A stretch of DNA of 64,000 nucleotides from a virus. The notes below the pieces were generated by a model, which was given only the letters and a program-made list of their open reading frames with translations, searched no databases and was not told the DNA's origin. Below are positions 1 to 64,000 of the stretch, one piece after another. Each line of letters begins with the position of its first letter. Positions within the stretch are counted from its first letter, which is position 1. Location of the stretch: positions 3,248-67,247 of IMG/VR virus record IMGVR_UViG_3300028195_000197; one strand, 5' to 3'. The translations under genes and the position numbers were made by a program.

Positions 1-345
1 AAGAGGGCCATTCTCTAAAGGAGTAATGACAAGATACTTAGAAGGTAACTCTTTCAGTTTCTCAATAAAGAATATTTGATGAGGAACATCTAAAGCAACT
101 ACAACTATATCAGGTTGCCAATCTAAAAAATGCAGATTATGAGCTATAGCATGAGCAGACTTAAAATCTTTAGCAGGAATGATAGAGAAGGGAAAATCAT
201 GTTCGCTTCCATCATTTCCTAACCCAATTGCCTTCACATCAAAACCCAATCCAACTAAGCCCTTCATCAAAGGCAAAGAAATGTACATGTATCCAGAGCC
301 TATAAAGGCTAAATCCGTAATAAATAAAATCTTTTTAGATGTCAT
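1..345 (-). CDS. Glycosyltransferase (GT-B/GT4-like), N-terminal part, runs off window
   Basis: Manually translated open frame MTSKKILFITDLAFIGSGY...WQPDIVVVALD; AAGGA RBS; not in ORF track. Confidence 0.65.
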   Translation of the reverse strand, partial: MTSKKILFITDLAFIGSGYMYISLPLMKGLVGLGFDVKAIGLGNDGSEHDFPFSIIPAKDFKSAHAIAHNLHFLDWQPDIVVVALDVPHQIFFIEKLKELPSKYLVITPLENGPL

Positions 346-541
346 TAATTATTTTCCTTAAATAAACAGAAACGTTATTTTCTTTAGCCCATCTTTTAGC
401 TTCTTCTAATCCAGAAGACCTCAAGACACGCCTTACTTTGTTCTTTTCTCTAGTATGCATATTCCTATAGCGAGTACATTTATCTTTATTGCGACCATGT
501 TTCTTATTTCCACCAGAACTAGATTTTTGTTTTTGCGGCAT
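335..541 (-). CDS. Small basic hypothetical protein
   Basis: K/R-rich 68 aa, AAGGA RBS, coupled to neighbours. Confidence 0.55.
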   Translation of the reverse strand: MPQKQKSSSGGNKKHGRNKDKCTRYRNMHTREKNKVRRVLRSSGLEEAKRWAKENNVSVYLRKIINDI

Positions 542-551
542 TTGTATCCTT

Positions 552-1601
552 TTATTTATAATGAATATTGAAAACTTTATCGTTCCAGATTTCTAAGATT
601 CTATCCAAAGCAAACCTTTCCTTTGCTAACTTCTGTACTTGCATAGCATTTTCTTTCAACTTATCTTGATTTCTAAGCGTAGCCACTACTGTATCTACAA
701 ACTCTCTATTCCATTCAGGAGAGTAAACATTTCCAGCAATTACAGTCCCCATGTTTGTAGTCCTTGTTGCCCCAACATCACTTGTAATAGGGTAACATCC
801 AGCCACTTGATTTTCAGCAGTAGCGATACCAAAAAGCTCATCATAAATAGATGGGTACAACTCCAATTGTGCTTCCAGTTGATGCCTAATAAGTTCATCT
901 CTCTTTACCGCACCAAGATACGTTACTCCAGGAAGCCTAGCAAACGTAGTCTTGAATTGCTGTGTAGCAGTAGGGTCTGCCCATTCACTCCATAATCTCC
1001 AATCAGACGTAATCACCAAAGATGCTTCTGGAACATCTCTAACGATTTCTGCCCATGCAGCATGTAACTGCATTACACCTCTATCAGGCATATGATTGAA
1101 GATACAACGATAAGGAACTTTCTCTACTTCATTTTCTTCATACTCCCATATACGAATTGGAATGTCTATGGTAATAGTGTCCTGAATGCCATAAATATCT
1201 CTAAAATAATCAGCATGACGTTCTGAGATAGTAACAATCTTATCTACTTTTTGAGCAAACTTTCCAAAGTCTCCCTTTGTATGTTGGTCACAAGACACCC
1301 AAACTTTCAATCCTACTGTATCGGGAGTAAGTCTATCGTTAGGAGAACGCCACACAATTACAACATCTCTTTCATCTTCTGGAACAAAAGCATCTACTGG
1401 AAGTTGATTGAATACAGAACTATTAGGATACTTAGGACTGTTATAAAGAGTTACTTCATGTCCAGCTTCATGCCAAGCTCTACAAATCGTGAGAAGGAAT
1501 AGCTCCGCGCCTCCTACGCCCATACGACCATCTTCACCAGAAATACTTTTCTCTGATACTTCAAGAGGGCTGCCATCATTGCAAAGCAAGTCAATTTTCA
1601 T
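552..1601 (-). CDS. GT4-family glycosyltransferase
   Basis: GGAE N-terminal motif; YPSIYDELFGIATAENQVAG (ExFG...E) C-terminal motif. Confidence 0.88.
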   Translation of the reverse strand: MKIDLLCNDGSPLEVSEKSISGEDGRMGVGGAELFLLTICRAWHEAGHEVTLYNSPKYPNSSVFNQLPVDAFVPEDERDVVIVWRSPNDRLTPDTVGLKVWVSCDQHTKGDFGKFAQKVDKIVTISERHADYFRDIYGIQDTITIDIPIRIWEYEENEVEKVPYRCIFNHMPDRGVMQLHAAWAEIVRDVPEASLVITSDWRLWSEWADPTATQQFKTTFARLPGVTYLGAVKRDELIRHQLEAQLELYPSIYDELFGIATAENQVAGCYPITSDVGATRTTNMGTVIAGNVYSPEWNREFVDTVVATLRNQDKLKENAMQVQKLAKERFALDRILEIWNDKVFNIHYK

Positions 1602-1821
1602 TTTTCTTCTCCGCTAGTCTGAATTCTTTACACGTAAATACTCCATCCACTACTGGACAGCTAGTGCATTGAGACACCCAAAATTTTTGGATACCATTCC
1701 AATCTACAACAAACCCATGCTCATGTAGTTTATGCCCACACTCACAGACAGCATTGAAAATAGCCAATTCCGCTTCATCCTTACCATCTGCATAATCGTC
1801 AAAAATACTAAATTTTATCAT
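1591..1821 (-). CDS. Small Cys/His-rich (Zn-binding) protein
   Basis: CECGH..H, CxxC, C. Confidence 0.5.
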   Translation of the reverse strand: MIKFSIFDDYADGKDEAELAIFNAVCECGHKLHEHGFVVDWNGIQKFWVSQCTSCPVVDGVFTCKEFRLAEKKNEN

Positions 1822-2546
1822 AGCGTATACCCTAATTTTCTTATTGTCGCTCCTAACTGTTCCGCCGCCTGTTTCTTGTGTTCGTCAGTAAACACATCTT
1901 TCCATTCCCCAGGAACGCCCCTTCTAAAAGTAGGGTTTCCGTGTCTCGGTTTTAGATGTTCAAAATTCCAAGCTGTATTTATCGTTATTTCAGGAGCAAG
2001 GAACTCTTTTATCTTTTCTAACGTCTCTATTCCGTTCAATCTCAAATCTTCATATTTTACAGTATAAACAAAATCGTGCTTCATCCACCCTAGCCAATTT
2101 AGCCATCTACAAGATGCAAATTCTATTAGGTATTTTATGGGGTCTCCAGAACCATATACTGTTCTACTATCCTTCATGCGGAAGTTCCAAAGAGCGTGAT
2201 CTGAATTTCCCCTGCTAAACAGCTTCATCATATTGTAATACTCAGAAACTATAATGTCTCTAGGGTCTCTAATATTAAAAAGAACTTTAGTAGGCTTCTT
2301 TTGTATAGCTACTGCATATTCTGGCAGGTAAGATACGTGACCAAATTTTCCTTTATAAAATTCTTCTAGCGCATTTACTGTTACCAGTATACCGTCCTTA
2401 TCTATGGTATTCTCCAATCCAACGTAATCTGGAAGATTATGAGTCCCATTATGACTTCTGTCTACAATATCCGCCGTAATTCCAAAAGCGGGCATAATTT
2501 GATGAGTTCCTGACTTTTGATATGATGTAATAAACAATCTAGCCAT
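1818..2546 (-). CDS. PAPS-dependent sulfotransferase
   Basis: 5'-PSB YQKSGTH, 3'-PB RDPRD..VS, YEDL, RRG..GEWK; start moved to MARLFITS. Confidence 0.88.
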   Translation of the reverse strand: MARLFITSYQKSGTHQIMPAFGITADIVDRSHNGTHNLPDYVGLENTIDKDGILVTVNALEEFYKGKFGHVSYLPEYAVAIQKKPTKVLFNIRDPRDIIVSEYYNMMKLFSRGNSDHALWNFRMKDSRTVYGSGDPIKYLIEFASCRWLNWLGWMKHDFVYTVKYEDLRLNGIETLEKIKEFLAPEITINTAWNFEHLKPRHGNPTFRRGVPGEWKDVFTDEHKKQAAEQLGATIRKLGYTL

Positions 2547-2547
2547 G

Positions 2548-3264
2548 TTATTCCTTTGCCCAAGGAGGAAGCCTTTTCGGTTTTCCTGCAAAATTAAATG
2601 GGTGACTTGTCTTTATCCCAACGGAATTATACCACTTCACCTTATCATCTATAGTATCTGGATGCCACGACTTGTGAAGAAGAGCCATAGGCACTTTAAG
2701 TTCTTCATAGTCTGACGATATTCCTCTATAAGTAGCATGATGCTTTTGCTCATCTGCGTATATGTCTAGTTCATCAGGTCGCCATGCCCATAAAGCCAAA
2801 TAATCCTTATCAAAATCTCTATTCATATAAGGGAAGAACTCTCTATCTCCCCACATATATAACCTAAAAGCATTGACTTGAGATTTACTTGTATGTTCCA
2901 GTACCTTCCTAGCATTTCTTCTCAATGTATAAGTAGGAACATCGTCCATATCATCCAATATTAGCCAATCTGGAGATAGTTTCTTCGCTTTTTCTAGCAC
3001 AAAATTTATGTGAGGATTATCTGGATTCCACGAACATCCAGTTGGAAACTTTTCCACGACATCATAATTATGTATAATAACTTTCTTATTCTTGGATAAC
3101 AGGTTCAAAGAATCATCTGTACTTCCACCATCTGAAACTACAATAGAATCTGCAAAGTCGTATCCGTGCAAAAATCTTTCTATATTCTTCTCTTCGTTTA
3201 GACATCTAACAGCCACCACAATATTGACAGATTTTTTCATGCTAATATCTTTTAGCCTTTTCAC
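2548..3264 (-). CDS. GT2-family glycosyltransferase
   Basis: LNEE..I, DGGSTD, DxD-like LDDMDD. Confidence 0.85.
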   Translation of the reverse strand: MKRLKDISMKKSVNIVVAVRCLNEEKNIERFLHGYDFADSIVVSDGGSTDDSLNLLSKNKKVIIHNYDVVEKFPTGCSWNPDNPHINFVLEKAKKLSPDWLILDDMDDVPTYTLRRNARKVLEHTSKSQVNAFRLYMWGDREFFPYMNRDFDKDYLALWAWRPDELDIYADEQKHHATYRGISSDYEELKVPMALLHKSWHPDTIDDKVKWYNSVGIKTSHPFNFAGKPKRLPPWAKE

Positions 3265-3823
3265 ACATAAACCAAAACTCTTGGTTAGTATTCTTTCTCC
3301 ATATCACATTCCATCCAGAACGCTTCAATAAGAAATTCCACTGATCTTCTTCCAATACAGAATAATGTCCCTGCCCTACACGCCCCCAATAGGCGGGGTT
3401 TGGAAGAACAAGGCATAGGAAGTGTGCTGATACCCTGTACCACTCCATTAGGGTAAGCAGTGGGGCAGGACTATGCTCAAGGGAATGACGAGAGAAGATA
3501 AGTCCAAAGGATTCATCTGCAAACTCTTCTAAGAAACTAAAGTCTCCGTTGATAACATTCTTTCCTAAACCTTTTAATTTCTCTACATCCATTCCGTTTG
3601 AGATACCAGTGTATTCAATGCCTAATTTCTTGAAAAATCCTTCTGCAATAGCAGCATCTCCGCACCCAACATCAAGGACAGTTTTTACACCCTTTAACCC
3701 GCTTATCCATTCTGTCATAATGCCTCGCATAAGCGCAGTATGTCCTTTATCAGGAGGAGATGGGTAGTCATCTTTTATAAGTTCGTTTAAAAAGATGTTC
3801 CAATTCCTGAAATCTCTCAGCAT
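3242..3823 (-). CDS. Class I SAM-dependent methyltransferase (probably sugar O-methyltransferase)
   Basis: VLDVGCG, SRHSLEH; glycan-cluster context. Confidence 0.8.
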   Translation of the reverse strand: MLRDFRNWNIFLNELIKDDYPSPPDKGHTALMRGIMTEWISGLKGVKTVLDVGCGDAAIAEGFFKKLGIEYTGISNGMDVEKLKGLGKNVINGDFSFLEEFADESFGLIFSRHSLEHSPAPLLTLMEWYRVSAHFLCLVLPNPAYWGRVGQGHYSVLEEDQWNFLLKRSGWNVIWRKNTNQEFWFMCEKAKRY

Positions 3824-5160
3824 CCTTCTCTCCCTTCTAAGAATTCTCTAAACACAGAAATAATATAGTCCATGATTTCAGGTGTCATGCTTGGATGTAA
3901 TCCTATCCAGAAAGTCATTTCTGTTACAATATCGCTATTGTAGAGTTTATCTTGAACTAAATATTCAATATCTCTATAGGCTGGCTGTCTTAATAAGTTA
4001 CTTCCAAAAAGAAGCCTTGTTCCAACTTTATTCTTATCCAGATGAGCTATAAGTTCTGCTCTTGTGAAGTTACAGGCATAAGATTTTATTGTGATAGGAA
4101 AACCAAACCAGGAAGGTTCACTATCTAAAGCAGGTCTAGGAAGGATGAACCAATTCTCAAACTCTTGCATCTTCTCAAACAAATAAATAAAATTATACCT
4201 ACGCGCCTCAACTATTTCATCCAACCTATCTATTTGTGAAGACAGAAGAGATGCCTGTAAGTCTGTCATTTTTAAGTTGTAGCCTAAACGAGTGTAAACA
4301 TATTTATGGTCATATCCTTCTGGCAAACCTTCAAATTTATGTTCAAAGCGTTTCCCACAAGCAGCATCCTGTCCAGTAGCACAGAAACAATCTCTACCCC
4401 AATCTCTAAGAGATTTCACAACCTTAGAAATCATAAAACTATTTGTAAGAACTGCCCCACCTTCACCACCAGAAATATGATGAGCGGGATAATAAGAATG
4501 GGTAGAAATATCTCCGTAGGATTCCACAGGCTTTTCTTGAAAAGTGCTACCTAAAGAGTCACAGCAATCCGACATCATAAATATATTATATTCTCTACAA
4601 AGGTCTTCAATAGCTTCTGCATCAAATACATTACCCATTGTATGAGCAAGAATAACTGCTTTTGTTTTTCCTTCTACAATCGCTTCTGCTATATCTTCAA
4701 CATCAGGAACATAAGTACCTAAAGCTACATCTACAAATACAGGAATAGCTCCTGCTTGAATAATGGCATTTACGGTAGTGGGGAAATTTACAGCAGTGGT
4801 TATGACTTCATCTCCAGGCTTTATTCTTCTTTCACCAAACTCAGGAGCGGTCATAGCCATAATAGCAAGAAGATTTGCACTACTGCCACTATTACACAGT
4901 GTAATATATTTAGAAGAATTTCTAAGATAGCTCTTTAGTTTTCGTGTATATTCTCTAGCGTATTTCCCTTCTGTATACCACTTATCTAAAGCACACTCCA
5001 CCAAAGATGCTACATCAGCACCATTCCAAACATCTCCACCATTATACATAGCTCCATGTGTAGGAATGAAAGTTTCTCCAGGAATAAATTCATTATGCGT
5101 TCCTGAAACTAAATGTTTTACGGCTGCTACAATTGCACTCTTCCCAAGTTTATTTAGCAT
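3817..5160 (-). CDS. rfbH: CDP-4-keto-6-deoxyglucose-3-dehydrase (E1, RfbH/DdhC family)
   Basis: NSGSSANL, DCCDSLGS, YPAHHISGGEGG (His in place of Lys), WGRDCFC...C, YDHKY, GYNLK. Confidence 0.9.
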   Translation of the reverse strand: MLNKLGKSAIVAAVKHLVSGTHNEFIPGETFIPTHGAMYNGGDVWNGADVASLVECALDKWYTEGKYAREYTRKLKSYLRNSSKYITLCNSGSSANLLAIMAMTAPEFGERRIKPGDEVITTAVNFPTTVNAIIQAGAIPVFVDVALGTYVPDVEDIAEAIVEGKTKAVILAHTMGNVFDAEAIEDLCREYNIFMMSDCCDSLGSTFQEKPVESYGDISTHSYYPAHHISGGEGGAVLTNSFMISKVVKSLRDWGRDCFCATGQDAACGKRFEHKFEGLPEGYDHKYVYTRLGYNLKMTDLQASLLSSQIDRLDEIVEARRYNFIYLFEKMQEFENWFILPRPALDSEPSWFGFPITIKSYACNFTRAELIAHLDKNKVGTRLLFGSNLLRQPAYRDIEYLVQDKLYNSDIVTEMTFWIGLHPSMTPEIMDYIISVFREFLEGREGC

Positions 5161-5989
5161 GTTTTATTATATCTTCTATTGTATCTTGTAATGAATATTG
5201 CTGAACAAATCCCATAGATTTTAGTTTTGACACATCCAAAACCATATTATCTGTTTGAACATCTTTATGAAATTTTGGAATGGGTATTAGCTCTAATAAA
5301 TTTATTCCTCGTACTTCACAATGAACATCTTCTATTATTTCTTTCACTATCCGACCATTTCCAGAACCTATGTTTATAATCTCCCCTGATTCTGATGTCA
5401 TAGCGATTTTTATTGCTCTTACAACATCTCTAACATCCATATAATCTCTATAGCACTCTGTATCATATAAATAATCTACTTTTCTCCCCTTTACCAATTC
5501 CGTAATCATATACTGGAGAGCGTTTTTCTTCCTGTCTGCTTTTTCATCTACTCCACCAATCACATTACAAAGTCTCAGAATTCTGTATTTCATATTGTAA
5601 GTTTTGCAGTAACTAGCTAATAACATCTCAGCAGCATATTTTGTGACAGAATAGAATCCCGTAGGATTACAGCAAGCAGTTTCTTTTACAGGAACAAAGT
5701 CCTGTCGTCCATAAACGAACCAACTAGACAAAAACGTAATGTCTGATTTCTCTCCGTGTATCCGTCTCATATTCTCAAGGAATGTAACAAGAGTAGTTAA
5801 ATTAGTATCAATATCCAAGTAAGGTTTTTTCTTTACATGATAATTGTGAACTGTGCTAATCCCATACAAGACTTTTGGTGTTCTGGAAGCATAATCGAAT
5901 TTGTCCTGAATAATTACGTCATCCTCAAACTGACGAACAAATTCTTTTCCTATATAACCATTTCCAAAGAGACTAATTTTTGAATTCAT
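5150..5989 (-). CDS. NAD-dependent sugar epimerase/reductase (extended SDR)
   Basis: GNGYIG, SSWFVYG, YSVTK (YxxxK), RDYMDV.D. Confidence 0.82.
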   Translation of the reverse strand: MNSKISLFGNGYIGKEFVRQFEDDVIIQDKFDYASRTPKVLYGISTVHNYHVKKKPYLDIDTNLTTLVTFLENMRRIHGEKSDITFLSSWFVYGRQDFVPVKETACCNPTGFYSVTKYAAEMLLASYCKTYNMKYRILRLCNVIGGVDEKADRKKNALQYMITELVKGRKVDYLYDTECYRDYMDVRDVVRAIKIAMTSESGEIINIGSGNGRIVKEIIEDVHCEVRGINLLELIPIPKFHKDVQTDNMVLDVSKLKSMGFVQQYSLQDTIEDIIKHAK

Positions 5990-6905
5990 TTTGATACCAT
6001 TTCACAGTTTTCTCTAATCCTTCTTGTAAGGATGTGCTAGGTGTCCAACCAAGGACTTCTTTTACACGATCACAATTAACATGCTGATTAGGAATTTCTC
6101 CTCTTAGTTGGTGTTCAAAATTTATAAATAAATCATTCCTTACAAGACTTATAATCATCTTTACAATATCCCCCACAGAAGTAGCACATTCTGCACCAAA
6201 ATTGAATACATTATAATCCTTCTCGTACCCATATTCAGCAGCAAGTGCATATCCATCTACAATATCCTTCACATAGACGTAATCTCTTAGATTTGTACCG
6301 TCTCCTCTAATAACGGGGTTCTTTCCATCTACCAACCTTTTTACTGTTCTAGGAACAATTCTCTCTAAGTGGGGGTCACCTTCACCATACACATTAGCAT
6401 TTCTGATAATGGTTGTAGGAACATTAAAGAATCTGGCATACATAGTTGCCAGGTTATCTCCACATAATTTAGACACGTTGTAGGGATGGTCTAATCCTAA
6501 CAAATCACTTGTATCTTCTATGAAAGGGGTGTCCCCATAAACTTTATCTGTAGAGATATGTACATAACCACCTACTCCAATCTTATTCAGGACAGAGAGA
6601 AGATTGTAAGTCCCTCGTATATTCACATCTAATGTCTCATACTCCATCTCTCCAGCAATTCCTACAATGGGCTGTGCCGCTAAATGGAATACGATGTCTG
6701 GTTTCAGGTCTTCCAATGCGTCAGAGAAGGATTCTAAATCAAGCAAATCTCCAAACAATTTCCAAGTATTAGGACGTTTAGATTCTTTTATGTGAATAAA
6801 CTCAGTGACTTCTGCTCCAGAGTTTAATAGCTTAGTGACTAAATGATTACCGATAAACCCTGTAGCTCCAGTAACTAGCACTTTTTTATCTTTCCAGAAA
6901 GTCAT
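5973..6905 (-). CDS. NDP-glucose 4,6-dehydratase (RfbG-like SDR)
   Basis: FWKDKKVLVTGATGFIG, HLAAQP, STDKVYG, YNVSK. Confidence 0.85.
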   Translation of the reverse strand: MTFWKDKKVLVTGATGFIGNHLVTKLLNSGAEVTEFIHIKESKRPNTWKLFGDLLDLESFSDALEDLKPDIVFHLAAQPIVGIAGEMEYETLDVNIRGTYNLLSVLNKIGVGGYVHISTDKVYGDTPFIEDTSDLLGLDHPYNVSKLCGDNLATMYARFFNVPTTIIRNANVYGEGDPHLERIVPRTVKRLVDGKNPVIRGDGTNLRDYVYVKDIVDGYALAAEYGYEKDYNVFNFGAECATSVGDIVKMIISLVRNDLFINFEHQLRGEIPNQHVNCDRVKEVLGWTPSTSLQEGLEKTVKWYQNEFKN

Positions 6906-6909
6906 AATA

Positions 6910-7287
6910 TTACCTATTCACTGGTTGATGTTTGTTATTATCAGTATGATGTTTACAAACAAGTAAAGCTCCTTGTGAACTACCATGCTGCTTATAGGCA
7001 TCGTAATTTACTACTACAGCAGGAGAGCCACACGTACAAAACAATACCCATCCTAACTTTCTGGCATCTCTATAAACGAAATGATTATCATAAGGAGTAC
7101 ATTTCACTTTACCAATTGAAGGAATGAATACATGTTCTTGCCTAACAAATTCCTTTCCGTCAGATGTAACTCTATTCAAATCTCCACGATGATGTATTAT
7201 ATTAGGAGGCTTTGCTGTTTTCATAGCAACTTCAATTGGTGATAGGTCTGTAGATGCCTTGGGAGAACCACCATTATTTTTACTCAT
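6910..7287 (-). CDS. Hypothetical protein with CxCG...CxxH
   Basis: Coupled ORF in operon. Confidence 0.55.
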   Translation of the reverse strand: MSKNNGGSPKASTDLSPIEVAMKTAKPPNIIHHRGDLNRVTSDGKEFVRQEHVFIPSIGKVKCTPYDNHFVYRDARKLGWVLFCTCGSPAVVVNYDAYKQHGSSQGALLVCKHHTDNNKHQPVNR

Positions 7288-8236
7288 CCAATCTAAACTC
7301 CTTCAACACTTTACTAACAAGTGCATCATAGGTAAAATCTTCCATGTTAACTTTATTATATGCAGCAAGAGCAATCTCTTCTGCTTCGTGTGGACTATTC
7401 AATGCCCACTGCACTCTAAGAACTGCTTCATCTAAATTATCAAATCCTAAATAATGATGACCTTCTTTGAAGCCGAATCTTTCTAAATCATCGCACCTAT
7501 CAATGATGGGGCAGAGTTTCATTGCCATCAATTCAAATACACGAGCGTTCAAATCCCCCAAAGATGACCAATTCAATCCCAATTTCGCTCGATTATTCAG
7601 TTCTCGATATTCATCAAATATTGGCCCATTCTCAAATAGAACAGAAACACCTAATGAACGTAACTTGTTTACCCAATCAACTCTTTGCTGGTAAGGCATA
7701 CCAATAAGAACAGCGTCAGTATCCTTTTCAATCTCTGTCATAGGATAATGCACATCAGGGTCAAACGCATAATGCAGTAAAACATCATCACCTTGAGCGT
7801 ATTTGGGATGCATATTAAAAAATTTGTCAGATATGTTTCTGGAGTGAGTATAGTCAAGACAATGCCCATCCGTACCTACCGAAGCAACAAATCCATCAGT
7901 AGGTTTATCTACAAAATCTGCCCCTGCATTGATAGTGATTACCAAATCTGGAATCCATGAACCTAGTTGCGCTTTTACCAGCGCATAAGGAACACGAACA
8001 TTTGGCTTAAATGGAGTTACAATTGTAGGAGGCTTTGCGTATTTTTCTAATACACTCATCCCACCCAGCCAAGGAATCCAACTGCCAGTATATGCTCCAC
8101 AGTTTTTGAAGTCTATGTTAGGATTTCTCTTGAAAGCGTTTTCCCAGTATCGAGACATTGAAAGTGGATACCAATCTGATAAGCACAATACCTTTATTTT
8201 TTCTTTCGGAATTCCGTGCATCATTTTGTCGCCCAT
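7280..8236 (-). CDS. Glycosyltransferase (CgeB-like GT-B)
   Basis: LNARVFELMA, F..G.HY..F, EEIA..AY signature. Confidence 0.8.
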   Translation of the reverse strand: MGDKMMHGIPKEKIKVLCLSDWYPLSMSRYWENAFKRNPNIDFKNCGAYTGSWIPWLGGMSVLEKYAKPPTIVTPFKPNVRVPYALVKAQLGSWIPDLVITINAGADFVDKPTDGFVASVGTDGHCLDYTHSRNISDKFFNMHPKYAQGDDVLLHYAFDPDVHYPMTEIEKDTDAVLIGMPYQQRVDWVNKLRSLGVSVLFENGPIFDEYRELNNRAKLGLNWSSLGDLNARVFELMAMKLCPIIDRCDDLERFGFKEGHHYLGFDNLDEAVLRVQWALNSPHEAEEIALAAYNKVNMEDFTYDALVSKVLKEFRLDE

Positions 8237-8892
8237 TTTTCTCTAAACTTTTCCTGATTTATTCTTGTACCTTTCTGTCTATCTTCCCCATATCCTATAG
8301 TCTTGCCTCCAAGGTGCATCACAACTTCTGGAGAGAGTGACCATAGATCGTAACCCTTTTCTAAAGCTGTTGTAGAAATATCTACATCTTCAAAATCGTT
8401 AGGAGCATATCTAGTATCAAAATATCCTAATTCTTCCCAACCTTCTTTAGTAGTTGCCAGAACAAATCCTTCTGCATAAGGGAATACTTTACCATCAAAC
8501 TCATTCCATCCAGTAGTCTCAGTATATATTTTTCCACTGATTAATGTTTTTGGACATTTTTCTAATCTCTTTTCAATTTCTTCAAAGAAACCTTTGTAAA
8601 CCCTAACATCCGTTGATGCTAAAATAACCACATCTCCAGACGCTTCTTTTAGCCCCTTATTAGAAGTTAGAAGAAATCCCAAATTTTTTTCGTTGTGGAT
8701 GACAGAAATATTCAACATACCACTTCCTAACCACCAAAAAATACCGCCCCTAAATCCATCTTCTGTACTTTTGTCATCTACAATAATTATATCTAAAGTA
8801 TCTTTACTTCCTTTAGTATTATATATATCAAACAAAAGTTGATGAAGTAGTGCCCAATTGTTATAAGCAGGAATGACTACAGTAGTTTTCAC
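8221..8892 (-). CDS. GT2-family glycosyltransferase
   Basis: VVIPAYN, VDDKSTE, NLGF, FEDVD. Confidence 0.88.
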   Translation of the reverse strand: MKTTVVIPAYNNWALLHQLLFDIYNTKGSKDTLDIIIVDDKSTEDGFRGGIFWWLGSGMLNISVIHNEKNLGFLLTSNKGLKEASGDVVILASTDVRVYKGFFEEIEKRLEKCPKTLISGKIYTETTGWNEFDGKVFPYAEGFVLATTKEGWEELGYFDTRYAPNDFEDVDISTTALEKGYDLWSLSPEVVMHLGGKTIGYGEDRQKGTRINQEKFREKWATK

Positions 8893-9701
8893 AGCAACTC
8901 CAATCCATCTCTATAAGAATACTGAGGCAATCCAAGTTTAGCAGAAAGAGATACGTCTAAACCTGCTTTATGTGGTCTAGGAGCAAATTCTTTCTTGTCT
9001 TTTCTGTGAGTGGATGATGTAGGCAAAAGACTTCCGCAATCAAGAAAATGTCTTGCCATAAAGTCCACCCAACTTACAGTCTGGCTTCCAGAAATATGCA
9101 GTATTTTTGGCATCTTCTCTATATTATCAACATAATACAAAAGACTCTCAACAAAATGCTCTATGTGCATAAATGAGCGATACATGAAAGTAGGATAGGA
9201 TTCTTGTAATGGATAAATTCTGTCTGTGTCAAATAAATAGCTAGTGCGAACAACTTTCATGTTGTCGTACTCACCAGCCATATACTCACCAGATAATTTA
9301 GTTCTACCATATTGGTTTACAGGAACACGCCTATAGTAGTCTTCTTTATATGGCCCTTTCTTTATCCATCTTTTCAAAGGAAAATCAAAGTAACTTTTAC
9401 CGCTAAACACATGATCGGTTGATAAAATGATTGTTGGGATACCCAGTTTACTGGTTACTTCTCCAAGATTGAATATCCCCATAACATTTACGTTGAACAT
9501 ATCTTTGAAATTCTTGTCGTCCTCACACCATTCAGGAGATGACTTAGAAGCAAGAGAGACGACCACATCACACTTACATGATGTAATCGCCTTCTCTACA
9601 CTTTTTTCGTTTCTAATGTCACAGTCTAAAGGAACATATCCTTCTTGTTTCAATAACTCTGTGCCAACCCTACCAGTATGCCCAATAACTGCTATTTTCA
9701 T
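8889..9701 (-). CDS. dTDP-4-dehydrorhamnose reductase-like SDR (RmlD-like)
   Basis: GHTGRVG, STDHVFSG, PVNQYGRTK. Confidence 0.82.
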   Translation of the reverse strand: MKIAVIGHTGRVGTELLKQEGYVPLDCDIRNEKSVEKAITSCKCDVVVSLASKSSPEWCEDDKNFKDMFNVNVMGIFNLGEVTSKLGIPTIILSTDHVFSGKSYFDFPLKRWIKKGPYKEDYYRRVPVNQYGRTKLSGEYMAGEYDNMKVVRTSYLFDTDRIYPLQESYPTFMYRSFMHIEHFVESLLYYVDNIEKMPKILHISGSQTVSWVDFMARHFLDCGSLLPTSSTHRKDKKEFAPRPHKAGLDVSLSAKLGLPQYSYRDGLELL

Positions 9702-9723
9702 TTTATCTTCTCTTTATATTAGT

Positions 9724-9924
9724 TTACCCTTTTGCGGCAGAAAGACTAACCGCCTTATTTGTCTTAAACCGCAAGGCTGCCACAATAATGGCTATACCAA
9801 TACCTACCCATTCAGACACATCTGCTCCAGGGGTGTAATCCGCATATCCGAACAATCCCGCTACTTGTAATAGCGCGTATAAAATAGAAAACCAAAGAGT
9901 TTTACTCTCATTCCAACTTTTCAT
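9724..9924 (-). CDS. Holin-like 2-TM protein
   Basis: KSW.ESKT.W, two hydrophobic helices, LR..T basic tail. Confidence 0.65.
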   Translation of the reverse strand: MKSWNESKTLWFSILYALLQVAGLFGYADYTPGADVSEWVGIGIAIIVAALRFKTNKAVSLSAAKG

Positions 9925-10166
9925 TACATTGCTCCCGTTTCATGTAAATTTACATTAGTTTGCGATGCTAAAAAGAAACGCTTTTTACGTTTCCCGCAGC
10001 ACGCTTTCGTATCAATTGCCAATATTTTGCCTAAATCACCTTCCTTTACCCATCCCAATGAAACATGATTTCTAGGTGTCCAGATATACACAGTTTCCCC
10101 CACTTTCACGCTATGTCCGTTTTCATTATAATGTTGCGTAGCTACATAACCATCTCTTTTCACCAT
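9924..10166 (-). CDS. Hypothetical CCG-motif protein, probably leaderless
   Basis: TG-G-TATACT then 6 nt then ATG at 10166; resembles 59099..59392. Confidence 0.55.
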   Translation of the reverse strand: MVKRDGYVATQHYNENGHSVKVGETVYIWTPRNHVSLGWVKEGDLGKILAIDTKACCGKRKKRFFLASQTNVNLHETGAM

Positions 10167-10206
10167 AAAGACAGTATACCACAAAATTACTCTGAAGTAT
10201 AAGAAT

Positions 10207-10455
10207 TTAGTAAGAATGTATAACAGACTTCATTCGCTGTATAGATTCTTTAAATGCCGCCGCATTTATCATAAGAGTTCCTGTAACGTACTCAGAAACT
10301 ACTTTTTCAAAATCAACTCTTCCATTGTCTCTAAAATAAAATACCTGATGTCTAGGGTCTGACTTATCTGCATGACTATAAAATCCACCTAGAGCTATCA
10401 AAGCAGAAGCCAGGTAAATATCTTTGGTTTCAAAATCTTCTCTTTTATCTTTCAT
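10207..10455 (-). CDS. DUF5659-like small protein
   Basis: FETKDIYLASAL...VFYF pattern. Confidence 0.6.
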   Translation of the reverse strand: MKDKREDFETKDIYLASALIALGGFYSHADKSDPRHQVFYFRDNGRVDFEKVVSEYVTGTLMINAAAFKESIQRMKSVIHSY

Positions 10456-10476
10456 ATAAATTCCTTATTAAAATGA

Positions 10477-10513
10477 AAACACCTTACTAATATAATAATT
10501 TAGTAAGGTGTTT
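10477..10513 (-). terminator. Intergenic hairpin, putative terminator
   Basis: AAACACCTTACTAA / TTAGTAAGGTGTTT 14-bp stem, T-rich tail on minus strand. Confidence 0.55.
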
Positions 10514-10537
10514 ATATCAAGCATATGAATTTATATT

Positions 10538-10825
10538 CTAATCAAACATCCCTACAGTTTCACTAAAATCCATAGTCTGAGATAAGCAGAGATTAGGCTT
10601 TTTATATAATGGTCTAGGTCTCAAACCATGAGAAATATCTTGTGTAAACGTAGGGTTTACACCAAATAATTTACATTTCCTAGTTGTTCTATTGAAATAA
10701 TCGCATGGTGTAACATAATCAGTTTCATCTCGTTCTTCACATAATCTGCCAGAAGGAACAAACTTCTTAGAGTAGTCTACATCTTTTCTACCTAACCTTC
10801 GTTCATGTGTGATATTCAATTCCAT
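10538..10825 (-). CDS. Hypothetical Cys-containing protein
   Basis: AAGGAG RBS. Confidence 0.55.
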   Translation of the reverse strand: MELNITHERRLGRKDVDYSKKFVPSGRLCEERDETDYVTPCDYFNRTTRKCKLFGVNPTFTQDISHGLRPRPLYKKPNLCLSQTMDFSETVGMFD

Positions 10826-10834
10826 ATTTTCTCC

Positions 10835-10993
10835 TTATCCAATTAATATAGGTAATACGATCTCAGGAACTTCCTGGCTTACTTGTGACGTAATAAAAAT
10901 ATACATGACTGTAACTATTAGTATTCCACAGAAAACACCAGAGATGAAGACTGTGAAATAGCGGAGGAATTTGGTTATTAGCTTTGTATTCAT
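10835..10993 (-). CDS. Small single-TM protein (52 aa)
   Basis: Manual translation MNTKLITKFLRYFTVFISGVFCGILIV...; GGAG upstream. Confidence 0.5.
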   Translation of the reverse strand: MNTKLITKFLRYFTVFISGVFCGILIVTVMYIFITSQVSQEVPEIVLPILIG

Positions 10994-11084
10994 ACTTATC
11001 TAAGTCTCCAAGTAAGTGTAGGTACAAAATATATCCTATAATTACACTTTTATCCTTATTTGACAATAAGGATTACCGTTATTA

Positions 11085-11384
11085 TCACTTTATCGGAAGT
11101 TTGACGGTAATAACTCCTGATCCTTCACAAGTAACGCAATCACAACCACCAAACGGGTCAGGTGACCCTAAAATATCTTTACCGCTACCGCCACAATCGT
11201 CACACTCTTCATATACATCTTCGCACCAACGACAAGCGTATTTTTCAAACCTACGCATTTGGTCATCACAATTCAAGCATGTTGCATCATCTATACTTAC
11301 ACTATTCTCGCAAAAATAACATACAACATTCATCGCTATTCGATCTGGAGGCATCCTAGTATCTTCTATATCTCTATCATTCAT
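11085..11384 (-). CDS. Cys-rich Zn-finger protein (DnaJ-type CxxCxGxG repeats)
   Basis: CDDCGGSG, CVTCEGSG; own promoter and RBS. Confidence 0.65.
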   Translation of the reverse strand: MNDRDIEDTRMPPDRIAMNVVCYFCENSVSIDDATCLNCDDQMRRFEKYACRWCEDVYEECDDCGGSGKDILGSPDPFGGCDCVTCEGSGVITVKLPIK

Positions 11385-11402
11385 AATCTTCTCCTTTCCT
11401 GC

Positions 11403-11444
11403 ATTTTACACCATTTATTCTTTATTAAGGTTAAAATTAGATTG
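11403..11444 (-). promoter_or_regulatory. TAAT-box promoter
   Basis: TAACCT-N19-TAAAAT. Confidence 0.65.
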
Positions 11445-11703
11445 GGGATTTTTCACCTATTGCACCTTTAAGAGTTTCAGGATGAGCCATTACAATATCT
11501 CCCATCTTATAAAAAGAGCTATCTGGTTTGTATTTCTTAGTAATCACCAACTCTTTCTTACAAAAAGGAGACCACTTTCTACCATACAATTTAGTAAAAA
11601 GCCTTTCTTTTATGCTCCTATTTACATATTTTGCAGTATATCCATCTGGCACTACTAAATTGCCATCTGATACGAGTTTGAAACCTGCTACATGATTCAT
11701 CAT
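11437..11703 (-). CDS. Hypothetical protein
   Basis: AAGGAG RBS, own promoter. Confidence 0.6.
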   Translation of the reverse strand: MMNHVAGFKLVSDGNLVVPDGYTAKYVNRSIKERLFTKLYGRKWSPFCKKELVITKKYKPDSSFYKMGDIVMAHPETLKGAIGEKSPI

Positions 11704-11722
11704 AATTTTCTCCTTTTCATAT

Positions 11723-11765
11723 ATCTTATCAGAAAATACCTAGGTGCAGATTAGAATTAGATTAG
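11723..11765 (-). promoter_or_regulatory. TAAT-box promoter
   Basis: CTAAT-N6-CTAATCT-N19-TAAGAT. Confidence 0.7.
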
Positions 11766-12655
11766 TATTTATCTTCACACAACCATGACTCATATCTAAC
11801 AACTCTACCAACTGTAGGTTGACTAATACCTCCACATATCTCTCCTATCTCTCTTTGCGAGTAATTTCCTGTTTTCCATAATCTACGCATCTCTCTAGCA
11901 ACATCACAATTTATTTTTGAAAGAGCGTGTTCTTCTTCTCGTGGAGCAGAGTTCTTTATATTTTGTTTATGTGCGCGGGATAAAGTTTTTTCTGGATACT
12001 TTGGAACACCTCTACCTAAATCTTTGCGGATAATCTTTCCTATCATAGCAGAAGACACTCCCCATATATCTCCAATTTCTTGTTGTGTGTAATCTCCAGA
12101 CATATACAAGTTCTGTACTTCTTTATAGTCGGGTTTTGGTATAAGCAACTCACGTTGTTCTGGAACACCTTTTCCTAAATCTTTCTTTACAATTCTACTA
12201 ACTGTACGCCTACTCACATTATATATTTTACTAATCTTTTTTGTAGAAAGGTTAGTATCTTTATACAAATTTTGTATCTCTAATTCTTCATCTAAGGTTA
12301 AAGCAGAAACCTTTCTTTTCATTTCTTCTGACATAATACGACCTTCTGCATGTACATCCGCATATTTAGATAAATTATAATCCTGTCCCCACTCAACTAC
12401 ATTATCCAAATACCATTGCTCTCTATCATATATAGATCCCCTATCTACCACTTCTTCTAAAATACTAAATTCAAAAGATGTTTCTCCATGAACATTCCAT
12501 GAGTTCTGCAAAAGCGGATTGGGGTGAGCATTTCTTCTAAGAAAACTTTTATGATGATTCCACCTATGTACAATATCTATACTACTCCCAATGTAAATTC
12601 TTCCATTCTCTAAGTTTACTATCTTGTATATTCCAGACACATTATTCATATCCAT
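11762..12655 (-). CDS. Free-standing GIY-YIG homing endonuclease with tandem HTH domains
   Basis: SGIYKI...YIGSS, EQ.YLD, YN; three HTH repeats. Confidence 0.9.
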   Translation of the reverse strand: MDMNNVSGIYKIVNLENGRIYIGSSIDIVHRWNHHKSFLRRNAHPNPLLQNSWNVHGETSFEFSILEEVVDRGSIYDREQWYLDNVVEWGQDYNLSKYADVHAEGRIMSEEMKRKVSALTLDEELEIQNLYKDTNLSTKKISKIYNVSRRTVSRIVKKDLGKGVPEQRELLIPKPDYKEVQNLYMSGDYTQQEIGDIWGVSSAMIGKIIRKDLGRGVPKYPEKTLSRAHKQNIKNSAPREEEHALSKINCDVAREMRRLWKTGNYSQREIGEICGGISQPTVGRVVRYESWLCEDKY

Positions 12656-12660
12656 TCCAA

Positions 12661-12760
12661 AACAAATAGCGGCTAATGAAATTCGAGTGTTTGCTTATGA
12701 CACAAGTTCACTAACCGCTATTTGTTCTCGAAGTCTTATGTCATAAGCATAAAGAGTATA
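12661..12760 (-). ncRNA. Pseudoknot-capable structured 5' leader with -10 TATACT
   Basis: 20-bp stem 12661-80/12707-26; loop segments complementary to 12727-32 and 12739-49. Confidence 0.6.
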
Positions 12761-12771
12761 CCATTAAAATA

Positions 12772-12800
12772 AAAAGAGTGCAAGAAATTCTTGCACTCTT
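12772..12800 (-). terminator. Rho-independent terminator after capsid gene
   Basis: AAGAGTGCAAGAA/TTCTTGCACTCTT followed by T-run. Confidence 0.85.
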
Positions 12801-12824
12801 AATCTAAATCGGACTAATCTTATC

Positions 12825-14012
12825 TTAATCGTTCGATAAGTGGACTACTGGACAGGTTGATACCGATCTCCCACTGAACAAGCTCGTATATTTACCATGA
12901 GCGCATCGAGCTTTGGCAACTAGGACAGTTTTCTTCCAAATCTGGAACGCAATTGCAGTACATCCAGGAGCTAAGTCCTTGAAAGCCAATGGGATTTGAG
13001 TCTTACGGAATATCAAAGGTTCTCCGTTGTGGCTCATACGCAGAGCGTAAAGGCTGGATTGGAATGTAGTTGCACTTGAAGCTGTGCGAGTAAAGTTACT
13101 ATCCGCAACAACCATGAGCGTACCGATGCCAGTATTGACTTCACCTGCGAAGTTGTAACCAGGAACGATGCGACTTCCGTCATTGTGATTTACAAGTTGC
13201 GAACCTTGATAACCAAGTTGGAAATATGCGCTCATCATTTCTTGGATGGCAGTGGGATGACCGAAAACTGCGGTAGGTTTAGCACAACCTTCTGCTAAGA
13301 AACGGTCAAAGTTTGCACCAGAGAACGTGCCAGATGCCTCACTCGAAGCGTTTGTATGTGAGCCATTGCCAGAGGTGATGAGAGTTTCAATGCCATCATA
13401 TTCGAGAGCGTTAGAGCTTGCGTTACCACGAACTAAGAGGCGATCTTCGCCATTCAGTACGAGGGTTGCCATCAAAGCCATTTCTTTTGCTTTCAAATTA
13501 GCAACTGCCTGATTAGCTAACGTATTTACACCAGCAACACCAGGAAGTCCTTGACCAGCAGGCATAGGCCCGTTCAAACTATCAATACCTACACCAAAAC
13601 CGCCTTGCGACATGCCTGCTACAGCAGCAGAGTGCATGATGTCAGAAAGGGTTAGAGATTTGTAAGCGCCAATGTTTTTTAGTGTGGCAGTAACATTATC
13701 ACCATCATGCTCATAATTTTCAGGGCATGCTCCATCCGCAAATGAAACATAAGATGAACCAGAGACAAAAGCAAGTTCATCCATCTCTCGATAAGTAAAT
13801 GCTTTCAGTCCAGTGCTTTCATCTGGAATAGCCCGAAGCAAATTTACTTCTTCGCACATAGCGAGTAGTTCAGTCGTGTCTAAGGGGGTAGGGTATTGTG
13901 CAGCAAAATCATCAGGAGTAGAAACTCCAGGGAGTACAGGGTCTGTTGCTTTTGAAACAAATCCCTGTTCTGCTACTTGGTCTTGACCAAGATTTAATAC
14001 TAATTCAGGCAT
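12825..14012 (-). CDS. Major capsid protein
   Basis: Follows protease/scaffold; strong RBS, own promoter and terminator; RGN.....EYDGI motif. Confidence 0.8.
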   Translation of the reverse strand: MPELVLNLGQDQVAEQGFVSKATDPVLPGVSTPDDFAAQYPTPLDTTELLAMCEEVNLLRAIPDESTGLKAFTYREMDELAFVSGSSYVSFADGACPENYEHDGDNVTATLKNIGAYKSLTLSDIMHSAAVAGMSQGGFGVGIDSLNGPMPAGQGLPGVAGVNTLANQAVANLKAKEMALMATLVLNGEDRLLVRGNASSNALEYDGIETLITSGNGSHTNASSEASGTFSGANFDRFLAEGCAKPTAVFGHPTAIQEMMSAYFQLGYQGSQLVNHNDGSRIVPGYNFAGEVNTGIGTLMVVADSNFTRTASSATTFQSSLYALRMSHNGEPLIFRKTQIPLAFKDLAPGCTAIAFQIWKKTVLVAKARCAHGKYTSLFSGRSVSTCPVVHLSND

Positions 14013-14087
14013 TATAGCCTCCTTCTAATTCAATAGGTTTCCCACGCCGCCGAAGAAGGCTTAACCGTAGTTGTTGGTTATAGTTTT

Positions 14088-14116
14088 ATTCTACAACCTT
14101 GATTACATTATGTAAA
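14088..14116 (-). promoter_or_regulatory. Sigma70-like capsid promoter overlapped by TTACATTATGTAA palindrome
   Basis: TTTACA-N17-TAGAAT. Confidence 0.7.
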
Positions 14117-14123
14117 GTATAAC

Positions 14124-15641
14124 TTATCCCAATCCTGCAAGTCTCTCAATTTGAGATAATTGTTTTTGTCCCTGCTCAGTGATATTACTTCGCTTTACTT
14201 CAATGCTTCGAGGAGCGGGAACATCATCAGTAAGTGCTGGAGCTACAGATTGTGCAGTAAGTCCACTTAACTCTTTCACTAGCTGCGAAACGATTTCTTG
14301 TTTCAAAGTAGGAATAAGTTCTTGCATAGTAGATTTGATGACACCTGCAACGTCAGCTAATGCGCCTTGGGGGGCTACTTTAGACTTCACAACTTCTCCA
14401 AGCTCATTGAACATAGGCTGAATTTCTTTCAATGCTTCTTCGCCATAAATACCTTTTTCAGCAAGTTCAGCAAGTTTGTCTTCTAAGATTTTGGCAAATT
14501 CTACTACTTCTGATTTTGGAGTAACTTCTTCTTCGGGAACAACTTCTACTTTCTTAGCGGGAACTGCTTCCGCTTCAACTGATTTTCCGTCTTTCATAAT
14601 TACCTCATCATTTACAGATTTCTCTGTACTAATTTCTTCATCAAATTCAATTCTCCATCCATCATCTCCAGCTTCACTCTTCACAGAAATATACCCAATT
14701 TCAACTCTTTCCCATGCAGAACGCTTATCGAATGAAAAACCTTTATCACCATCACTGTATCCTACTCTGTATAAAGTTCCAGATTCGGACACAATAACGC
14801 TGTTTTCTGTAACAGTACGCACATACATTGGAGGACTGAATTCATCATAAAAACTTCCTCGAACAGACCATGCGTAATCTTCTAAATCTTTTTCAGACTT
14901 CACAACCAAAATATCTTCAACTACTTGAGACTTCTGCTCAAGTTCGATGTCACTTCCTATAATGCTCTCTGCATCATCTTTCTTAGTCATAATATCACTT
15001 GATTTCATTTCGATCTCCACATCAGTTCTAGGATGAGCAGGAACACGAGTAAATGCTTTGTGTACCAAATGTCCTTTCAAATAAACTTTGTTCTCTACAC
15101 ATTTAGTACACAGTTCACATTTATCTTCTAACGATTTTCTAGTGAACACAAAATCGTCACCATCTTTGATTTCATGCTTATGTTCTAAGTCAATAAATCC
15201 AATAGACACTCTAACTGGATTTTCAAAGTCTTTTTCTTCTGCATACAAATCATTGTACACAGATTTCCAAATTCTATTGCCCAAATCATTATCATAAAGA
15301 ACGTCTACTGATTTTAGTTTCTCCCCATCAAGATATAACTTTTCTTGTTCACCAGGAAGCTCATCAAAAGCGTCCGACTTATAGTGAGCAACAGATAGAT
15401 AGGGTTTACCACCTTGCCACTTCTCTTCGTGAACAACAGTGTCAAATGGTTCTGGTACAGGAAGATTGTCATCACTTCTCTGAATGAAATCTTCAAAAAG
15501 TTCTACGGACATTTTCTCCCCGTAAACATCCTCTCCAGTATCAGAATTTACCATGCGCAAGCGCATAGTCCCATCTGCTTTCTCACGAGAAGCCTTTACA
15601 ATAATCATATCAACGCTAGAAATAGGTTGAACTTCGTCCAT
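14124..15641 (-). CDS. Prohead protease/scaffold fusion
   Basis: D.YGE.M, H, RVSIGF, TRVPA.PRT; acidic helical C-terminus; position upstream of capsid. Confidence 0.75.
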   Translation of the reverse strand: MDEVQPISSVDMIIVKASREKADGTMRLRMVNSDTGEDVYGEKMSVELFEDFIQRSDDNLPVPEPFDTVVHEEKWQGGKPYLSVAHYKSDAFDELPGEQEKLYLDGEKLKSVDVLYDNDLGNRIWKSVYNDLYAEEKDFENPVRVSIGFIDLEHKHEIKDGDDFVFTRKSLEDKCELCTKCVENKVYLKGHLVHKAFTRVPAHPRTDVEIEMKSSDIMTKKDDAESIIGSDIELEQKSQVVEDILVVKSEKDLEDYAWSVRGSFYDEFSPPMYVRTVTENSVIVSESGTLYRVGYSDGDKGFSFDKRSAWERVEIGYISVKSEAGDDGWRIEFDEEISTEKSVNDEVIMKDGKSVEAEAVPAKKVEVVPEEEVTPKSEVVEFAKILEDKLAELAEKGIYGEEALKEIQPMFNELGEVVKSKVAPQGALADVAGVIKSTMQELIPTLKQEIVSQLVKELSGLTAQSVAPALTDDVPAPRSIEVKRSNITEQGQKQLSQIERLAGLG

Positions 15642-15643
15642 AT

Positions 15644-15949
15644 TTACTCCAAAATTGTTACATTTAAGTAACGCTCTCTAAAACCAATTTCAAAAATATA
15701 AACCATCCAGCTAGTTATAGCTCCAGTGAAAAACTCACTTACAAAAGGAACGTAACCAACTCCTAACTCATAAAATACGGTAGACAATAAATCTACTCTA
15801 AAGATAGCTGCGAGTATGGAAAATATCCATACTCCAGAGCAAAGAGAACAATTTTGCCATTCGTTCAGAAATTGTGGAAGGGGAAACTTCTGAACTAGAT
15901 AAATTGTTAATCTTCCAAATAACACTACTAACAAAAACCATTTAAGCAT
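15644..15949 (-). CDS. DUF1360-like membrane protein
   Basis: RLT...CxxCxGVW plus TM helices. Confidence 0.6.
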   Translation of the reverse strand: MLKWFLLVVLFGRLTIYLVQKFPLPQFLNEWQNCSLCSGVWIFSILAAIFRVDLLSTVFYELGVGYVPFVSEFFTGAITSWMVYIFEIGFRERYLNVTILE

Positions 15950-16202
15950 CTTTCTTAGGTCTACCTACTTTCTTTGCTACGACTTTAGGTTTTGATGCTT
16001 CATTTACCCATTCATATTTTGCCATATGAATAAAGAAGAAATCCACATTTACACCTGCATCATTATGACGCATACCGCCATAAGTCTGTCCCATTACTTC
16101 CCATCCATTCTTTTGTAACTCTTGAACTTGCTTACGAAAGCTCTCATACTGAGTAGGATATTGTAAAGGAACTGTTTGCCAACCGATCTGTTTCTTAATC
16201 AT
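15942..16202 (-). CDS. Hypothetical protein (GRPKK tail)
   Basis: Coupled ORF. Confidence 0.55.
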   Translation of the reverse strand: MIKKQIGWQTVPLQYPTQYESFRKQVQELQKNGWEVMGQTYGGMRHNDAGVNVDFFFIHMAKYEWVNEASKPKVVAKKVGRPKKDA

Positions 16203-16215
16203 AACTAAACACCTC

Positions 16216-18150
16216 TCATTTGAATCTTCCTAAAAGACTTTTTGCTTCTAGGTTTATATAAGCCGAAACAAAACTATCAAAATCTCCATATAAGGCTTTA
16301 TGGACATCTTTTACTATATTATCGTAATTTGTTTCTATATCAGTGTCAACACCGTTTTCTGTTAGTAAAATGTCTTTCAGAAGATAAATGGTAGACTTTC
16401 CTATAAATTCCTTTGCTCCATCATTTAAACTACTTTTAAATTCCTCAGCAACCGTATCCCAATCTACACCATGTAATTTTCCTTTCATGTCATCAGACAT
16501 ATTCTTTGTAGCTAATCTCTCAAGTTCTTCTGGTAAGGAGTTAGAGAAACTTAGCTTCATCCACTTTTTACCTTTCCAAACTGATTTTATAACTTCAATC
16601 AATTCTAAAGAATCAATATCTCCAAACAGAGAAGTATCTACCATAGAACGAACCAAATAAATCTCATCTTCTGAAAGCTGTTTCTTTGCTTTAATAATAG
16701 ACTCTCCAGCAGGTTTTACAATATCAGTAACGAAGCCTTTCACGTATCTTTCAAAATCTTTTGACTTATTTACAGAGATAGCAGATAAACGTACTTGCCC
16801 TTGTCCACCAGATGCTACACTTTCAGAACTTCCAAGAGAGCCAGGTCGTTCTGGAGACTTATTTGTATCTTCCTCTGGTTCAACGCCTTCTGGAATAGCT
16901 TCTTGAAAATCTTTACTCATCAGCCCATCTTGTAGCATTTGTAATCGCATTTCTTCGCGGGAGAATAGCCCCATCTCATACATTGGCTTGAAAGCTGTAA
17001 CAGTAGCCAATCTTGCCTTACCCATTGCCATATTTACTTCATCGTCAGGGTCAATGATGTTGAACTGTAATGTGTCAGGAAGAAAGTTCTCTATAAAACG
17101 TTTTATTGCTTTCTTTGCTCTAGCAATACCGCTTCGCTTAGTTCTACGCTCTTGGCGTATAGAACCTGCTAAAGTTTCTCCAGAAGCAGACGTAGTTTGT
17201 AACCCTATATCAGAGAGAGATAATCCATAAGCAGCAGTTACTATGGCTGCATATTTCAAAGTAATCCTGTCATACATGATGTCATTCGGTACTTTACCAA
17301 AAGGAATAAATTTTACATCGGTAGTATGCTCATAAAGAATAGGAATAGCAAATGAGCTAGGGTCTCCTGCTTGAAAAGCTCTAAACGCTTTCGCCCAATC
17401 GTATGCACTATCCTTTTCCATATCTCCTAAATCTAAAAGACCTGCTGGAGGAGTGTCTAGCAATAAATTGGAATAATATTGATCACCTCTACGCAACATC
17501 TCTAAAGCAAAATACACTTTTTCAGGAGGAGCCATTCCCCAACCATCCCTAAGAATATCATTTCTAGGAGTCATATACACACGAGACATGGCATAAGCGG
17601 GGAACTTAGCAGAATGACCATTATAGTACTGAACTACGGGGAATTCTCTGTTTAGAGTGGGATACAAGGTTGCTCCATCAATCGGCTTTACCCAAACAAC
17701 TCTACCATTTGAACTGTCTTTCTTTCTTCCAATTTCTGCTCCTGCACCAAAAGGAATGTCCAGGAAATCAGACAAAATTCGTTCAACTAATCCTTCATAT
17801 CCAAAATCATAATAATAGCCTCCCTTATCAATAAGTTTGGAGTAATATTTAACCACTGATTTTAGCTCGTCACGTTTTTCACTGTCCCTAGCAGTAACAG
17901 ACCAATCAAATCCAATAACTGTGGATAAAAGAGATTCTTTACAATCTACAGCAATTGGCTGTAGCATAACAAACTTACGCCACATTTCAGCACTAACCGC
18001 ATCAGGTCTAGCCCAAGGCGTAGTAAATCTGGTGAAGAATATATCATCAGTATTTATAGAACGCTGACCAGACTCCTTTGAAGGTTCAGGAACTTCTGGA
18101 ATTGGAGTTAATGTATTTTGTGAACTAGGAAATCCCAGTGTTTTTGTCAT
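16216..18150 (-). CDS. Portal protein (HK97-like)
   Basis: IDGAT, GWGMAP.E, P.GLL, AAYGLS.SDIG. Confidence 0.85.
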   Translation of the reverse strand: MTKTLGFPSSQNTLTPIPEVPEPSKESGQRSINTDDIFFTRFTTPWARPDAVSAEMWRKFVMLQPIAVDCKESLLSTVIGFDWSVTARDSEKRDELKSVVKYYSKLIDKGGYYYDFGYEGLVERILSDFLDIPFGAGAEIGRKKDSSNGRVVWVKPIDGATLYPTLNREFPVVQYYNGHSAKFPAYAMSRVYMTPRNDILRDGWGMAPPEKVYFALEMLRRGDQYYSNLLLDTPPAGLLDLGDMEKDSAYDWAKAFRAFQAGDPSSFAIPILYEHTTDVKFIPFGKVPNDIMYDRITLKYAAIVTAAYGLSLSDIGLQTTSASGETLAGSIRQERRTKRSGIARAKKAIKRFIENFLPDTLQFNIIDPDDEVNMAMGKARLATVTAFKPMYEMGLFSREEMRLQMLQDGLMSKDFQEAIPEGVEPEEDTNKSPERPGSLGSSESVASGGQGQVRLSAISVNKSKDFERYVKGFVTDIVKPAGESIIKAKKQLSEDEIYLVRSMVDTSLFGDIDSLELIEVIKSVWKGKKWMKLSFSNSLPEELERLATKNMSDDMKGKLHGVDWDTVAEEFKSSLNDGAKEFIGKSTIYLLKDILLTENGVDTDIETNYDNIVKDVHKALYGDFDSFVSAYINLEAKSLLGRFK

Positions 18151-18177
18151 AAATAAATCCTTTTATTTTGCAATAGC

Positions 18178-20124
18178 CTAGAAAATATTTACATCTCTTG
18201 ATAAATTTACAAGATGTTTCTTTTCTCCAACATTAACTTCTTCAAGTTCAGTTATTAGGACATTAGATGTCCAAGGTTTCGCTAAATTAATAATACTTGA
18301 CCCTATATTTTCCATACGCCCATCTATCATACGAGAAATCTGAGGCGCATTGGTGCTGACCATAAATCTATTATCGGGATGCTTTTCTGGTTTTACTACA
18401 GTAAACATCTGAACATATCTAGGATTACCATGAACATCTTCTGGGTAAGGTAAATTATCTTGGTCTAATCCACCAAATCTTATTTCAGTGTCACTATCTC
18501 TACTTTCTTCGTAGTACATATTACCTTTAAAACCAAGAAGTTTAAAATAGTAAGGATTATTTAGTTCTAAGTTAGCACCAATAACATAATCTGTCGTAAA
18601 ATTCTTATCTTCACTTGAAGTGTAATCGGTCAAAGCGCGATTCTGTGCCATGAGAGAAGAATAAACCATTACGTAATAAGCTATAGGCATCCCAGGGTTA
18701 TCTAGCATCGAAAGCTCAAATTGGAAAAACTGAGTAGGTTCTTGTAACTGCACAAAAACAACGCGCTGTTGATTAGGTTTAACAAAAACCGCAGTATAGG
18801 GTACAGATAATTTACTATATCTCTTATCTGTCTCAAAACCCCACCACCAATATTTCCCATCATCAGGAGCAGTAACAAATCTCTTTATTTCAGCGGGAAT
18901 GGAGCTTTTAGGTGGTATAAGGGAATTTAAAGTTTTTTCAGGAACTTCCCAAACAAGTAAATCAGCATCATCAATAGAAATCCACCCTTCTATAGGAATA
19001 TTAGGATTTTCTACGTATAATGTATGAAGCCATTTTTGACCTCTATCTGTAACAATTCTATCTCCAACTATAACTGCTCCACGATAAGTTGTAGCAAGAA
19101 TTTTTCCACTTCCACGCTCCTCCCTTACATTTACGTACTTCCATTTATCTTGATAACAAGAATACAAATTCTCTGGACGATTAGGGTCAGGTTTCCAATT
19201 CCAACGTCTAGCAGGATTATCAGGAGGCTCTTCATCTACTACAGTTTCCAAAGTAACATACTTTTTACCTGTGAAAATATTTTCTACTGGAACGTGTAAA
19301 GTTGTCTCACAATAGATAAAACCGTCATCGTCAGGATGTTTTACATTCTTCACTGGAAACTGTCTACCTCCCCAAGTCCTTGCTACAGTTTCATAATCTA
19401 TTCCAGAGCCGTCCTTCAATGAAGGAACTTTACCAGAGACAACCGTTGCAAGGATTTCAGGCTCCACTTCTTCCGCTACTTCTAATACATTATTTTCAAT
19501 ATTACCAGTAAAAATTTCCCATTCTTCATCCGTTCCCATGAAATAATTCAGGTCAATAGCCGTCTTTACATATTTATTCAAACCGTATGCAACACCATCC
19601 CCTCTCTCAGAGAACTGCCAAAGCAAAGATTTGAAAGGCTTATCAAATGGAGCATCTGCTTCATATCTAGCTTCCCAAAAAGGATATTTCTCGAATAAAT
19701 TCCACTTATCTTGAGGAACTTTCTCATTCCAATAATAATAACGAGTATAAACACCAATCCTTCCAACCATTTCAGGAATCAATCTTTCAATTTCTCTAAG
19801 AAATGTGTGAAAGTCTACCCAAGATGCGTAAGGAGCATTGTCATAATCTCTTTCATAATCAGCCCAAATATAACCTTCTAAAGGATTATCTTTCAATACA
19901 GCAGCAAGAAGCTCTGCTTGTCTTGATGGTTTGTATCTTTGGTCGAAAAACCAATAAGTGCTTCTAGGCAACATGCCTTCCGAAGCGTCATAGTTCTTCT
20001 GAAAATAATTATCAATCCAAGAACCCTGCCCTGCACGAAGAATAGTAAATTCTGCCCCATTAGCTACCATCTTTGTGTAATCTACATTCTCTGCCCAAAA
20101 ACTTGTATCAGTACCGATTCTCAT
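18178..20124 (-). CDS. GH25 muramidase endolysin, multi-domain
   Basis: GTDTS.W, WADYE, LWQFS, IDLN.F; SH3b-like VNVR...GWIS module. Confidence 0.85.
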   Translation of the reverse strand: MRIGTDTSFWAENVDYTKMVANGAEFTILRAGQGSWIDNYFQKNYDASEGMLPRSTYWFFDQRYKPSRQAELLAAVLKDNPLEGYIWADYERDYDNAPYASWVDFHTFLREIERLIPEMVGRIGVYTRYYYWNEKVPQDKWNLFEKYPFWEARYEADAPFDKPFKSLLWQFSERGDGVAYGLNKYVKTAIDLNYFMGTDEEWEIFTGNIENNVLEVAEEVEPEILATVVSGKVPSLKDGSGIDYETVARTWGGRQFPVKNVKHPDDDGFIYCETTLHVPVENIFTGKKYVTLETVVDEEPPDNPARRWNWKPDPNRPENLYSCYQDKWKYVNVREERGSGKILATTYRGAVIVGDRIVTDRGQKWLHTLYVENPNIPIEGWISIDDADLLVWEVPEKTLNSLIPPKSSIPAEIKRFVTAPDDGKYWWWGFETDKRYSKLSVPYTAVFVKPNQQRVVFVQLQEPTQFFQFELSMLDNPGMPIAYYVMVYSSLMAQNRALTDYTSSEDKNFTTDYVIGANLELNNPYYFKLLGFKGNMYYEESRDSDTEIRFGGLDQDNLPYPEDVHGNPRYVQMFTVVKPEKHPDNRFMVSTNAPQISRMIDGRMENIGSSIINLAKPWTSNVLITELEEVNVGEKKHLVNLSRDVNIF

Positions 20125-20131
20125 ATCTCAC

Positions 20132-21643
20132 CTATAGTGTCATAAACTCGGATTTCTTCCAAACCTTATACGGATTTAGTTCAAACATCCCGTTTGTGAT
20201 TGAAGTAACTCTATCGTCATGGACAACTTGAGTAAATCCATCTATCTGTTTCAGGGTTTCCTTGTTCCATGCAGCTTCCATCATATACATTCTACCCTCT
20301 TGTGCTAGAGAAAACCACAACAAGTTCGCAGCCAAAACACGATCTCCGACCTTTTTTACATCTAAACCCTTCACAGTATGCGCCTGTAACTCAGGAAATC
20401 GCTTGAAATACTCCTGAACTGCTGCAACTGTAATCTTTCCCGATGCTCCTGGCTCTTGCTCAACCATAACTGTAATGAGAGGGCCATCTGCTCTAGCCAC
20501 ATTCGCAATTACTTCTATAGCCTTTTTATCTCCCCAATGACCACCAATTTGATTTTGAATACAAAATATTGGTTTATCATTTGATTTTCCTTTGTGCTTA
20601 GAAATAAGAGTGCCTACCATTTCATCAGGATCATTCTTTGCTTGCTTCTTTTCAGTAGCAGCTAAATCCCAATATCTAAGAACATTAGTTTGGTCGGGAA
20701 GTAGCTCTTTGATTATCTTATTTTCTCCATCATCATTTGCGGTAAACCACCTAGCGTCACCAATCTTCCCTCCCTCTTCTGCAAAGTCTCCATCTACTTC
20801 TCTGTCTTTCAACCAGCCAGAAGGATAAGAGCTGAGAATAGACACATAAAATCCAGGATCAAGATTTTCTTTGTTATCATTGATAGACCCCTTGAAAGAA
20901 GAGATAAGGGAGTCCATACTAATTCCTTCTTTCTCCATAATTCCCAATACGACATCAGGCAAATCTTTTTCAATAAAGAACTCATAAAGCCAGTGGGACA
21001 TACCCATTGGAGTAGTAGTAGTCCATGCTTGAGGGTTTTTACCAACACGAACAGAAGCAATAGCCATTTTCCAAGCCATGCCTGTAAGGTCATTTCGACT
21101 TTCATCATACCAAAGCCAATTTATATTCGGGCCTCGTGCACTATCAGGATTTTTCAACCCTTTACACATTACAGTAGCCCCATTCAAAAACACCATTGTA
21201 AAGGGTTGAGATGGTTGCCATTCATCATTAGCACGAGGCTTTTGTGAAGGAACAACTAATTCCCAAGGAATCCACTGTTTGAACTCTTTCCAAGTAGAGT
21301 CTTTGAAATCAGAGAATAAAGGATTTATAACTGCTCCAGATTCTCCAGCTTTTATTTTATTTAGTGCTTTCTGTCCTCCCGCTCCCGTTTTTCCAGAACC
21401 TCTCCCTCCATAAAATAACGAAAATCTACTTAAACTAGATATGAATCCTGCTTGTGCTTCTGTAGCATTATATAAAGTCCCATCCTTCTTTATAAAATAC
21501 CCATTTTCGTCTACAGGCCAGACAAGGCTCTTCTTTTTTAAAATCCCAGCAGATTCTTTCGGAAACTCTACACCTCTTGACCTTAGTTCTTCTAAAACTA
21601 ATAAAAGAGAACGTTTATCATCCCGTGTAAAATTTTTACGCAT
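20132..21643 (-). CDS. terL: Terminase large subunit
   Basis: GGRGSGKT, WYDE, TTTP, WDLA, EQEPG.SG, HDD. Confidence 0.93.
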   Translation of the reverse strand: MRKNFTRDDKRSLLLVLEELRSRGVEFPKESAGILKKKSLVWPVDENGYFIKKDGTLYNATEAQAGFISSLSRFSLFYGGRGSGKTGAGGQKALNKIKAGESGAVINPLFSDFKDSTWKEFKQWIPWELVVPSQKPRANDEWQPSQPFTMVFLNGATVMCKGLKNPDSARGPNINWLWYDESRNDLTGMAWKMAIASVRVGKNPQAWTTTTPMGMSHWLYEFFIEKDLPDVVLGIMEKEGISMDSLISSFKGSINDNKENLDPGFYVSILSSYPSGWLKDREVDGDFAEEGGKIGDARWFTANDDGENKIIKELLPDQTNVLRYWDLAATEKKQAKNDPDEMVGTLISKHKGKSNDKPIFCIQNQIGGHWGDKKAIEVIANVARADGPLITVMVEQEPGASGKITVAAVQEYFKRFPELQAHTVKGLDVKKVGDRVLAANLLWFSLAQEGRMYMMEAAWNKETLKQIDGFTQVVHDDRVTSITNGMFELNPYKVWKKSEFMTL

Positions 21644-22184
21644 CTTCTACCCCTTCTTCAACTTCTACAACATCAACGTCAATTATTTCCCCTGCATCAG
21701 AAGCTCTCTCCAAGAGTTTTTGTGCTTCCAACATCAGATTTTCGTCTGACATTTTCAACATTTTTACTAATCTTTCAGAAATACCTCTGGAGATTCTTTC
21801 TAATTCTGCCCCCTTGAAAATTGCGCTAACAGCAGAAGACGAAGTGTCAAACTTATTATCTCTAAGCCATTCTATCCCCATCTTCTGTAACTCTTTACCT
21901 TTTGATGCCATTTGTTTTAGCATCAAAACTCTATGATTTACTAATTCGTCATCTACTATAGCTTCTGCTTTAGCATCTAACTCATCAGCATGAACATCCC
22001 AACTATTTTCATGTCTCCAATTTATTAGAATTGGAATAGATGGCTTTCTGCCATGTTCATCTTCATCCATTTTTGCTCTTAGCTTATCAATTCCAATTCT
22101 CCCCATTGAATACCAAGTATTGAAGCAATTCTGTTTATATGTCTTTGAATAGTTTTTATATATTTTTTTCTTTGGGTTACTCAT
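21636..22184 (-). CDS. Terminase small subunit (putative)
   Basis: Directly upstream of terL; HTH-like with W...W. Confidence 0.7.
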   Translation of the reverse strand: MSNPKKKIYKNYSKTYKQNCFNTWYSMGRIGIDKLRAKMDEDEHGRKPSIPILINWRHENSWDVHADELDAKAEAIVDDELVNHRVLMLKQMASKGKELQKMGIEWLRDNKFDTSSSAVSAIFKGAELERISRGISERLVKMLKMSDENLMLEAQKLLERASDAGEIIDVDVVEVEEGVEDA

Positions 22185-22190
22185 AAGATA

Positions 22191-22219
22191 ATTGTACGAA
22201 GGTTTATCTTATTTGTAAA
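22191..22219 (-). promoter_or_regulatory. Sigma70-like promoter, leaderless terS transcript
   Basis: TTTACA-N17-TACAAT-N6-ATG, no SD. Confidence 0.7.
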
Positions 22220-22226
22220 GAAGAAA

Positions 22227-23480
22227 TCATTTCCCAGTAGATTGCCACATTTCTTGCCATCCAAGTCTTTCTTCTTCCCAAACAAAACTCATAGTTGCTC
22301 TAATTGCTCCAGTATATCCAGATTCATGATGCCAATAATCAGTAGGAGCAATACCAGGAAGTCTGCGAGTTTTTACACCACCAACTTCAAGAACTTCCTC
22401 GTGGTGCAAATGACCACTATGAGTTTCCCTATATTTTGATTTCCCCCATTCTTCGCAGGCTTCAACTGCCAACCAATGAACTCTATTTTTCTTGGACATC
22501 TCACCATGCTCTAACCCAATAAGATTTTCCCCAATCAGTTTCCACTTACGATTAGCATGTCCTAAATCTGTACTAAATGTATCTACATCTCTATAATGAG
22601 AAGCCATTCTACAAGCTAAATGATACATAGAAAGCCCATCATGGTTTCCAGGAATATAAACGAATTCAACTGGAGCATATGTAAGAAGTTTATCTATCGT
22701 AGCAATAAACATCTGTGATGCTACATCAAACATCTCTAAAGGATTCATCCCATTCCCATCAACTACTTGCTGATGTCTTTCAGTCTGCTGCTTTCTGTTA
22801 GAGAAATGAAACATGTCTCCTAGAGGAGCAAATATAATCTTACTGAACCCCAAAGCATCTCTTTCAATACGAGCAAATACATCAGCCATCATTCTAGGAA
22901 ATATTTGCTCTAAATCACTATGATTTTCATTAAAGAAACGAGAACCTATATGAGCGTCAGAAGGACACATCTCTAAAACTCTTCTATTACTAGATAACAG
23001 AGAAGGGAATTTTACAACATTTTCAAATTTTTTGTTTTTATAATACTCTTTTATAGCATCAATCGAGATTTCCTGAACTGTAAGCGGTTTCACCCTAATC
23101 TTGCTTTGGAACTGAATCACTCTACCTTTATCTTCCATTCTTAGAGCGTGCCACATTCCACCAGTACTTTCAATTATTACCCATTTATCGGGGTCGTAAT
23201 TATGCGCTTTCATTAATGCACAATCATCATTCACATCCCCTTCAAAAATTTCAATAAGCCTATCAGATGAATATGTACCATCAACGTGTTTGTTATTTAT
23301 CATTCTAGATGACATAGGCTGATTTTTTACTAGAATTCCCCTTTTCTTGCGTTCTTTTGTAAAAAGGTATCTAATTTGCCTTTTTGAATGACCATGCTTA
23401 TCTGCTAATTCTTGCCAGAAAGGTTGTCCGTCACTTCTGTTCCAGCGTTTAAGACAATCATTAAAGATTTCTTCATTCAA
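22227..23480 (-). CDS. Calcineurin-like metallophosphoesterase with N-terminal HTH
   Basis: DAHIG, GD, GNHD, HG, GHLH. Confidence 0.85.
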   Translation of the reverse strand: MNEEIFNDCLKRWNRSDGQPFWQELADKHGHSKRQIRYLFTKERKKRGILVKNQPMSSRMINNKHVDGTYSSDRLIEIFEGDVNDDCALMKAHNYDPDKWVIIESTGGMWHALRMEDKGRVIQFQSKIRVKPLTVQEISIDAIKEYYKNKKFENVVKFPSLLSSNRRVLEMCPSDAHIGSRFFNENHSDLEQIFPRMMADVFARIERDALGFSKIIFAPLGDMFHFSNRKQQTERHQQVVDGNGMNPLEMFDVASQMFIATIDKLLTYAPVEFVYIPGNHDGLSMYHLACRMASHYRDVDTFSTDLGHANRKWKLIGENLIGLEHGEMSKKNRVHWLAVEACEEWGKSKYRETHSGHLHHEEVLEVGGVKTRRLPGIAPTDYWHHESGYTGAIRATMSFVWEEERLGWQEMWQSTGK

Positions 23481-23513
23481 TTTGAACTCCTATGATTTAT
23501 TTTACAATTCCCA

Positions 23514-23798
23514 CTAAATATAATCTTCCCTACCAAACATAACAAGATACTTTTTTCTACGTTCTTGAAGCATTTTCACATTTTCTTCCGATGCTCCCAT
23601 TCTATGATATTCAGAATGACACTCAGAACAATGTAATCCGATATTCTTCCAATCCTTCGCAATCTTACCACGAGATTTAGGAATAATGTGACTTCTTTCT
23701 GTACCTAAATTCCAACAAGTGCCTTTTTTTAGACCAATGCACCGACTATTAAATAACCATAAGATAAACTCTAAGCTATCACTAGGTTCTTTTTGCAT
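23514..23798 (-). CDS. Small HNH-type nuclease
   Basis: HIIPKSRG...N...C.ECH..YH. Confidence 0.75.
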   Translation of the reverse strand: MQKEPSDSLEFILWLFNSRCIGLKKGTCWNLGTERSHIIPKSRGKIAKDWKNIGLHCSECHSEYHRMGASEENVKMLQERRKKYLVMFGREDYI

Positions 23799-24188
23799 TT
23801 AGTCCACCAAATATTCAGGATTATCTCGATAAAATTCTCTATACTTCCTAGTCCCTTCTTTGTAACAAGAAAGAAGTCGTCTTTGAACGTTATATTTCCA
23901 AATCACTTCCAAATCAAAAGTTTCACTATCGTCCGTTTCAAACTGAACAACATACATCATGTAAATTCTTTTCGCTTCTTCTAAATTCTCTAATCCCCAT
24001 CTCCACATAGCTTGAACACAAGCCTCATGTGTATAAGGTCTTCCAGTATAAGGATTCTTTCCAAATTCTCTCTCATACCAAGCAGCCACTTTTCTGTAAC
24101 TTCCACCAGTACCCATTCTTACATAGTACTGACGAAAGAGAGCTTCCCCTTCCATTTCTTTTCTTTTTATCATTTTTGGAAATGCCAT
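23799..24188 (-). CDS. Putative HTH DNA-binding protein
   Basis: GSYRKVAAWY...NPYTG. Confidence 0.5.
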   Translation of the reverse strand: MAFPKMIKRKEMEGEALFRQYYVRMGTGGSYRKVAAWYEREFGKNPYTGRPYTHEACVQAMWRWGLENLEEAKRIYMMYVVQFETDDSETFDLEVIWKYNVQRRLLSCYKEGTRKYREFYRDNPEYLVD

Positions 24189-24197
24189 TATGTACCC

Positions 24198-24359
24198 TTA
24201 AACTAAATTAGATAAAAAATAAAATATTCCTATAGCGACAGAAAAAATGCCAATAAGTTCCCACCCAACACCATTTCCTTGAATAGCATTTCCAATAACT
24301 TCAGTACCAAAGAATATAGAACTAATTAATGTTAAAGATTTCAAAATTAAAATTATCAT
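24198..24359 (-). CDS. Small 2-TM protein (53 aa)
   Basis: Manual translation; AAGGAG RBS. Confidence 0.55.
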   Translation of the reverse strand: MIILILKSLTLISSIFFGTEVIGNAIQGNGVGWELIGIFSVAIGIFYFLSNLV

Positions 24360-24381
24360 TTTTTCTCCTTTAATTAAATAT

Positions 24382-24587
24382 ACTATATCACAGTGTCAAG
24401 ATATAAACATTAATATAAGATTAGAGTTTTAAGGGGTTATTTATTAGTTAAAATTAAGTTAATCTATTAATAACATACTTATTATAGAATCTACAAGGAA
24501 TTTAGTATATTTATTAATGTAATACTAACAAATACAACAAAATTCTCATGTTATTTTAATAAAAGTGTCAAGAATATATGATAGAAT
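24382..24587. promoter_or_regulatory. Divergent control region with back-to-back TAAT-box promoters
   Basis: Minus TAATGT-N19-TATAGT (24382-24424); plus TAATAA-N19-TAGAAT (24545-24587); very AT-rich. Confidence 0.7.
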
Positions 24588-24595
24588 GGGTTTAT

Positions 24596-24682
24596 GTCAC
24601 AGAGAACCTTATTAGTATCTCCCCCGCAATCAACATCTCTCTGTGACGGAATTTGTGTTGGTTGTTGGGGAGATATTAATAA
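24596..24682 (+). ncRNA. Pseudoknot-capable structured 5' leader
   Basis: Long stem 24609-35/24656-82; loop TCTCTGTGAC complementary to GTCACAGAGA at 24596. Confidence 0.6.
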
Positions 24683-24694
24683 ATAGGAGTAGAG

Positions 24695-24913
24695 ATGAAA
24701 ATTTTTAGTGCTAGTATTCTAAACAAGACAGGTGTAATTATTCCAGAAGGGCATTATTTTGGAGTAATGAGAGAACATACAGTTTCTTTTGTGTATGCAT
24801 CTAACATATATACTTTTTTGGTAGCAGATAATGTTACAGGAATAGATGTTCTTGTAGATATAGAAATGAAAATTGAAAATGGACAACAAACTTTTATAGT
24901 GGACACATTATGA
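24695..24913 (+). CDS. Hypothetical protein
   Basis: AGGAG RBS. Confidence 0.6.
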   Translation: MKIFSASILNKTGVIIPEGHYFGVMREHTVSFVYASNIYTFLVADNVTGIDVLVDIEMKIENGQQTFIVDTL

Positions 24914-25734
24914 AAACTAATTGGTTAGCAAATATTTTTAATTGGATAGGGGATGTATTTGATGTTTTCAATCCCGCAGCTTATCGTTTTCTTTCAGCGG
25001 TATTGCCTTATACCACTCCTATTCCTGTAGCATGGCTTACAATGGACAGTACAGCAGCATTTCTAAACTTCCCTCCTGGAATAGCTTTTACTTTTGTTTT
25101 TGGTTTGGAAGGCATGGGTTTATGGTTTACATCCATGTTCGTAGAAGCTGTCGTAGATTGGATTAAAAGTAAAAACTGGAAGACATTTTTTATTGTCGGA
25201 TTATTTGGAGCGGTAGTGGCAATTTATGTTTATTTGTTAGTTAGTCTAAATGTGAAACTAGAAACTGCTACAGGAAACACAGACCCTATTCTTTCTCAAG
25301 TAATTACTCTTCTTTGCTTCCTGCCTCTTTTAACAGGTATTGGTAACGGATACTATAAACTAAAATTAGAGCATGATGTCTCAACAGAAACAAAAATGAG
25401 TAAGAAAGAAGAATTAGAAGAAAGAATTCGGCAGGAGAAACGGGCAGATCGAAATAGACGATGGGAAATTAAACATGGTGTAAAAGTATATCCAAGTGAT
25501 GTCCAACTTGGACATGAACTTGGACAAAACCCATCTGTCCAAGTCTTAGATAATAACCAACTTGGACAATATGGTAGTAATTGGAAATCTAATGCTGAAA
25601 TGATGGATACAGAAACCTTAGAATGGATAACGTCTGCAAGTGCAAAAGAAATACAAAACACTTATCCAGTTAGTCGCTCAACTGCCTATAATTTGATAGG
25701 CTATGCTATAGAAGAATTAGAAAAGAGAGGATGA
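24910..25734 (+). CDS. Multi-TM protein with coiled coil and C-terminal HTH (SpdA/DUF2637-like architecture)
   Basis: 4 TM, charged coil, SAKEIQNTYPVSRSTAYN HTH. Confidence 0.65.
   Translation: MKTNWLANIFNWIGDVFDVFNPAAYRFLSAVLPYTTPIPVAWLTMDSTAAFLNFPPGIAFTFVFGLEGMGLWFTSMFVEAVVDWIKSKNWKTFFIVGLFGAVVAIYVYLLVSLNVKLETATGNTDPILSQVITLLCFLPLLTGIGNGYYKLKLEHDVSTETKMSKKEELEERIRQEKRADRNRRWEIKHGVKVYPSDVQLGHELGQNPSVQVLDNNQLGQYGSNWKSNAEMMDTETLEWITSASAKEIQNTYPVSRSTAYNLIGYAIEELEKRG
25491..25568. repeat. Cluster of TTGGAC/GTCCAA palindromic repeats inside the TM-HTH gene
   Basis: GTCCAACTTGGAC, ACTTGGAC...GTCCAAGT, CCAACTTGGACA. Confidence 0.75.
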
Positions 25735-25735
25735 A

Positions 25736-26293
25736 ATGAATAGATTTCTTAGATTGTGTGTGACAGTAGTGGGAATTGTGCTTTTAGGTCAGTCTATTAT
25801 ATGGAGCAAGGATGGATTTGGTCTTGATTTTGAGATAGGAAATGATTCTGTTGTTTTTGTGGGCTTTTTGTTGGCTATCGTAGCCTCATTGCTACAATTC
25901 ATTTTGTCCACAGATTTCATTGATCTGAATCCTACTTTGGTGTTCTTAGGAGTACTCGCTTATTTTTACTCCATTTATACAAATGCTGTGGGAATAGGAA
26001 GTCTTCAAGCAGAAGGGGCATCTCCTTTTATGAAATGGGCTTTAGCCTTTCTAATTGATATGTCTCCAGAGTTGATGATTTCATGGGGTCTAGGAGAGAG
26101 TCGGTCTGGAGACCTGTTTACTACAATTGGTAAATCCTTTGCTGATTATGCGTTTAGTGATAAGCCTCCTGAGAACAAGAAAAAGTTACATAATAAAAGA
26201 TATAATACAAATAAACCTTCGCATAAGTTTACAAGAGAAAAGGCTCGTGAGAATGAATTACGATATAGGCAGACAATTGGCAGAAGAGGGTAG
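25736..26293 (+). CDS. 4-TM membrane protein with basic tail
   Basis: Hydrophobic segments. Confidence 0.65.
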   Translation: MNRFLRLCVTVVGIVLLGQSIIWSKDGFGLDFEIGNDSVVFVGFLLAIVASLLQFILSTDFIDLNPTLVFLGVLAYFYSIYTNAVGIGSLQAEGASPFMKWALAFLIDMSPELMISWGLGESRSGDLFTTIGKSFADYAFSDKPPENKKKLHNKRYNTNKPSHKFTREKARENELRYRQTIGRRG

Positions 26294-26295
26294 TA

Positions 26296-26799
26296 GTGCC
26301 TTCTGGAAAGATTCATAATAGAGAGTGGAGAAGAAGGTTAAAGATTTGTACAATCTGGCTTCCTCTGCTCTCTTTTATTTTACTTGAATATACACTTTCA
26401 TATATTTATCCTTACTCGTGTGCAGGAAGACATTGTTTTACCAACTCTCTGCTCATATCCATAGGGATGCCTTTAGGATATTTGTTAGGCAGGATAGTTA
26501 CTCCAGATTTAGATCAGGCAAACATTACAGTGACAGAATGGGACGTAATGAGATGGCTAGGAGACTTTGGGGCTATATTTGTAGGTTATTGGATGTTCTA
26601 TGGACGTAGAATGAAGCATAGGAGCTTTTGGTCACATTCCTACGTGTTTAGTTCATTTATTCGTATGTTATACCAATTTTGGTGGATAGCCTTTCTTCGC
26701 CCTTCTGGTTTAGTGTTATTTATTTTATTTGGCGTGTTTGTTGGTTTATCTGTATCCGATGGGATACACATTTGGTACGACTATAATTATGATGAGTAG
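26296..26799 (+). CDS. DUF2227/YdjM-like metal-binding membrane protein
   Basis: MPSG..H, PDLD, HRS..SH, HI..D. Confidence 0.8.
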   Translation: MPSGKIHNREWRRRLKICTIWLPLLSFILLEYTLSYIYPYSCAGRHCFTNSLLISIGMPLGYLLGRIVTPDLDQANITVTEWDVMRWLGDFGAIFVGYWMFYGRRMKHRSFWSHSYVFSSFIRMLYQFWWIAFLRPSGLVLFILFGVFVGLSVSDGIHIWYDYNYDE

Positions 26800-26809
26800 G
26801 AGAATAAAT

Positions 26810-27043
26810 ATGTTTTATTATGTAATAGTGACTTTTTCTCTTGAAGATAAGGGATCGCGTTATAATGGAGTTGGATGTGTTTGGGCAGATGACCACAAAC
26901 ATGCGCTTAAAAAATCTTTATGTCTTTATGAGCCATATACCATCCATTCAATAGAGATTAATAAGTTAGAATTGGACACAATAAGAAAAACCGCCACTCT
27001 AGGAGGAATGGTGCTGGCGAGATTTGAAGAATTTTTATATTAG
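26810..27043 (+). CDS. Hypothetical protein
   Basis: AGGAG before ATG 26810. Confidence 0.5.
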   Translation: MFYYVIVTFSLEDKGSRYNGVGCVWADDHKHALKKSLCLYEPYTIHSIEINKLELDTIRKTATLGGMVLARFEEFLY

Positions 27044-27051
27044 GAGTAGAG

Positions 27052-27234
27052 ATGAAACTTTACACAAAGAAATTACAGCAGCAAAATAAAATGTTAGAAG
27101 AATACTTTATAAAGATATCTTTAAAGCATAGAGATATTCGGTTAGTCATTCTAAAACATTCATTAACCGCTTCTCTTGACGAATGTGGCGATACTTGCTG
27201 GTGTAATGAGATAGAAGACATTTTAGATAGTTGA
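27052..27234 (+). CDS. Hypothetical protein
   Basis: AGGAG RBS. Confidence 0.5.
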   Translation: MKLYTKKLQQQNKMLEEYFIKISLKHRDIRLVILKHSLTASLDECGDTCWCNEIEDILDS

Positions 27235-27265
27235 AGTTTTGTAAATGTAAGTCTATAATTTTAGT

Positions 27266-27613
27266 GTGGAAACTAAACAGGAGACTTTGATGACTATTGA
27301 TAAAGATAAATTTGTTGCTCTGGAAACGCGAGTAGAAAAGATTAGTAAAATCGTGATAGGGAATGGGGAAAAGGGTATGGCAGAAACTCTACGCAATGTA
27401 GGGGATGCCGTTGATAGAATAGAAGCAGCATTAACGACTCATGTTGAAAATGATAATTTAGAAGAAAGACGAAGAAAGTCTCGCAGAGAACGTCTCCTGG
27501 AAAAGTTTCTAATAGCCGCAGTCGCTTTATTGGGAACAGGAGTGGGGGGAGTCATTACTTATGGTTTTAAGTTATATCCTGTCTTGGAAAAACTGCTAAA
27601 TACAGTTCCATAA
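27266..27613 (+). CDS. Coiled-coil plus C-terminal TM protein (XhlA/holin-accessory-like)
   Basis: GNG..G coil, TM; TTGAAG-N17-TATAAT-N6-GTG leaderless promoter. Confidence 0.6.
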   Translation: METKQETLMTIDKDKFVALETRVEKISKIVIGNGEKGMAETLRNVGDAVDRIEAALTTHVENDNLEERRRKSRRERLLEKFLIAAVALLGTGVGGVITYGFKLYPVLEKLLNTVP

Positions 27614-27616
27614 ACT

Positions 27617-27659
27617 CTTATCTATTTTTAATGTTTTAACTCAAATAAAGTGGTATTAT
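27617..27659 (+). promoter_or_regulatory. TAAT-box promoter
   Basis: CTTAT-N6-TTAATGT-N19-TATTAT. Confidence 0.7.
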
Positions 27660-27660
27660 A

Positions 27661-27757
27661 TATCTAACATCTTCTCCTTTGATGTGTTGGGTACGCAAGA
27701 CAGACTTAGTAACTTTCTGATAGGAGCTACTAAGTCTGTCTGCATCAAATAGGAGAA
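27661..27757 (+). ncRNA. Structured ~95-nt RNA with anti-SD segment
   Basis: 14-bp stem AGACAGACTTAGTA/TACTAAGTCTGTCT; outer TTCTCCT..TTGATG/CATCAA..AGGAGAA. Confidence 0.55.
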
Positions 27758-27791
27758 ATCAATTTAATATTTTACATGGTGTAAACTACTT

Positions 27792-27947
27792 ATGGTTCAA
27801 TCCCCATCCAAAAAACTAATTTATTGTCCAGTGTGTAAGGAAGAGACTGTGCATACTCCACATCCTAATGATCTTGTAGCAATTCCAGATACGGAATATG
27901 TCGTATGTGAAAAATGTAATAGGCATAGGGCCTACTATAAAATTTAG
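27792..27947 (+). CDS. Small Zn-ribbon protein (51 aa)
   Basis: Manual translation: CPVC...CEKC. Confidence 0.5.
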   Translation: MVQSPSKKLIYCPVCKEETVHTPHPNDLVAIPDTEYVVCEKCNRHRAYYKI

Positions 27948-27970
27948 ATATGTATTCTGCATATCACTTA

Positions 27971-28417
27971 GTTGGGCGGCTTAACTGTCGTCAAAGTTAA
28001 AGGAGAAAAATGCCATTAGAATATATGCGCCAAAGTCCACCAGATGAAGACGAGGGTTTTGAATGCCACGTCTGCCATGATGATTATTCGGTAAACGCAG
28101 AGCATGTTCATATACGAAATCATAAAAAGGAAGAGATTTATTTTTGTTTTGGTTGTGCTGCGCTGATCCATGAACAAGTGAAAAAGGGCAGGTCAAATCC
28201 GTACAGCCATTTTTACTCTGGTTACGCAACAATAGCAGCTCTCAGGGAAGATATTGCCGCACTTAATGCCTATATAAAAAGAAGCCGCCCAACCAACGGG
28301 TGAAGCGGATTTGGCTTTCAGCGTTGGCGTAGAAGACTGTTTGGTTTGCGGTGCTGGCTATTGCATTTGTGATGAAAAAGAAAAGTCACCAAAGTAACCC
28401 GAAACCCGTGACATCCA
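27971..28417 (+). mobile_element. Integron-gene-cassette-like unit with degenerate attC
   Basis: GTTGGGCGGCTT (27971) and AAGCCGCCCAAC (28282) inverted repeat, then CAACGGGTGAAGCGGA L''-like box. Confidence 0.5.
28010..28303 (+). CDS. Zn-binding hypothetical protein in cassette-like unit
   Basis: CxxC..CxxC; flanked by GTTGGGC and GCCCAAC. Confidence 0.6.
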   Translation: MPLEYMRQSPPDEDEGFECHVCHDDYSVNAEHVHIRNHKKEEIYFCFGCAALIHEQVKKGRSNPYSHFYSGYATIAALREDIAALNAYIKRSRPTNG

Positions 28418-28432
28418 AAAGGAGATGATAGA

Positions 28433-28711
28433 ATGAACGAGAACGAGAAGTTTCTAAGAACAGCGATAGAGCATTTTGGAAACGACAAGCAGATGGTTGT
28501 GTGTATAGAGGAAATGGCAGAGCTTACACAGCAACTATCCAAGATAGTAATAGAACACCCAAACAAGGATAGAGAGAAAGTTGTGGAAGAAATGGCTGAT
28601 GTTGAAATTATGTTAAATCAAGTGAAGATAATATTAGAAATAGATGAGTTGGAACTAGAGAGATACAAAAGGATGAAATTAGAAAGGCTGAAAGGGATAA
28701 TTCAGCCGTGA
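28433..28711 (+). CDS. MazG-like NTP pyrophosphohydrolase
   Basis: EEMAEL...EEMADV. Confidence 0.85.
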   Translation: MNENEKFLRTAIEHFGNDKQMVVCIEEMAELTQQLSKIVIEHPNKDREKVVEEMADVEIMLNQVKIILEIDELELERYKRMKLERLKGIIQP

Positions 28712-29076
28712 CATCCATCACTTACCATGCGGAGAGTGCGGTCGCTGAAATAGAAGCGGCAGTATTCTCATTTGGTGTTATTGCTTTAGTTAGATAAGTT
28801 ACACATAGGGGGATAGATAGACTGTCTAGTTGTCAAGGGGGAATGATTTGGGGGAGATTAGAAAATGGTTTTATGGGATGGTGCTTGTGTTTTCCTGCCT
28901 TTCATCTTTCCCACAATTCTGACCATATTACTCCACATTCATTTGTGATATATAGTACATGCACATTAATTATTTCTCATAATTCTCTTATGCTCTACTC
29001 ATAGTAGCAGCGGGTTTAATGCTATCATATTGACAGGGGACGGCGCTTGCTGTCCTTACTATCAGAGGAGTTTATT

Positions 29077-29409
29077 ATGTGTCCGTACTGTTTCAGTGAT
29101 AATGTAGAATTAGGTTATGGTAATGAAGATCTTGTTTATTGCTTTGATTGTGATCATGAGCATAAACCAGAAGATACCATAGAAGACGATTGTATTGATG
29201 GGGATTACCCTAGCCCGTACGACCCCCCCGTACAATCGGACTATGATTACACTTGCACGTGTGAAGATCGTCCTTGTTGCGGATGTAATTCAGAGAGCGG
29301 CCAGATTAGCATATTGTACGCTGTTATAGTGACTGTCTTGGCAGTGATTTTACATAGTGTATATAATGCCATTGTACTTCCTATGATAGCAGTACTAGGG
29401 AGTATCTAA
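29077..29409 (+). CDS. Cys-rich protein (CEDxPCCGC) with C-terminal pilin-like TM segment
   Basis: GAGGAG RBS before ATG 29077. Confidence 0.6.
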   Translation: MCPYCFSDNVELGYGNEDLVYCFDCDHEHKPEDTIEDDCIDGDYPSPYDPPVQSDYDYTCTCEDRPCCGCNSESGQISILYAVIVTVLAVILHSVYNAIVLPMIAVLGSI

Positions 29410-29588
29410 TGACACAGAGAAGCGCACAGAGCGATTGCGCAATGGGCACGTGCTTATTGTGTGGGGAGTATACACAATCCCCTTGTATCGCTTGCAGTAC
29501 TGTCTATGCGGATGACATGCCCTTAGAATTGGGGATCCAATGGACGGACGAAGATTACAATGAAGAGATGGACGACTATTATAATTAA
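29409..29588 (+). CDS. Small acidic Zn-finger protein (59 aa)
   Basis: Manual translation: CLLCG...CIAC; TAATG coupling. Confidence 0.5.
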   Translation: MTQRSAQSDCAMGTCLLCGEYTQSPCIACSTVYADDMPLELGIQWTDEDYNEEMDDYYN

Positions 29589-29640
29589 CATCTTATTGCT
29601 ATGGTATCAAGAGGGATATTATAGCAATGACATATTAATT
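29583..29640 (+). repeat. Early-region intergenic hairpin, copy 1
   Basis: ATCTT-stem-AAGAGG-stem-GACAT. Confidence 0.75.
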
Positions 29641-29665
29641 ATTAGACTAAAAAGGAGTAAGTAAA

Positions 29666-29830
29666 ATGGATACATTAGAATTGTGGGATTATCTGATTGA
29701 CCGTGAGATCGCTACACGTGAGGAATTGTCACTTGTCACTAATATTATTGGTTACAGTGTAGAATCTCTCTTGAAAGTGTTGTATGCTAGAACGGGCTAT
29801 AATTCAGTTAAGCAGATTGAAGAAGATTAA
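29666..29830 (+). CDS. Small hypothetical protein (54 aa)
   Basis: Manual translation MDTLELWDYL...YARTGY; AAGGAG RBS. Confidence 0.65.
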   Translation: MDTLELWDYLIDREIATREELSLVTNIIGYSVESLLKVLYARTGYNSVKQIEED

Positions 29831-29914
29831 TTCTATTATGAGTGAGTATTAAATGTTAGTACTCACTTTCAATAAAATTAATGCTATATTAGAAAGAAAA
29901 AGGAGCTTGTCAAG

Positions 29915-30289
29915 ATGGATGAGAAAAAAGAATTAGATTGTACTTGCAAACGCTGCCAAGAGATTGACTCTATGCTTGAAAATCCTATACCAGCTTATAA
30001 ATTAACACTGTCAAAACAAGAACGTCAAGCTATAGACTGGGTTGGGTATAGATACTCCAATGGTGACGATCTTTTTGATCTGCTTTGCAAGTGTGATTAT
30101 ATATCAGAACATAAAACATCATGCGCATGGGATTCTGAAAGTGATATTACTTTTCTAATTCCTGAATATATAGCATGGGAAATTGCAGAAAACGCAGAAG
30201 AAGAGGATGGGGATTATGTGTATAATTTCCCGTGTTTTGCTAATGAGTTTGCACATAAACTACGTTTATTTTGTGAGAATTTAGTGTAG
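29915..30289 (+). CDS. Acidic early hypothetical protein
   Basis: AAGGAG RBS. Confidence 0.7.
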   Translation: MDEKKELDCTCKRCQEIDSMLENPIPAYKLTLSKQERQAIDWVGYRYSNGDDLFDLLCKCDYISEHKTSCAWDSESDITFLIPEYIAWEIAENAEEEDGDYVYNFPCFANEFAHKLRLFCENLV

Positions 30290-30305
30290 ATAAGGAGTAA
30301 TAAAG

Positions 30306-30524
30306 ATGGATGATAAAACAGTACTAAAAGGTAAAGAATGGAATGGATATTTTAGACGACACACTGTAGACGTTGGTAAAATGGGAATTATGGAATTATA
30401 CAGTGGCGTAACCCATAAATATCAGAGTATTTATAAAGTAGGCGAGTATTATTTTATTTTCGCTTTCAAGCGAGGATATAAAAATATTAGTACGCTGAAA
30501 AGATTAATTTCTACTCACCTTTAG
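30306..30524 (+). CDS. Early hypothetical protein
   Basis: AAGGAG RBS. Confidence 0.65.
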   Translation: MDDKTVLKGKEWNGYFRRHTVDVGKMGIMELYSGVTHKYQSIYKVGEYYFIFAFKRGYKNISTLKRLISTHL

Positions 30525-30590
30525 TTAGAATCTTAATGTGATGGTATCAGGAGGATTATAAAAAGATACCATCATATTGACATTTTAATT
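30523..30590 (+). repeat. Early-region intergenic hairpin, copy 2
   Basis: AATCTT-AATGTGATGGTATC-AGGAGG loop-GATACCATCATATT-GACATT. Confidence 0.75.
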
Positions 30591-30614
30591 AATCAAATAA
30601 AAAGGAGAAAGGTA

Positions 30615-31085
30615 ATGAGTATTCAATTTAAGCAATTTACAGGGGATATTAATTGGCAAGAATACGGGGGGAAGTTTATCAGTAAGAAATTTAATAATGG
30701 TGATTTTGATTATTACCTAGTATTAAATTTCGTGAATACAGAAGGATTAGAAGAAATAAGCAGTAAGTATCATCTTTCTTTGGACATTGTAGCACCAACT
30801 GAATTTGAAGACTTAAACGGGGCAATGAGCTGTGTTTGTTTTTCAGAATGGGGAGATGAAAACAACCCTATTCATTTAGTAGATGCCATTCACGACTATT
30901 CAGGAGGCGTCACCGCTTGGTGGTTGGAAGGAGATAATTATAAAGAACTTTTCAAAGAAGCACATAAACAGGCAATGACTATTAATGGATTATTTGGTTT
31001 TGTGATGGATAGAGCGCAAAATAGAATTGGCTCTGATGGATGGGATTTTATAAAGGGTGACATTATGGCGGGACTGAATAAATAA
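30615..31085 (+). CDS. Early hypothetical protein
   Basis: GD.NW..YGG; RBS. Confidence 0.7.
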   Translation: MSIQFKQFTGDINWQEYGGKFISKKFNNGDFDYYLVLNFVNTEGLEEISSKYHLSLDIVAPTEFEDLNGAMSCVCFSEWGDENNPIHLVDAIHDYSGGVTAWWLEGDNYKELFKEAHKQAMTINGLFGFVMDRAQNRIGSDGWDFIKGDIMAGLNK

Positions 31086-31150
31086 TTAGAATCTTAATGC
31101 AATTATACGAGGGGGTATAAAAAAGTATGATTGCATTGACATATTAATTA
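31083..31150 (+). repeat. Early-region intergenic hairpin, copy 3
   Basis: AATCTT-AATGCAATTATAC-GAGGGG loop-GTATGATTGCATT-GACAT. Confidence 0.75.
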
Positions 31151-31181
31151 TATTTTACATAATGTAAAAAGGAGAAAAAAG

Positions 31182-31415
31182 ATGAGCGATATTAAAGCCT
31201 TCACCTATAAAGATGATAAACTTTCTTTTGTTGGCAAACTGGTAAAGGGTAAGGTGATATGTCCTGATTGCTATGATGGAAAACATCTTAACAAAAAAGA
31301 TGGATATAATCATGCCGAGTTATTCCTGATTAATGTCTTACCTTATAATCAGCATTGTAATGATTGTAAAAGATTAATCGTTTTTGGTGGTGATAATATG
31401 ATGGATTTATTTTAA
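31182..31415 (+). CDS. Small Zn-binding protein
   Basis: CPDC...CNDC. Confidence 0.65.
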   Translation: MSDIKAFTYKDDKLSFVGKLVKGKVICPDCYDGKHLNKKDGYNHAELFLINVLPYNQHCNDCKRLIVFGGDNMMDLF

Positions 31416-31421
31416 TAATCT

Positions 31422-31464
31422 CTCATACAGAATTAATCTTAATTCCAGGATTCTATATTACAAT
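31422..31464 (+). promoter_or_regulatory. TAAT-box promoter
   Basis: CTCAT-N6-TTAATCT-N19-TACAAT. Confidence 0.7.
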
Positions 31465-31622
31465 CAAAAACATATAAACGAAGGAGAAATATATACATGG
31501 TAAAAAGTAAAAATACACAGTGTAAAAAAGAGAATCTTATTCTCTGGTTGAGCCTATCCGTAGGCTATACGTTTATTGTGTTTGGATTGATTCTATCAGT
31601 AATATAAAAAGGAGATTTTAAA

Positions 31623-31997
31623 ATGAATGCTACAAAAAAAGAAAAACTACAATGGATGTTAGATAATTTATCTACTTATGATGAAGAGAGGGCAGAGGAT
31701 ATTGGCAAAAAAGCATTGCTGGAATCTATTGCAGAAAATATCAGAAAAGAAGCAATTTATCAGCATAACTTAATCCGACATAAATTTAATATGCAATCCC
31801 TAATTGCGGATCATTTGCAAGGTTTACCTAGTTGGTGTGATATTCCTTTTGCTAATTGGGAGATATTAGAACTGTTACGAAGTTGGGGTTATACGTTAGA
31901 TACAGAACAAAAAGAAGATAACGCATTAAATAATTACTGGATGTTTTGCTCAGGATATATTCTCTCATTATTTGAAAAAGAGAATATAAAATTATAA
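31623..31997 (+). CDS. Early hypothetical protein
   Basis: LQGLPS..IPF.N.EI motif; RBS. Confidence 0.7.
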   Translation: MNATKKEKLQWMLDNLSTYDEERAEDIGKKALLESIAENIRKEAIYQHNLIRHKFNMQSLIADHLQGLPSWCDIPFANWEILELLRSWGYTLDTEQKEDNALNNYWMFCSGYILSLFEKENIKL

Positions 31998-32002
31998 ATA
32001 AG

Positions 32003-32062
32003 TAAAATCTTACTATACAGAAATTATCAGGGAGGAGATTTTCTGTATAGTGACATTTTAAA
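32003..32062 (+). repeat. Early-region intergenic hairpin, copy 4
   Basis: AATCTT-ACTATACAGAAA-GGGAGG loop-TTTCTGTATAGT-GACATT. Confidence 0.75.
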
Positions 32063-32085
32063 TATTTACGTAAAAAGGAGAAAAG

Positions 32086-32391
32086 ATGTACACAGAAAAA
32101 ACAAAAGTAATTTTTAGGACATTTAAAGATATTGATGAGGTAATTGCTTTCTTTCCTGAGGAACTAGGTACTAATGATTTAAATACTTGTAATTCCTACA
32201 TGCACATTGGACAGCATGGGAGTGCATATACTCATATTACAAGTAAAACCAGACCATCCACAAAAGAAGAAATTAAACCCATCTATGATGAACTAAAAAG
32301 TATTGGATATAATCTGGTAGTGAAAAAGAAATTCTTGTATAGCCATTTTATCACACGAAGAGACAAACTAAACGCAATCGGGAGAAAATAA
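32086..32391 (+). CDS. Phage early hypothetical protein
   Basis: VIFR..IA.FP..SYMHIGQH..L..IGY. Confidence 0.7.
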   Translation: MYTEKTKVIFRTFKDIDEVIAFFPEELGTNDLNTCNSYMHIGQHGSAYTHITSKTRPSTKEEIKPIYDELKSIGYNLVVKKKFLYSHFITRRDKLNAIGRK

Positions 32392-32933
32392 TGTTTTATA
32401 ATAAATGGGCAGAAAAACAAGCAAAAAGAAATTATGATTCTGACGGGTTAGATTTTACCACTTATAGCCATTGCTATATTTGCGGTAAACCATCAAAAGC
32501 AAAAACCGTCACGCTAAACGGCTTTCATCCTGCTTGTGAGCGTAACGAATTAAAATATAAACCAAATAAAAAGAGCAATTTTAAAGCCCTCGCTAAACTT
32601 CCAAAATTTAATAAATCCTTTCCTATCCTGTCTCATGTATACATCATTGTAAAAAATGGCTTTCTTTGCTTTGTTATGACAGATTTAGAGAAAGTAAAAC
32701 ACGGAATCATAGAAGGGGTAAAGGGAAATTGTAATATATGTGTACCTCGTGATGTTTTTGTTGATACCATCATTCTGTTATCCAATGAAGGAGAAGATTT
32801 TACCATTGCACAGGATGATGAAACCATGAGTATGATTATCAGCACTAAGAACTCCAAAACAACTATTAAGGGAATTGATAAAAAAGAATTTCCAAACATC
32901 AAAGAAATTTTAGATCGTCAAAAGGATGTATAA
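32391..32933 (+). CDS. Zn-finger fused to DNA polymerase III beta-clamp domain I (truncated DnaN-like)
   Basis: CYICGK..HPAC then PILSHV...TDLE...ICVP...IKGID..EFP. Confidence 0.7.
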   Translation: MFYNKWAEKQAKRNYDSDGLDFTTYSHCYICGKPSKAKTVTLNGFHPACERNELKYKPNKKSNFKALAKLPKFNKSFPILSHVYIIVKNGFLCFVMTDLEKVKHGIIEGVKGNCNICVPRDVFVDTIILLSNEGEDFTIAQDDETMSMIISTKNSKTTIKGIDKKEFPNIKEILDRQKDV

Positions 32934-33075
32934 GATTATGAATGATTATAAAAAGAAGTCTCCTCCTGTCACTCATGCGGATTTTTATAAGGCATCACAG
33001 GAGAGATTTTCTCAGTATCTAGTTAGTAAATCCGTACAATTAGCGAAAGATTATACAGTAGAAAAGGAATAACAC

Positions 33076-33285
33076 ATGAACGCAGAAGACCTTTTAGAAT
33101 TCGGTAGACAATTTTCCAATTTGGGATGGTCAATACAAGACCAAATACAAACTATGCTTGATGGAGACTTTAGCGACATTAATCCTAATGCTTTTCGTAT
33201 TGCAAAGCAAAAACTGTCTGGTTATAGTGAGGATTTAGATAATTTCTTGCTTGACTGTGAATTGAATTTGAAACATGAAGATTAA
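33076..33285 (+). CDS. Small acidic hypothetical protein
   Basis: RBS. Confidence 0.6.
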   Translation: MNAEDLLEFGRQFSNLGWSIQDQIQTMLDGDFSDINPNAFRIAKQKLSGYSEDLDNFLLDCELNLKHED

Positions 33286-33368
33286 AATTTTCTAATAAAA
33301 ATCCCTGTTCTACTCATCCAGGATTAATCTACATAGTGTAAAATTACTGTGTAGATAAAAAGGAGAAA

Positions 33369-33596
33369 ATGATGGACGGTAAAATTCACAATAAAGAAAC
33401 TTTGCTTTATGGATGTAAAAAAGAAAGCCCCGATTACATGGAGGAGATTTTGCATCACCAAAAAGGTTATGTAAATAGAGACAAACTAATTTCTGCTTAT
33501 TCAGAATGGGCAGAAGAAAATGGCTATGATAGATTGAGAATTTCTGTTATTGATTTATCTATTCCTCCAGATTTTAAATCCACTGTAAATATTTAG
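33369..33596 (+). CDS. Hypothetical protein
   Basis: AAGGAG RBS; degenerate TAAT-box promoter. Confidence 0.65.
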   Translation: MMDGKIHNKETLLYGCKKESPDYMEEILHHQKGYVNRDKLISAYSEWAEENGYDRLRISVIDLSIPPDFKSTVNI

Positions 33597-33605
33597 GCAA
33601 TTGAA

Positions 33606-33794
33606 ATGAATAAGAAAATAAATCCTTGTCCTTTTTGTAGAAATAAAAACTTTAAACTTTATACAATAGGGCATGGACGATCACATCAAAAAGATATGCT
33701 TCAATGTTTAACACCCACTTGTATTTTACGTTATATTGCTTTTCCAGTTAATGAATGGCAGAAGCAACTAAAAAGGAGAACAGATAATGAATGA
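33606..33794 (+). CDS. Lar-like Zn-ribbon protein
   Basis: PCPFC...C...C...W. Confidence 0.55.
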   Translation: MNKKINPCPFCRNKNFKLYTIGHGRSHQKDMLQCLTPTCILRYIAFPVNEWQKQLKRRTDNE

Positions 33795-34044
33795 GAAAAT
33801 AAAAGAGATTCTGAACGAGATGGAAGATGAATTAATTGAAAATGGATGTTTTCACGAATTAGATTCTTGGGATGATGTCTGCATAATCTTTAATTATCCG
33901 AATTATTGGGATAGCTATCCAGAATTTGCTAGTCAAATTGAACTTGAGACGGAAAATATTTTAGCACTAGAAAATCAACTAAAAGAAGCGGGATTCTCTG
34001 GATTCTTTTGGGTGAATGACTATGTAAAGCACATTAATATTTAG
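33787..34044 (+). CDS. Acidic hypothetical protein
   Basis: AAGGAG RBS. Confidence 0.6.
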   Translation: MNEKIKEILNEMEDELIENGCFHELDSWDDVCIIFNYPNYWDSYPEFASQIELETENILALENQLKEAGFSGFFWVNDYVKHINI

Positions 34045-34264
34045 GAGAAAAAATGACCACTATCGGAATTGTATTTGTAATCGTGCTGATTCTTATCGGC
34101 ATCTATGGAAGCTGGTTTGGATAAACATAATGTTTACCCCTAACGAAAAACTCGCTAACTGTTTCGCTTGTACTCTCGCTCCTGTAATGAGAGTATGCAA
34201 CATGTGTGATTTTAGATGTTACAGCCCGTTAGAGATAAAGAAGATCAATACTAAGAAATATATT

Positions 34265-34307
34265 CTTATCCTAAATTAATCTTAGGATTATCTACATGAT
34301 GTAAAAT
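34265..34307 (+). promoter_or_regulatory. TAAT-box promoter with overlapping CTACATGATGTAA operator
   Basis: CTTAT-N6-TTAATCT-N19-TAAAAT. Confidence 0.7.
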
Positions 34308-34332
34308 GGATAAGAATTAAAGGAGAAGAAAG

Positions 34333-34995
34333 ATGAAACTATCAGAAAAAACCATCTTTGAAGAAGTGAAAGATTTGGAAGTGAAAAACCGTGAACGTCT
34401 CTTGGAACTTTACACTGAACCCCGTGTAATCGGCATCATTGGTGATATAGGAACATCCAAAAGCAACACTGCATACTTCATCATAGATCAACTTTTAGAA
34501 AGATATGATATGAACCTTTACACTTTTGGATTGAGAAAAAAGATAAAGGGAGCGATTGCAATTTATCAGGTGTCTGAATTAGAGAAGTTGCGTAACGCTA
34601 TAATCTTTTTAGACGAAGCCAATTTATTGCTGGACATTGAAAACAGAACGAAGAAAAAGAAAATTCAAGAAATGTTTCAACTATTAGCGCATAATAATTG
34701 TCATGTTACTTTGATTAGCCCTCCTAACACGTTCAAGAAATTTCTAGCTGCAAAACTTACAGCTATGATTTTGCACGAGATTACAATCGCTCAATGTATC
34801 AATCGCTCTTATGTAGCAGATACCGTACAAACGTACAGCGGATTAGAGAGAGGTTCTACTATGCTCTCATTGCCACGAGGCAAGGCTATCATCTTCGATG
34901 GAGACCATTATCATCCTGTTTCTATACCATACGTTCAGGAAGCAGATACGAAAAAAGATAATCCATCACTACTGAGACCAAAAATAAAAGGTTAG
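34333..34995 (+). CDS. P-loop ATPase (ASCE; Zot/FtsK-HerA-like)
   Basis: IGIIGDIGTSKS, IIFLDEA. Confidence 0.75.
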   Translation: MKLSEKTIFEEVKDLEVKNRERLLELYTEPRVIGIIGDIGTSKSNTAYFIIDQLLERYDMNLYTFGLRKKIKGAIAIYQVSELEKLRNAIIFLDEANLLLDIENRTKKKKIQEMFQLLAHNNCHVTLISPPNTFKKFLAAKLTAMILHEITIAQCINRSYVADTVQTYSGLERGSTMLSLPRGKAIIFDGDHYHPVSIPYVQEADTKKDNPSLLRPKIKG

Positions 34996-35055
34996 AAAAA
35001 CCGTAATGGTTCTTGTAAAATGTCCTGTAAAATGTAATGAAAAAGGAGAAATAAA

Positions 35056-35301
35056 ATGCGAGAAATTGTAGGAGCAAAAATTGGTTCAATTATTACCAAC
35101 ATTCCGTCTAAAATCTTTGATGCAGTTGAAAAAGGAAGAATCACGAAATTCTTATCTAAGAAGGAAATGCAATTTATGAGTAATTGTGACTTAGGGAAGA
35201 AATGGGATGACATGGCGAAATCTCCTGTATTGTTTGTGATTGATGATGAAAACGAGAAAGTGTATCCTCCAGACCATCTTTCAAAGGAGCTAGAAGAATG
35301 A
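35056..35301 (+). CDS. Hypothetical protein
   Basis: AAGGAG RBS. Confidence 0.6.
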   Translation: MREIVGAKIGSIITNIPSKIFDAVEKGRITKFLSKKEMQFMSNCDLGKKWDDMAKSPVLFVIDDENEKVYPPDHLSKELEE

Positions 35302-35519
35302 ACTTCCCCACTCTTACAGCCCTAAAAACCTGGGCAGACTATAAACTTCCTGTCTATCTTCCTTTTGACCTAGAAGAAGTAGACACAACACAAAGAGACC
35401 TTCCTAGAGACATCGTAGAGATGCAGAAGGATGGAATGTTTCACTACTTCAAAGAAGATGGGGGATTTCACCTCCTGATGAGTAGTAAAAATAGTTTAGT
35501 AGAAGGAGAAATAGAATGA
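35298..35519 (+). CDS. Hypothetical protein
   Basis: AAGGAG RBS. Confidence 0.6.
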   Translation: MNFPTLTALKTWADYKLPVYLPFDLEEVDTTQRDLPRDIVEMQKDGMFHYFKEDGGFHLLMSSKNSLVEGEIE

Positions 35520-35779
35520 AAGAAGGTGATTTGAGAGTGTGGCATATCCCACAAATTCCTGGAGATGCTTTTTATGTTCCTGTTTCTTCTCCAGAAGAAG
35601 CTGGAAAGTTGCTGAATACCTTAGCACAATATGACCTATTCCAGTATGAGAACAATATAAAACCTGATTACTCTAATGCGTCTGGTTTAGAAGTTGTTGA
35701 ATCTGGTGAATGGTGCGAATGGTATAGCAAATATGACGAAGATATTGACGAGTATTTAGAAGCTGAAATAGATGAATAA
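35516..35779 (+). CDS. P22 gp17-like superinfection-exclusion-bypass protein
   Basis: LRVWHIPQIP...YDLFQYENNIKPDYSNA.GL closely resembles recalled P22 gp17. Confidence 0.8.
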   Translation: MKEGDLRVWHIPQIPGDAFYVPVSSPEEAGKLLNTLAQYDLFQYENNIKPDYSNASGLEVVESGEWCEWYSKYDEDIDEYLEAEIDE

Positions 35780-35993
35780 AAAATACGAATTCCTTGTATC
35801 AGATGATAAGAAGTCATGTGTAATCTTCTCCCTACGCCCCTACAAGCGTCTAGGAACGGTTACACGGACTAATGGCTCTCGTAGCATACAAACATTCGCT
35901 CCAGGTGTTACGTGGCTTCCTGTTTACAAAGCATTAGAAGCAATGGGAGCGATTACTAAAGAAGAATCAATCTTGAAACAATTAGGAGTTTGA
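35772..35993 (+). CDS. Hypothetical protein
   Basis: Coupled ORF. Confidence 0.55.
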   Translation: MNKKYEFLVSDDKKSCVIFSLRPYKRLGTVTRTNGSRSIQTFAPGVTWLPVYKALEAMGAITKEESILKQLGV

Positions 35994-36165
35994 AAATGAA
36001 ACTGATTAGACTTTGTAAATGTCGAGTATGTACCGCTTTATTTTTACGACATCCTTTCAATAAAGATTTACAAGAATTACAAGTTTGTGGAAAGACTTGT
36101 AAACGTCTAGCAGAGTTGACAGATAAAGCAGATGCGCATTTAGAATTTTTAGGAGAATTTCTGAA

Positions 36166-36474
36166 ATGAGCATGAAAATGAAACCAGATGACCCCGCTTA
36201 TTGGATGTTAGTTGACGGAATAGAAACAATTCCTACTACCCACAATAAGTTTTGTTATATATGTAATGACCCTGAATTTGCACAGATGGGACTTCCTCTT
36301 TGTTATGAATGTGTAATTTGTGATGCTCACGTTCCAGCAGATGATATTGAATGTGATAATGGACACATGCAACCAACTTGTCCAGAAGAAGATTACGAAA
36401 TAAGAAAAAAGTATGGCTTAGAAATTTCAAAAGACCTTCTTGAATATATGGAGAAAGGAGATAAACAAGAATGA
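36166..36474 (+). CDS. Cys-rich hypothetical protein
   Basis: CYIC, C..C..C..H, C. Confidence 0.6.
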   Translation: MSMKMKPDDPAYWMLVDGIETIPTTHNKFCYICNDPEFAQMGLPLCYECVICDAHVPADDIECDNGHMQPTCPEEDYEIRKKYGLEISKDLLEYMEKGDKQE

Positions 36475-36716
36475 AATTTAAAAATGGTGAGATAAAAGCC
36501 CCTACTGGATTAGATTGGGTATTCAATTTTGGTAAGTATAAAGATGAACAGCCTACTATCCGTGAACTTTTAGATCGTGACCCTTCCTATGTTGTCTGGT
36601 GCTGTGAAAATTTGGATTGGTTTGATGTAGATGCTTATATCTATGATATGGCATTGGAGAAAGACACCAGCTGGTATCGTAGCGGAGAAGATGGCGATAG
36701 ATTTTCAATCTACTAA
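36471..36716 (+). CDS. ExoX C-terminal/DUF3820-like small domain
   Basis: FGKYK...I.E...DPSY..W. Confidence 0.7.
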   Translation: MKFKNGEIKAPTGLDWVFNFGKYKDEQPTIRELLDRDPSYVVWCCENLDWFDVDAYIYDMALEKDTSWYRSGEDGDRFSIY

Positions 36717-36727
36717 AGGAGAATAAA

Positions 36728-36955
36728 ATGAACTGTAACAGATGCAAACATAGAGAATATACACTATGTAAAAACCCCAAGAATTTCCAGCCTCGCTTTA
36801 GGCAATATAATCGTGTGAAGCAGTTGAGCAAGGTGAACTTCCCAATCCCCCCTGTATGGTGTAAAGGATTCGAGCCAATGTTTACTATTATCTTACAGGG
36901 AAGTGATTTTTCTGTACCTTGTCCAAGTGATCCCCCGCATTGGGAAATTCTCTAA
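36728..36955 (+). CDS. Cys-containing hypothetical protein
   Basis: AAGGAG RBS. Confidence 0.55.
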   Translation: MNCNRCKHREYTLCKNPKNFQPRFRQYNRVKQLSKVNFPIPPVWCKGFEPMFTIILQGSDFSVPCPSDPPHWEIL

Positions 36956-36994
36956 TCCAATATTAATCTTCTATAATAGATTTAATGTTATTAT
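36952..36994 (+). promoter_or_regulatory. TAAT-box promoter
   Basis: CTAAT-N6-TTAATCT-N19-TATTAT. Confidence 0.75.
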
Positions 36995-36999
36995 ATAGT

Positions 37000-37209
37000 T
37001 AGTGATGGCGGTGTGGAAAGCTAGTCGGTAACGTCTAGGCGACTTGGAGACACACAGCCAAGAGAGTTGTGAAAGACTGATATTGACATTGTGCATGGTA
37101 AGTCGGTTGAGTAACTACCCAAAGGCGTAAGAATAAGCACAATGCACAGAAAATACGAAAGTATGCCTAATAGCGGGTTCACGCAGGATTAGCGACCTGC
37201 CCATCACTA
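37000..37209 (+). ncRNA. ~210-nt tRNA-shaped non-coding RNA
   Basis: TAGTGATGG/CCATCACTA terminal helix; GCAGG-8nt-CCTGC arm abutting it; D-like GTGTG/CACAC; starts about 6 nt after -10 box. Confidence 0.7.
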
Positions 37210-37233
37210 GGAATTATTTTATAGGAGAATTAT

Positions 37234-37539
37234 ATGGAAGATAAATACGTGGAAGTGGAAGTTTATGGGACAGTAACTATTCCTGGCACATTCTATGAAG
37301 GGTTTGCGGAGTGGTATTATTTACTACACCCTCGTCCAGTGGAAAGAGATAGCTGGATGTCGGATGACACTTACATGTTCCATGTAGTAAGTGTGCGAGG
37401 TAAGCCTCACGATATTATAGTAAAAGGGGCATTTCTTATAAATTATCATGTAGCAGGAAAAAAGATTGATATAAAAGATGTGTCATTACAAGAACATTTA
37501 GACTTATTTGGTTCAGAAGTAGAAAAGGAGAAAGAATAA
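37234..37539 (+). CDS. Hypothetical protein
   Basis: AGGAG RBS. Confidence 0.6.
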   Translation: MEDKYVEVEVYGTVTIPGTFYEGFAEWYYLLHPRPVERDSWMSDDTYMFHVVSVRGKPHDIIVKGAFLINYHVAGKKIDIKDVSLQEHLDLFGSEVEKEKE

Positions 37540-38342
37540 TGAAATATTCAAAAGGTAATGGTGGTGGGGGAAAATGGGTTAGCGGTAAGGCTCGTTTTGA
37601 AGAACGTAATGGAACATGGAAAGTTATCTTTGCTCCAAAGAAACAAGGTGATGAACCTAAGAGCTATAAATTTCCAGATTCCTTGCTTCCTGAATATCCA
37701 GAGAAGGTTGAGATTGGGACTAAATACTTTGTAGTTATTGTTCTTGAAGCTGGTGCTGATGGAGAAGCTACTAGCAAAGTAGAAAAAGTCTCTGATATTC
37801 GCCCACTTATGTGGGTAGATGAAAAGATGAAGATTGTAGATTGTACTCGTGAAGGCAATAAGCCAGAAGGTACACCTAAATTCTATTCAAAGAAATCTAC
37901 TTACAAAGAAGACGAAGAAGTTCACATGGTAAACTGGATGTTTGAATTCCAGGAAGGTGATTACAAAGGTGTACGAGTTCCTTATAATGTACATTATCGC
38001 TTTACGGCAGATGAGAACGGAGAAGCTGTCTACGATTTCTCGGAATATGTCTACAATCTTCCCCAAGCAACTCGTGTCCATCAAATAGTAAATTTCTACG
38101 ATAAGATGTTGGGAGTGTTGGACACTCCGATTGTATGGGAAGAAGATGGAAACATCATTCCTACTCTCTATGGTCGCATTTTGGCAGCGGATAAAACTTT
38201 CCTAGTCACAGGTGTAAATGGTTGGATTGACGATTTGGAAGTAATTGATGTTCCTGAACCTGCTCCTGAGCCTGATGTAGAGAAAGAAGACCACACTGTA
38301 ACTGACATTCATCCAGAAGACGAATTACCAGAAGAATGGTAA
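37539..38342 (+). CDS. Putative single-stranded DNA-binding protein
   Basis: Beta-rich, acidic tail ending EDELPEEW; precedes primase; followed by terminator. Confidence 0.55.
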   Translation: MKYSKGNGGGGKWVSGKARFEERNGTWKVIFAPKKQGDEPKSYKFPDSLLPEYPEKVEIGTKYFVVIVLEAGADGEATSKVEKVSDIRPLMWVDEKMKIVDCTREGNKPEGTPKFYSKKSTYKEDEEVHMVNWMFEFQEGDYKGVRVPYNVHYRFTADENGEAVYDFSEYVYNLPQATRVHQIVNFYDKMLGVLDTPIVWEEDGNIIPTLYGRILAADKTFLVTGVNGWIDDLEVIDVPEPAPEPDVEKEDHTVTDIHPEDELPEEW

Positions 38343-38363
38343 ATCGTTGTAAGTAAACTTTAC

Positions 38364-38390
38364 AAAAGAGGATGCTAACCCATCCTCTTT
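38364..38390 (+). terminator. Rho-independent terminator
   Basis: AAAAGAGGATG-CTAACC-CATCCTCTTTT. Confidence 0.8.
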
Positions 38391-38402
38391 ATTTTACATA
38401 AA

Positions 38403-39281
38403 ATGGCTAAAGAAAACCCAACACTACAAAGAGAGTTATTTGATTTGTTAGATGGAGCATATTGGCTCGATAATTCCCGCTACTTTGCTTGCTACTGCCC
38501 GATAGAATCTCATGCTAAACAAGCTCTTATGGTTTATGTAGATGGTTGTTGGTGCGCTTCTTGTAATCGCTCATATTCCCTTGAGTACATAAAGAGTAAA
38601 TCTTCTTCCCTGCCAACATCATATCGTCCCACGATAGTAGAATACAGAACACTTCCTAGATGGAGACAGTGGGAAAAGAGATATGGAGATTTGCAGGGGA
38701 TCGCTGATGCAGCACATAAAAATCTTCTAAAGATTAAAGCCACTTATTTCAAAAATCGTGGATTAGAAGGGTATATAAAGAAAGCCCATTACGGTCTTAT
38801 GGATGGATTTGCTGTTATTCCTGTATTTGATAAAGAACATAATGTGATTGACATAGTGTGTAGGTCTATCAAACAGCAAAATGTGAAATATGCGGTAGCT
38901 AGTATTTCAGAGAATGAAATTCGTCCACTGTATTGTTTAGATTGGGACTTAGTGATGAGAAGTCAGAAAGTCTATGTAGTCTTTGGGATTTTCGATCTCA
39001 CAGCTTTTGACATTCTAGGATTGCCTTGTTTAACTGGGATCACTGGTAAGTCCATAAATCCTTCCCTGTTCGATGAATTTCCAGGAAAAGAGTTTGTAAT
39101 TGTCCCCGATAGAAACGAAGAAAAAGATGCTTACAAGTTGGCTTCAAATTTGGGATGGCGAGGTTCAGTATTGAGAGTGAACTATCCTTTCAAGATAAAA
39201 GATATGGATGAGTTGAGACGGAGTACATCTCCTAATGAATGGAAGCGTCTTTATGAAGGCGAATGGAGTAAAGATGAGTGA
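38403..39281 (+). CDS. DnaG-like primase (Zn finger plus atypical TOPRIM)
   Basis: CP..H...C..C; RG, IPV, KY; VFGIFD; PD; KD.DE. Confidence 0.75.
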   Translation: MAKENPTLQRELFDLLDGAYWLDNSRYFACYCPIESHAKQALMVYVDGCWCASCNRSYSLEYIKSKSSSLPTSYRPTIVEYRTLPRWRQWEKRYGDLQGIADAAHKNLLKIKATYFKNRGLEGYIKKAHYGLMDGFAVIPVFDKEHNVIDIVCRSIKQQNVKYAVASISENEIRPLYCLDWDLVMRSQKVYVVFGIFDLTAFDILGLPCLTGITGKSINPSLFDEFPGKEFVIVPDRNEEKDAYKLASNLGWRGSVLRVNYPFKIKDMDELRRSTSPNEWKRLYEGEWSKDE

Positions 39282-39501
39282 TACTATTGAAACTATGAGC
39301 TATGAACAACTTAGACATTATCTAATAACGGAAGGATGTGAACCTAGTCTATATAAACGTGGGCATTTATATAGAGCGCATGTAAATAGGGGGGGTAATT
39401 TTTGGGAAGACGCAGAAACCCCCATAAAAGCCTTGCGGAAAGCATCTATGTTGTGGGTAAATAGTGGTAGATGGGAAAGAGCGACAAAGGATACATTATG
39501 A
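39274..39501 (+). CDS. Hypothetical protein
   Basis: GGAG before ATG 39274; fills primase-helicase gap. Confidence 0.5.
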   Translation: MSDTIETMSYEQLRHYLITEGCEPSLYKRGHLYRAHVNRGGNFWEDAETPIKALRKASMLWVNSGRWERATKDTL

Positions 39502-40736
39502 ACTGGTACGATCAAAGCCAAATAGTTTTCGGACTTATAGCCTTAAAGAAAATCAAGCATCACTCAGTTCTTCCAAAGAATCTCTATCCTCCATTTGATA
39601 CGCCAGTGGCGTACATGCACGAAAATCCTGAATGGGAAGTTGAAGACCTCCACCTCAAGTTCCAATCTAACGAGTGGGAAATTGCTATGAACGCCGCTCG
39701 TAGTCTAAATGGTACAGCAACCAGTGTAAACTGGGCGAGAGACCTGGAAAAGATGCGTATTATGTGGGAAACAGGGGCTAAACTCACTAAAACAGGAGAT
39801 AAACTACAGAAAGGGGAAGATGTAGAAGTTCTTTCTATTGTTAGTGACTTGAAGATGATGTCCGTGACCGAGGAAATAGGTCTGCATGTGGCATCAGAAG
39901 TAGATTTGACAGATGTTGTAGCATTGCAGAAATGTGGATGGAAAGAAATAGATGAAACATTTGGTGGAATACCTGCCAGTGGCCCTCTTGTAGTTTATGC
40001 TACCACTAAAACTGGTAAATCTTTTTGGATTTCAAAACTTATTAATGAGTTCCTGCATTATTATCCTGAAAAACGTGCTACAGTGTTTTCGTTAGAAATG
40101 GCATATAAGCGGTATCTAAAGCGTTCATTTGATATGTACCCATCACTTAAAGAAGTTTCAGATCGTTTACTTGTGACCAGTAGAGCATCTAATATGAAAG
40201 AAGTTATAGCGATTACCTCCACAGAACCCACAGACCTGGTGGTTATTGATGGCATTGCTGATGCTGTAATGGGAGAAAAGTCTGCATCAAAGATGGATGA
40301 AGCCTGGAGTGATGTAAAGAGAATGGGTAGAATGTTAGAAATTCCAGTAGTAGCAGTAGCACAGCCTAATAGAGCATCTAAATTCAATTCTCAAGAGCAA
40401 TTTATAGGCCGTTACGATATTGAATGGTCGGGAGCGGCAGAAAACGCAGCAGAAATGATGATAGCACTTCAATATCTAGGCACTAATGCTAGGATTGAAA
40501 ATAAAATCTTTCCTGTAGTTGAAGATTCTTATTACATGATAAATTATTTCTCCCGTGACAGTGAGAATATTGGAGCAGTTATTTTAGATAAGCATGTATC
40601 TTCACCAGAAGGGAGACGATTATGGGAAAGTTCTGCTCATGGCATAACAAAAAATGGTGAGATTGTTCCTCAACTCTATAAAGAAGGATTGTACAAAGCA
40701 GAGGGAAGTAATTCTAGTAGTAGGGCAAAACGATGA
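39498..40736 (+). CDS. DnaB-like (SF4) replicative helicase
   Basis: ATTKTGKS, FSLEM, VVIDG, AQPNR, SG..E..A; start MNWYDQ after AAGGA. Confidence 0.85.
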   Translation: MNWYDQSQIVFGLIALKKIKHHSVLPKNLYPPFDTPVAYMHENPEWEVEDLHLKFQSNEWEIAMNAARSLNGTATSVNWARDLEKMRIMWETGAKLTKTGDKLQKGEDVEVLSIVSDLKMMSVTEEIGLHVASEVDLTDVVALQKCGWKEIDETFGGIPASGPLVVYATTKTGKSFWISKLINEFLHYYPEKRATVFSLEMAYKRYLKRSFDMYPSLKEVSDRLLVTSRASNMKEVIAITSTEPTDLVVIDGIADAVMGEKSASKMDEAWSDVKRMGRMLEIPVVAVAQPNRASKFNSQEQFIGRYDIEWSGAAENAAEMMIALQYLGTNARIENKIFPVVEDSYYMINYFSRDSENIGAVILDKHVSSPEGRRLWESSAHGITKNGEIVPQLYKEGLYKAEGSNSSSRAKR

Positions 40737-40987
40737 AAAATCTGCAAAGGTTCATGTTCTCTGGCGAACGGGCAAATGGAAATGGAATTATTTCTGGTTT
40801 CTTTCTTATCTGGAACGATGTTCCTGTAATATTGGAATATAGAAACGGGGCTGTTATAGGACATGAGGTAATAGTAGGAACATTGGCAAGATTAAATGAA
40901 GATGTCTGGGAAGGGAGAAGTGTTTGTACATGTGAATACCCAGACACCATGTTTAGTGTCTGTCATTGTGGTAAAGTGTTACTCTAA
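40733..40987 (+). CDS. Hypothetical protein
   Basis: ATGA coupling. Confidence 0.5.
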   Translation: MKNLQRFMFSGERANGNGIISGFFLIWNDVPVILEYRNGAVIGHEVIVGTLARLNEDVWEGRSVCTCEYPDTMFSVCHCGKVLL

Positions 40988-41026
40988 CCTGAAATTAATC
41001 TTCATTTACATTATGTAAAGTATAAT
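40984..41026 (+). promoter_or_regulatory. TAAT-box promoter with TTACATTATGTAA operator in spacer
   Basis: CTAAC-N6-TTAATCT-N19-TATAAT. Confidence 0.75.
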
Positions 41027-41049
41027 GTTGGAGAGTAAAGGACAGAACG

Positions 41050-41262
41050 ATGTTAGTTAGAGAATTCTTATCGCGAGGATATACCCAATGGGTAGAAGTT
41101 CATTATTCCATTGCTGGAACTACTGAGCAAGCTAAACTTTGGTTTGCTGATAAAGGTCTCTCTGGTGAATTCTTCCCCATGTATTTCAATGAACCTGATG
41201 AAGATAAACCAAGAGAAGGAAGATTTGGGTTTTGGTTGCCAATAACGAAGGAGAAAAGATGA
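41050..41262 (+). CDS. Hypothetical protein
   Basis: AAGGA RBS. Confidence 0.55.
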   Translation: MLVREFLSRGYTQWVEVHYSIAGTTEQAKLWFADKGLSGEFFPMYFNEPDEDKPREGRFGFWLPITKEKR

Positions 41263-41684
41263 GAGAGCTAAAGTTTCGAGCTTGGTATCATAAAGGAACT
41301 TATTGCAAAGAGCCTAAGATGTACTGGTTTGATTTGATGTGGGGGAATACTTCGCAGCAAGGGTCTGGATGGATTGGAATGTTGCCCATTGGAGAAACAA
41401 GAAAATACAGAATGATGGGGGATAACAGAAAGCAGATTGACCCTGATGATTGTGAGATTATGCAGTTCACTGATTATCAAGACATGAATGGCGTTGGTAT
41501 TTGCGAAGGGGATTTGGTTCAAGATGAACAATATATCAAAGAGATCGTTTTCCATAAAGGTGTATTTACAGTAAAGAATACAGATTCAAGGTTTGCTTTA
41601 CCTGCATCTGGCGACTATCTCAGAGTATATGGACATAGCCTTGAAGTTGTCGGAAATATCTACGAGAATCCTGAATTATTATGA
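41259..41684 (+). CDS. YopX-family protein
   Basis: MRELKFRAW, MQFT..D.NG..I.EGD, EVVGNIYENPELL. Confidence 0.9.
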   Translation: MRELKFRAWYHKGTYCKEPKMYWFDLMWGNTSQQGSGWIGMLPIGETRKYRMMGDNRKQIDPDDCEIMQFTDYQDMNGVGICEGDLVQDEQYIKEIVFHKGVFTVKNTDSRFALPASGDYLRVYGHSLEVVGNIYENPELL

Positions 41685-43414
41685 AATCAATTAGAGACCT
41701 GCCCATAAAAATCATACATGAAATCCCTCCTGTACTCAGTAGCAAAGAAAAATGTGCAATTGATACAGAATGGTTTTTGATGGATAAGGATAGACTTCAT
41801 CGTCCTGTACTCACTGATGGCTCACCAAATGGATTTTTAGCGTGTGTGACTTTCTGCTTCAATGGTGAGGATGTGTATTTCGTAACCAATCCTGATGATG
41901 TTCAGGAAGCAATGGACAATGTATCAGAGGCTACACAAATTTACGCAAATTGCAAATTTGATCTTGTTCATCTTCGTAGACATGCTCATATTCCAGTTAG
42001 AATAAATAAACTTTGGGATGTAATCACACTAGACCGCATCATGTGGTCTGGTCTCTATTCCAGCTTTACTTTAGCTGACATTACTAGACGCAGATTACAC
42101 ATGCACCTTCCTAAAGAAGACAGGAAGGATTTTGCTAAAGCGGATAAACTTACTCCTGAATTGGAGCAGTATAGTGCCTACGATCCTGTGGCAACGTGGC
42201 ACGTTTATCAACATCAAATCCGTGACGTTCTAAAGAATGACCCTAATGCTCTAAAACTATGGGCAGAAGTAGACCTTCCTGCTCTAAATACCGTTATGTC
42301 CATGAAAGGTTTCAAAGCCAATAAAAATTTGTGGTATGAAATTGCAGATGAGAACATGGAAAAGAAAACTTCTCTGCAATCTAAATATGATATAAATCTA
42401 CGGTCAGCAAAACAAGTAGGGGAATTATTAGCTTCTCAGGGCATTGAACTTCCTAAAACCGCCAAGGGAAACTACTCTACAGCAATAAAGACATTAGAAG
42501 GTATGGAAGACCCTAATGAAACTATTTTAGACCTGATTGAACTATCATCTCTGAAATCTAAGACAACTACTTATGGTAGAGGATTTATGGAGAATTCTGT
42601 AGAGCCAGATAACAGGATTTACGCAGACTTCAATCCTCTTCGAGCTGCAACTGGTCGCTTCGGATGCTCAAAACCTAATCTACAAAACGTACCTAATAAA
42701 TACACTGACCCTAGATATAGAGAGTGCTTTATAGCAGGAGAAGGAAACGTGTTAGTAGTAGGAGATTGGTCATCTCAAGAACCTAGAGGTGGTGCATATC
42801 TAGCACAAGATCAGACTATGATAGATATTTTCAATGACGATAAAGATATTTACATTGAATCTGCTCGTCTTATGTTTGGATGGGAATTGACTAAAGATGA
42901 CCCTAGAAGAAGTCACCCCATCAAGCCAGTTGTTTTGGGCGCATTTTATGGTCTGACGAAACATGGTCTATTCAATAACAACCAGATACCTAAAGATGAA
43001 GGTGAGAAACTTCTCAATAAGTTCTTTGAAGTGTTTCATGGAGTAGCTGATTGGATTGATGAAATGAGAGATGGTAGAGAGTATGTTGAAACTATCATGG
43101 GCAGAAAGTATTGGCTAAATCCTTATGACTACAAGAGCAGGAACAATGCTTGCAATTCTCCTGTACAAGGGTCTGCCAGTGACGCTATGAAGATGGCTGG
43201 ATGGGAGTTTGTGAAGCAATGGGGTGACTTAGAACACTCTCCTATCGTAAACTTTGTCCACGATGAAATGATAATTGAAGTTGCAGAAGAAGATAAAGAT
43301 AGAGCCATGACGTTACTAGACGAATGTATGGTGTCTGTAGCTGAAAAGATGCACCCAGGTGTCAAAGCTCGTGCAGATATAGGGTTCGGGCAAAATTGGA
43401 GTGCAAAAGCGTAA
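41681..43414 (+). CDS. polA: Family A DNA polymerase with 3'-5' exonuclease
   Basis: IDTE, FD, YD; TGR....PNLQN, DWSSQEPR, K...LG..YG, NSPVQGSASD, VHDE. Confidence 0.93.
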   Translation: MKSIRDLPIKIIHEIPPVLSSKEKCAIDTEWFLMDKDRLHRPVLTDGSPNGFLACVTFCFNGEDVYFVTNPDDVQEAMDNVSEATQIYANCKFDLVHLRRHAHIPVRINKLWDVITLDRIMWSGLYSSFTLADITRRRLHMHLPKEDRKDFAKADKLTPELEQYSAYDPVATWHVYQHQIRDVLKNDPNALKLWAEVDLPALNTVMSMKGFKANKNLWYEIADENMEKKTSLQSKYDINLRSAKQVGELLASQGIELPKTAKGNYSTAIKTLEGMEDPNETILDLIELSSLKSKTTTYGRGFMENSVEPDNRIYADFNPLRAATGRFGCSKPNLQNVPNKYTDPRYRECFIAGEGNVLVVGDWSSQEPRGGAYLAQDQTMIDIFNDDKDIYIESARLMFGWELTKDDPRRSHPIKPVVLGAFYGLTKHGLFNNNQIPKDEGEKLLNKFFEVFHGVADWIDEMRDGREYVETIMGRKYWLNPYDYKSRNNACNSPVQGSASDAMKMAGWEFVKQWGDLEHSPIVNFVHDEMIIEVAEEDKDRAMTLLDECMVSVAEKMHPGVKARADIGFGQNWSAKA

Positions 43415-43416
43415 CT

Positions 43417-43459
43417 CTCATACAGAATTAACAATTACATTGTGTAATTATGGTAAGAT
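43417..43459 (+). promoter_or_regulatory. TAAT-box promoter with TTACATTGTGTAA operator
   Basis: CTCAT-N6-TTAACAA-N19-TAAGAT. Confidence 0.7.
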
Positions 43460-43477
43460 TTACGAAAGGAAAAATAA

Positions 43478-43981
43478 ATGAATTGCCCACACTGTAACAA
43501 AACTCTCGTTCTCCCTTCTGGTTATAGAGAATCTAAGATCCTCATTATAAGAGATGAACCTTATAAGACAGAGTATTCAGACTATAAACGTCCAAGATTT
43601 AAGCCTCACTCTACTCCTAAATCCATCCTGCAAGATGAAATGTTCAGATTAGGAGTAGATTTCAGTCAAGTAAGAATAGCTAATCTGTGGCAGCATGTTC
43701 CTAATAAGAAAGAAGAGTGTTTCCAGGAAATGAAGAAATCTCTCTTTGCTGAAACTAGAGGAAAGAAAGCTATTCTTTTAGCTGGAGCAGATGTAGTGAA
43801 ATTCTTTACGGGGTATAATGTATCCGAGATTAGCGGATTACAAGTAGAAAGTAATAAACTTTCTGCACCTATTGTCTTTGCTAGTGTAGACCCTACCACT
43901 GCCATGAGTAGAGGAATGGGAGAGATCAGATTTTCAATAGAGAACTTTGTGAAGAAATTGATTGAAGAGGATGTTTTATGA
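43478..43981 (+). CDS. Uracil-DNA-glycosylase family 4-like domain (degenerate motifs)
   Basis: CxxC..LV.P.G...KILI..EP...E, V.IAN, ILL.G. Confidence 0.6.
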   Translation: MNCPHCNKTLVLPSGYRESKILIIRDEPYKTEYSDYKRPRFKPHSTPKSILQDEMFRLGVDFSQVRIANLWQHVPNKKEECFQEMKKSLFAETRGKKAILLAGADVVKFFTGYNVSEISGLQVESNKLSAPIVFASVDPTTAMSRGMGEIRFSIENFVKKLIEEDVL

Positions 43982-44676
43982 CAGAAATGATGACCGCTAG
44001 AGTACTTATTGATGGAAAGACCATTACACGAAAAGATTTTGAGTCTGCTGCTGATGATGTCATTCGAGAATTGAAGGAAACTGGAAATGTGGAAGGGGTA
44101 AATAATGCGTTAGTGACTTTGAACGGGCTAGGTCAATTTTCTGTTTTCCTTTCGTGCAAGGTTTTATATGGGTACAGTTCTTGGTGGAAAGACACAAACC
44201 AAGATGAGATAAGGGGAGATAACTTCTTTGACTATATAACGTCTTTGCAATTACATGGATTAGCAAATCCTCTCACAATCGAAAGGTACATAAATTTGTG
44301 GGAACATTATGAACGTGGCACGTTACTAGAGGAAATAAAAAATAGACCCCTTTCTGAACAAATTGCTATCGTAGCAGTAGTAGAAGATGATAGATACCAT
44401 ATCAATGATGATGATTGGGAAGAATTAGTAGATGCTGCCAATGGCACAGAAATTCGTAGGATTTTACGGAAGATAAAAGGTAAAGAGCCTACAAAAGGTT
44501 CTTATGTCCTTCACTTAGGTAGAGATGGAGAATTGTACGTTTGGCATCAAGGACAGAGAGTTTATTGGGGACAGGTGAAACTTCCTAATGGAACTACTGA
44601 CCCTATTGAAAAAAGAGTGATAGAGAAGATGTGTAATCGTTTGAAGAATGGTAGTATGAGTCCTATAGTGGACTAA
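43978..44676 (+). CDS. Hypothetical protein
   Basis: Long coupled ORF. Confidence 0.65.
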   Translation: MTEMMTARVLIDGKTITRKDFESAADDVIRELKETGNVEGVNNALVTLNGLGQFSVFLSCKVLYGYSSWWKDTNQDEIRGDNFFDYITSLQLHGLANPLTIERYINLWEHYERGTLLEEIKNRPLSEQIAIVAVVEDDRYHINDDDWEELVDAANGTEIRRILRKIKGKEPTKGSYVLHLGRDGELYVWHQGQRVYWGQVKLPNGTTDPIEKRVIEKMCNRLKNGSMSPIVD

Positions 44677-44688
44677 AAGGAGAATAAA

Positions 44689-45021
44689 ATGTTTGAAGAA
44701 TATAGAAAAGCCTATGATGAGATGGAAGCAGAGATTATAAATCTGAGAGCTAATATTTTTAATTTGCAGTGCCTTCTGAGAGATGCAGAAGGAAAATATC
44801 GTCCTCGTATGGATGAAGCAGAGAAAACAATTAAAGATGCTGTGTTGAAACAAGAAAATAATGTTACTTTACATGATGTATATGCAAAATTCACTAAAGG
44901 TAGAGTAACTACATCTTGGAAGAAAGTTGCAGTTGCTTGTGAAGCTCCACAAGAAATTATTGATGCTAACACAAAGCAGGGGAAGCCTTCTGTTTCTGTA
45001 AGTGTATTAGAGGAGAATTAA
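44689..45021 (+). CDS. Coiled-coil protein (Gam/gp157-like, weak)
   Basis: N-terminal coil, PSVSV end, next to recombinase. Confidence 0.45.
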   Translation: MFEEYRKAYDEMEAEIINLRANIFNLQCLLRDAEGKYRPRMDEAEKTIKDAVLKQENNVTLHDVYAKFTKGRVTTSWKKVAVACEAPQEIIDANTKQGKPSVSVSVLEEN

Positions 45022-45022
45022 T

Positions 45023-46093
45023 ATGGTAAAGTTCGTAGGATCGCATACTAATTTTGAATGGGCAGAAACTGGTTATTACTCATTAGACTTGGCTTTACGC
45101 AGAAACTATTTGGAATTGGGTTTTCCTAGTCGTACCCTTACAGAAGTGTACGGGCCAACTTCTATTGGCAAGTCTACTTTCATAAATAGTGTAGCGGGAA
45201 CTTTAGGGAAGCTGAAAACTCTAAATATAGCTTGTTTAGACTTAGAACCACAAGCGGAGGAGACTATTGCAGCTATTTGCGAAACTGTGGGATTTGATGG
45301 AGAGTGGAAGTGGGTTGAACCATCTAAAGTAGATAAACATGGTGCATTTACTGATGAACACCTTCTCAAAGAGCTTCTAAAGAATGTAAAGGATAATTAC
45401 ATCACCATTTTAGATAGCGTAGCATCGGTAGCCCCTGTGTCAGAAGTAGAAGGAGATATTGGAGACGCAAATATGGGAAGACGGGCATTTCCAATGGCTC
45501 AATTCTCTCGTGGAATGAATAGAGCATTGAAATATTCTGATGAAGGAACATTCTCTTTTATGGCTAATCATAAATATGAGAAGATGGCTACTCGTTCAAT
45601 GTTCGCTGTTTATACTGCCCCTGGTGGAGTAGTGAAAGAAAATATGTGTCATATCCGTATTGAAGCAAAGAATCCTTGGATAAAATTAGGCACTTCAAAT
45701 AAGTTAGCTCATTTCGGAGAAGGTTGGTTATTTGAAGGTAAGGTTCTAAAAAATCGTGGAGGTATCAGCAAGACAGATTTTTGGGTATTTATGATTGGGG
45801 GTCAGGGAATTCATAAAGGGCTAACAGCTTTATTTGATTGTGTAAAACTAAAACTTGTAAAGGTTGGAGGTTCAACCATCAAAAACATGTCTGTTGCTTT
45901 GAAAAACGGAACTGGAGAAATCGTGAATGTATATGATGCAGTAAAAGAAAGAGACAGTTTTGATTTTGCTCCCTTCTTCACCGCATTGAAAAGCCATCAA
46001 TTATCCGCAGAGGATGACGCTAAAGCTATTGAAAATGCAAAAAAAGAAGATGATGTTGTCTTTGTAGATGTATCTGGAGTAAAAGATGAATGA
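45023..46093 (+). CDS. RecA/UvsX-like recombinase
   Basis: TG..SLD.AL, EVYGPTSIGKST, DSVA, G.RA, PGG, KNR. Confidence 0.88.
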   Translation: MVKFVGSHTNFEWAETGYYSLDLALRRNYLELGFPSRTLTEVYGPTSIGKSTFINSVAGTLGKLKTLNIACLDLEPQAEETIAAICETVGFDGEWKWVEPSKVDKHGAFTDEHLLKELLKNVKDNYITILDSVASVAPVSEVEGDIGDANMGRRAFPMAQFSRGMNRALKYSDEGTFSFMANHKYEKMATRSMFAVYTAPGGVVKENMCHIRIEAKNPWIKLGTSNKLAHFGEGWLFEGKVLKNRGGISKTDFWVFMIGGQGIHKGLTALFDCVKLKLVKVGGSTIKNMSVALKNGTGEIVNVYDAVKERDSFDFAPFFTALKSHQLSAEDDAKAIENAKKEDDVVFVDVSGVKDE

Positions 46094-46259
46094 TATTATG
46101 ATGTGGTATGTTCAACAAAGCATGGAAGAGTATCTGGAGTGTTTTGAAGAACCTACAAAATCAAATATGTTAGAGCATCACAAGAAAACAAATTACGAAG
46201 ATGTAAGTAAAGATGTCCTTCTTCGTGCATTAGAACTAGCTGTAGTAGATGTAGGCTAA
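46086..46259 (+). CDS. Small hypothetical protein (57 aa)
   Basis: Manual translation; GGAG RBS. Confidence 0.45.
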   Translation: MNDIMMWYVQQSMEEYLECFEEPTKSNMLEHHKKTNYEDVSKDVLLRALELAVVDVG

Positions 46260-46353
46260 ATTGGACAAAATTAGTCCAATTCAACGTTTAGCCAAATACC
46301 CGTAGAAAATTTTTCCAGATTTTGCTCTTTTCGCAATATTTCATTGAGACAAA

Positions 46354-46531
46354 AATGCTTTACACATATAAATGTACATCATGTAAACATCAATTCACTT
46401 ATAATAAAAAAATAAGTGATGAAACCAAACCTCTCTGTCCAGTATGTGATTTGAAGACAGAGAGAGTTTTTACTTCCGTTCCTGTAATATATAAAGCAAA
46501 TGGATTTTATTCTAAGGATAACCAAAAATGA
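46354..46531 (+). CDS. FmdB-family zinc ribbon protein
   Basis: Y.YKC..C.H.F...CP.C...R......YK..GFY..D. Confidence 0.8.
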
Positions 46532-47079
46532 TAAAAGATTTAGTGTGTGCAGATGCCTGGGAGTGGATGAGGGAACAGCCTGATAATGCAGTTGACCATA
46601 TAATTACAGATTTTGAATATGGTCAGCCTTTTTATCTTGATGAATGTATTCGCATTTGTAAGGGGAACATCATTACTTTCTGTGCATCAGAAGACCATCC
46701 ATTTGACCCTACAGAAAGAGCTTACTGGATAAAAACCCCTAGCACAAAGAACTATTCCAAAAAATTAGGCAGATTTGTAGAAAAGATATTTATTTACCGT
46801 CAAGGAGAAATCTACAACCTTTTACATTGGTCTCAGATGACTGGAGTATACGAAGATAGAGTAGTAGAACGTAAGGGGCATCCTTGGAGAAAGCCTTTGT
46901 CTCTGATTGAGCGTTTAGTGAGGATATATACTAATAAAGGAGACACTGTTCTTGACCCTTTTGTAGGGACTGGTACTTTACTAGAATCTTGTCAAAATTT
47001 AGATAGAGATAGTATAGGGGTGGATAATGATATGCAATGGATAACTTATTGTAAAGAATCTTACGGTCACTGGATGTAG
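46528..47079 (+). CDS. N6-A/N4-C DNA methyltransferase, beta class, atypical catalytic motif
   Basis: IITDFEY, HPW.KP, VLDPFVGTGT. Confidence 0.75.
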   Translation: MIKDLVCADAWEWMREQPDNAVDHIITDFEYGQPFYLDECIRICKGNIITFCASEDHPFDPTERAYWIKTPSTKNYSKKLGRFVEKIFIYRQGEIYNLLHWSQMTGVYEDRVVERKGHPWRKPLSLIERLVRIYTNKGDTVLDPFVGTGTLLESCQNLDRDSIGVDNDMQWITYCKESYGHWM

Positions 47080-47080
47080 A

Positions 47081-47392
47081 ATGAAATTACCTTCTCAAGT
47101 CACGCTAAAAAAGTATGGACTATCAGAAGATGATTATATTGAATTATATAATAAGCATGATGGGGCGTGTCATGTTTGTTTAGTCAAACCGAAAAATAGT
47201 ACACGGGCATTAGCCATTGAACATGAGCATGTACCTGGTTTCAAGAAAATGTTACCAGAAGAGAAACGAAAATATTGTAGAGGTATCGCTTGTTTTATCT
47301 GTAATTACCGTCTACTTACTAGGGGGGTCACACTAGAGCGGTTGAGAAACGCTGTAAGATATTTGGAAGAATACGAAAGCATCGTCAAATAG
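47081..47392 (+). CDS. Endonuclease VII-like resolvase
   Basis: KYGL..Y, C.VC, LAIEH.H, RG..C..CN, YL. Confidence 0.85.
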   Translation: MKLPSQVTLKKYGLSEDDYIELYNKHDGACHVCLVKPKNSTRALAIEHEHVPGFKKMLPEEKRKYCRGIACFICNYRLLTRGVTLERLRNAVRYLEEYESIVK

Positions 47393-47701
47393 CTATTTTT
47401 CTTTACTAATAATCTCTGCTCTTTTTGCCAGTAAGACATTCAACTTTTCTGAATTACCTTCTCTATCTTCTATAAGAGCTTCAATCTTTGCACTATCCGT
47501 TATACCTGCATCTTTATAAGCCTGTTGTATTTTTTCGTCTGTTGTGAGATGTAATAAAATACAGTCAGATAAATCACTTTCTTTGAGTTTCGGGATAGAT
47601 GGACATTGAAATTCTCCATTTCCATCTATCCAAAAATGTGACTTTTCGAGATTGTATTTCTCTGCGAATTTTGCACCGTCAAAATTGTTAGGTATTTTCA
47701 T
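47393..47701 (-). CDS. Tail-fibre-associated small protein
   Basis: Last gene of tail operon. Confidence 0.5.
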   Translation of the reverse strand: MKIPNNFDGAKFAEKYNLEKSHFWIDGNGEFQCPSIPKLKESDLSDCILLHLTTDEKIQQAYKDAGITDSAKIEALIEDREGNSEKLNVLLAKRAEIISKEK

Positions 47702-47711
47702 AATCTATATC

Positions 47712-48407
47712 CTAATTTGCTAATTTTACAATAGAAAATCGGCTTTGAGTGGATCCAATATCAAGATTCCCTCCAGATGCTTGATAAACCTGACATTCTA
47801 CATAATCGCTGGTGGACATTTCTATGGGGAAAAATGTAAAGGTTTGGTCTTGCCCTGCCCCGTTGTTCGGGAAAATGACTCCCCAAACATTTGCACCATT
47901 CAAATTAATCAATATTTGGCGGATACCTGTGTTATTTGATGCAAATATAATATTTGCAATAACAAGATACTTACCATCTTCGGGAGCGGTCAAACGGCTG
48001 TTATTTGTTACGTTGTCGTGAAATGTGTCAGTATCCCAATCCTCCGCATCCCATGTAAGCGTTGTCACCGTCGTATTAGATGTGCTTTGATTAGAAGTTT
48101 TCTTAACTTTCGCGGTAGGTAAAGATGCACTTCCAGTAACAGTTAAATTAGCTACCGTGCCACTTACAGACAGAGTCGCATTAGCTCCAACTACGTTTAA
48201 TATTGTACCTGTAGCTTGAGGAATTCCTTCATCCCAAAACATGAGACCTTCACTACCTCCAGCAGAACCCCCAACACCAAATGGGCCAGTTTCTACCCCT
48301 GCATCGTCTAAGGCATATATGCCATCAGACTTTGGATAGAGCTTCCATTTTGTTGATGCGGGTGTAGTAGGGGTAGAGCCTTCTTCTACAACAATTAATA
48401 CTGCCAT
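47712..48407 (-). CDS. Tail fibre/receptor-binding protein (C1q/TNF-like head)
   Basis: WD.E.WDT..FHD..NNSRLT.P..GKY, DYVE. Confidence 0.7.
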   Translation of the reverse strand: MAVLIVVEEGSTPTTPASTKWKLYPKSDGIYALDDAGVETGPFGVGGSAGGSEGLMFWDEGIPQATGTILNVVGANATLSVSGTVANLTVTGSASLPTAKVKKTSNQSTSNTTVTTLTWDAEDWDTDTFHDNVTNNSRLTAPEDGKYLVIANIIFASNNTGIRQILINLNGANVWGVIFPNNGAGQDQTFTFFPIEMSTSDYVECQVYQASGGNLDIGSTQSRFSIVKLAN

Positions 48408-49840
48408 TATTCTATTACCTCCAACACACTATCGCCTTCCAATGTTAGTGTGTGAGTGTCTAAGTCAAAATAGTCTGTAACGATAAGATTTCCTGTATCT
48501 GGAATGGTTAAGTCTGCTAACAATTTTCTTAGAGTATAATTGACTGAGTGTGTATGTGCTACTCCACCAATATTATAAGTAGTTCCAGTGGGAATATTTA
48601 TTCCGTCTGATATAGTAGCAGAGAGAATTTTTGTAGTTGTCCCTGATGGGGTATGATAAAACTCTGTTCTTGTACCATGATTAGTACCTGTCCAATCACC
48701 TTCTGCAACAAAGTCTATTTCTGATTGTGTGCTAGTCCATGTACTTCCATTATAGCCTCTACCTCGCAATCTAAGTAACACATCATTATCTTGTACCGCA
48801 TTTAGTGATGCTAGACTTCCCCTGGCTCTAAGACCTGCGACAAATGGAGCTATTGAATCTCCAGTAGCCCACAATAAGTTGGCAGGAGATGTCGTTTGTC
48901 CAATGTTATGAAAAGTGTTTTCTCCTAGTGCTGGAGGTGTACCAGAACCAATAACCACAACCTTTTCAGCTTTATGATACACAAATCCATCATTTCCACC
49001 AAAGACTCCACCATCATTAAATTGTACTTGTGTGTCTGCTCCACCAGGAGTTCCCCCTCCACCACCAGCAGATGTAGAGTGCCATTGTCTTAGATCATAA
49101 ATATTATCCCAACCAATAGACGATGTACCACTAACCAAACGAATACCAGCAACTAATAGATGAGTTGAATCTGATACAGAAGGTAAGTATTGAACTATAT
49201 CTTGTGTACCAGTTATAGATGCAGTAAAGAAACTGCCTGAATTTAGTAAGAATTCTGGATTTCCTGTTTCAGTGTCAATATAAACCACGCCCATAATAGC
49301 TGTATTATCTGTAGGTTTGTATTGAGCAATATCTCCAGTACCAGTAGCACCAAAAGTGACCAACACACCATCATCTTCTCTAAATTGGTAGGGGTAAATT
49401 GAAACATTGGCAGAGCCTTTAGTTCCAGAAGGATACGCTCCCAAGGGTACAATTTGTCTACCTTGTACCCAAAGAATATCCCCTCCACCTCCACCATCAG
49501 GATTGAAGGCGTGTTGGTTTGCATGAGCGGGAACAAAAGAAGAAGTAGAGTTCCAGTTATTGTATCTTTGGGTATCTCTACCTTTTATTACATATCTATT
49601 TCCTTCTCTGACAACAAGTACAGCCAATCCAAATATGACAGAGACTGTCTCATTAAATGCTTGAATTACTTCACTGAGATTATCTCTAAGTTGAACGTAG
49701 ACATAGCCTGGACGATTAGGAACATCTACTAACTTATTTCCATTAAGGTAAATGCCTAAAGTGCCAGCTATTTCTGTAGATTCTTTAGCTAGGGTCTTTG
49801 AATAATCTCTAAAGGCATTTTCAAATTTATTCTGTGTCAT
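48407..49840 (-). CDS. Minor tail/tail fibre protein
   Basis: PGGADTQVQFNDGG.F.G fibre motif. Confidence 0.7.
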   Translation of the reverse strand: MTQNKFENAFRDYSKTLAKESTEIAGTLGIYLNGNKLVDVPNRPGYVYVQLRDNLSEVIQAFNETVSVIFGLAVLVVREGNRYVIKGRDTQRYNNWNSTSSFVPAHANQHAFNPDGGGGGDILWVQGRQIVPLGAYPSGTKGSANVSIYPYQFREDDGVLVTFGATGTGDIAQYKPTDNTAIMGVVYIDTETGNPEFLLNSGSFFTASITGTQDIVQYLPSVSDSTHLLVAGIRLVSGTSSIGWDNIYDLRQWHSTSAGGGGGTPGGADTQVQFNDGGVFGGNDGFVYHKAEKVVVIGSGTPPALGENTFHNIGQTTSPANLLWATGDSIAPFVAGLRARGSLASLNAVQDNDVLLRLRGRGYNGSTWTSTQSEIDFVAEGDWTGTNHGTRTEFYHTPSGTTTKILSATISDGINIPTGTTYNIGGVAHTHSVNYTLRKLLADLTIPDTGNLIVTDYFDLDTHTLTLEGDSVLEVIE

Positions 49841-49847
49841 ATTATGA

Positions 49848-52190
49848 TTATAAAGCTGATACCCTGTTTATTGTAGTTGTAGAAGTGAAAGTTCCTAACG
49901 TTGCATCTCCTCTTGTAGCTATCTGTAACGTATCCCCCGCAATAACCCTCATCATTCTAACTACAGTAATCTTCTTTAGTCTCTCAAGACTTTCCCAAAT
50001 GAATGAATACAGATGTATTCCCTCCCTACTGGATTCAAAAAGAATTTCTCCTAAAGTTCCTGCACCAGGTGCAGAAACGTCTTCAAAGTTTCCAGTGATA
50101 ACATGCTGATACACTCCATCTGTATTGTAAAATATTGTCGTGGGATTAGTTTGGGAAACGTATAGTCCTAGCGTAAGGGGAGAGAATGTTGTTAGAACAC
50201 TGAAAGTGGGGTTTATAGCTGGTGTAGTTCCAGAAAACATTGAGAGAGAATTATCAGCATAGCTTCCAAACATAGCAGGAAACGAAAGAGACGGAATAGA
50301 TGGAATGGAGAGATGAGGAGCTTGATAGCCTCCGTCATCTGGAACATCTGGAATAGGAATAGTTTGCCCTGCTGCTCCAGTAACCAAAGAGGTGAAAGAT
50401 ATATTCTCTGGATAGAAAGTTTGGCTCGTGGAATTATATGTCCATCCAACACTTTCTGGCATATACGTTCCGCTTATATGTACACCTCTAGGAGTGTCGT
50501 CTGCATCTACTAGAAGCACTACAGTTTCTTGGGGAGCTAAATCAATATTTCTAAAGTTTCCAACTAACTTATAATTTGCAGAAGGATACTTGGAGTTCTT
50601 ATTTGCTAATCTGTGCCCAGTTATCTTATTCAATTCGCTTTGAGACTGTAAGGCTAATCCTTGTGTCCGTTCAGCCTTACCTCTGTATAACGGCGCACCT
50701 CCTGGAGCATTAGACATAATAGGAGAGAAAGTACCAGTCACTACTCCACTATAAGCAATGCCTCCGTATTCTAAATAAGATATGGGATGTATAAGGTTCT
50801 CTGAGAAAACTGGAGTATCCACCCAATCACCTTTCTGCAATTCCATAATGGGAGTAGAGTATGTGCCATTCGCTTCTGGAAAAGATTTAGCGTCATTCTC
50901 TATCCAAATCTTCCCTTGCATATCAGACACAGCAGAGCCGAAAGTAGTTCCTTTTATGAAACTATTTATAGCATCGTAAATACTATTTCTATCGCTGTCG
51001 AAATATTGTATTGGTCTATCAAGACCTAGAACTTGTACATCATTTGTAGACAGAACGGTAGTATGCCATCTAAGATAATGATAAATCGCTTTGGATAAAT
51101 TCAGATCATATAACTGATACCAATCAGAAGGAGAAGGAACGCTTTCTACTGAAATAGAGAATCCTTCTTGCTCTTTCAAATATTCTGCTATACTGCCTAC
51201 GTCAAAAGTAACTTCTCCGAACTTATAATTATATTGAATAGAACCTTTTAGAATATGTCCCGTAAAGAAGATGTCAGAATTGCCAGATGCGTTACCGCCT
51301 ATAGTTTGCTTTGTATTTCCAAACCAACTTTCTCCAAACAGAACGACCACATCTCCTTCATTTACAGAGATGTTTTCGAGAACACGTACAGTAGTAGTAT
51401 ATCCACCACCAGCACGACTTCCGTTTATTTGAGATAATTCCCACTTCAAAGGAGGAGTATTTGTACCTTCATCTGGTCTATCATAGACTGAAATATACCT
51501 ATAAGATGTATCAACAAAATTAGTTCCTGTTACAGAAAGCCGTGTAACATAGTGACCAGGGGTATGATAATGTACATTTCCAGGAGTTGCGGCGGTAGAG
51601 CCTGTAACTGATGCCCCTTCAAACCACCAATGAGTGTCATATGGCGTATCAGCCACTTGCACTGTTCCTGTAGACGTATAATACGATGTTCCTGTGCCAC
51701 TATCTAAATAAACCGCTCTATGAGGCCCTGCACATGGAAACGAGCCTAGAACTGTATTTTGGTTAGTATAAGGAATATCATAATCCTTATACCAAATTGT
51801 GCTTTCTGCATCAGCAGGGTCAGAGATGATTCTAGGAAATACTGGCAGAACTTCCCAAAATCTTTGAATAGTTAGATATAAATTATCTTTCCACTCTATA
51901 TAAGAATTCTCAGCTACGACTATCTCAGAACTTGTTATAGAGCGAAGTCTTACTGTACCAAGCTCTCTTCCACCTTCCGATGTTCCAACCAAAACAACCA
52001 TACCAGTTTCTACAGATGTCCAAGAACCTTCCGTGACTGTATCATAAGAAATGGTTAGGGCGTTTCTATTTATAGTGGCATCGTCCACACGACACTTTAA
52101 GGCTGTAGTCGGCCTAAAAATACTTAGACTAAGCTTAGTGCGCTGAGGTCTACTGCGGAGGAGAGATAACTCTTTTTGAGTTACTTTCAT
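49848..52190 (-). CDS. Minor tail/baseplate hub protein with PKD-like domain
   Basis: Position after Dit; WWFEG...Y.TPG.Y. Confidence 0.65.
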   Translation of the reverse strand: MKVTQKELSLLRSRPQRTKLSLSIFRPTTALKCRVDDATINRNALTISYDTVTEGSWTSVETGMVVLVGTSEGGRELGTVRLRSITSSEIVVAENSYIEWKDNLYLTIQRFWEVLPVFPRIISDPADAESTIWYKDYDIPYTNQNTVLGSFPCAGPHRAVYLDSGTGTSYYTSTGTVQVADTPYDTHWWFEGASVTGSTAATPGNVHYHTPGHYVTRLSVTGTNFVDTSYRYISVYDRPDEGTNTPPLKWELSQINGSRAGGGYTTTVRVLENISVNEGDVVVLFGESWFGNTKQTIGGNASGNSDIFFTGHILKGSIQYNYKFGEVTFDVGSIAEYLKEQEGFSISVESVPSPSDWYQLYDLNLSKAIYHYLRWHTTVLSTNDVQVLGLDRPIQYFDSDRNSIYDAINSFIKGTTFGSAVSDMQGKIWIENDAKSFPEANGTYSTPIMELQKGDWVDTPVFSENLIHPISYLEYGGIAYSGVVTGTFSPIMSNAPGGAPLYRGKAERTQGLALQSQSELNKITGHRLANKNSKYPSANYKLVGNFRNIDLAPQETVVLLVDADDTPRGVHISGTYMPESVGWTYNSTSQTFYPENISFTSLVTGAAGQTIPIPDVPDDGGYQAPHLSIPSIPSLSFPAMFGSYADNSLSMFSGTTPAINPTFSVLTTFSPLTLGLYVSQTNPTTIFYNTDGVYQHVITGNFEDVSAPGAGTLGEILFESSREGIHLYSFIWESLERLKKITVVRMMRVIAGDTLQIATRGDATLGTFTSTTTINRVSAL

Positions 52191-52537
52191 CCCGTTACAA
52201 TCCCATATATCATCAAGATTACTTCCGTTTCATGTTCTGCGAAATAATCATTGCTAGAAGGCTCTGAAAGTGTGCAGCCCGAATAATTGGAAAACGACCA
52301 TACAGCACCTTTATGTGAAGGTAAAGAAACTACAGCCGTACCAGTAACATCCAAAGCATCGTAAAGACCTTGAATTTCGTTTGCATCAGACATAGATGTA
52401 AGTTGCCATCTCATTTCAAATTCTCTTACACCAGCATATTCAGGATGACCATTTCCAGTAAACCCAATTGGTTCTCTACTAATCCACTTTCCTACTGTGG
52501 GCTGTAGACTTAAAGTTGTTCCGTTGATTATATACAT
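52187..52537 (-). CDS. Distal tail protein (putative)
   Basis: Directly after tape measure. Confidence 0.6.
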   Translation of the reverse strand: MYIINGTTLSLQPTVGKWISREPIGFTGNGHPEYAGVREFEMRWQLTSMSDANEIQGLYDALDVTGTAVVSLPSHKGAVWSFSNYSGCTLSEPSSNDYFAEHETEVILMIYGIVTG

Positions 52538-55020
52538 TATCTTTCTCTCGCAATAGTGTTTATTGTGCTGGACACTTGAGTAAGGGATTCATTTACAATT
52601 CTTCCTTGCAAGTCTGGATTTAAATCTACCATCACTCTCAAAGTTCCTCCGGTATTTCCGCCAGAGAAGCTAGATGTAGGAATATTAGATGGTGTAAAGG
52701 CAGATGCAGGAAGCCCTTTCCTCAAGGATGATGACGTAGAACTTCCTTTATATGAGCTAGAACTGACTGGTTGATTTATAGCTCTGCTAGCCATAATAGA
52801 TGCCACGTTTGCTCTTGCATTAGCCGCCGCTGCTGCTACAACTGCTTGCATTTGTAATACTCCAGTAATTATAGCTCCTATTCCAGCTAACTGCTCTTGG
52901 GCATTTCTTAGCATACTTTCAGTGTTTGCACTATATAAATCATCAAACAGTCCACCAGAACCATAAATCTCAGTTAGAGTGCCTAATAGTAAAGCCGCAG
53001 CTTCTTCTGATATTGTTTCAGCTTTCACAGCTTCTTCTAAAAATAACGCTAATCTTTCATCAGCTTGTCTAGCAATGTCTTCTAACTCTCTTTGATGATC
53101 TTCTTCTGCACGTTGTCTCTTTAGGTCAAAATCTTCTTTCTGACGAGCAAGTTTAAGTTGGCGTTCTTCTTCTAGTAATCTAAGTCGCTCATTTCTATCA
53201 TCAATAGCTTCTTTTAGCTGTCTAGCAGCATCTTCTCTACGCTCTTTCTTCCTTAGATCATTTTCATTGATAAGAGCTTGCTTGTCCATTTGGAATTGAC
53301 GTTGCAGACGAATAACTTGTCTAGCATCTCTTTCACGTAAAGCATCTTCCAAACTAAATAGGAACTTCTCTCGAAGTTGTCGAAGTTTCTCTTGAAACTT
53401 TGCTTCTTCATTTAGCTCTTTCTGACGAGATTTAGCCTGTATATCTGCTATCTTTTTATTAGAATCTCTAAGAATATCCTCACGCTTTAGAGCATAATCT
53501 TCATTTAGTCTTGTTCTTTTTCTATCAAAATCAACTTGCGCCCTATCTCCAGCAATAGCAAATTCTTCTTTTGCTTCTTGAGCTTTACGGGTAAGTTTCT
53601 CTAAATCGTCAGTGAGATCATCTAAGTCTAGTTCAGAAAGGTCTATGACTTCATCTTCTAATTCGTTTATTGCTCCAGTAGCTTCATCAGAGTCAGATAA
53701 AATTTCAGGAAAAAATCTTTGCAGTCCCTCTCTCCATCCATCTTCAATTCCATCAGATAAATCTTGTCCTATCTGCCCAACTCTACTTTTTAGAAGGTCA
53801 AAAAATCCTACCGCATCTTTAAAGTTTCCAGAAAATACAGATTTTACTGTCCATCCGTAAGCCTCAACAATCCCCCCAAGAATTTCCCATCCAGCAGCTA
53901 ACGCTCCTTGAGTAGCTGTCCACATCACTCTTATTTGCTTTGCGGTATCAATAGCAATTCTTAAATTCCGAATTAGGTTCAAAACACTTGGTGCTAGGGA
54001 TGCTTTTACGCCCATCGTAAGTTCACCTAGCGATCTAAGCAAATCTTCCCATTCAGCATTTTGTTCTGCTATTGCGCCAGTATTAGTTTTAAGAAAATCC
54101 TCAATTAGTACCAATTCCTCCCCAGTATTTTCTAAAAGTATAGCTATTTTCAGCATATCTTTATCGTGCTTTGTTAATTCAGAAAACGCTTCTCCCACTT
54201 CCAAAATCTCGTATTTTAAAGCTGCTGCCTCTATACTATCTTTAGAGAAATCCAGCCCTAAAGTAGGCAAACCTCTTCCAGAAGGAGCTACTAATGCAGT
54301 TGTAATCTTTCTGGTAGTAGATAGAAGGTCTTCCTCTTCTCCTGACCTAATATTTAAAACTCCAATAGCTTTCGCTATATCAATAATCTTTTGTTCAGTT
54401 ATCCCCATTTCCTTTGTCATAATAGCAATTAAAGATACTTGCTCCGTTATGTCTACTTCTGAGAAAATTGGTAGAAGTTTCTTTATGTCCTGAATACCCT
54501 TTTTCAGCCCCGCCATAGAAGTTTCAATCCCACCTTGTGACAAAATGCGTTCTGCATTAGCTAAACGAAATAGAGATGTCTCAAACTGAGTAGCTGCTTC
54601 TTCTGCTTTTTTGAAAGTTTCAGTTATTTTCTGAATAACACCAAATACGACCATAGAAGATAAAGCCCCTAAAGCTACTCTTAGAACATTTATTTTTGCG
54701 CTAAATGAAGAAGCACTTTTTCCAGCATTGGTCAGCAATTTTGATGCATCATCAACTTTTCTATTAAAGTTGTCAGTCATTACTAGTCTTTGAGCTTGTG
54801 TAATTTCTCCAAGACGCTGCTTTGTCATAAGAGCTTCTGCACTTAACTTTTTCATGTAGGCAGCAGCTTCATTAATAGAGACCCCCATATCCGTAGAGAA
54901 TTTCTTTATCTCTAAAGACATCTCTTTTATCCCCCTTTTTAACGCAAAAATCTTCTCGTCTGCTTTGATAGAATTTATAATAAGTTGGTATTCTACAATT
55001 TCTTTATCGGTCAGGGGCAT
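52537..55020 (-). CDS. Tape measure protein
   Basis: 827 aa helical/coiled-coil; synteny. Confidence 0.85.
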   Translation of the reverse strand: MPLTDKEIVEYQLIINSIKADEKIFALKRGIKEMSLEIKKFSTDMGVSINEAAAYMKKLSAEALMTKQRLGEITQAQRLVMTDNFNRKVDDASKLLTNAGKSASSFSAKINVLRVALGALSSMVVFGVIQKITETFKKAEEAATQFETSLFRLANAERILSQGGIETSMAGLKKGIQDIKKLLPIFSEVDITEQVSLIAIMTKEMGITEQKIIDIAKAIGVLNIRSGEEEDLLSTTRKITTALVAPSGRGLPTLGLDFSKDSIEAAALKYEILEVGEAFSELTKHDKDMLKIAILLENTGEELVLIEDFLKTNTGAIAEQNAEWEDLLRSLGELTMGVKASLAPSVLNLIRNLRIAIDTAKQIRVMWTATQGALAAGWEILGGIVEAYGWTVKSVFSGNFKDAVGFFDLLKSRVGQIGQDLSDGIEDGWREGLQRFFPEILSDSDEATGAINELEDEVIDLSELDLDDLTDDLEKLTRKAQEAKEEFAIAGDRAQVDFDRKRTRLNEDYALKREDILRDSNKKIADIQAKSRQKELNEEAKFQEKLRQLREKFLFSLEDALRERDARQVIRLQRQFQMDKQALINENDLRKKERREDAARQLKEAIDDRNERLRLLEEERQLKLARQKEDFDLKRQRAEEDHQRELEDIARQADERLALFLEEAVKAETISEEAAALLLGTLTEIYGSGGLFDDLYSANTESMLRNAQEQLAGIGAIITGVLQMQAVVAAAAANARANVASIMASRAINQPVSSSSYKGSSTSSSLRKGLPASAFTPSNIPTSSFSGGNTGGTLRVMVDLNPDLQGRIVNESLTQVSSTINTIARER

Positions 55021-55292
55021 TAAAACCTCTCAATTACGTCCACAAATTCAAAGAATCTATTTCTAATTACACCTTCTTGCATCAAAGAAATAAATTCTCC
55101 TGCGTTTTTAGTATCTACCTTATTATCATACAGAATATGAACACATTCAAGAAGGGCTTTAGGATCAGAAAGTTTTATTATCTCTAAGACTTCATCTTCT
55201 ATAGTATCTTTTCTATCTCTCTTGTCTATTGCAGGTTTCAAGAGAAGATATAATCTCCACATATCTTTTAGATTTAGTTTATTCGATTTCAT
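55020..55292 (-). CDS. Tail assembly chaperone-like protein
   Basis: Synteny. Confidence 0.5.
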   Translation of the reverse strand: MKSNKLNLKDMWRLYLLLKPAIDKRDRKDTIEDEVLEIIKLSDPKALLECVHILYDNKVDTKNAGEFISLMQEGVIRNRFFEFVDVIERF

Positions 55293-55920
55293 TTAGATTT
55301 ACACCCTGTCCAATCGGGAGAAGATTCTTAGGAACAGGAACTACTCTCTTGTTGTTTTTAGCGTTCATATCTGGAAGCATCCAATAAGGTTTAGGGAGAT
55401 GAGTGTAAGTAGATTTCTTAGATTGCTTGTTATAAACGTAGGCAATTTCAGTAGTACTCCAGATAAACTCCCTTTCCAGATATTGTGCTGTAAGAATCTC
55501 TTGAATATATGACAAAGCATCATTTACAGAGAGATTAGCGATTTCTTCATTACTCCACCCAAAAGCTGATGCAATAGTGCTACTATAGAAGAACCATAAT
55601 CTTCCAGGATAATCCCAAGATTCTTTTTCTGATTCTTTATTAGGTTTGCGAACTGTAAGAGGGATTTTCTTCGTGGTAGAAGTTACATCATGTATTTTGT
55701 AGAAAGAAATAAGTTCATCTTCCCAAAATACTTTATCTAAGTTCACTTTAACACATAGAGCGGTAGTGATATAATCTCTCAATAATTCAGGAAGGTTGGG
55801 AGAGTTATCTTCTACCGCTTCTATGAAGCTAAATTTTAGGTCTTCTAAGGTTGCCCATTTTCTAAAGTTTACTTTCTTTAGAAGACGAGTTCCAAGTTTT
55901 AGTAGTATTGTATTTATCAT
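55279..55920 (-). CDS. Tail assembly chaperone-like protein
   Basis: IA..FGWS.EEI..L pattern; synteny. Confidence 0.55.
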   Translation of the reverse strand: MINTILLKLGTRLLKKVNFRKWATLEDLKFSFIEAVEDNSPNLPELLRDYITTALCVKVNLDKVFWEDELISFYKIHDVTSTTKKIPLTVRKPNKESEKESWDYPGRLWFFYSSTIASAFGWSNEEIANLSVNDALSYIQEILTAQYLEREFIWSTTEIAYVYNKQSKKSTYTHLPKPYWMLPDMNAKNNKRVVPVPKNLLPIGQGVNLNEIE

Positions 55921-55966
55921 CCCCCTAATGATACTCTAAAAACTAGGAATTTTCTATTCTTGAAAT

Positions 55967-56206
55967 CTACCAAGAATCATAAGGGTCTCTATCATCTCTT
56001 TCTTCTTTTTCAAATAAGTCATCTAACCACTTCACAATTTTGTATTTTGTTAACCGATACAGCTTTAAAAATTTCAGGAATTTCTTTTCCTTATCAGAAA
56101 AATGAAACTCAATAAGTTCTCCTGTCATTAAATCATACCCTTCTCCAGAAGGTTCTGGCATAGACGCTTCTAGTATCAAATACTTTAGCCTAGATAATCT
56201 TTTCAT
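55967..56206 (-). CDS. Moron hypothetical protein
   Basis: Own TAATCT-N19-TATTAT promoter at 56242-56284. Confidence 0.55.
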   Translation of the reverse strand: MKRLSRLKYLILEASMPEPSGEGYDLMTGELIEFHFSDKEKKFLKFLKLYRLTKYKIVKWLDDLFEKEERDDRDPYDSW

Positions 56207-56275
56207 TCCATCTTCCTTTTACTAACAAATGTCCAGCCTTTATAATAACACAATTTACATGGTTGAAGATTAAAA

Positions 56276-56332
56276 TTAGATGAGATTATTGATGTGTCTT
56301 ATTTGGCATATCCCCATTACTTTTATAGCCAT
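56276..56332 (-). pseudogene. 18-codon relic of a GIY-YIG endonuclease
   Basis: MAIKVMGICQIRHINNLI* resembles xxSGIYxIxN; GGAGG RBS; same leader as the HNH gene. Confidence 0.5.
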
Positions 56333-56334
56333 TA

Positions 56335-56407
56335 TGCACCTCCATGTGCGATAAGGGGCAGGGGTGATGAAGGAGCATCACCCTTTTCGGCATCCATGCC
56401 TAGCCCC
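56335..56407 (-). ncRNA. Three-way-junction RNA leader, copy 1
   Basis: GGGGCTAGG..CCGAAAAGGGTGATG-CTCCTT-CATCACC.CTGCCCC after TATAAT. Confidence 0.7.
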
Positions 56408-56444
56408 TATTTGGTATATTATACTACAAAACTGCTAACTCATG

Positions 56445-57071
56445 TTAAGGAAGCGCACTCAAATCCGACCTGATGATAACTCCAAACCGCTGATCTGATG
56501 GTTTCGTAGAATCTGCATATCCTCTAAGGACGAAGGATTGTGCCCAGGAATCTCCATAAAGCATCTGTAACTCGGCTGGCTCTACAGGTTGCGCTTTATG
56601 TAAGTGAATCAATAAGTAATCGCCAGTGTCTTCATTATACACGCGAGGTGCGTACACCATGTAATATTGGTTGTTATTGAAACCACCAATGCCAACTTTT
56701 TCCGTTCCTGTCCCTACAGTAGCAGTAGAGAAACCTGCTAATTTAGTATAGATAGAAAGCGGGAAAAGATTCTTAGTGGTAAACGCAAGGTCTACATAAT
56801 CCCGTGTCTGAATAGTGCCTTTTACACCATCAGCATCACAACGAATATCGTTAGCAGTAACACCTTGCATAAAGGTTACATCGGTTACACATGCTAAACC
56901 GATATAAGGATATGAAGATGTACCACTCATACCCCAATAATAACCATCGCCATCAGGGTTATTTAGGGGGTCTGCAAGATAATCTTGTAAATAAATATTT
57001 GGCGCACCATTAATATAAATCTCTTCTTGGGAAGTTGAACTTCCGATTGGTGTTCCTGTAATTAAGGACAC
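56445..57071 (-). CDS. Major tail (tube) protein
   Basis: GGAGG RBS, GTG start; synteny; beta-rich. Confidence 0.75.
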   Translation of the reverse strand: MSLITGTPIGSSTSQEEIYINGAPNIYLQDYLADPLNNPDGDGYYWGMSGTSSYPYIGLACVTDVTFMQGVTANDIRCDADGVKGTIQTRDYVDLAFTTKNLFPLSIYTKLAGFSTATVGTGTEKVGIGGFNNNQYYMVYAPRVYNEDTGDYLLIHLHKAQPVEPAELQMLYGDSWAQSFVLRGYADSTKPSDQRFGVIIRSDLSALP

Positions 57072-57081
57072 TTTAAACCTC

Positions 57082-57759
57082 CTAAACCTTATAAGAAAGG
57101 TTTCTTTCTTTGATTGTTAAATTTCTCGGTAATTCAGGAATATATCTTGTATCCTTAGTTCCTTTAGAAGAATTACACGAACGACATAGTAATTGTACGT
57201 TACCTATAGTTAGATTTCCACCAAGACTTAACGGCTTTATGTGGTCGAGAGTGATGGGTAATTCTTTCGTAAACTCTCTTTCACATTTACCACATCTATG
57301 ATCTTGAACTTCTAACAGATAATCTATTCCTTTACTGGTCAAATCTGCAATGACATTATTCTTTCTATCTCTTCGTCTCTCTAACTGTATCAGAAGTTTC
57401 TTCCTACCTTCTGGTGTTTTTCGCCATTCTTTCTGTCTACTAGCACACTTTTCTTTATTGTTATGATAATAATCTCTAGCGTACTTTCTAGTTTTCTCTC
57501 TATTTTCTTCCGAAGACGCTCTCCATCTTCTCATTCTTATTTTAGCGTTGTGTTTACCTTGCTCAGTTTCTCTATATTCTTTATCCTTCTCACGAAGCAT
57601 CTTTCTATTTCTTTTCTTGTATTCTCTTGTCCAAGCATTTTTACATTCTTTGCAGGAAGAAGATAATCCATCAGACTTATCGCCTTTGTGATACTCACTC
57701 ACATGTTTCTTTTCTTTACACTTACTACAAACTTTCCACTCACCAATTGCTCTAGGCAT
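57082..57759 (-). CDS. Free-standing HNH homing endonuclease
   Basis: CxxC...CK.C N-terminus, DHIKPLS.GG....N...C..CN.SK; start moved to MPRAIG after GGAGG. Confidence 0.88.
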   Translation of the reverse strand: MPRAIGEWKVCSKCKEKKHVSEYHKGDKSDGLSSSCKECKNAWTREYKKRNRKMLREKDKEYRETEQGKHNAKIRMRRWRASSEENREKTRKYARDYYHNNKEKCASRQKEWRKTPEGRKKLLIQLERRRDRKNNVIADLTSKGIDYLLEVQDHRCGKCEREFTKELPITLDHIKPLSLGGNLTIGNVQLLCRSCNSSKGTKDTRYIPELPRNLTIKERNLSYKV

Positions 57760-57761
57760 TT

Positions 57762-57834
57762 TGTACCTCCCAGTACATGTTGGGGCAGAGTGATGTGGGA
57801 GCATCACCTTTTCGGACTTTCCCATCCTAGCCCC
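57762..57834 (-). ncRNA. Three-way-junction RNA leader, copy 2
   Basis: GGGGCTAGG..CCGAAAAGGTGATG-CTCCCA-CATCAC.CTGCCCC after TATAAT. Confidence 0.7.
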
Positions 57835-57845
57835 TTTATTATACT

Positions 57846-57888
57846 CTTATTTTATTCTAATCTATTAGGATATGCAATGTGGTATTAT
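57846..57888 (+). promoter_or_regulatory. TAAT-box promoter (MTase cassette 1)
   Basis: TAATCT-N19-TATTAT with GCAATGTGG. Confidence 0.75.
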
Positions 57889-57912
57889 GTTGAAGAATCA
57901 AGGAGAGAAAAA

Positions 57913-58119
57913 TTGAAGGGAATCTTGGATATTAATGATTTATATGAATTCAGTCTCAACATTTTAGAACCAGTACTGACGGGAATGTTTACCAAAGATG
58001 AATGTGAACATGAAGTGGATTCAAATTTAACTTGTAAGTTATGCAACAAAAAACAAATTGCAGTATTTGGGGAAAATGAAGACTTTGTACGACATATTTT
58101 TATAGAAAAATGGGAATAA
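57913..58119 (+). CDS. Small Zn-binding protein
   Basis: AGGAG then TTG; CEH...CKLC. Confidence 0.5.
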   Translation: MKGILDINDLYEFSLNILEPVLTGMFTKDECEHEVDSNLTCKLCNKKQIAVFGENEDFVRHIFIEKWE

Positions 58120-58130
58120 GGAAAGAAAGG

Positions 58131-59102
58131 ATGAGAGAAATTGAAACTGTTTTCGGGGACTGTCTTCTAGTTAGTAATAAGATACCTGATGAAAGTGTTG
58201 ATTTAATACTGTCAGATGTACCATATGGGATTATGAAAGATTCTCCTAGTACATGGAATAAGAACAATACTAAATGGGATACTGCAATAAGTCCAAAAAA
58301 GATATTTGCTATCGCAAACAGAGTATTAAGAAAAAAAGGTAAATTGATTCTGTTTAGCCAAGAACCTTATACAAACAAACTGATTACATCTGCGATAGCT
58401 GACATTCCATTTAGCTATAGAGCAATATGGGAAAAAAATAGCTTCGCTAATAATTTAGGTGCAAAAAGAAATATGGTGTCCTTTTTTGAAGACATTTTAG
58501 TATTTAGTAAACATTTAGAAAGTGAACGCAATGATGACAATCCATGTAAAGACTATTCGGAGAAGTTATTTGCCTATATAAATAAGCCCCTAACTTTTTT
58601 TAACACTTACTATGGAAATAGTAAGCTAGTTCATTTCTATACTAAAGGAAAACAATTTAGATTGTGTACAGAGAGTATGTATAATAGTTTAATTGACGAT
58701 TTTAACATTAAAAATATGGAAGGGTTTATTAGCTATAAGAAATTAAAACGTTTAGATGAAATATATAAGGGAAGATTTAAAAGTATCTTTAATCTTTGGG
58801 AAGGGGGTAAGTATAAAAGCAACATACTAAAATATAAAAAAGATTCCATCTCTTTTCATCCAACACAAAAACCTGTGATGTTAATGGAAGACCTGATAAA
58901 GACTTTTAGTAATGTTGGTGATGTAGTAGTAGACTTGACTTGCGGCTCTGGCTCTACTTTAGTGGGGTGTAAGAATACTGGACGTGATGGTATAGGGATA
59001 GATAATGGTTATTGCGAAAAAGATAAAATTGTAAATGGTATTCAGTTAAAAGGATTGAAATGGGTAGAAATTGCTCAACTAAGATTGGATAAAGTTCTCT
59101 AA
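58131..59102 (+). CDS. N6-A/N4-C DNA methyltransferase (beta class)
   Basis: GDCL, LSDVPYG, HPTQKPV, DLTCGSGST. Confidence 0.88.
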   Translation: MREIETVFGDCLLVSNKIPDESVDLILSDVPYGIMKDSPSTWNKNNTKWDTAISPKKIFAIANRVLRKKGKLILFSQEPYTNKLITSAIADIPFSYRAIWEKNSFANNLGAKRNMVSFFEDILVFSKHLESERNDDNPCKDYSEKLFAYINKPLTFFNTYYGNSKLVHFYTKGKQFRLCTESMYNSLIDDFNIKNMEGFISYKKLKRLDEIYKGRFKSIFNLWEGGKYKSNILKYKKDSISFHPTQKPVMLMEDLIKTFSNVGDVVVDLTCGSGSTLVGCKNTGRDGIGIDNGYCEKDKIVNGIQLKGLKWVEIAQLRLDKVL

Positions 59103-59392
59103 TCCACTTCTTCAAATAACATGCTCGGAGAACCTCCGCAGCAATGTTTATTTCCTAATCGTTTTTCTAACAGAGCAGAAGCATCCCGCTCATCTACTTC
59201 TAAAACATAACCAGCCTTTAACCACACATACCATTCCTGTGTGACAGACCCTGGAAGTTTTACTTTTGCACTCAATAAGTTTCTCAACTTAATTTTATTG
59301 TAAGTTACAGTCTTCTTAGTATCAAGAGTAACTTTTGTTTCAGGGAGGGTTACTTTTTTTTGTTCGGGTTTAGATTTCTTCTTAGATGCCAT
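59099..59392 (-). CDS. CCG-motif hypothetical (neck-region) protein
   Basis: GAGG RBS; late strand. Confidence 0.6.
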   Translation of the reverse strand: MASKKKSKPEQKKVTLPETKVTLDTKKTVTYNKIKLRNLLSAKVKLPGSVTQEWYVWLKAGYVLEVDERDASALLEKRLGNKHCCGGSPSMLFEEVD

Positions 59393-59418
59393 ATAACCTC
59401 GCTTTGTTTAACTACATT

Positions 59419-59461
59419 CTAATTCTATTCTAATCTACTCAAGTATGCAATGTGGTATTAT
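59419..59461 (+). promoter_or_regulatory. TAAT-box promoter (MTase cassette 2), leaderless
   Basis: CTAAT-N6-CTAATCT-N19-TATTAT-N6-ATG. Confidence 0.75.
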
Positions 59462-59467
59462 TATACT

Positions 59468-60136
59468 ATGTGGAGTTACTACGGAAGAAAGAAGAAAATA
59501 ATAAAGAAATACCCTGAACCAATAACAGGGAGAATTGTTGAGCCTTTTGCTGGAACGGCTAGTTATGCTTATACTCACTGGGAAAATGATTGTATTATCA
59601 TAGACAAATTTGATAAGATAATAAGAATATGGAAATACTTACAAAACGCATCGTCTAAAGACCTACTTTCTCTTCCAGAAGTAGAAAATGGGGAGTGCAT
59701 AAAGCATAAACATGCTCAATTGTGCGAAGAAGAAAGATGGCTCATTGGATTTTGCATAAATAATGCCAGCCAAATTCCAAAACATACAGCGGGAAGGATG
59801 AACTTCAACTCATGGAGCAGAGATAAAATTAGAATATCCAAAGATTTATTCAAAATAAGACACTGGAATTTTATACTGGGGGAATACTCCTGTATAGAAA
59901 ACATTACAGCAGATTGGTTTATAGATCCACCATACCAATTTCAAAACTTGTACACTCATAATGATGTCAATTACTCTGAACTTGACTTATGGTGCAAGGA
60001 AAGAAAAGGTCAAGTTATTGTATGTGAAAATTCAAAAGGGAGTTGGATGGAATTTTCCACACTAACAGAACTGTCTGGACAAAGAACTAAAACTACAGAA
60101 GTTATTTGGCACAAAATTACTGCTGAAAATAAATAA
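59468..60136 (+). CDS. Dam/D12-class N6-adenine methyltransferase
   Basis: SYYG.K, EPFAG, IDPPY. Confidence 0.85.
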   Translation: MWSYYGRKKKIIKKYPEPITGRIVEPFAGTASYAYTHWENDCIIIDKFDKIIRIWKYLQNASSKDLLSLPEVENGECIKHKHAQLCEEERWLIGFCINNASQIPKHTAGRMNFNSWSRDKIRISKDLFKIRHWNFILGEYSCIENITADWFIDPPYQFQNLYTHNDVNYSELDLWCKERKGQVIVCENSKGSWMEFSTLTELSGQRTKTTEVIWHKITAENK

Positions 60137-60148
60137 GGAAAAAATTAC

Positions 60149-60706
60149 ATGGGCAAGAGAAGTGACTTTGAACGTAAATCAAGAGATTATTATGATACAC
60201 CTTATGAAGCAGTAATTCCCCTAGCTTCACATCTACCGAAATCTTTTACTTACATAGAGCCTTGTTCTGGAAAGTCTTATCTTACTTGGCATCTATCTGA
60301 ATTTGGTGGAGATGTTCTTGCTGAATATGACATTGAACCAAAGAATGACAGAATGTCAAAATTAGACGCGCTTACTTTAGCAGAAAGACATATTCCCCAA
60401 GGTACAGATTTCATCATCACGAATCCTCCTTGGATTAGAACAAAGAAATCTGGTTATCTGCTACACAAACTAATTGAAGTGTTTGCTAACATTCGTCCTA
60501 CATGGCTTCTAATAGATTCTGATTGGCACGATACGAAACAATCAGGAAAGTTACTAGATGATTACTGCACTAAGATAGTTCCAATTGGAAGAGTGAAATG
60601 GTTTGGGAACATGACAGGCAAAGATAATTGTAGCTGGTATATGTTTGATAAGAACAAGTGGCACGATTATATTTCCCCCGTAATAGAATTCTATCCTAGA
60701 GTTTAA
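60149..60706 (+). CDS. Adenine DNA methyltransferase (NPPW)
   Basis: DYY.TP, EPC.G, ITNPPW. Confidence 0.85.
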   Translation: MGKRSDFERKSRDYYDTPYEAVIPLASHLPKSFTYIEPCSGKSYLTWHLSEFGGDVLAEYDIEPKNDRMSKLDALTLAERHIPQGTDFIITNPPWIRTKKSGYLLHKLIEVFANIRPTWLLIDSDWHDTKQSGKLLDDYCTKIVPIGRVKWFGNMTGKDNCSWYMFDKNKWHDYISPVIEFYPRV

Positions 60707-60713
60707 GGAGTGA

Positions 60714-61241
60714 ATGATGAAAATGGATAAAGTTGCCAGTAGTAAAAATGACGAATTTTATACCCCTAGGTACGCCATTACTCCAATATTAAAATATCTA
60801 AAGCCACACAGCACTATTTGGTGTCCTTTCGATACTGATAAGAGTTTATTTGTATCAACATTTAGAAGTATCAATCACGAAGTTATCCATTCTCATATCA
60901 GTACAGGTGATGACTTCTTCAATACTTTTTATAAGTGTGATTATATAGTGTCAAATCCACCATACTCATTAAAAGGAAATGTACTAGAGAGATTGTTTTC
61001 TTTAGGAACACCATTTGCTATGTTAGTGGGGGTAGTTGGATTATTTGAAAGCCAACACAGATATAATCTCTTTAAAAATAACACGTTTGAAGTTCTCTAT
61101 CTCAATAAACGGGTTGCATTTTTCAAAAATTACTTGGACAAAAAGCCAAGTGTAAACCCACCGTTCAGCAGTGTCTATGTGTGCCACAACATGCTGCCAA
61201 AGCAGATAGTTTTTGACGAAATTGATAAGAAGAATATTTAA
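60714..61241 (+). CDS. Adenine DNA methyltransferase (NPPY)
   Basis: DEFYTP, IWCPFD, DFF, VSNPPYS. Confidence 0.85.
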   Translation: MMKMDKVASSKNDEFYTPRYAITPILKYLKPHSTIWCPFDTDKSLFVSTFRSINHEVIHSHISTGDDFFNTFYKCDYIVSNPPYSLKGNVLERLFSLGTPFAMLVGVVGLFESQHRYNLFKNNTFEVLYLNKRVAFFKNYLDKKPSVNPPFSSVYVCHNMLPKQIVFDEIDKKNI

Positions 61242-61651
61242 CTTACTTCATTCACTTTCATAGATAGGGGGACATCAGCTTTCCATACATCTTCTGCAAC
61301 CTGCACAGCATCAGGAAGGGAAGTGACACGTATAGTTGTCATCTTTACACTATTGTAAGTTTTATTTACATTGTGTAATTGTTTAGCGATAATCCCCTGT
61401 GATTGAATAGCCTGTTTACTTGATTTCTGCTCTGAGAAATAAGATATTGTCGCCACTGCATCATAAGGAGCGCATTGTCCTAATGTTGTAATGGAGCAGG
61501 TTATTCTGATATTAGGATATGAGAACTTCTCACCCATCCAATCAAGCTCTCTGATCTCATCTGTATCTATAAGAGTAGCTGGTATCGCTGCAATATCCTT
61601 GCACATACTTACTATTGCTGTACGAAGTTGATAATTGTCCACTAAAGTCAT
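61238..61651 (-). CDS. Tail terminator/completion protein (putative)
   Basis: Synteny; YP.I motif. Confidence 0.6.
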   Translation of the reverse strand: MTLVDNYQLRTAIVSMCKDIAAIPATLIDTDEIRELDWMGEKFSYPNIRITCSITTLGQCAPYDAVATISYFSEQKSSKQAIQSQGIIAKQLHNVNKTYNSVKMTTIRVTSLPDAVQVAEDVWKADVPLSMKVNEVS

Positions 61652-62169
61652 TTTACAGTAGCTCCCTTGAATGAAGAACGTAAATCATTTCTGATTCCTA
61701 ATGACCCTCTCAATTTCAGATTCTTTCTAAGGGTCTTCTTTGCTTTGACTATAGCAGGTCTAATATATCCTTCTTGTCCATCAGAATGATAAGGCTTTAC
61801 CCCAGGGTGCATCACCATAGGCAGTATAACCTGTCCAGCTTTAGGGCCAGATTTCACTCTAGGAATACTTGGATTGGCTTTATCCCAAGGAAACACTAAT
61901 GCTCCTCCAGATTTCTTAGGTCGGATTGGGTACTTTGCTCTGAACCTACCATGAAGACCAGAACCAAATTCTCTAGCTCTCGCATCTGGAGCATTTTTCC
62001 CTCCTGCCCTTACACGAATGTGGTATTTACTTCCATCTCTTTCTACACTGCTATGTATAGTGCTGCCAATTCTTGTACTGCCAACATTCTTCCTAGCTAA
62101 AACTGTAACATAACCAGCATAACTTATAGCCGATCTATAGATAGCGTCATCAAAGTTTTTAGTTGCCAT
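61648..62169 (-). CDS. HK97 gp10-like tail completion protein
   Basis: EFGS...I.PK...L.F...V.HPG...YIRPA. Confidence 0.7.
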   Translation of the reverse strand: MATKNFDDAIYRSAISYAGYVTVLARKNVGSTRIGSTIHSSVERDGSKYHIRVRAGGKNAPDARAREFGSGLHGRFRAKYPIRPKKSGGALVFPWDKANPSIPRVKSGPKAGQVILPMVMHPGVKPYHSDGQEGYIRPAIVKAKKTLRKNLKLRGSLGIRNDLRSSFKGATVK

Positions 62170-62546
62170 TACTGTATCGACCTGCTACGTTCAACCCTTT
62201 TCAGAACAACTTTCAAGAATGATCTACTGTCAGATGGGTGCATGGACGAGAGTTGAGGGTTTCCCATCACTCTAAAGAACTCTCCATAGTAAGGACTATT
62301 ACTTGGAGAAGTTATTTCAACTTCATTATAATTCTTTACTCCGACTGTCAAACATCCAATCATTCCTTCGTACAAATCAATAGACTCTACCCCTTGTTCA
62401 AGTAAAACCATTGTAGGAGGTTGTGCTGACATTCGCATACAGACACCTTCTTGCAGGATAGTCCCGCTAGGGACACTACCTCCAGTTTCATCATCCGATT
62501 CATAGTTAAACTCCCAAATAGTTGCTGTAAGGTTTAGTCCTAACAT
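62169..62546 (-). CDS. Head closure protein (putative)
   Basis: DD.TGG; synteny. Confidence 0.6.
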   Translation of the reverse strand: MLGLNLTATIWEFNYESDDETGGSVPSGTILQEGVCMRMSAQPPTMVLLEQGVESIDLYEGMIGCLTVGVKNYNEVEITSPSNSPYYGEFFRVMGNPQLSSMHPSDSRSFLKVVLKRVERSRSIQ

Positions 62547-62569
62547 TAGATTTCTTTCCTTGTCATATT

Positions 62570-62612
62570 CTAATTCTACTTTAATCTATTTATATGCGCA
62601 ATGTGGTATTAT
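62570..62612 (+). promoter_or_regulatory. TAAT-box promoter (MTase cassette 3), leaderless
   Basis: CTAAT-N6-TTAATCT-N19-TATTAT-N6-ATG. Confidence 0.75.
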
Positions 62613-62618
62613 CTCTCT

Positions 62619-63806
62619 ATGAAAAATATAAACGTACTATCCCTATTTGATGGAATGTCCTGTGGGCAAATTGCTTTAGAAAGAGCAGACATTTCAGTAA
62701 AGAATTACTATGCGTCTGAAATCGACAAATTTGCCATCTCCCATACTCAATATCGACATCCTAATACTGCTCAACTTGGAAATGTCAAGAATTGGGATAA
62801 GTGGAATCTTCCTAAAATAGATTTGCTTTTGGGTGGTAGTCCCTGTCAAGGATTTAGTATAGCAGGAAAGAGATTAAACTGGGAAGACCCTAGAAGTAAA
62901 CTATTTTTTGAATATGTTAGTTGCTTACATCACTATAAACCTAAGTATTTTTTATACGAGAACGTGGCAAGTATGAAGAAAGAGATAAAAGATGCAATTT
63001 CTCTCGAATTAGGTGTAGAGCCTGTGATGATAAATGCTGCATTAGTTTCCGCACAGTCAAGGAAAAGACTTTATTGGACAAATATTCCAGATATAACTCA
63101 ACCAGAAGATAGAGATATTCTTCTTAAAGATATTCTTGAAGAAGTTGATGCCATTGAAGAGAAATATTATGTGAGAACTGGTCATGCTGGAATAAAAAAG
63201 TCTTCGGAGCAAAAAGCTGGATGTTTAACTGGTGGAGGAAATTCTGGAGGGAACCATAGTGACATGACTTTGGTTTATGGGGGAGCTATGCGTGGAAGAT
63301 ATAATAAAGATAGAACAACTACACAAAAATTTGAGAGTAACAAAATACAGAAATCAAATTCTCTAACTACTGTCGGAAAAGATAGTCTAGTACATCTAAA
63401 AACTATTCCACATGGATACATAAAGGAATCGAAAAAAGATATAGAAAAGTACCCATCTTTATGTGCCCAATCTCCGGCATCTAAGCATCTAATTAGATTA
63501 GGAAGTGCTGTTAACATCAAAGGACATGATTATAATAAGCGCGTCTATAGTCCAGAGGGAATATCCCCCACACTGCCCACTTTTTCAGGAGGAAATCAAC
63601 ATATCAAGATCGCCGTAACGGAAGATAGATGGAGACGACTTACAGTAACAGAATGTGAACGTCTTCAAACAGTAGAAGATAATTGGACATTGACCCCATA
63701 TAAAAATAGAATGATGAGCAATTCTCAAAGGTACAAAATGTTAGGAAATGGATGGAATATCGAGACCATCGTACATATACTGTCTCACATTCCTACCTCA
63801 ATGTAA
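62619..63806 (+). CDS. C5-cytosine DNA methyltransferase
   Basis: LSLFDG, GSPCQ, ENV, Q.R.R, ECERLQ, LGNGW. Confidence 0.93.
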   Translation: MKNINVLSLFDGMSCGQIALERADISVKNYYASEIDKFAISHTQYRHPNTAQLGNVKNWDKWNLPKIDLLLGGSPCQGFSIAGKRLNWEDPRSKLFFEYVSCLHHYKPKYFLYENVASMKKEIKDAISLELGVEPVMINAALVSAQSRKRLYWTNIPDITQPEDRDILLKDILEEVDAIEEKYYVRTGHAGIKKSSEQKAGCLTGGGNSGGNHSDMTLVYGGAMRGRYNKDRTTTQKFESNKIQKSNSLTTVGKDSLVHLKTIPHGYIKESKKDIEKYPSLCAQSPASKHLIRLGSAVNIKGHDYNKRVYSPEGISPTLPTFSGGNQHIKIAVTEDRWRRLTVTECERLQTVEDNWTLTPYKNRMMSNSQRYKMLGNGWNIETIVHILSHIPTSM

Positions 63807-64000
63807 TAGCAGGTCTGACAAGTCTTATAGTAGCTTTTATCAAGTCTGCTGCATAACCAGCCTTTGCACTCCTGCCTAAAGATGTCACAGGCCAATCCTT
63901 TCTTTTCTCTCTGTAATCCATAGATGACCATTCAGTTATTCCTACATCTCCATCACTGCCACATCCACCAGCAACTTGACCTAACCCAATATTAGCCACA
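63793..64000 (-). CDS. Head-tail adaptor, C-terminal part
   Basis: Open frame from window end; synteny. Confidence 0.5.
   Translation of the reverse strand, partial: VANIGLGQVAGGCGSDGDVGITEWSSMDYREKRKDWPVTSLGRSAKAGYAADLIKATIRLVRPAITLR

Follow-up and report, generated by a model that had tools for sequence, protein, structure and literature searches.

To our knowledge, sliding clamps carry two or three clamp domains per subunit, and this holds for every solved clamp in the VIA-align listing. The locus described here raises the question of what a phage does with a gene that encodes one such domain, preceded by a Cys/His motif and followed almost immediately by a stop codon. The gene could be a decaying piece of a clamp gene, an accessory of the phage's own DNA metabolism, an adaptor acting outside replication, or, as the earlier note on this DNA proposed, a poison of the host replisome. 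The source, a virus record in IMG/VR, is 67,247 bases long (linear class, estimated to be 68% complete), and the window analyzed in this work is the stretch of 64,000 nucleotides that corresponds to bases 3248-67247 of the record. The phage is far from the cultured ones: its PolA has at most 28% identity to anything in 50,697 phage records, and the sole nucleotide match of the 6-kb neighborhood of the gene is a segment of 68 bases (87% identity) in the gp17/gp18 region of N4-like coliphages.

The ORF is present as the earlier note had described it. Its ATG shares one nucleotide with the stop codon of the preceding ORF (TAATG), and the encoded protein, P0001, is laid out as a short helix, the motif C28-x2-C31...H46-x2-C49, the clamp domain, and a helix of 10 residues. 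The features of the gene and its translation start are as follows:

32391..32933, + strand: gene for the 180-aa protein with a putative zinc knuckle and a single clamp domain (P0001), stop codon included (ORF list and translation)
32380..32384, + strand: GGGAG Shine-Dalgarno-like box, 6 nt 5' of the ATG of P0001 (read from the sequence)
32086..32391, + strand: upstream gene for a 101-aa protein, overlapping the P0001 gene in TAATG; a possible partner, in an arrangement kept in locus L007
32472..32537, + strand: putative zinc knuckle, C28-x2-C31...H46-x2-C49 (ligand conservation)
32547..32906, + strand: complete clamp domain of the DnaN domain I type, residues ~53-172 (Pfam, PHROG, NCBIfam, PDB profile, AF2, Foldseek, VIA-align)
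32898..32927, + strand: short C-terminal helix, residues 170-179, at the place where DnaN has domain II (AF2, block pLDDT 90)

P0001 carries a real and complete DnaN domain I. The earlier note had made its reading depend on a match to a DnaN profile, and such matches exist in Pfam, in PHROG, in a PDB profile search and in a protein-wide search. The Pfam family PF00712 (DNA_pol3_beta N-terminal domain) matches residues 75-170 over profile positions 25-119 of 120 (E 4.1e-5); P0001 scores 24.2 bits in hmmscan, 0.2 under the gathering score of 24.4, and 24.8 bits, above the cut-off, in the six-frame genome scan, while the relatives P0011, P0013, P0022 and P0032 score 25.9-48.5 bits. PHROG 947 ('DNA polymerase processivity factor') is matched with E 1.5e-6, and TIGR00663 (dnaN) with E 3.5e-6 over model positions 22-121 of 367 only, the 26.2 bits of P0001 not reaching the equivalog cut-off of 137.65 bits. 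With a profile built from P0001 and four relatives, 31 PDB sequences were found at E <= 10, of which 29, the 10 best included, are beta clamps or clamp fusions; the best match is 6deg (E 2.6e-5), and nearly all matches align over clamp domain I. The same five-sequence profile yielded 333 matches at E <= 0.001 among 1.84 billion representative proteins, headed by about 18 short proteins, with the usual clamps of 360-370 aa appearing from E ~1e-10 on.

The structure was modeled by AF2 from an alignment of 106 rows (A4), an earlier run with five sequences (pLDDT 42.9) having been discarded. The model, whose clamp fold is partly built in because full-length clamps are present in its alignment, has a mean pLDDT of 85.5 (>90 across residues 81-170) and consists of strands 82-88, 91-97, 102-108 and 111-119, a helix at 120-133, strands 138-142, 147-151 and 156-160, and a helix at 170-179. 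It has the two beta-alpha-beta-beta-beta halves that make up one clamp domain in the DNA clamp fold. In Foldseek, E. coli clamp chains came out on top (E 1.1e-6), and 165 PDB chains were found at E <= 0.001, all 33 listed being beta clamps. In VIA-align (48,161 chains), the best match was 7ybd_A, residues 6-119 (Z 12.6, rmsd 2.5, 109 residues), and the chains at Z >= 8 were beta clamps in 16 of 16 cases, mostly over domain I alone, followed by 9-1-1 and PCNA. The earlier note had placed domain I at residues ~75-170; this segment is what PF00712 covers, but the domain is wider, since beta1 and alpha1 are present in the alignments, and is complete over residues ~53-172. That the ORF ends after domain I was correctly seen: the stop lies 12 residues past the EFP linker, and no clamp chain aligns further, the VIA-align matches ceasing at about residue 172-177.

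P0001 is a real gene under selection and not a pseudogene. Its relatives are 88-46% identical to it, and the copy in locus L007 differs by 30 synonymous and 21 non-synonymous substitutions (dS 0.35, dN 0.05, dN/dS 0.14). The central (PF02767) and C-terminal (PF02768) clamp domains were not found in P0001, nor at E <= 10 in any frame of the 67,247-base record, with positive controls recovered in 10 and 11 of 14 genomes. A second clamp-like ORF was not found in the record either, the family profile matching the P0001 gene alone. The earlier note had proposed conservation of the truncation point, and a look for full-length relatives, as a check against a recent pseudogene. The stop point turned out to be common to all relatives found, down to ~30% identity, and no relative with a full-length clamp was among them: in a local re-scan, P0001 had 5 residues after the domain envelope, and each of the 21 other aligned members had between 0 and 12. 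Domains II and III were never present within this lineage. P0001 has the features that define the family, namely, a C-terminal clamp domain, a stop no more than 12 residues after it, and a CxxC...(H/C)xxC motif before it.

The relation of these proteins to full-length clamps was analyzed in a domain tree (IQ-TREE quick, LG+G4, 124 columns) of 147 rows. Of these, 23 are complete single-domain proteins, 106 are at least 330 aa long, and the other 18 are ambiguous and probably fragments; two false positives, three fragments, three proteins with a domain-splitting insertion, and the near-identical cluster members P0155-P0178 were left out. Nineteen of the 23 single-domain rows, P0001 included, group in a single clan (SH-aLRT 98) that contains none of the 106 full-length rows; P0022 joins it weakly (support 64). 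The clamp-only proteins P0024, P0032 and P0089 branch with P0083 and three longer clamp-like proteins (support 93), and their position apart from the main clan implies that one-domain forms arose at least twice. Identity between the family and the 83 remaining clamp-type proteins of the alignment (A4 rows 24-106) is 18-32%. These comparisons indicate that the single-domain family is an old, diversified phage lineage.

The family is known from metagenomes only. A tblastn search with P0001, P0022, P0024, P0089 and P0139 gave no match in 50,697 phage records, and no relatives were found in the IMG/VR scans or in the GTDB genome scan. The metagenome scan returned seven short loci with relatives, all of them stretches of small phage-type genes, and the clusters of relatives that were looked up are metagenomic and bear at most the name 'hypothetical protein'. 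Some candidate clamps were rejected in the course of these searches. P0019 (2975 aa, with '11 stretches') and P0078, considered as giant clamp-repeat proteins, are really Big_12 Ig-repeat proteins and profile false positives. The 'DNA polymerase beta subunit' of Salmonella phages is, in phage S144, a split PolA piece, and the S144 record has no clamp-like match.

The N-terminal CYICGK...HPAC segment pointed out in the earlier note holds the four Cys/His ligands C28, C31, H46 and C49, all of which are unchanged in seven of seven close relatives; the motif His is replaced by Cys in a more distant clade. Among the 22 aligned members, the full four-ligand motif is present in 15 and the motif is lacking in six, one member being an N-terminal fragment. 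Residues 1-62 of P0001 have no Pfam match, and only weak sub-threshold hints (GFA, DUF6011, FYVE) were obtained for the N-terminal parts of the family. We infer that the motif probably binds zinc. Many members (~250 aa) possess an additional N-terminal Cys-rich module, the member P0016 has an unrelated N-terminal region of 180 aa, and some members are the clamp domain by itself; across the family, the clamp domain is joined to at least four different N-terminal arrangements.

The P0001 gene is located in a + strand block (24.9-47 kb) that opens with ~30 small ORFs, nearly all of them without a family. The only two named neighbors are a superinfection exclusion gene of the N4 gp17 type (PF17420, E 7e-25) and a weak Lar-like match. 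The following genes of the block and its surroundings bear on the interpretation:

34333..34995: gene for a 220-aa P-loop protein, one of two sub-threshold PF00004 matches
from 38403, + strand: primase-like gene, 5.5 kb downstream of the P0001 gene
from 39471, + strand: DnaB-like helicase gene
41681..43414, + strand: PolA gene (phrog_17, E 3e-90), 8.7 kb downstream of the P0001 gene
from 45023, + strand: UvsX-like recombinase gene

The phage thus has its own PolA, as had been claimed. The placement of the gene 'among early takeover genes' and away from the replication module holds in part: the small ORFs, the exclusion gene, and the distances to the primase-like and PolA genes agree with it, whereas the gene precedes the replication genes on their own strand, among neighbors that nearly all lack a family. 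Since a scan for promoters and terminators performed no better than chance (65 found versus 71.9 expected from shuffles), 'early' is an assumption. A takeover role would likewise suit a gene that is surrounded by small ORFs and separated by 5.5 kb from the closest replication gene. The 101-aa gene recurs in L007 with the same 1-nt overlap (7666..7971 / 7971..8558), and a homologue (33% identity over 85 aa, E 4e-13) is found in locus L002, of the P0010 lineage (34% identical to P0001), upstream of the clamp gene with one ORF between; this arrangement may be plain synteny, because these phages have other genes in common too. No usable PDB, Pfam, PHROG or Atlas match was obtained for the 101-aa protein or the 220-aa P-loop protein. 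With respect to a clamp loader, the record contains no PF13177 match and only the two sub-threshold matches to PF00004; the missing loader is weak evidence, as the record is ~68% complete.

The reading that we rank first, with a probability of roughly one in three (about 0.35), is that P0001 is a candidate clamp-fold accessory that would be bound to DNA, associate with itself and assist the phage in its own DNA metabolism, working as a ring or arc or as a UL42-like tether. P0001 would bind DNA via its basic face and the zinc knuckle, and its copies would self-associate edge to edge, beta8 of one with beta4 of the next, as domains do inside a clamp ring; the outcome could be an arc, a six-subunit ring, or a loader-independent DNA tether like herpesvirus UL42/UL44. 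A ring of this kind, a homo-hexameric mini-clamp, had been named in the earlier note as its alternative. In this role P0001 would work for the PolA/primase/helicase/UvsX-type DNA metabolism of the phage and not in host poisoning, and the variable N-terminal modules of the relatives would be swappable handles for DNA or partner proteins. What puts this reading first is the basic charge of the channel face, the Cys/His motif, a phage ancestry that is old and diversified, the site upstream of the replication genes, and the stability of the host clamp dimer. Its structural side concerns two segments of the domain:

32547..32621, + strand: beta1-alpha1-loop segment, residues 53-77, ELKYKPNKKSNFKALAKLPKFNKSF, lysine-rich, net charge +7
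32844..32894, + strand: beta8 edge strand and EFP linker, residues 152-168, TKNSKTTIKGIDKKEFP; the dimer interface in DnaN

Each clamp domain gives two helices to the lining of the DNA channel, and alpha1 is one of them. Residues 53-77 align to E. coli DnaN 1-27, which on the channel side comprises helix alpha1 and the loop holding R24, and follow the family pattern 'K..K.NKF..LSKLPK..K'. On average, 18 members have a net charge of +6.3 in this segment (7.8 basic residues) and 106 full-length clamps one of +2.7 (3.9), where the Mann-Whitney p of 7.5e-9 is descriptive and no independent-sample probability, the rows being related; for the whole domain, the net charges are +1.0 and -1.8, respectively. 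A strongly basic beta1-alpha1 face has no part in capping a clamp: such a segment has no evident need in a capping-only protein and is needed in a DNA-bound one, which favors the accessory over the poison.

The beta8 strand with the EFP turn is the best-conserved part of the family ('NSK.TIKGID..EFP'), with G161, E166 and P168 at least 90% conserved in 22 members. Pairing of the edge with another strand would lead one to expect such conservation, which is consistent with any edge-pairing model, whether the partner is domain III of the host clamp or beta4 of a second copy. An acidic beta4 complementing the basic beta8 was considered as a general argument and rejected, as it is seen in only some members of the second clade; the beta4 edge of P0001 has net charge 0. 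That the beta4/beta8 complementarity is not general counts against the accessory reading, and so does the loader-like gene that was not found. A complex prediction with four copies of residues 53-180 (A4) gave ipSAE values of 0.00 and 0.00 and counts neither way on self-association. We regard as improbable the special case of a natural one-domain sliding clamp, in which six copies would stand head to tail round DNA with no dedicated loader, the alpha1 lysines would line the channel, and six zinc knuckles would serve as handles for a PolA-type replisome. Two- and three-domain clamps are thought to stem from a single-domain stage by duplication, and a six-copy clamp, if true, would be a living example of that stage.

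Second in rank, and a tentative candidate, is the poison of the host replisome favored by the earlier note. A lone domain I would offer its beta8/alpha2-end edge to host clamp protomers at their domain III edge and so keep newly made protomers or loader-opened clamps from ring closure, or it would occupy the clamp-loader subunits that touch domain I. In favor of this, beta8 stays DnaN-like ('SK.TIKGI'), with conserved lysines in place of E. coli R105 (K156) and S109 (K160) and the hydrophobic L130 in place of L82 (the other correspondences are R103 to N154 and L108 to I159), and it is more basic than in the 106 full-length clamps (net charge +1.9 versus +0.85). In the E. coli interface, according to the available portion of PMC12269063, K74, L82, R103 and R105 of domain 1 face I272, L273, E298-E304 and D307 of domain 3, and the basic domain-1 residues pair with the acidic E298-E304 and D307. 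The same portion gives the beta dimer as highly stable, with a Kd of 65 pM upward, from which we infer that poisoning by subunit capture would be kinetically hard within one infection cycle. As regards the loader, gamma2 has most of its contacts with domain I, and the binding site of gamma1 and delta' is between domains I and II, as stated in the accessible text of PMC11139829, which also provides a phage precedent for clamp targeting, Twort Gp168 (structure 7evp). The location of the gene in a block of small ORFs beside an exclusion gene of the N4 gp17 type would suit a poison as well. In phage N4, gp8 acts on the delta subunit. On the other hand, the protein-binding pocket of a clamp is formed between domains II and III and is missing from domain I, so P0001 cannot soak up clamp-binding partners, and the old phage ancestry of the family, with 18-32% identity to the 83 clamp-type proteins and with variable N-terminal modules, is not that of a recent copy of a host clamp.

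A further candidate, in our opinion unlikely, is an adaptor or regulator outside replication, in which the clamp domain would be a protein-protein or DNA-tracking module and the zinc knuckle a specific binder. One conceivable role is in transcription timing, comparable to that of T4 gp45 or, during late transcription of Mu, of the host clamp; others are recombination, repair, and service as a decoy that diverts a host defense. T4 (PMC7892883) and Mu (PMC12867686) employ sliding clamps to activate transcription, as far as the text at hand of these two sources goes. The at least four N-terminal arrangements, together with the stand-alone clamp domain, are typical of a reusable module, and translational coupling to the conserved 101-aa gene is predicted. 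Nevertheless, no positive evidence singles out any one of these processes: the PADLOC defense-system models gave no match, and no sigma-like or RNA polymerase-binding partner was identified among the nearby genes.

That a full-length clamp gene, of phage or host origin, is decaying here into a functionless remnant is hardly credible: this reading could appeal to the single-sequence PF00712 score barely under the gathering score (24.2 versus 24.4) and to the second group of short clamp-only proteins that branches with longer ones and suggests truncation more than once, but against it stand the dN/dS of 0.14, the end point kept in 22 of 22 aligned members, the SH-aLRT of 98 for the clan, the lack of any trace of domains II and III in any frame, and the good ribosome-binding site with a coupled start.

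In full-text literature searches (supplements outside their scope), no study of phage one-domain beta-clamp proteins was found, and the literature searches brought up no one-domain clamp subunit. Short viral ORFs with automatic clamp names are present in BFVD and the ESM Atlas, so the bare existence of such ORFs is already visible in databases; what appears to be new is a known clamp domain in an architecture of one domain per subunit plus a putative zinc knuckle, which was not found described in these searches. The significance lies in a conserved, selected family with one clamp domain per subunit. If P0001 forms rings, it would alter the picture of clamp construction and evolution. If it mimics the clamp interface, it would represent a new phage route to disable the host replisome and would mark the dimer interface as a target at a site other than the usual drug pocket; alternatives to that pocket are discussed in the accessible part of PMC11139829. 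Either way, P0001 is a small expressible protein for studying clamp-domain interfaces in isolation.

Among the known systems, DnaN (PF00712/PF02767/PF02768; TIGR00663) is the closest. P0001 shares with it the fold and homology over all of domain I, including the motifs LPIL, TDLE, VP..F.D and IKGI...EFP, and differs by having one domain instead of three, an N-terminal Cys/His motif and a much more basic beta1-alpha1 segment; because domains II and III are absent, it can have neither the partner-binding pocket of DnaN nor its head-to-tail dimer ring. T4 gp45, PCNA and 9-1-1 share the clamp-domain fold with Z scores of 5.4 (6drt), 4.9-7.8 (PCNA) and up to 8.0 (9-1-1) in VIA-align, whereas they have two domains per subunit and dedicated loaders, and a sequence relation to P0001 is not detectable. 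Over the known clamps, the number of domains per subunit varies (three or two) while the ring stays at six domains.

Twort Gp168 binds the host clamp and blocks its loading, according to the available text of PMC11139829. It is no clamp homologue and plugs the DNA channel, while P0001 is itself a clamp domain; the two would have the target and an early-gene logic in common if the poison reading were right. The short phage ORFs named 'DNA polymerase III beta chain, N-terminal' in UniProt/BFVD are also single clamp-like domains, for example A0A6J5L0N7 (123 aa; Foldseek E 1.4e-3) and A0A6G8RAZ0 of Salmonella phage rivia (150 aa; E 1.7e-3). They are 12-14% identical to P0001, carry automatic names and, judged from length alone, have no Cys/His motif; viral clusters of 120-153 aa with PF00712 are likewise found in the ESM Atlas.

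The herpesvirus processivity factors UL44 (1t6l, Z 6.7), PF-8 (Z 6.3) and BMRF1 (Z 5.5) have the clamp fold in common with the P0001 model (VIA-align). These factors use a basic DNA-binding face, and neither a loader nor a closed ring, to hold on DNA the viral polymerase, whose C-terminus they bind. UL42, UL44, BMRF1 and PF-8 come from eukaryotic viruses, have two domains and are unrelated in sequence to P0001, which has one domain, with the basic face present. The herpesvirus factors provide a working model for a loader-free tether.

The clamp-domain gene is preceded by a small gene that accompanies it in two lineages, and other small genes lie in the same block:
32086..32391, plus strand: gene for a 101-aa protein, with counterparts at 7666..7971 in L007 (the locus of a close relative) and at 343..804 in L002 (the P0010 lineage)
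34333..34995, plus strand: gene for a 220-aa P-loop protein with Walker A GDIGTSKS and Walker B IIFLDEA
35516..35779, plus strand: gene whose product is homologous to superinfection exclusion proteins of the N4 gp17 type (PF17420, E 7e-25)

The stop codon of the 101-aa gene overlaps the start of the clamp-domain gene in the sequence TAATG, and the gene is kept beside the clamp-domain gene in both lineages (33% identity, E 4e-13). The 101-aa protein, which contains the motif SYMHIGQHG and matched no family in Pfam, PHROG, PDB or Atlas, could be a partner of the clamp-domain protein. The P-loop gene follows the clamp-domain gene at a distance of 1.4 kb; its product has no family in Pfam, PHROG or PDB, the sole signal being a sub-threshold AAA match (16.3 bits). 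Within the superinfection exclusion gene, the 68 bases at 35623-35690 share 87% DNA identity with 14 N4-like Escherichia phage records and represent the sole nucleotide match within the 6-kb region, a possible hint of an enterobacterial host or of gene exchange with N4-like Escherichia phages.

The small-gene block is locally mosaic, since the three small ORFs at 32926..33596 of the window are missing from L007, where the clamp-domain gene leads directly to the Lar-like gene. Compared with the window protein (32391..32933), P0004 and the L007 copy (7971..8558) carry an 11-residue near-duplicate insertion in the alpha1-beta2 loop, LPKFKGKTYPI, placed ahead of LPKFNKSFPI. In L006, another metagenomic locus with a relative, the gene is represented by two ORFs in different frames, either because of a contig frameshift or because the gene is truly split:
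1988..2266: N-terminal Cys-rich module
2279..2749: zinc-knuckle-plus-clamp part

Two other proteins matched by the family profile, P0019 (2975 aa, E 3.5e-13) and P0078 (461 aa, E 6.3e-6), were ruled out as members of the clamp family: the first is built with 23 Big_12 Ig-like repeats and the second with 4, and their scores are sums of many weak stretches, a warning that false profile scores can build up on repeat proteins.

Elsewhere in the window, the following genes were found:
552..5160, minus strand, and 46528..47079, 58110..59102 and 62601..63806, plus strand: genes resembling those of glycosyltransferases and aminotransferases, as well as three for DNA methyltransferases
41232..41684, plus strand: 150-aa ORF overlapping the start of the PolA ORF
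41681..43414, plus strand: PolA ORF, 577 aa

Taken together, the genes of the first of these entries suggest that the phage has functions for modifying DNA or surfaces. With no more than 577 aa, the PolA ORF corresponds to the polymerase portion of phrog_17 (positions 687-1231 of 1445), and the 150-aa ORF overlaps its start; the 3'-5' exonuclease of this phage may therefore be a separate polypeptide, like that of Salmonella phage S144, which has a split PolA.

Follow-up and report, generated by a model that had tools for sequence, protein, structure and literature searches.

Positions 37000-37209 of the viral DNA stretch analysed here (the window, 64,000 nt, positions 3,248 to 67,247 of IMG/VR record IMGVR_UViG_3300028195_000197) are best described as a structured, G+C-rich RNA domain lying just 3' of a promoter and heading the replication-gene block, a description supported by the evidence set out below. 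With moderate confidence, we regard the element as the cis-acting structured 5' untranslated region of a replication-gene mRNA that starts at about 37001 from an extended -10 promoter; as a leader it probably acts as an mRNA stabiliser or a translational operator. This reading is preferred because the domain fills the gap between a conserved promoter block and the ribosome-binding tract, because its closing helix and a GNRA hairpin are kept in related phages while the interior is unalignable, because it forms a G+C island in both known leader types with neither conserved open reading frames (ORFs) nor family matches for its small ORFs, and because all four RNA contigs recovered bridge the 37209/37210 boundary. 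A preliminary description of the element, made from the sequence, had interpreted it as a discrete, tRNA-shaped noncoding RNA. What remains of that interpretation is a structured RNA domain behind a promoter and outside any known family; the tRNA shape and the discrete RNA are not supported.

The domain has a G+C content of 46.7%, as compared with 36.8% for the genome, which places it in the top 0.8% of 210-nt windows, and its flanks have 15.9% and 20.8% G+C. Other intergenic gaps in the genomes carrying the two leader types (37-38% G+C) mostly have 18-37% G+C. Two further G+C-rich 'gaps' of the window (28304-28432 and 28712-28842) and the gap of 650 nt at 2592-3241 do not resemble the leader; they have the look of genes missed by the crude gene map.

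Upstream of the promoter, a block at 36946-36971 (+ strand, about -55 to -30 from the putative start) is the same at 25 of 26 positions in the window and in the related phages L005, L006 and L008, with 74.7% identity in the rest of the flank. The block is unique within the 64-kb window when up to three mismatches are allowed and is a possible -35/UP or activator site. It is followed by the extended -10 element TGTTATTAT (36986-36994, + strand), which has the form TGnTAyTAT in both leader types, its counterpart in L005 being TGATACTAT. The -10 element was read by eye from the sequence, and a sigma-70 two-hexamer scan returned no + strand site at 36986-36994. It ends 6 nt before A37001, in agreement with the distance of about 6 nt given in the preliminary description, and on the strength of this motif transcription would start at about A37001. 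On the other side of the domain, an A+U-rich linker, predicted to be single-stranded (37210-37233, + strand, 20.8% G+C), carries the Shine-Dalgarno motif AGGAG (37223-37227) and leads to the ATG start codon at 37234; in the predicted folds it does not pair with the leader. The leader gap contains six ORFs of 28-53 aa, none of which is held in common with the second leader type, and the three of these that were searched gave no Pfam or PHROG match at E ≤ 1.

All complementary segments named in the preliminary description are present in the DNA. The acceptor-like stem GTGATGG/CCATCAC (37002-37008/37201-37207) extends to a perfect helix of 9 bp, TAGTGATGG/CCATCACTA (inverted repeat I9), with its 5' strand at 37000-37008 and its 3' strand at 37201-37209 (both + strand). 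This closing helix, P1, ends 14 nt before the Shine-Dalgarno motif and encloses a variable, G+C-rich interior (37009-37200, + strand). Within the interior lie GTGTG/CACAC (37011-37015/37051-37055) and AGTCG/CGACT (37023-37027/37040-37044), TGTGCAT/ATGCACA (37090-37096/37142-37148), the ATAC-GAAA-GTAT hairpin (37153-37164, + strand) and GCAGG/CCTGC (37183-37187/37196-37200), which is placed directly against the 3' strand of P1. Pair probabilities from the Boltzmann ensemble, with 37001 taken as the first nucleotide of the RNA, mark only two of these as robust, namely the closing helix (0.54-1.0) and the AUAC-GAAA-GUAU hairpin with its GNRA tetraloop (0.63-0.75). The 'T-like' arm, a hairpin of GCAGG-AUUAGCGA-CCUGC (37183-37200, + strand), belongs to the minimum free energy (MFE) structure and reaches 0.20-0.22; the values are 0.11-0.12 for the 'D-like' stem and 0.11-0.16 for the hairpin inside it. 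Pairing in the TGTGCAT/ATGCACA register has a probability of 0.04-0.05, because the MFE structure takes the shifted register CATTGTGC/GCACAATG in its place. The interior is predicted to be multi-branched, with a poorly determined fold (MFE frequency 0.0002).

The folding energy of the + strand is not beyond that of shuffled sequences (z = -1.41, with 18 of 200 shuffles folding as well; z = -0.35 for 37001-37300; z = -0.81), and the - strand folds better (z = -2.83, 0 of 200 shuffles as good). The end-to-end closing helix is rare in shuffles (4/400 and 10/400). The first of these counts refers to dinucleotide shuffles with a helix of at least 8 bp that begins in the first 3 nt and has its partner strand 150 nt or more away, end points that were set with the closing helix already known. 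The 12-mer of the GNRA hairpin occurs in the window as one exact copy and one copy with a single mismatch (at 47371), the expected number being 0.39 and two or more copies being found in 5 of 100 shuffles; as a repeated protein site of the nut kind the hairpin is not significant.

The likeness to a tRNA consists of a terminal helix of 7-9 bp, an abutting hairpin of 5 bp and a linker of 2 nt after the 5' strand. The two helices could form a coaxial stack of 12-14 bp, given an arm with the probability of 0.20-0.22 reported above, and for RNase P, RNase Z and the CCA-adding enzyme a coaxial stack of acceptor and T arm (7 + 5 bp) suffices as a minimal substrate. A T arm, in turn, has a T-loop of 7 nt (TTCRA), and a D-loop is able to form the elbow with it. 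The loop of GCAGG/CCTGC, AUUAGCGA, has 8 nt without TTC, and a D/T elbow motif is absent; the preliminary description had itself correctly recorded that a TTC loop, an encoded CCA and a G3-U70 pair are missing. About 125 nt of the leader replace the anticodon arm, and the leader differs from tRNAs and tRNA-like RNAs in lacking a cloverleaf, a T-loop, a D-loop, CCA and identity elements. ARAGORN reported no tRNA or tmRNA gene in the window (1-64000), and Rfam cmscan of 36900-37300 at E ≤ 10 returned no tRNA match. The complete fold drawn in the preliminary description has a free energy of -52.9 kcal/mol versus -56.2 kcal/mol for the MFE structure and an ensemble probability of about 0.0007. In addition, the leader RNA is continuous with the following ORF, and the second leader type has neither a D-like nor a T-like arrangement. 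A tRNA mimic, taken alone, is accordingly considered extremely unlikely.

That the domain matches no recognised family was confirmed, the Rfam matches of both leader types being far below the gathering scores. The only matches at 36900-37300 were snoZ175, at 18.4 bits against a gathering score of 43, and the S15 leader, at 12.1 bits against 39.5, and all five matches in the second type (L005, 1330-1600) were likewise far below threshold. At gathering thresholds the only Rfam family in the 64-kb window was int-alpA (56339-56410).

The second leader type is found in L005, L006 and L008, phages whose flanking genes are 83-88% identical to those of the window and whose proteins are 84-88% identical. 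These relatives conserve the promoter, with 81% identity over 42 nt, and the ribosome-binding tract, with 91.7% over 24 nt, and between them lies an unalignable interior of 117 nt with 45.5% G+C. The domain measures about 110 nt there as compared with about 210 nt in the window. The closing helix is kept as GUGAUGAG/CUCAUCAU, with a pair probability of 0.88-1.0. Relative to the window, a G-C pair is changed to A-U at position 7, which is compensatory, and a G-C pair to G-U at position 1; in a - strand RNA the latter would become a C-A mismatch. The GNRA 12-mer is identical in the second type but located elsewhere, immediately behind the 5' strand of P1. At the position of the T-like arm there is a long-range helix of 6 bp and no hairpin. 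The only polymorphism among the three copies (G1479 in L005, A in L008) falls into a predicted hairpin loop. Homologue collection yielded one second type with one compensatory pair; there are only two independent leader sequence types, whose closing helices share ancestry and abut conserved flanks, and two types are too few for covariation statistics. In L002 and L003 the leader is 100% identical to that of the window. This identity was considered as a sign of selection and set aside as uninformative, because the leader lies inside an identical run of 1112 nt (36693-37804), a recombination block that spans coding sequence. The phage population is a recombination mosaic, and 36693-37804 is one of several such blocks.

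A 100%-identical contig of the leader was present in 4/4 marine metatranscriptome runs examined (three studies), the RNA being presumably from the + strand. The contigs span 37011-37266, 37043-37299, 37021-37287 and 37047-37286. All four begin between 37011 and 37047, cross 37209/37210 and run 57-90 nt past P1 into the 101-aa ORF, which speaks against a discrete noncoding RNA matured by RNase P and RNase Z. Because the contigs pass 37209, unprocessed RNA exists; a processed fraction is also compatible with them. The contigs were taken from Logan and carry no strand, start, end or level. Neither 36763-37010 nor 36400-36692 is covered by a contig in any of the four runs, a hole that alone proves nothing and was weighed only jointly with the contig starts. 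In X15 the leader contig has a depth of 40.4 versus 7.5-8.8 for the neighbouring contigs, a measure that cannot rank the parts of the transcript.

Contig ends recur at 37286..37287 (+ strand, AC/AUU) in three studies, a weak hint: the X17 contig ends at 37287, the X18 contig ends at 37286, and a contig of X15 starts at 37287 right behind adapter letters. This may be an endonucleolytic cleavage site. The AC/AUU fits the RNase E motif RN/WUU described in PMC5222698, and strain polymorphism from 37320 on could break contigs as well. Two contig ends tagged with adapter (37043 and 37287) have the read-2 adapter ahead of + strand sequence, which weakly hints at + sense if the libraries were dUTP-stranded. 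A promoter-like - strand site lies at 37345-37316, and a - strand transcript would fit the covered span equally well.

Behind the leader stand two genes. The first ORF (101 aa, 37234-37539, + strand) is 84-99% conserved in three protein clusters and has no Pfam or PHROG family; its stop codon overlaps the next start (TAATG). The second ORF (267 aa, 37539-38342, + strand) is a candidate OB-fold single-stranded-DNA-binding protein with an acidic C-terminal tail. Its AF2 model (pLDDT 77.5) shows a disordered acidic tail at residues 239-267. Foldseek gave no match at E ≤ 0.001, the weak top matches being LEF-3, RPA, SSB and DUF669, and VIA placed residues 6-92 at Z 4.4-6.3 to the barrels of EF-P, cold-shock proteins, PriB and SSB, with no match at Z ≥ 8. 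The 267-aa protein matched nothing in Pfam, PHROG or the PDB sequences, and Protein Atlas had no usable match for either protein. The likeness of the product to OB-fold DNA-binding proteins is weak. Behind the 267-aa gene lies a hairpin of the terminator kind with a T run (38365-38390, + strand); it is the only terminator-like site on the + strand within 30000-48000 and may end the leader-headed unit. The genes for primase, helicase and DNA polymerase come next.

In the favoured reading, transcription would proceed from about 37001 into the 101-aa ORF and then into the translationally coupled 267-aa gene. The first nucleotides of the transcript would find their pairing partner 14 nt before the Shine-Dalgarno motif and thereby close a compact, G+C-rich domain, leaving the ribosome-binding site within an unstructured, A+U-rich tract. 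With its 5' end buried in a helix and backed by a stable domain, the mRNA would be protected from 5'-end-dependent decay; the folded domain would, in addition, shield the ribosome-binding site and could offer a regulator a place to bind. A simple hairpin would suffice for 5' protection, and a domain of 110-210 nt is therefore not explained by stabilisation alone. If this reading is correct, the window contains an unclassified structured leader at the switch point from a block of small ORFs to the replication genes of an uncultured marine phage. The two leader types would then constitute a natural experiment, in which two unrelated G+C-rich folds are set between one and the same kind of promoter and ribosome-binding tract, with nothing but the closing helix and the GNRA hairpin in common; their comparison could show which features a phage 5' leader needs. 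The leader does not open a long-standing question, and the idea of a tRNA mimic is unsupported.

Several known leader systems offer points of comparison. The 5' UTR of ompA is an example of an mRNA stabiliser with a 5'-terminal stem-loop, a type in which no more than 1-2 nt at the 5' end of the primary transcript are unpaired. As in stabilisers of this type, the putative 5' end is paired, with 0-1 unpaired nt in both leader types, and the leader-bearing RNA is the best-assembled part of the unit; the pairing holds if transcription starts at A37001 in the window or at G1397, the presumed start in L005, the earliest contig starting at 37011. Unlike in ompA-type stabilisers, the pairing partner is found 190 nt (or 95 nt) downstream, so that the helix encloses not a simple hairpin but an entire multi-branched domain. 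With riboswitch-type leaders, in which a P1 helix closes an aptamer upstream of the ribosome-binding site, the domain has in common that it is closed, multi-branched and a G+C island within an A+T-rich genome, and that P1 ends 14 nt before the Shine-Dalgarno motif. It differs from them in that neither leader type has an Rfam match; no alternative terminator or anti-Shine-Dalgarno pairing was found in the leader, and the difference in the interior between close relatives argues against a ligand pocket.

A different kind of control is suggested by the gene 32 operator of phage T4, which, according to PMC535899, consists of a folded 5' element and a less structured, A+U-rich stretch with the ribosome-binding site on an unusually stable mRNA, and which has diverged in sequence between T4 and RB69. 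By analogy, the folded domain would nucleate binding of the 267-aa protein, which would spread over the A+U-rich tract and the ribosome-binding site, and the coupled 101-aa/267-aa unit would be repressed whenever free protein exceeds single-stranded DNA. Such an operator is unlikely, its layout being nonetheless that of T4 gene 32: a folded element precedes an A+U-rich ribosome-binding tract on a message for replication genes, the message is well represented as RNA, and the folded part has diverged between close relatives. The conservation of the linker 37210-37233 (91.7%) while the fold was swapped, the OB/cold-shock-like N-terminal beta-barrel (Z 4.4-6.3) and disordered acidic tail of a 267-aa protein encoded in a replication block, and the overlap of the two ORFs as TAATG point in the same direction. 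However, the assignment as a DNA-binding protein is weak (Foldseek and VIA stay short of E ≤ 0.001 and Z ≥ 8, and Pfam, PHROG and PDB give no match), the protein has no sequence similarity to gp32 and resembles it only by the weak OB-like fold match, and the gene right behind the leader is the 101-aa ORF, which thus stands between the leader and the candidate DNA-binding protein. Moreover, the fold comprises 110-210 nt here and about 28 nt in T4, the A+U-rich tract 24 nt as opposed to more than 40 nt, and the predicted folds contain no demonstrated pseudoknot.

The RNA contigs also bear on a trans-acting small RNA, in which a cut at about 37286/37287 would free a 5' fragment of about 286 nt that accumulates and acts in its own right, for example as a regulator, decoy or scaffold. 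This, too, is improbable, and the tRNA mimic, as one special case of it, is exceedingly so. The assembly of the leader contig in 4/4 RNA runs (with the highest depth in X15), the recurrence of the contig ends in three studies at a site that fits the RNase E motif, and the closed, G+C-rich island, which resembles other stable RNAs, all agree with such a fragment; against this, contig depth and contig ends are weak evidence, the polymorphism from 37320 could break contigs, and a mere decay intermediate would leave an accumulating 5' fragment as well. A more elaborate version, slightly less probable still, is a new modular family of phage RNAs, in which a swappable cassette with the same end-to-end helix and GAAA hairpin yields a stable trans-acting RNA of about 290 nt. 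Cut at about 37286/37287, this RNA would accumulate in infected marine bacteria and might, for example, titrate a host RNA-binding factor or nuclease; were it true, the cassettes of sister phages would be alternative solutions in an arms race.

The interior might also have no function of its own and be fast-evolving or swapped filler, for instance the remnant of an inserted element, with the helix and hairpin kept by descent. A wholly different interior in phages with 83-88% identical flanking genes, the mosaic population, the unremarkable thermodynamic z-scores and the existence of only two types would fit this quite improbable explanation, whereas it is opposed by the fact that each of the two independent interiors stands out as a G+C island (46.7% and 45.5%, as against 37-38% for the genomes), by the end-to-end helix with its compensatory pair and the same GNRA hairpin in both types, by the single copy without target-site duplication and by the good representation of the RNA in the libraries. 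Antitermination is yet another role for an RNA domain immediately downstream of a promoter. The put RNA of phage HK022 consists of two stem-loops; a cis-acting processive antitermination RNA of this kind would modify RNA polymerase shortly after initiation. The modified enzyme would read through 38365-38390, the single terminator-like hairpin on the + strand that separates the leader-headed unit from the primase gene, and go on to the genes for primase, helicase and polymerase. This is very unlikely: Rfam gave no match, and the two types differ in structure, whereas an RNA that has to fit RNA polymerase would be expected to keep it.

Three further candidates were rejected. Pairing of the upstream region with the ribosome-binding site, which would shut off translation in read-through transcripts, has a duplex energy no better than that of shuffles: among 500 shuffles per type, 14.8% did as well for the window type and 11.2% for the second type. 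A MITE or other small insertion element would have terminal inverted repeats, a target-site duplication and multiple copies. The 9-bp inverted repeat is present; the element has no flanking direct repeat, occurs once in the 67-kb record and gave no further copy in the phage collection or in viral contigs, and because it is single-copy and without target-site duplication it is not a MITE. A replication origin would have an A+T-rich unwinding region, iterons and a turning point of the strand skew. The element is G+C-rich and its only direct repeat is a pair of 18-mers with 72% identity; the cumulative GC skew changes direction near 24 kb and 47 kb, where it tracks gene orientation, with no turn at 37 kb.

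Among cultured phages, neither blastn with the 278-nt gap nor tblastn with the 267-aa protein gave a match, and megablast with 7 kb yielded only a 68-nt match to N4-like phages (14 records). For the polymerase, identity does not exceed 27.7% in the best 15 of 2746 matching records, and all 2746 are below 60%. No relatives were detected in IMG/VR viral contigs other than the window's own genome by proteins, alignments or DNA patterns, nor in genome contigs by a scan with one alignment. Among the publications listed for structured RNAs of marine phages and for tRNA-like decoys of phages, none describes the element, which is no proof of its absence from print. The phage itself is well represented in seawater data: at least half of the sampled words of its DNA were present in 14 of the 20 runs listed, and 16 studies were named.

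The leader (37000-37209) lies in a 278-nt gap (36956-37233) between a 75-aa ORF upstream and a 101-aa ORF (37234-37539, + strand) directly downstream, within a block of + strand genes that spans approximately 24.7 to 47.4 kb. The stop of the 101-aa ORF is overlapped by the start of a 267-aa ORF (37539-38342, +), which is followed by genes for a primase-like protein, a DnaB-like helicase, YopX, a family-A DNA polymerase and a RecA/UvsX-like protein. Between 30 and 48 kb the + strand has a single terminator-like hairpin (38365-38390), located directly behind the 267-aa gene; the replication block thus opens with a two-gene unit headed by the leader. Between the 267-aa and primase-like genes the window has only this hairpin, whereas phages with a second leader type have approximately 400 extra bases (2654-3052 in the metagenome locus L005 vs. 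38343-38348 in the window). The element is probably one of the phage mRNA leaders. The preliminary description is partly confirmed, in that a structured RNA without a known family is located at the head of replication genes; this RNA is present in RNA libraries.

The source virus record comprises 67,247 bases with an estimated completeness of 68%, and DNA nearly identical to the window is present in many marine and seawater runs. The 278-nt gap yielded no blastn match among 50,697 phage records, and the 267-aa neighbour no tblastn match against cultured phages. The family-A DNA polymerase showed at most 27.7% identity in the best 15 of 2746 matching records (all 2746 below 60%); judged by these comparisons, the virus appears to have no close cultured phage relative. 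The only cultured-phage megablast match of region 34000-41000 is a 68-nt stretch (35622-35689), 87% identical to the region of the superinfection-exclusion gene (gp18) in Escherichia phage N4 and 13 related phages.

The G+C content of the leader is 46.7% vs. 36.8% for the window (top 0.8% of 210-nt windows), and that of its flanks is 15.9% (36956-36999) and 20.8% (37210-37233). A G+C island within an A+T-rich genome is the typical appearance of a structured RNA. The global stability of the leader is ordinary, with a folding energy of z = -1.41 for the + strand (18 of 200 shuffles as stable), -0.35 for 37001-37300 and -2.83 for the - strand. Its unusual feature is the end-to-end closing helix, in which 37000-37008 and 37201-37209 form a perfect 9-bp inverted repeat. 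Among 400 dinucleotide shuffles, 4 had a helix of 8 bp or more that begins within the first 3 nt and has its partner at least 150 nt away, the end points having been picked with knowledge of the helix. The complementary segments listed in the preliminary description are all present in the sequence, but support for their pairing is very uneven among the helices. For an RNA beginning at 37001, pair probabilities were 0.54-1.0 in the closing helix, 0.63-0.75 in the AUAC-GAAA-GUAU hairpin (37153-37164), 0.20-0.22 in the 'T-like' hairpin, 0.11-0.12 in the 'D-like' stem and 0.04-0.05 in the TGTGCAT/ATGCACA register. Forcing all of these helices gave -52.9 kcal/mol vs. an MFE of -56.2, an ensemble share of approximately 0.0007. 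The GNRA hairpin sequence recurs with one mismatch (ATACGAAAGCAT) at 47371-47382 (+), at the extreme end of the block of + strand genes; one stem pair would be disrupted by this mismatch, and the copy count is not above chance.

The suggestion of a tRNA mimic found no backing. ARAGORN detected 0 tRNA and 0 tmRNA in the whole window, and Rfam at gathering thresholds gave no match at the leader and only int-alpA (56339-56410, -) in the window; at E ≤ 10, the leader region yielded no tRNA and two chance matches far below threshold. The proposed arms reach only 0.11-0.22. The second leader type lacks this layout, and its five Rfam matches were all far below threshold.

For the 267-aa protein 10 close clusters were found; the 101-aa family has only 3. 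Scanning JGI metagenome contigs recovered 8 loci, of which 5 reach the leader; scans of viral contigs and of genome contigs for further relatives yielded none. Loci L002 and L003 are 100% identical to the window across the 278 nt. Over 36471-41192 they form with it a recombination mosaic of co-occurring strains (mean identity 93%), in which perfectly identical runs (36693-37804, 1112 nt; 38820-39638; 40578-41192) are separated by stretches with 10-28 differences per 100 nt, with an indel-rich spot at 36658-36692. Because the leader is part of the 1112-nt identical block, its identity there is uninformative on selection.

The other three loci (L005, L006 and L008), with flanking proteins 84-88% identical to those of the window, carry the second leader type (45.5% G+C). 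Conserved in it are 42 nt on the upstream side (81%) and the final 24 nt (91.7%), whereas its interior (117 nt vs. 212 nt) is unalignable with that of the window. Common to both types are the closing-helix strands 5' GUGAUG and 3' CAUCA and an identical 12-nt hairpin, AUACGAAAGUAU, located directly behind the 5' strand in the second type and near the 3' end in the window. The second-type closing helix (GUGAUGAG/CUCAUCAU; pair probability 0.88-1.0) differs from that of the window by one compensatory change, G-C to A-U, and also has one G-U pair, which on the - strand would be a C-A mismatch; a comparable helix occurred in 10 of 400 shuffles. The only polymorphism across the three copies falls in a predicted hairpin loop. 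With only two independent leader sequences, comparison is therefore qualitative, and covariation statistics are not possible.

Upstream of the leader, TGTTATTAT (36986-36994) presumably represents the extended -10 pattern TGnTATAAT, and the second type retains a similar element as TGATACTAT. A 26-nt block further upstream (36946-36971), unique in the window, is identical at 25 of 26 positions in the second type. Since a simple two-hexamer promoter scan gave no + strand site at the leader, we infer the transcription start, at approximately A37001 (G1397 in L005); with these starts the RNA 5' end would be paired in both types, leaving 0-1 free nucleotide.

Six of the 20 runs listed are RNA libraries. 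Contigs of four marine RNA libraries from three studies were compared with 36400-37900, and each library contained one contig 100% identical over the leader: X15 (37011-37266, contig depth 40.4), X16 (37043-37299, 3.79), X17 (37021-37287, 6) and X18 (37047-37286, 3.3). Regions 36400-36692 and 36763-37010 had no cover in any of the four, although DNA carry-over would be expected to cover them too. In all four, the contig runs 57-90 nt beyond the closing helix's 3' strand, into the ORF; the message therefore physically includes the structured domain. This continuity is as expected of a 5' UTR and argues against clean excision of a 210-nt RNA; it lends no support to the discrete ncRNA of about 210 nt first proposed, although a processed fraction may escape contigs. 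The contigs carry no strand information; two adapter-tagged ends, both with the read-2 adapter before + strand sequence, hint at a + sense RNA, but only in the case of dUTP-stranded libraries, and a - strand transcript from a promoter-like site (37345-37316) may be an alternative source. The X17 and X18 contigs end at 37287 and 37286, 53 nt into the 101-aa ORF, and one X15 contig begins at 37287 right behind adapter letters; this coincidence of three studies is a weak hint of a cleavage site. The sequence there, AC↓AUU, agrees with the RN↓WUU motif of RNase E (PMC5222698), but this motif is frequent in A+T-rich sequence. Polymorphism beginning at 37320 may be another cause of the contig breaks.

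The 267-aa protein matched no Pfam or PHROG family and, in a profile search, no PDB sequence; its own family is uncharacterised (47 representative clusters at E ≤ 0.001 in a large library). The AlphaFold model (pLDDT 77.5, pTM 0.71) shows beta-rich domains, including an N-terminal beta-barrel, and a disordered acidic C-terminal tail (239-267) ending in W. Foldseek against PDB and BFVD gave nothing at E ≤ 0.001, the weak top rows being LEF-3, RPA, SSB and DUF669 proteins, and VIA-align of residues 6-92 gave Z 4.4-6.3 to EF-P, cold-shock, PriB and SSB barrels (none at Z ≥ 8). Because structural matches are weak and sequence families absent, a single-stranded-DNA-binding role is a plausible guess at about even chance; the family may represent a new phage family of such proteins.

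A cis-acting structured 5' leader is, by a judgement somewhat better than even, the role of the element. With its closing helix the RNA would bury its own 5' terminus and place a stable G+C-rich domain before an open A+U-rich ribosome-binding tract, the same layout as in known 5' stabilisers; such a leader would explain the recovery of the leader-bearing piece in RNA assemblies. Two unrelated interiors in one frame favour a generic structural role over a specific ligand pocket, and retention of the GAAA hairpin points to one specific contact, tertiary or with a protein. A more specific rival, rather unlikely, is an operator analogous to that of T4 gene 32, where gp32 is nucleated by a folded 5' element and then spreads over an A+U-rich tract with the ribosome-binding site; the T4 mRNA is of unusual stability, and the operator sequences of T4 and RB69 are not the same (PMC535899).

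No likelier than this operator is a leader-derived RNA acting in trans, and the share of a tRNA mimic in it is barely credible. Functionless filler, with which the ordinary folding stability would agree and the helix kept in both types would not, is doubtful to a greater degree, and put-like antitermination is very improbable. Rejected were a MITE (single copy, target duplication absent), a replication origin (the element is G+C-rich and lacks iterons, and the skew has its turning points at 24 and 47 kb), a hidden gene, and masking of the ribosome-binding site through pairing with the upstream flank (no better than in shuffles).

Elsewhere in the window, the int-alpA match (40.5 bits vs. a threshold of 35.8, full length 1-71) is located upstream of a 79-aa ORF (55967-56206, -) without a Pfam family. 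Near the right end (57082-63806) are genes for an HNH endonuclease (57082-57825, -), an N6/N4 DNA methylase (58110-59102, +) and a C-5 cytosine methylase (62601-63806, +).

Follow-up and report, generated by a model that had tools for sequence, protein, structure and literature searches.

Two int-alpA RNA elements at the edges of apparent insertions around a phage tail tube gene, with P3 loops complementary to the downstream Shine-Dalgarno sequences

The window, that is, the whole 64,000-nucleotide stretch of marine phage DNA analysed here, contains two related RNA elements on its minus strand, copy A and copy B, which lie on either side of a tail tube gene (Table 1). The first gene after copy A encodes an HNH endonuclease with matches to Pfam families PF01844 (1.5e-12) and PF14279 (6e-12) and to PHROG 1035, 'endonuclease VII' (1.3e-29). 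None of the 241 homologues found for the tube protein carries a name; its AlphaFold2 model, built with a 38-sequence alignment, reached a pLDDT of 80.3 (29.9, and unusable, from the single sequence), and its best Foldseek matches in the PDB are tail tube proteins (8xkn_B, E 5.9e-7, TMq 0.56). Copy B is followed by an 18-codon ORF that is supported as a relic of a GIY-YIG nuclease N-terminus: in the relative L279 this ORF reads MGIYQIRHINNLI*, which compares with the N-terminus of the intact GIY-YIG gene of the window phage (...SGIYKIVNLENG / ...SGIYKIVNLENGRIYIGSS). A six-frame Pfam search of the whole record for GIY-YIG domains found only that intact gene, at 11762-12655, and did not detect the relic. 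All three gene identities proposed in an initial annotation, HNH nuclease, tail tube and GIY-YIG relic, are thereby upheld.

Each RNA element is found at the 5' edge of a stretch missing in close relatives. The HNH gene and leader A are lacking in four relatives with tube proteins 93-94% identical to that of the window (L254, L277, L278 and L279), and in each of them blastn joins window position 59106 directly to 57095. Both leaders are absent in three of the four (L254, L277 and L278), in which about 75 nt replace the 563 nt of the second insertion, while L279 has the second cassette only, with a different cargo ORF. The form without this cassette also occurs naturally, as in DNA run X9, where one contig passes from 55933 straight to 56530 and skips 596 nt. 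A nuclease gene that is present or absent between conserved genes in related genomes is a feature of free-standing homing endonuclease cassettes. From these comparisons each leader appears to be the 5' edge of a mobile insertion, which carries a free-standing HNH gene in one case and a decayed GIY-YIG gene in the other, in agreement with the portability first claimed for the element. The 79-aa ORF of the second cassette has no Pfam or PHROG match, and blastp against the GIY-YIG and HNH proteins of the phage gave nothing below E 1.8. A search of viral contigs for relatives of the HNH protein gave four loci, with 29-46% identity over partial coverage.

Table 1. Positions of genes, insertions and RNA features around the two leaders of the window
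Feature	Position	Strand	Remarks
Insertion 1 (apparent): methylase, 80-aa ORF, duplicated promoter region, leader A, HNH	57096-59105		relative to L254
N6/N4 DNA methylase	58110-59102	plus	PF01555 2e-27
80-aa ORF in insertion 1	57880-58119	plus	
Copy A upstream region including TATAAT	57838-57888	minus	copy of the intergenic region preceding a 91-aa ORF in relatives
Copy A TATAAT	57843-57838	minus	
Copy A three-way-junction core	57780-57836	minus	R1 29.9 bits, E 1.1e-5
Copy A P1 GGGGC/GCCCC	57834-57830 / 57786-57782	minus	J1/2 UA
Copy A P2 GGA/UCC, loop UGGGAAAG	57824-57817	minus	J2/3 GAAAA
Copy A P3 GGUGAUG/CAUCACU, loop CUCCCA	57801-57796	minus	J3/1 CU
Copy A RBS hairpin UGUAC-UGGGAG-GUACA	57777-57762	minus	Shine-Dalgarno in loop
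Copy A putative expression platform (hairpin, spacer, AUG)	57757-57777	minus	AUG 57759-57757
HNH endonuclease gene, 225 aa	57082-57759	minus	first gene after copy A
Tail tube gene, 208 aa	56445-57071	minus	between both leaders; fold match
Insertion 2 (apparent): diverged tube 3' end, leader B, relic, 79-aa ORF (55967-56206)	55934-56496	minus	
Copy B TATAAT	56423-56418	minus	
Copy B core plus start of RBS hairpin	56339-56410	minus	RF02996 40.5 bits; R1 44.0 bits
Copy B P1	56408-56403 / 56359-56354	minus	
Copy B P2 GGCA/UGCC, loop UGGA	56396-56393	minus	
Copy B P3 GGGUGAUG/CAUCACCC, loop CUCCUU	56375-56370	minus	
Copy B RBS hairpin GCAC-AUGGAG-GUGC	56349-56336	minus	
Copy B putative expression platform (hairpin, AUA, AUG)	56330-56349	minus	AUG 56332-56330
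18-codon remnant ORF MAIKVMGICQIRHINNLI*	56276-56332	minus	after copy B; probable N-terminal relic of GIY-YIG nuclease

Both copies in the window belong to the int-alpA RNA family (Rfam RF02996). The helices initially described on the minus strand were found in the sequence of both copies, while the novelty then expected is withdrawn, the family being already catalogued. Copy B scores 40.5 bits with the Rfam covariance model, above the gathering score of 35.8, a threshold that was also reached, again for int-alpA, by 14 of 17 sampled comparison loci. Copy A, searched as 1.8-kb and 116-nt slices, has no int-alpA match in Rfam at E<=10; its membership therefore rests on R1, a covariance model of our own built from 105 sequences among the matches listed, with the window excluded. 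R1 gives copy B 44.0 bits and copy A 29.9 bits (E 1.1e-5), so that the element is real and duplicated, as originally proposed. Across the 64 kb the third-ranked R1 match has only 10.1 bits, so this search revealed no third copy in the window, and the pattern CTAG..CGAAAAG occurs in the window solely at copies A and B. The junction bases of int-alpA, C-UA-G, C-GAAAA-G and C-CU-G, are found in both copies, with U replacing C before CU in copy A, where a G.U pair closes P3. In both copies, as in int-alpA, a complement of the P3 loop begins shortly past P1 (9 nt in A, 10 nt in B); the tail of the RF02996 model (..AgGG) faces a CCuU loop, and the P3-loop complement corresponds to model positions 68-71.

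The int-alpA RNA is reportedly one of the candidates of Weinberg et al. 2017 (said to be NAR 45:10811) and has reportedly been catalogued since 2017. Its name presumably reflects its usual context, which we take to be integrase and alpA genes. Neither gene was found near the window copies, whose neighbours are the methylase, the HNH gene, the tail tube gene and a tape-measure-like ORF. Rfam gives the type of RF02996 as 'Gene; sRNA' and not as cis-regulatory, whereas the evidence from the present comparison points to a cis leader. No function of int-alpA was found in the papers searched, where the name was met in a table row or its words as a gene order; 'alpA' never occurs in the main text of PMC5737381 (224 candidate structured RNAs), and no functional study of a prophage RNA motif combining a three-way junction, a pseudoknot and a Shine-Dalgarno sequence was found. 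Hammerhead, twister, pistol and phi29 pRNA were rejected as identities, as their consensus features do not fit the junction bases and Rfam reported none of them. A blastn search of 56200-57900 against 50,697 phage records gave no match, and a scan of viral contigs for the P3 sequence common to both copies gave two matches, both by chance, in unrelated sequence.

A TATAAT hexamer lies 3 nt (copy A) or 9 nt (copy B) upstream of P1; any transcript that starts there therefore retains P3 with its loop. The hexamers that the initial annotation placed before each copy are present, but a promoter scan found 9 sites, compared with 7.3 +/- 2.3 in shuffled sequence, and none for copy A, upstream of which it also found no -35 element; no promoter is therefore claimed for TATAAT. 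The upstream region of copy A matches relatives by blastn over 49 nt at 84-88% (L254 and L277) and over 433 nt at 97% (L278 and L279), and this homology reaches no further than the first base of P1. Three RNA libraries gave contigs that span the tube gene, the 3' part of the HNH gene and the leader B region; none covers 57738-57900. Contigs reveal neither 5' ends nor transcription, and these may be of DNA origin, so neither the coverage nor the gap carries evidential weight.

In copy A the P3 loop CUCCCA is the perfect complement of the RBS loop UGGGAG (6 bp, -10.7 kcal/mol) and can also form 5 bp with the P2 loop (-7.6 kcal/mol), the latter only if the U.G pair closing P2 opens. In copy B the CUCC of the P3 loop complements GGAG of the RBS loop (4 bp, -6.3 kcal/mol), and the P2 and P3 loops share 3 bp (-3.1 kcal/mol), which is at chance level, since a P2/P3 complement of at least 3 nt is found in 22 of 120 instances among the matches listed. 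Of the proposal that the P3 loop is complementary to both other loops, the RBS part thus applies to both copies and the P2 part to copy A, and that the three loops change together is true only in part, as the P3 loop of copy B pairs with the RBS of copy A (-7.2) at least as well as with its own. The minimum-energy fold of copy B is the canonical one (-32.5 kcal/mol). That of copy A (-28.4) differs from the three-way junction (-22.7): in place of P2 and P3 it has an ordinary helix made by the P2/P3 loop complement. The Shine-Dalgarno bases are unpaired in a hairpin loop when the nested minimum-energy fold is considered.

The loop complementarity was followed through 120 family instances with 92 distinct P3 loops among the matches listed, which do not form a random sample. 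Since the instances were drawn by a pattern that fixes the junction bases and were then filtered for P1-P3 pairing, helix co-variation is partly by construction, whereas the loop-box statistics were not selected. In 103 of the 120 listed instances, the 45 nt that follow P1 contain a P3-loop complement of at least 5 nt, compared with a mean of 23.6 and a maximum of 38 in 1000 permutations of the tails. Where flanks of 45 nt were present on each side (116 listed instances), the complement was downstream in 100 and upstream in 5; coding sequence 100-145 nt downstream contains such a complement in 23 of 115 listed instances, and the same-sense word control gives 5/120. Two boxes are present in 102 of the 120 (permuted mean 29.9, max 45), and in 100 of these 102 listed instances box 1 and box 2 share loop bases. 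Box 1, which lies at a median of 9 nt after P1 among the matches listed, exceeds box 2 in length in 54, matches it in 33 and is the shorter box in 15. The second or sole box is enclosed by a stem of at least 4 bp in 87 of 116 listed instances (shuffled mean 44.1, max 56), and an ATG mostly follows it by 5-9 nt among the matches listed. Because the complementarity co-varies over 92 loops among the matches listed, far beyond the shuffled controls, the predicted pairing of the P3 loop with the ribosome binding site is strongly supported, and with it the tie to translation that had been suspected.

The downstream genes indicate a wider use than first thought. A same-strand ORF of at least 45 aa starts within 130 nt in 86 of 91 viral instances among the matches listed, and these 86 ORFs are mostly replication genes or antirepressors. 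DUF927 and DUF1376 account for 11 each and exceed HNH-type genes (at least 8), which argues against a leader particular to nucleases; an integrase follows in 1 of the 86, and Phage_AlpA is not in the 25 families listed. Relative to the family, the window copies share the three-way junction, with copy B above the gathering score and copy A below the Rfam model. They differ in lying in the tail gene module of a marine phage, in lacking box 1, so that the pseudoknot partner is the Shine-Dalgarno loop, and in having P2 loops that resemble ribosome binding sites and are not self-complementary.

We favour, with moderate confidence, a reading in which the window copies are cis-acting int-alpA leaders whose P3 loop pairs with the ribosome binding site and limits translation of the inserted gene. 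Each element would serve as a cis-acting 5' leader for the next gene. Its P3 loop, a candidate anti-Shine-Dalgarno (CUCCCA in A, CUCCUU in B), would pair with the Shine-Dalgarno sequence shown in a small hairpin loop 5-7 nt before the AUG, and this pairing would lower or gate ribosome binding. In canonical members, box 1 (about 9 nt after P1 and slightly longer) and box 2, which overlaps the ribosome binding site, would compete for the P3-loop bases, and pairing with box 1 would free the ribosome site. The window copies, which keep only the ribosome-site box, would be a compact variant from which box 1 has been lost; the ribosome site would then be the only partner left, so that repression may be expected as the default. 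In copy A the P2 loop (UGGGA) may act as an alternative partner for the P3 loop. The leader would in this way keep translation of the inserted gene low inside a highly transcribed tail operon. We infer the translation block, the default state and any toggling of the pairing from the complementarity described above. Several observations count against a repression model: the RBS pairing of copy B has just 4 bp and the gene that it leads is dead, the invariant junction bases play no role in it, Rfam types the family as sRNA, and copy A fails the Rfam model and has a minimum-energy fold that is not a three-way junction.

The near-invariance of the junction bears on a different reading, in which int-alpA is a two-state, riboswitch-like sensor and a ligand or protein at the junction decides whether the P3 loop is locked or covers the ribosome site. 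The lock would be a kiss with the P2 loop in the window copies and a pseudoknot with box 1 in canonical members. Nine bases of the junction and the pairs that close it show little or no variation in 105 sequences among the matches listed, from phages and several bacterial phyla, a constancy that simple occlusion leaves unexplained, and since box 1 and box 2 use the same P3-loop bases, their pairings are mutually exclusive. Copy A has its 5-nt P2/P3 complement (permuted complements of at least 5 nt are expected in about 0.2 of 120 instances among the matches listed), L007 has one of 6 nt, and in L279 the P2 stem is altered by compensatory substitutions around an unchanged UGGA loop. However, a P2/P3 complement of at least 4 nt is found in 3 of 120 instances among the matches listed, about 5 being expected from permuted pairings, so the kissing loop first described is not a family trait. 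With 3 bp on a tetraloop in copy B, and with P2 (3-4 bp) 4 bp shorter than P3 (7-8 bp), a kiss in cis looks sterically hard, and in copy A the same complement forms the ordinary helix of the minimum-energy fold. The downstream genes have no common metabolic theme that would suggest a ligand, and the silence of the main text of PMC5737381 on 'alpA' also counts against a sensor, which we regard as unlikely. Pairing of the loop with box 2 might instead raise translation, by opening the start region or recruiting the 30S subunit. The partner is located at the Shine-Dalgarno sequence or immediately 5' of it, and many downstream genes encode replication initiators or primases (DUF1376 and DUF927, 11 each of 86 among the matches listed). 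There is also a precedent with replication genes, as synthesis of RepZ/RepA in IncI/IncB plasmids needs a pseudoknot (PMC8053102). But box 2 sits in a hairpin loop and not in a stem (87/116 among the matches listed), so pairing would not open the hairpin; the bases paired in the window are the Shine-Dalgarno core that the ribosome needs (GGAG, GGGAG), and inspection showed no leader peptide or antisense promoter. Activation is unlikely too, and slightly less credible than a sensor.

The Rfam type would suit a small RNA acting in trans, for which the position next to a gene is secondary and which might dimerise through a self-complementary P2 loop. Loop palindromes of at least 4 nt occur in 28 of 51 distinct P2 hairpins among the matches listed, above shuffled hairpins (12.1 +/- 2.7, max 22), and a U-tract after P1 in 30 of 120 listed instances could end a short transcript. 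Yet the window copies have neither, the loop complement lies in cis, immediately downstream beside the start codon, in the great majority of instances, and the orientation agrees with that of the downstream gene in 86 of 91 listed instances, which makes a trans RNA very unlikely. As a terminator the U-tract was rejected, given that same count of 30 of 120 among the matches listed and its absence from both window copies. Similarly improbable, or slightly more so, is a role in 5' stabilisation, in processing or, at the DNA level, as a site of cassette insertion or homing, with the complementarity to the ribosome site being incidental in the window phage. Both copies stand exactly at the 5' boundary of inserted DNA, with homology ending at P1 of copy A, and a stable 5' structure could protect the cassette transcript. 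G.U pairs in the helices and the strict orientation relative to the downstream gene nevertheless argue for a strand-specific RNA, co-variation of loop and box over 92 loops among the matches listed has no rationale at the DNA level, and no integrase or recombinase was found adjoining the window copies.

Besides int-alpA itself, three known systems come closest to the window copies. In T4-type phages, RNA structures that sequester the RBS keep the expression of homing endonuclease genes low (Edgell, Gibb, Belfort 2010, PMC2988022). The leaders reviewed there (I-TevI, I-TevII, I-TevIII, segB and Aeh1 mobE) likewise precede intra-operon homing endonuclease genes; they cover the Shine-Dalgarno sequence, as predicted for the window copies, which keeps a selfish nuclease low or late. 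As described there, these are simple, local, gene-specific hairpins, relieved by a late promoter inside the hairpin, whereas the window leaders offer an anti-Shine-Dalgarno loop from a distance, on a conserved three-way junction. The int-alpA leaders are, moreover, common to many non-nuclease genes and show no evident internal promoter; a late promoter inside the inhibitory structure, as in I-TevI, was not found in the window copies. The rep pseudoknots of IncI-alpha/IncB plasmids (ColIb-P9 repZ, pMU720 repBA), as summarised in PMC8053102, resemble the window leaders in that an upstream hairpin loop pairs with RBS-adjacent sequence and a competing partner for the loop sets the output of a replication gene. 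There, however, the comparable pseudoknot activates translation, which counts against repressor polarity, and is required for it, the competitor is an antisense RNA and a leader peptide is translated first (PMC8053102). None of those features was seen in the window leaders, which have no sequence or structure similarity to these plasmids.

A third comparison concerns architecture. Three-way junctions of the purine-riboswitch type have a loop-loop contact between L2 and L3. The window junction is of similar size and the P2/P3 loops of copy A are complementary. The loop-loop complement is, however, not conserved in int-alpA, P2 is about 4 bp shorter than P3, the sequences of the junctions bear no relation to each other, and the Rfam search of the copies reported no purine riboswitch.

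Taken alone, the window is a modest result, two divergent members of a known family of which one leads a dead gene. The comparison gives int-alpA a concrete candidate function, that of a P3 anti-Shine-Dalgarno whose pairing partner alternates, being either a decoy box or the ribosome site of the gene that follows. In terms of phage biology, the comparison suggests that a structured leader travels at the head of mobile gene cassettes, homing endonuclease genes included, adding a conserved, reusable device to the gene-specific hairpins of T4. More speculatively, and in our estimate with a small chance of being right, the int-alpA junction could be the sensor of a widespread riboregulator specific to mobile elements, and the copies in this marine phage would then represent a rewired version of it. 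The input might be a host or phage signal at the junction, or dimerisation through the P2 loop that reads the dose of the RNA itself, and it would pick the partner of the P3 loop, decoy box or RBS, the decoy of the window copies having moved into the P2 loop. Such a riboregulator would govern how far early, replication, antirepressor and selfish nuclease genes are translated and would act in phages, prophages and satellites of many phyla.

Palindromic P2 loops of the family are exemplified by the AAUCGCGA and AACUCGAG types; by our own count, 6-nt palindromes occur in 7 of 13 P2 loops of at least 7 nt among the matches listed. When the window HNH protein was compared by blastp with the 86 downstream ORFs, the only match was a 50-residue one to the HNH motif, in L095. 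This locus has the same layout as the window, leader, HNH gene, leader and next gene, and its second leader is also of the one-box type, with the RBS as the only box.

The IMG/VR virus record containing the window (67 kb, estimated to be 68% complete) carries, on the minus strand of the window, two structures of about 55 nt, copies A and B, each followed by a small hairpin and then a start codon. The copies align with 75% column identity and form three-way junctions with helices P1 to P3, all of which had been described in an initial annotation and are found in both. P1 is GGGGC/GCCCC, followed by UA; P2 has 3-4 bp and a loop of UGGGAAAG (copy A) or UGGA (copy B), followed by GAAAA; P3 has 7-8 bp with the common arms GUGAUG/CAUCAC, followed by CU and the return to P1. 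The P3 loop is CUCCCA in copy A and CUCCUU in copy B, and the Shine-Dalgarno sequence occupies the loop of the downstream hairpin (UGGGAG and AUGGAG, respectively).

Features of the window and of L095, a locus of another viral record in the comparison sample
Feature	Positions	Strand	Remarks
Copy A	57836-57780	minus	start codon at 57759
Copy B	56410-56353	minus	start codon at 56332
HNH endonuclease ORF, after copy A	57082-57759		PF01844 1.5e-12; PHROG 1035 1.3e-29
Intact GIY-YIG gene	11762-12655		
Leader of intact GIY-YIG gene	12656-12830	minus	upstream of the gene
Small second HNH ORF	23514-23798	minus	94 aa; PF01844 29.3 bits (six-frame search)
ORF adjoining N6/N4 methylase	59450-60136	plus	motifs EPFAGTAS and DPPY
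ORF adjoining N6/N4 methylase	60149-60706	plus	motif NPPW
L095, first int-alpA copy	3084-3145		flanks 142-aa HNH gene
L095, second int-alpA copy	about 3687-3762		flanks 142-aa HNH gene

The genes beside the copies agree with the same annotation, which had named an HNH gene, a tail tube gene and a GIY-YIG relic. The HNH gene follows copy A, with Pfam and PHROG matches. Neither Pfam nor PHROG matches the 208-aa ORF that separates the copies; folded with an alignment of 38 homologues, its product reaches a pLDDT of 80.3, and phage tail tube proteins lead the PDB matches of the predicted fold (8xkn_B, E 5.9e-7). The ORF after copy B has 18 codons (MAIKVMGICQIRHINNLI). Its counterpart in L279, a contig of a close relative, reads MGIYQIRHINNLI, and the intact GIY-YIG gene of the phage has the N-terminus MDMNNVSGIYKIVNLENGRIYIGSS; thus, a GIY-YIG relic is a reasonable reading, based on 13-18 residues. 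Compared with its L279 version, the window ORF has 15 extra bases after its ATG (56315-56329, minus strand), which encode the additional residues AIKVM, and its GIY reads GIC owing to a change from TAT to TGC. Decay of the relic appears to be continuing.

An Rfam search, proposed at the outset, placed copy B in a catalogued family: it matches the RF02996 ('int-alpA RNA') covariance model end to end with 40.5 bits (gathering score 35.8). Copy A, supplied as a 116-nt slice, was not reported by this model even at E<=10. The family was sampled with one degenerate pattern, its junction bases fixed, in viral contigs and in one genome per prokaryotic species. The scans gave at least 120 stretches from each source, and only instances able to form P1, P2 and P3 were kept, leaving 91 unique viral rows (both window copies included) and 30 of 120 genome loci among the matches listed. 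This comparison set is non-random and non-exhaustive, and its helix co-variation is partly built in by the pattern and the helix filter; 14 of 17 checked loci exceed the Rfam int-alpA threshold. An independent covariance model of 105 distinct non-window cores, run on the whole window with filters off, gave 44.0 bits (E 1.6e-9) for copy B, 29.9 bits (E 1.1e-5) for copy A and 10.1 bits for the next-best stretch. Therefore, both copies are members of the int-alpA family, copy A being divergent, and this model detects no third copy in the window.

The pooled set comprises 120 unique instances with 92 different P3-loop sequences; all counts in this paragraph are among the matches listed. In 103 of 120 instances, the 45 nt after P1 contain a complement of the P3 loop of at least 5 nt; 1000 permutations that exchanged tails between members gave a mean of 23.6 and a maximum of 38. 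In the 116 instances flanked by 45 nt on either side, the complement is downstream in 100 and within the upstream 45 nt in 5; coding sequence further down contains it in 23 of 115, and the loop as a same-sense word, a control, occurs in 5 of 120. Two complements are present in 102 of 120 instances (29.9 on average and at most 45 when permuted): the median distance from P1 to the start of box 1 is 9 nt, and the median gap separating box 2 from box 1 is 8 nt. The boxes use overlapping P3-loop bases in 100 of these 102, so their pairings are mutually exclusive; box 1 is the longer in 54, equal in 33 and the shorter in 15. Box 2, or the sole box, lies within a stem of at least 4 bp in 87 of 116 instances (shuffled tails 44.1, maximum 56), and the ATG is mostly 5-9 nt beyond it. 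This extensive loop-box co-variation strongly supports the previously proposed pairing of the P3 loop with a hairpin presenting the RBS in its loop, and indicates that both are family traits and not peculiar to this phage. The 3' end of the Rfam model, ..AgGG, stands opposite a CCuU loop, so box 1 is probably part of the published motif. A U-tract directly follows the G+C-rich P1 (first 12 nt) in 30 of 120 members, and the Rfam consensus after P1 also reads uuuuuuu; in such members the whole junction resembles an intrinsic terminator located ahead of box 1.

Copies A and B are among the 14 of 120 single-box instances (among the matches listed). In both, the Shine-Dalgarno loop itself serves as the sole box and occupies the usual place of box 1, 9-10 nt beyond P1; thus, the canonical pseudoknot would cover the ribosome site directly. 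The P2 loop had been taken as a third co-varying partner, a claim that holds in part. Pairing of UGGGA with UCCCA of the P3 loop (5 bp, computed at -7.6 kcal/mol) is possible in copy A if the U.G pair closing P2 opens, and the minimum-energy fold has UGGGA/UCCCA as an ordinary helix replacing P2 and P3 (-28.4 versus -22.7 kcal/mol for the three-way junction). Between the L279 leader and copy B, the sole differences are four pairing-preserving changes in the P2 stem; the loop UGGA is kept, which is in favour of a role for this loop. However, the complement in copy B is 3 bp (-3.1 kcal/mol), the copy B P3 loop pairs no worse with the copy A RBS (-7.2) than with its own (-6.3), and complements of at least 4 nt occur in 3 of 120 instances among the matches listed (L108, L007 with 6 nt, and copy A), against about 5 when permuted. 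A P2-P3 'kiss' may thus form in copy A; it has no support in copy B and is not a family property. Across the family, P2 loops are often self-complementary: among the matches listed, 28 of 51 distinct P2 hairpins (L004-L250) contain a palindrome of at least 4 nt (shuffled control 12.1 +/- 2.7, maximum 22 of 2000), 7 of 13 P2 loops of at least 7 nt contain one of 6 nt by our count (such as UCGCGA, CUCGAG and CUGCAG), and only 2 of 92 P3 loops contain a palindrome. The palindromic P2 loops suggest loop-loop dimerisation; neither window copy has a self-complementary P2 loop.

Four distinct contigs of close relatives (L254, L277, L278 and L279) encode a tube protein 93-94% identical to that of the window, and the L254 flanks are 98% identical in DNA. 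L254, L277 and L278 share two junctions: window position 59106 continues directly at 57095, and 56497 is connected to 55933, where about 75 nt replace 563 nt. The contigs so joined are without the methylase, 80-aa ORF, leader A, HNH gene, leader B, relic and 79-aa ORF, and the independent model finds no leader in L254. L279, without leader A and the HNH gene, carries leader B at the same site, then the relic and a different 76-aa ORF, and is the only one of 100 tube-homologue loci (416 kb) in which the model detects a leader. The form without cassette 2 is seen in a contig from a seawater DNA run, in which 55933 and 56530 are adjacent. Upstream of leader A, homology to the relatives' intergenic region stops at the first base of P1. 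This break, with the lack of the cassettes in relatives, indicates that the leaders are the 5' ends of mobile cassettes, which supports the portability ascribed to them. A methylase/80-aa ORF/promoter module lies upstream of a 91-aa ORF in L278 and L279 (97% identity; window regions compared, 57840-58272 and 59106-59463). In the window it lies downstream of a 97-aa ORF, so a 49-nt promoter region is present twice; the tail-module junction appears to be mosaic here. A diverged tube allele (window 56757-57040, 15-21 differences) occurs on contigs of sequencing runs X18 and X9, which depart from the window at 57040 into unrelated sequence and probably stem from a relative that co-occurs with the phage and differs in what precedes the tube gene. 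Sixteen studies have marine and seawater metagenomes containing the stretch, and the source sample may be among these.

Among the matches listed, 86 of 91 viral instances have, within the next 130 nt, the start of an ORF of 45 aa or more on the same strand. Pfam families of these ORFs, again among the matches listed, include DUF927 and DUF1376 (11 each), HNH (5), HNH_3 (4), HNH_5 (3, overlapping HNH), the antirepressors ANT and AntA (3 each), Dam (2), and integrase, Rha, ParB_N and others (one each). The HNH-type ORFs match PF01844 (the window's own, L124, L095 and L097, four named of five counted) or PF13392 (L046, L071, L101 and L051), and the genome sample adds L181 and L193. Tabulation of downstream genes, also proposed initially, thus shows nucleases as recurrent partners of the leader (at least 8 of 86), but the leader stands mostly before replication and lysogeny-switch genes and is not specific to nucleases. 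A 142-aa HNH gene in L095 has a leader in front of it and, directly after it, a second, unrelated int-alpA copy of the one-box form, its box UGAGCGA overlapping the RBS of the following 202-aa ORF. This leader/HNH/leader/next gene order is the same layout as in the window.

Beside the observed family membership, insertion status, complementarity and co-variation, the best-supported reading is that int-alpA would be a cis-acting leader with the P3 loop as an anti-Shine-Dalgarno element. Pairing of this loop with the Shine-Dalgarno loop would block initiation, the default state of the window copies would be 'off', and some input may toggle the pairing. Such a leader would fit the habit of phage homing endonuclease genes, which are known to be held down by RBS-sequestering RNA structures, as described for T4-type leaders (PMC2988022), and also the place of the cassettes inside the tail operon. 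The invariant junction bases have no role in the anti-Shine-Dalgarno reading and leave room for a bound ligand or protein. Loop-RBS pairing can instead activate translation, as the comparable pairing in the plasmid repZ pseudoknot shows (PMC8053102). The typing of int-alpA as an sRNA by Rfam, together with the palindromic P2 loops, leaves room for a role in trans or as a dimer.

The structured leader of the intact GIY-YIG gene is different and does not belong to int-alpA: it has a terminator-like hairpin and then two nested inverted repeats (GCTTATGACA...TGTCATAAGC; ACAAATAGCGG...CCGCTATTTGT), of which the latter stops right at the ribosome site. The small second HNH ORF directly follows a 129-aa ORF and is without an int-alpA leader. 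The two ORFs adjoining the N6/N4 methylase have methyltransferase-like motifs in their translations, which would make a row of three putative methylase-like genes on the strand opposite to the tail genes.
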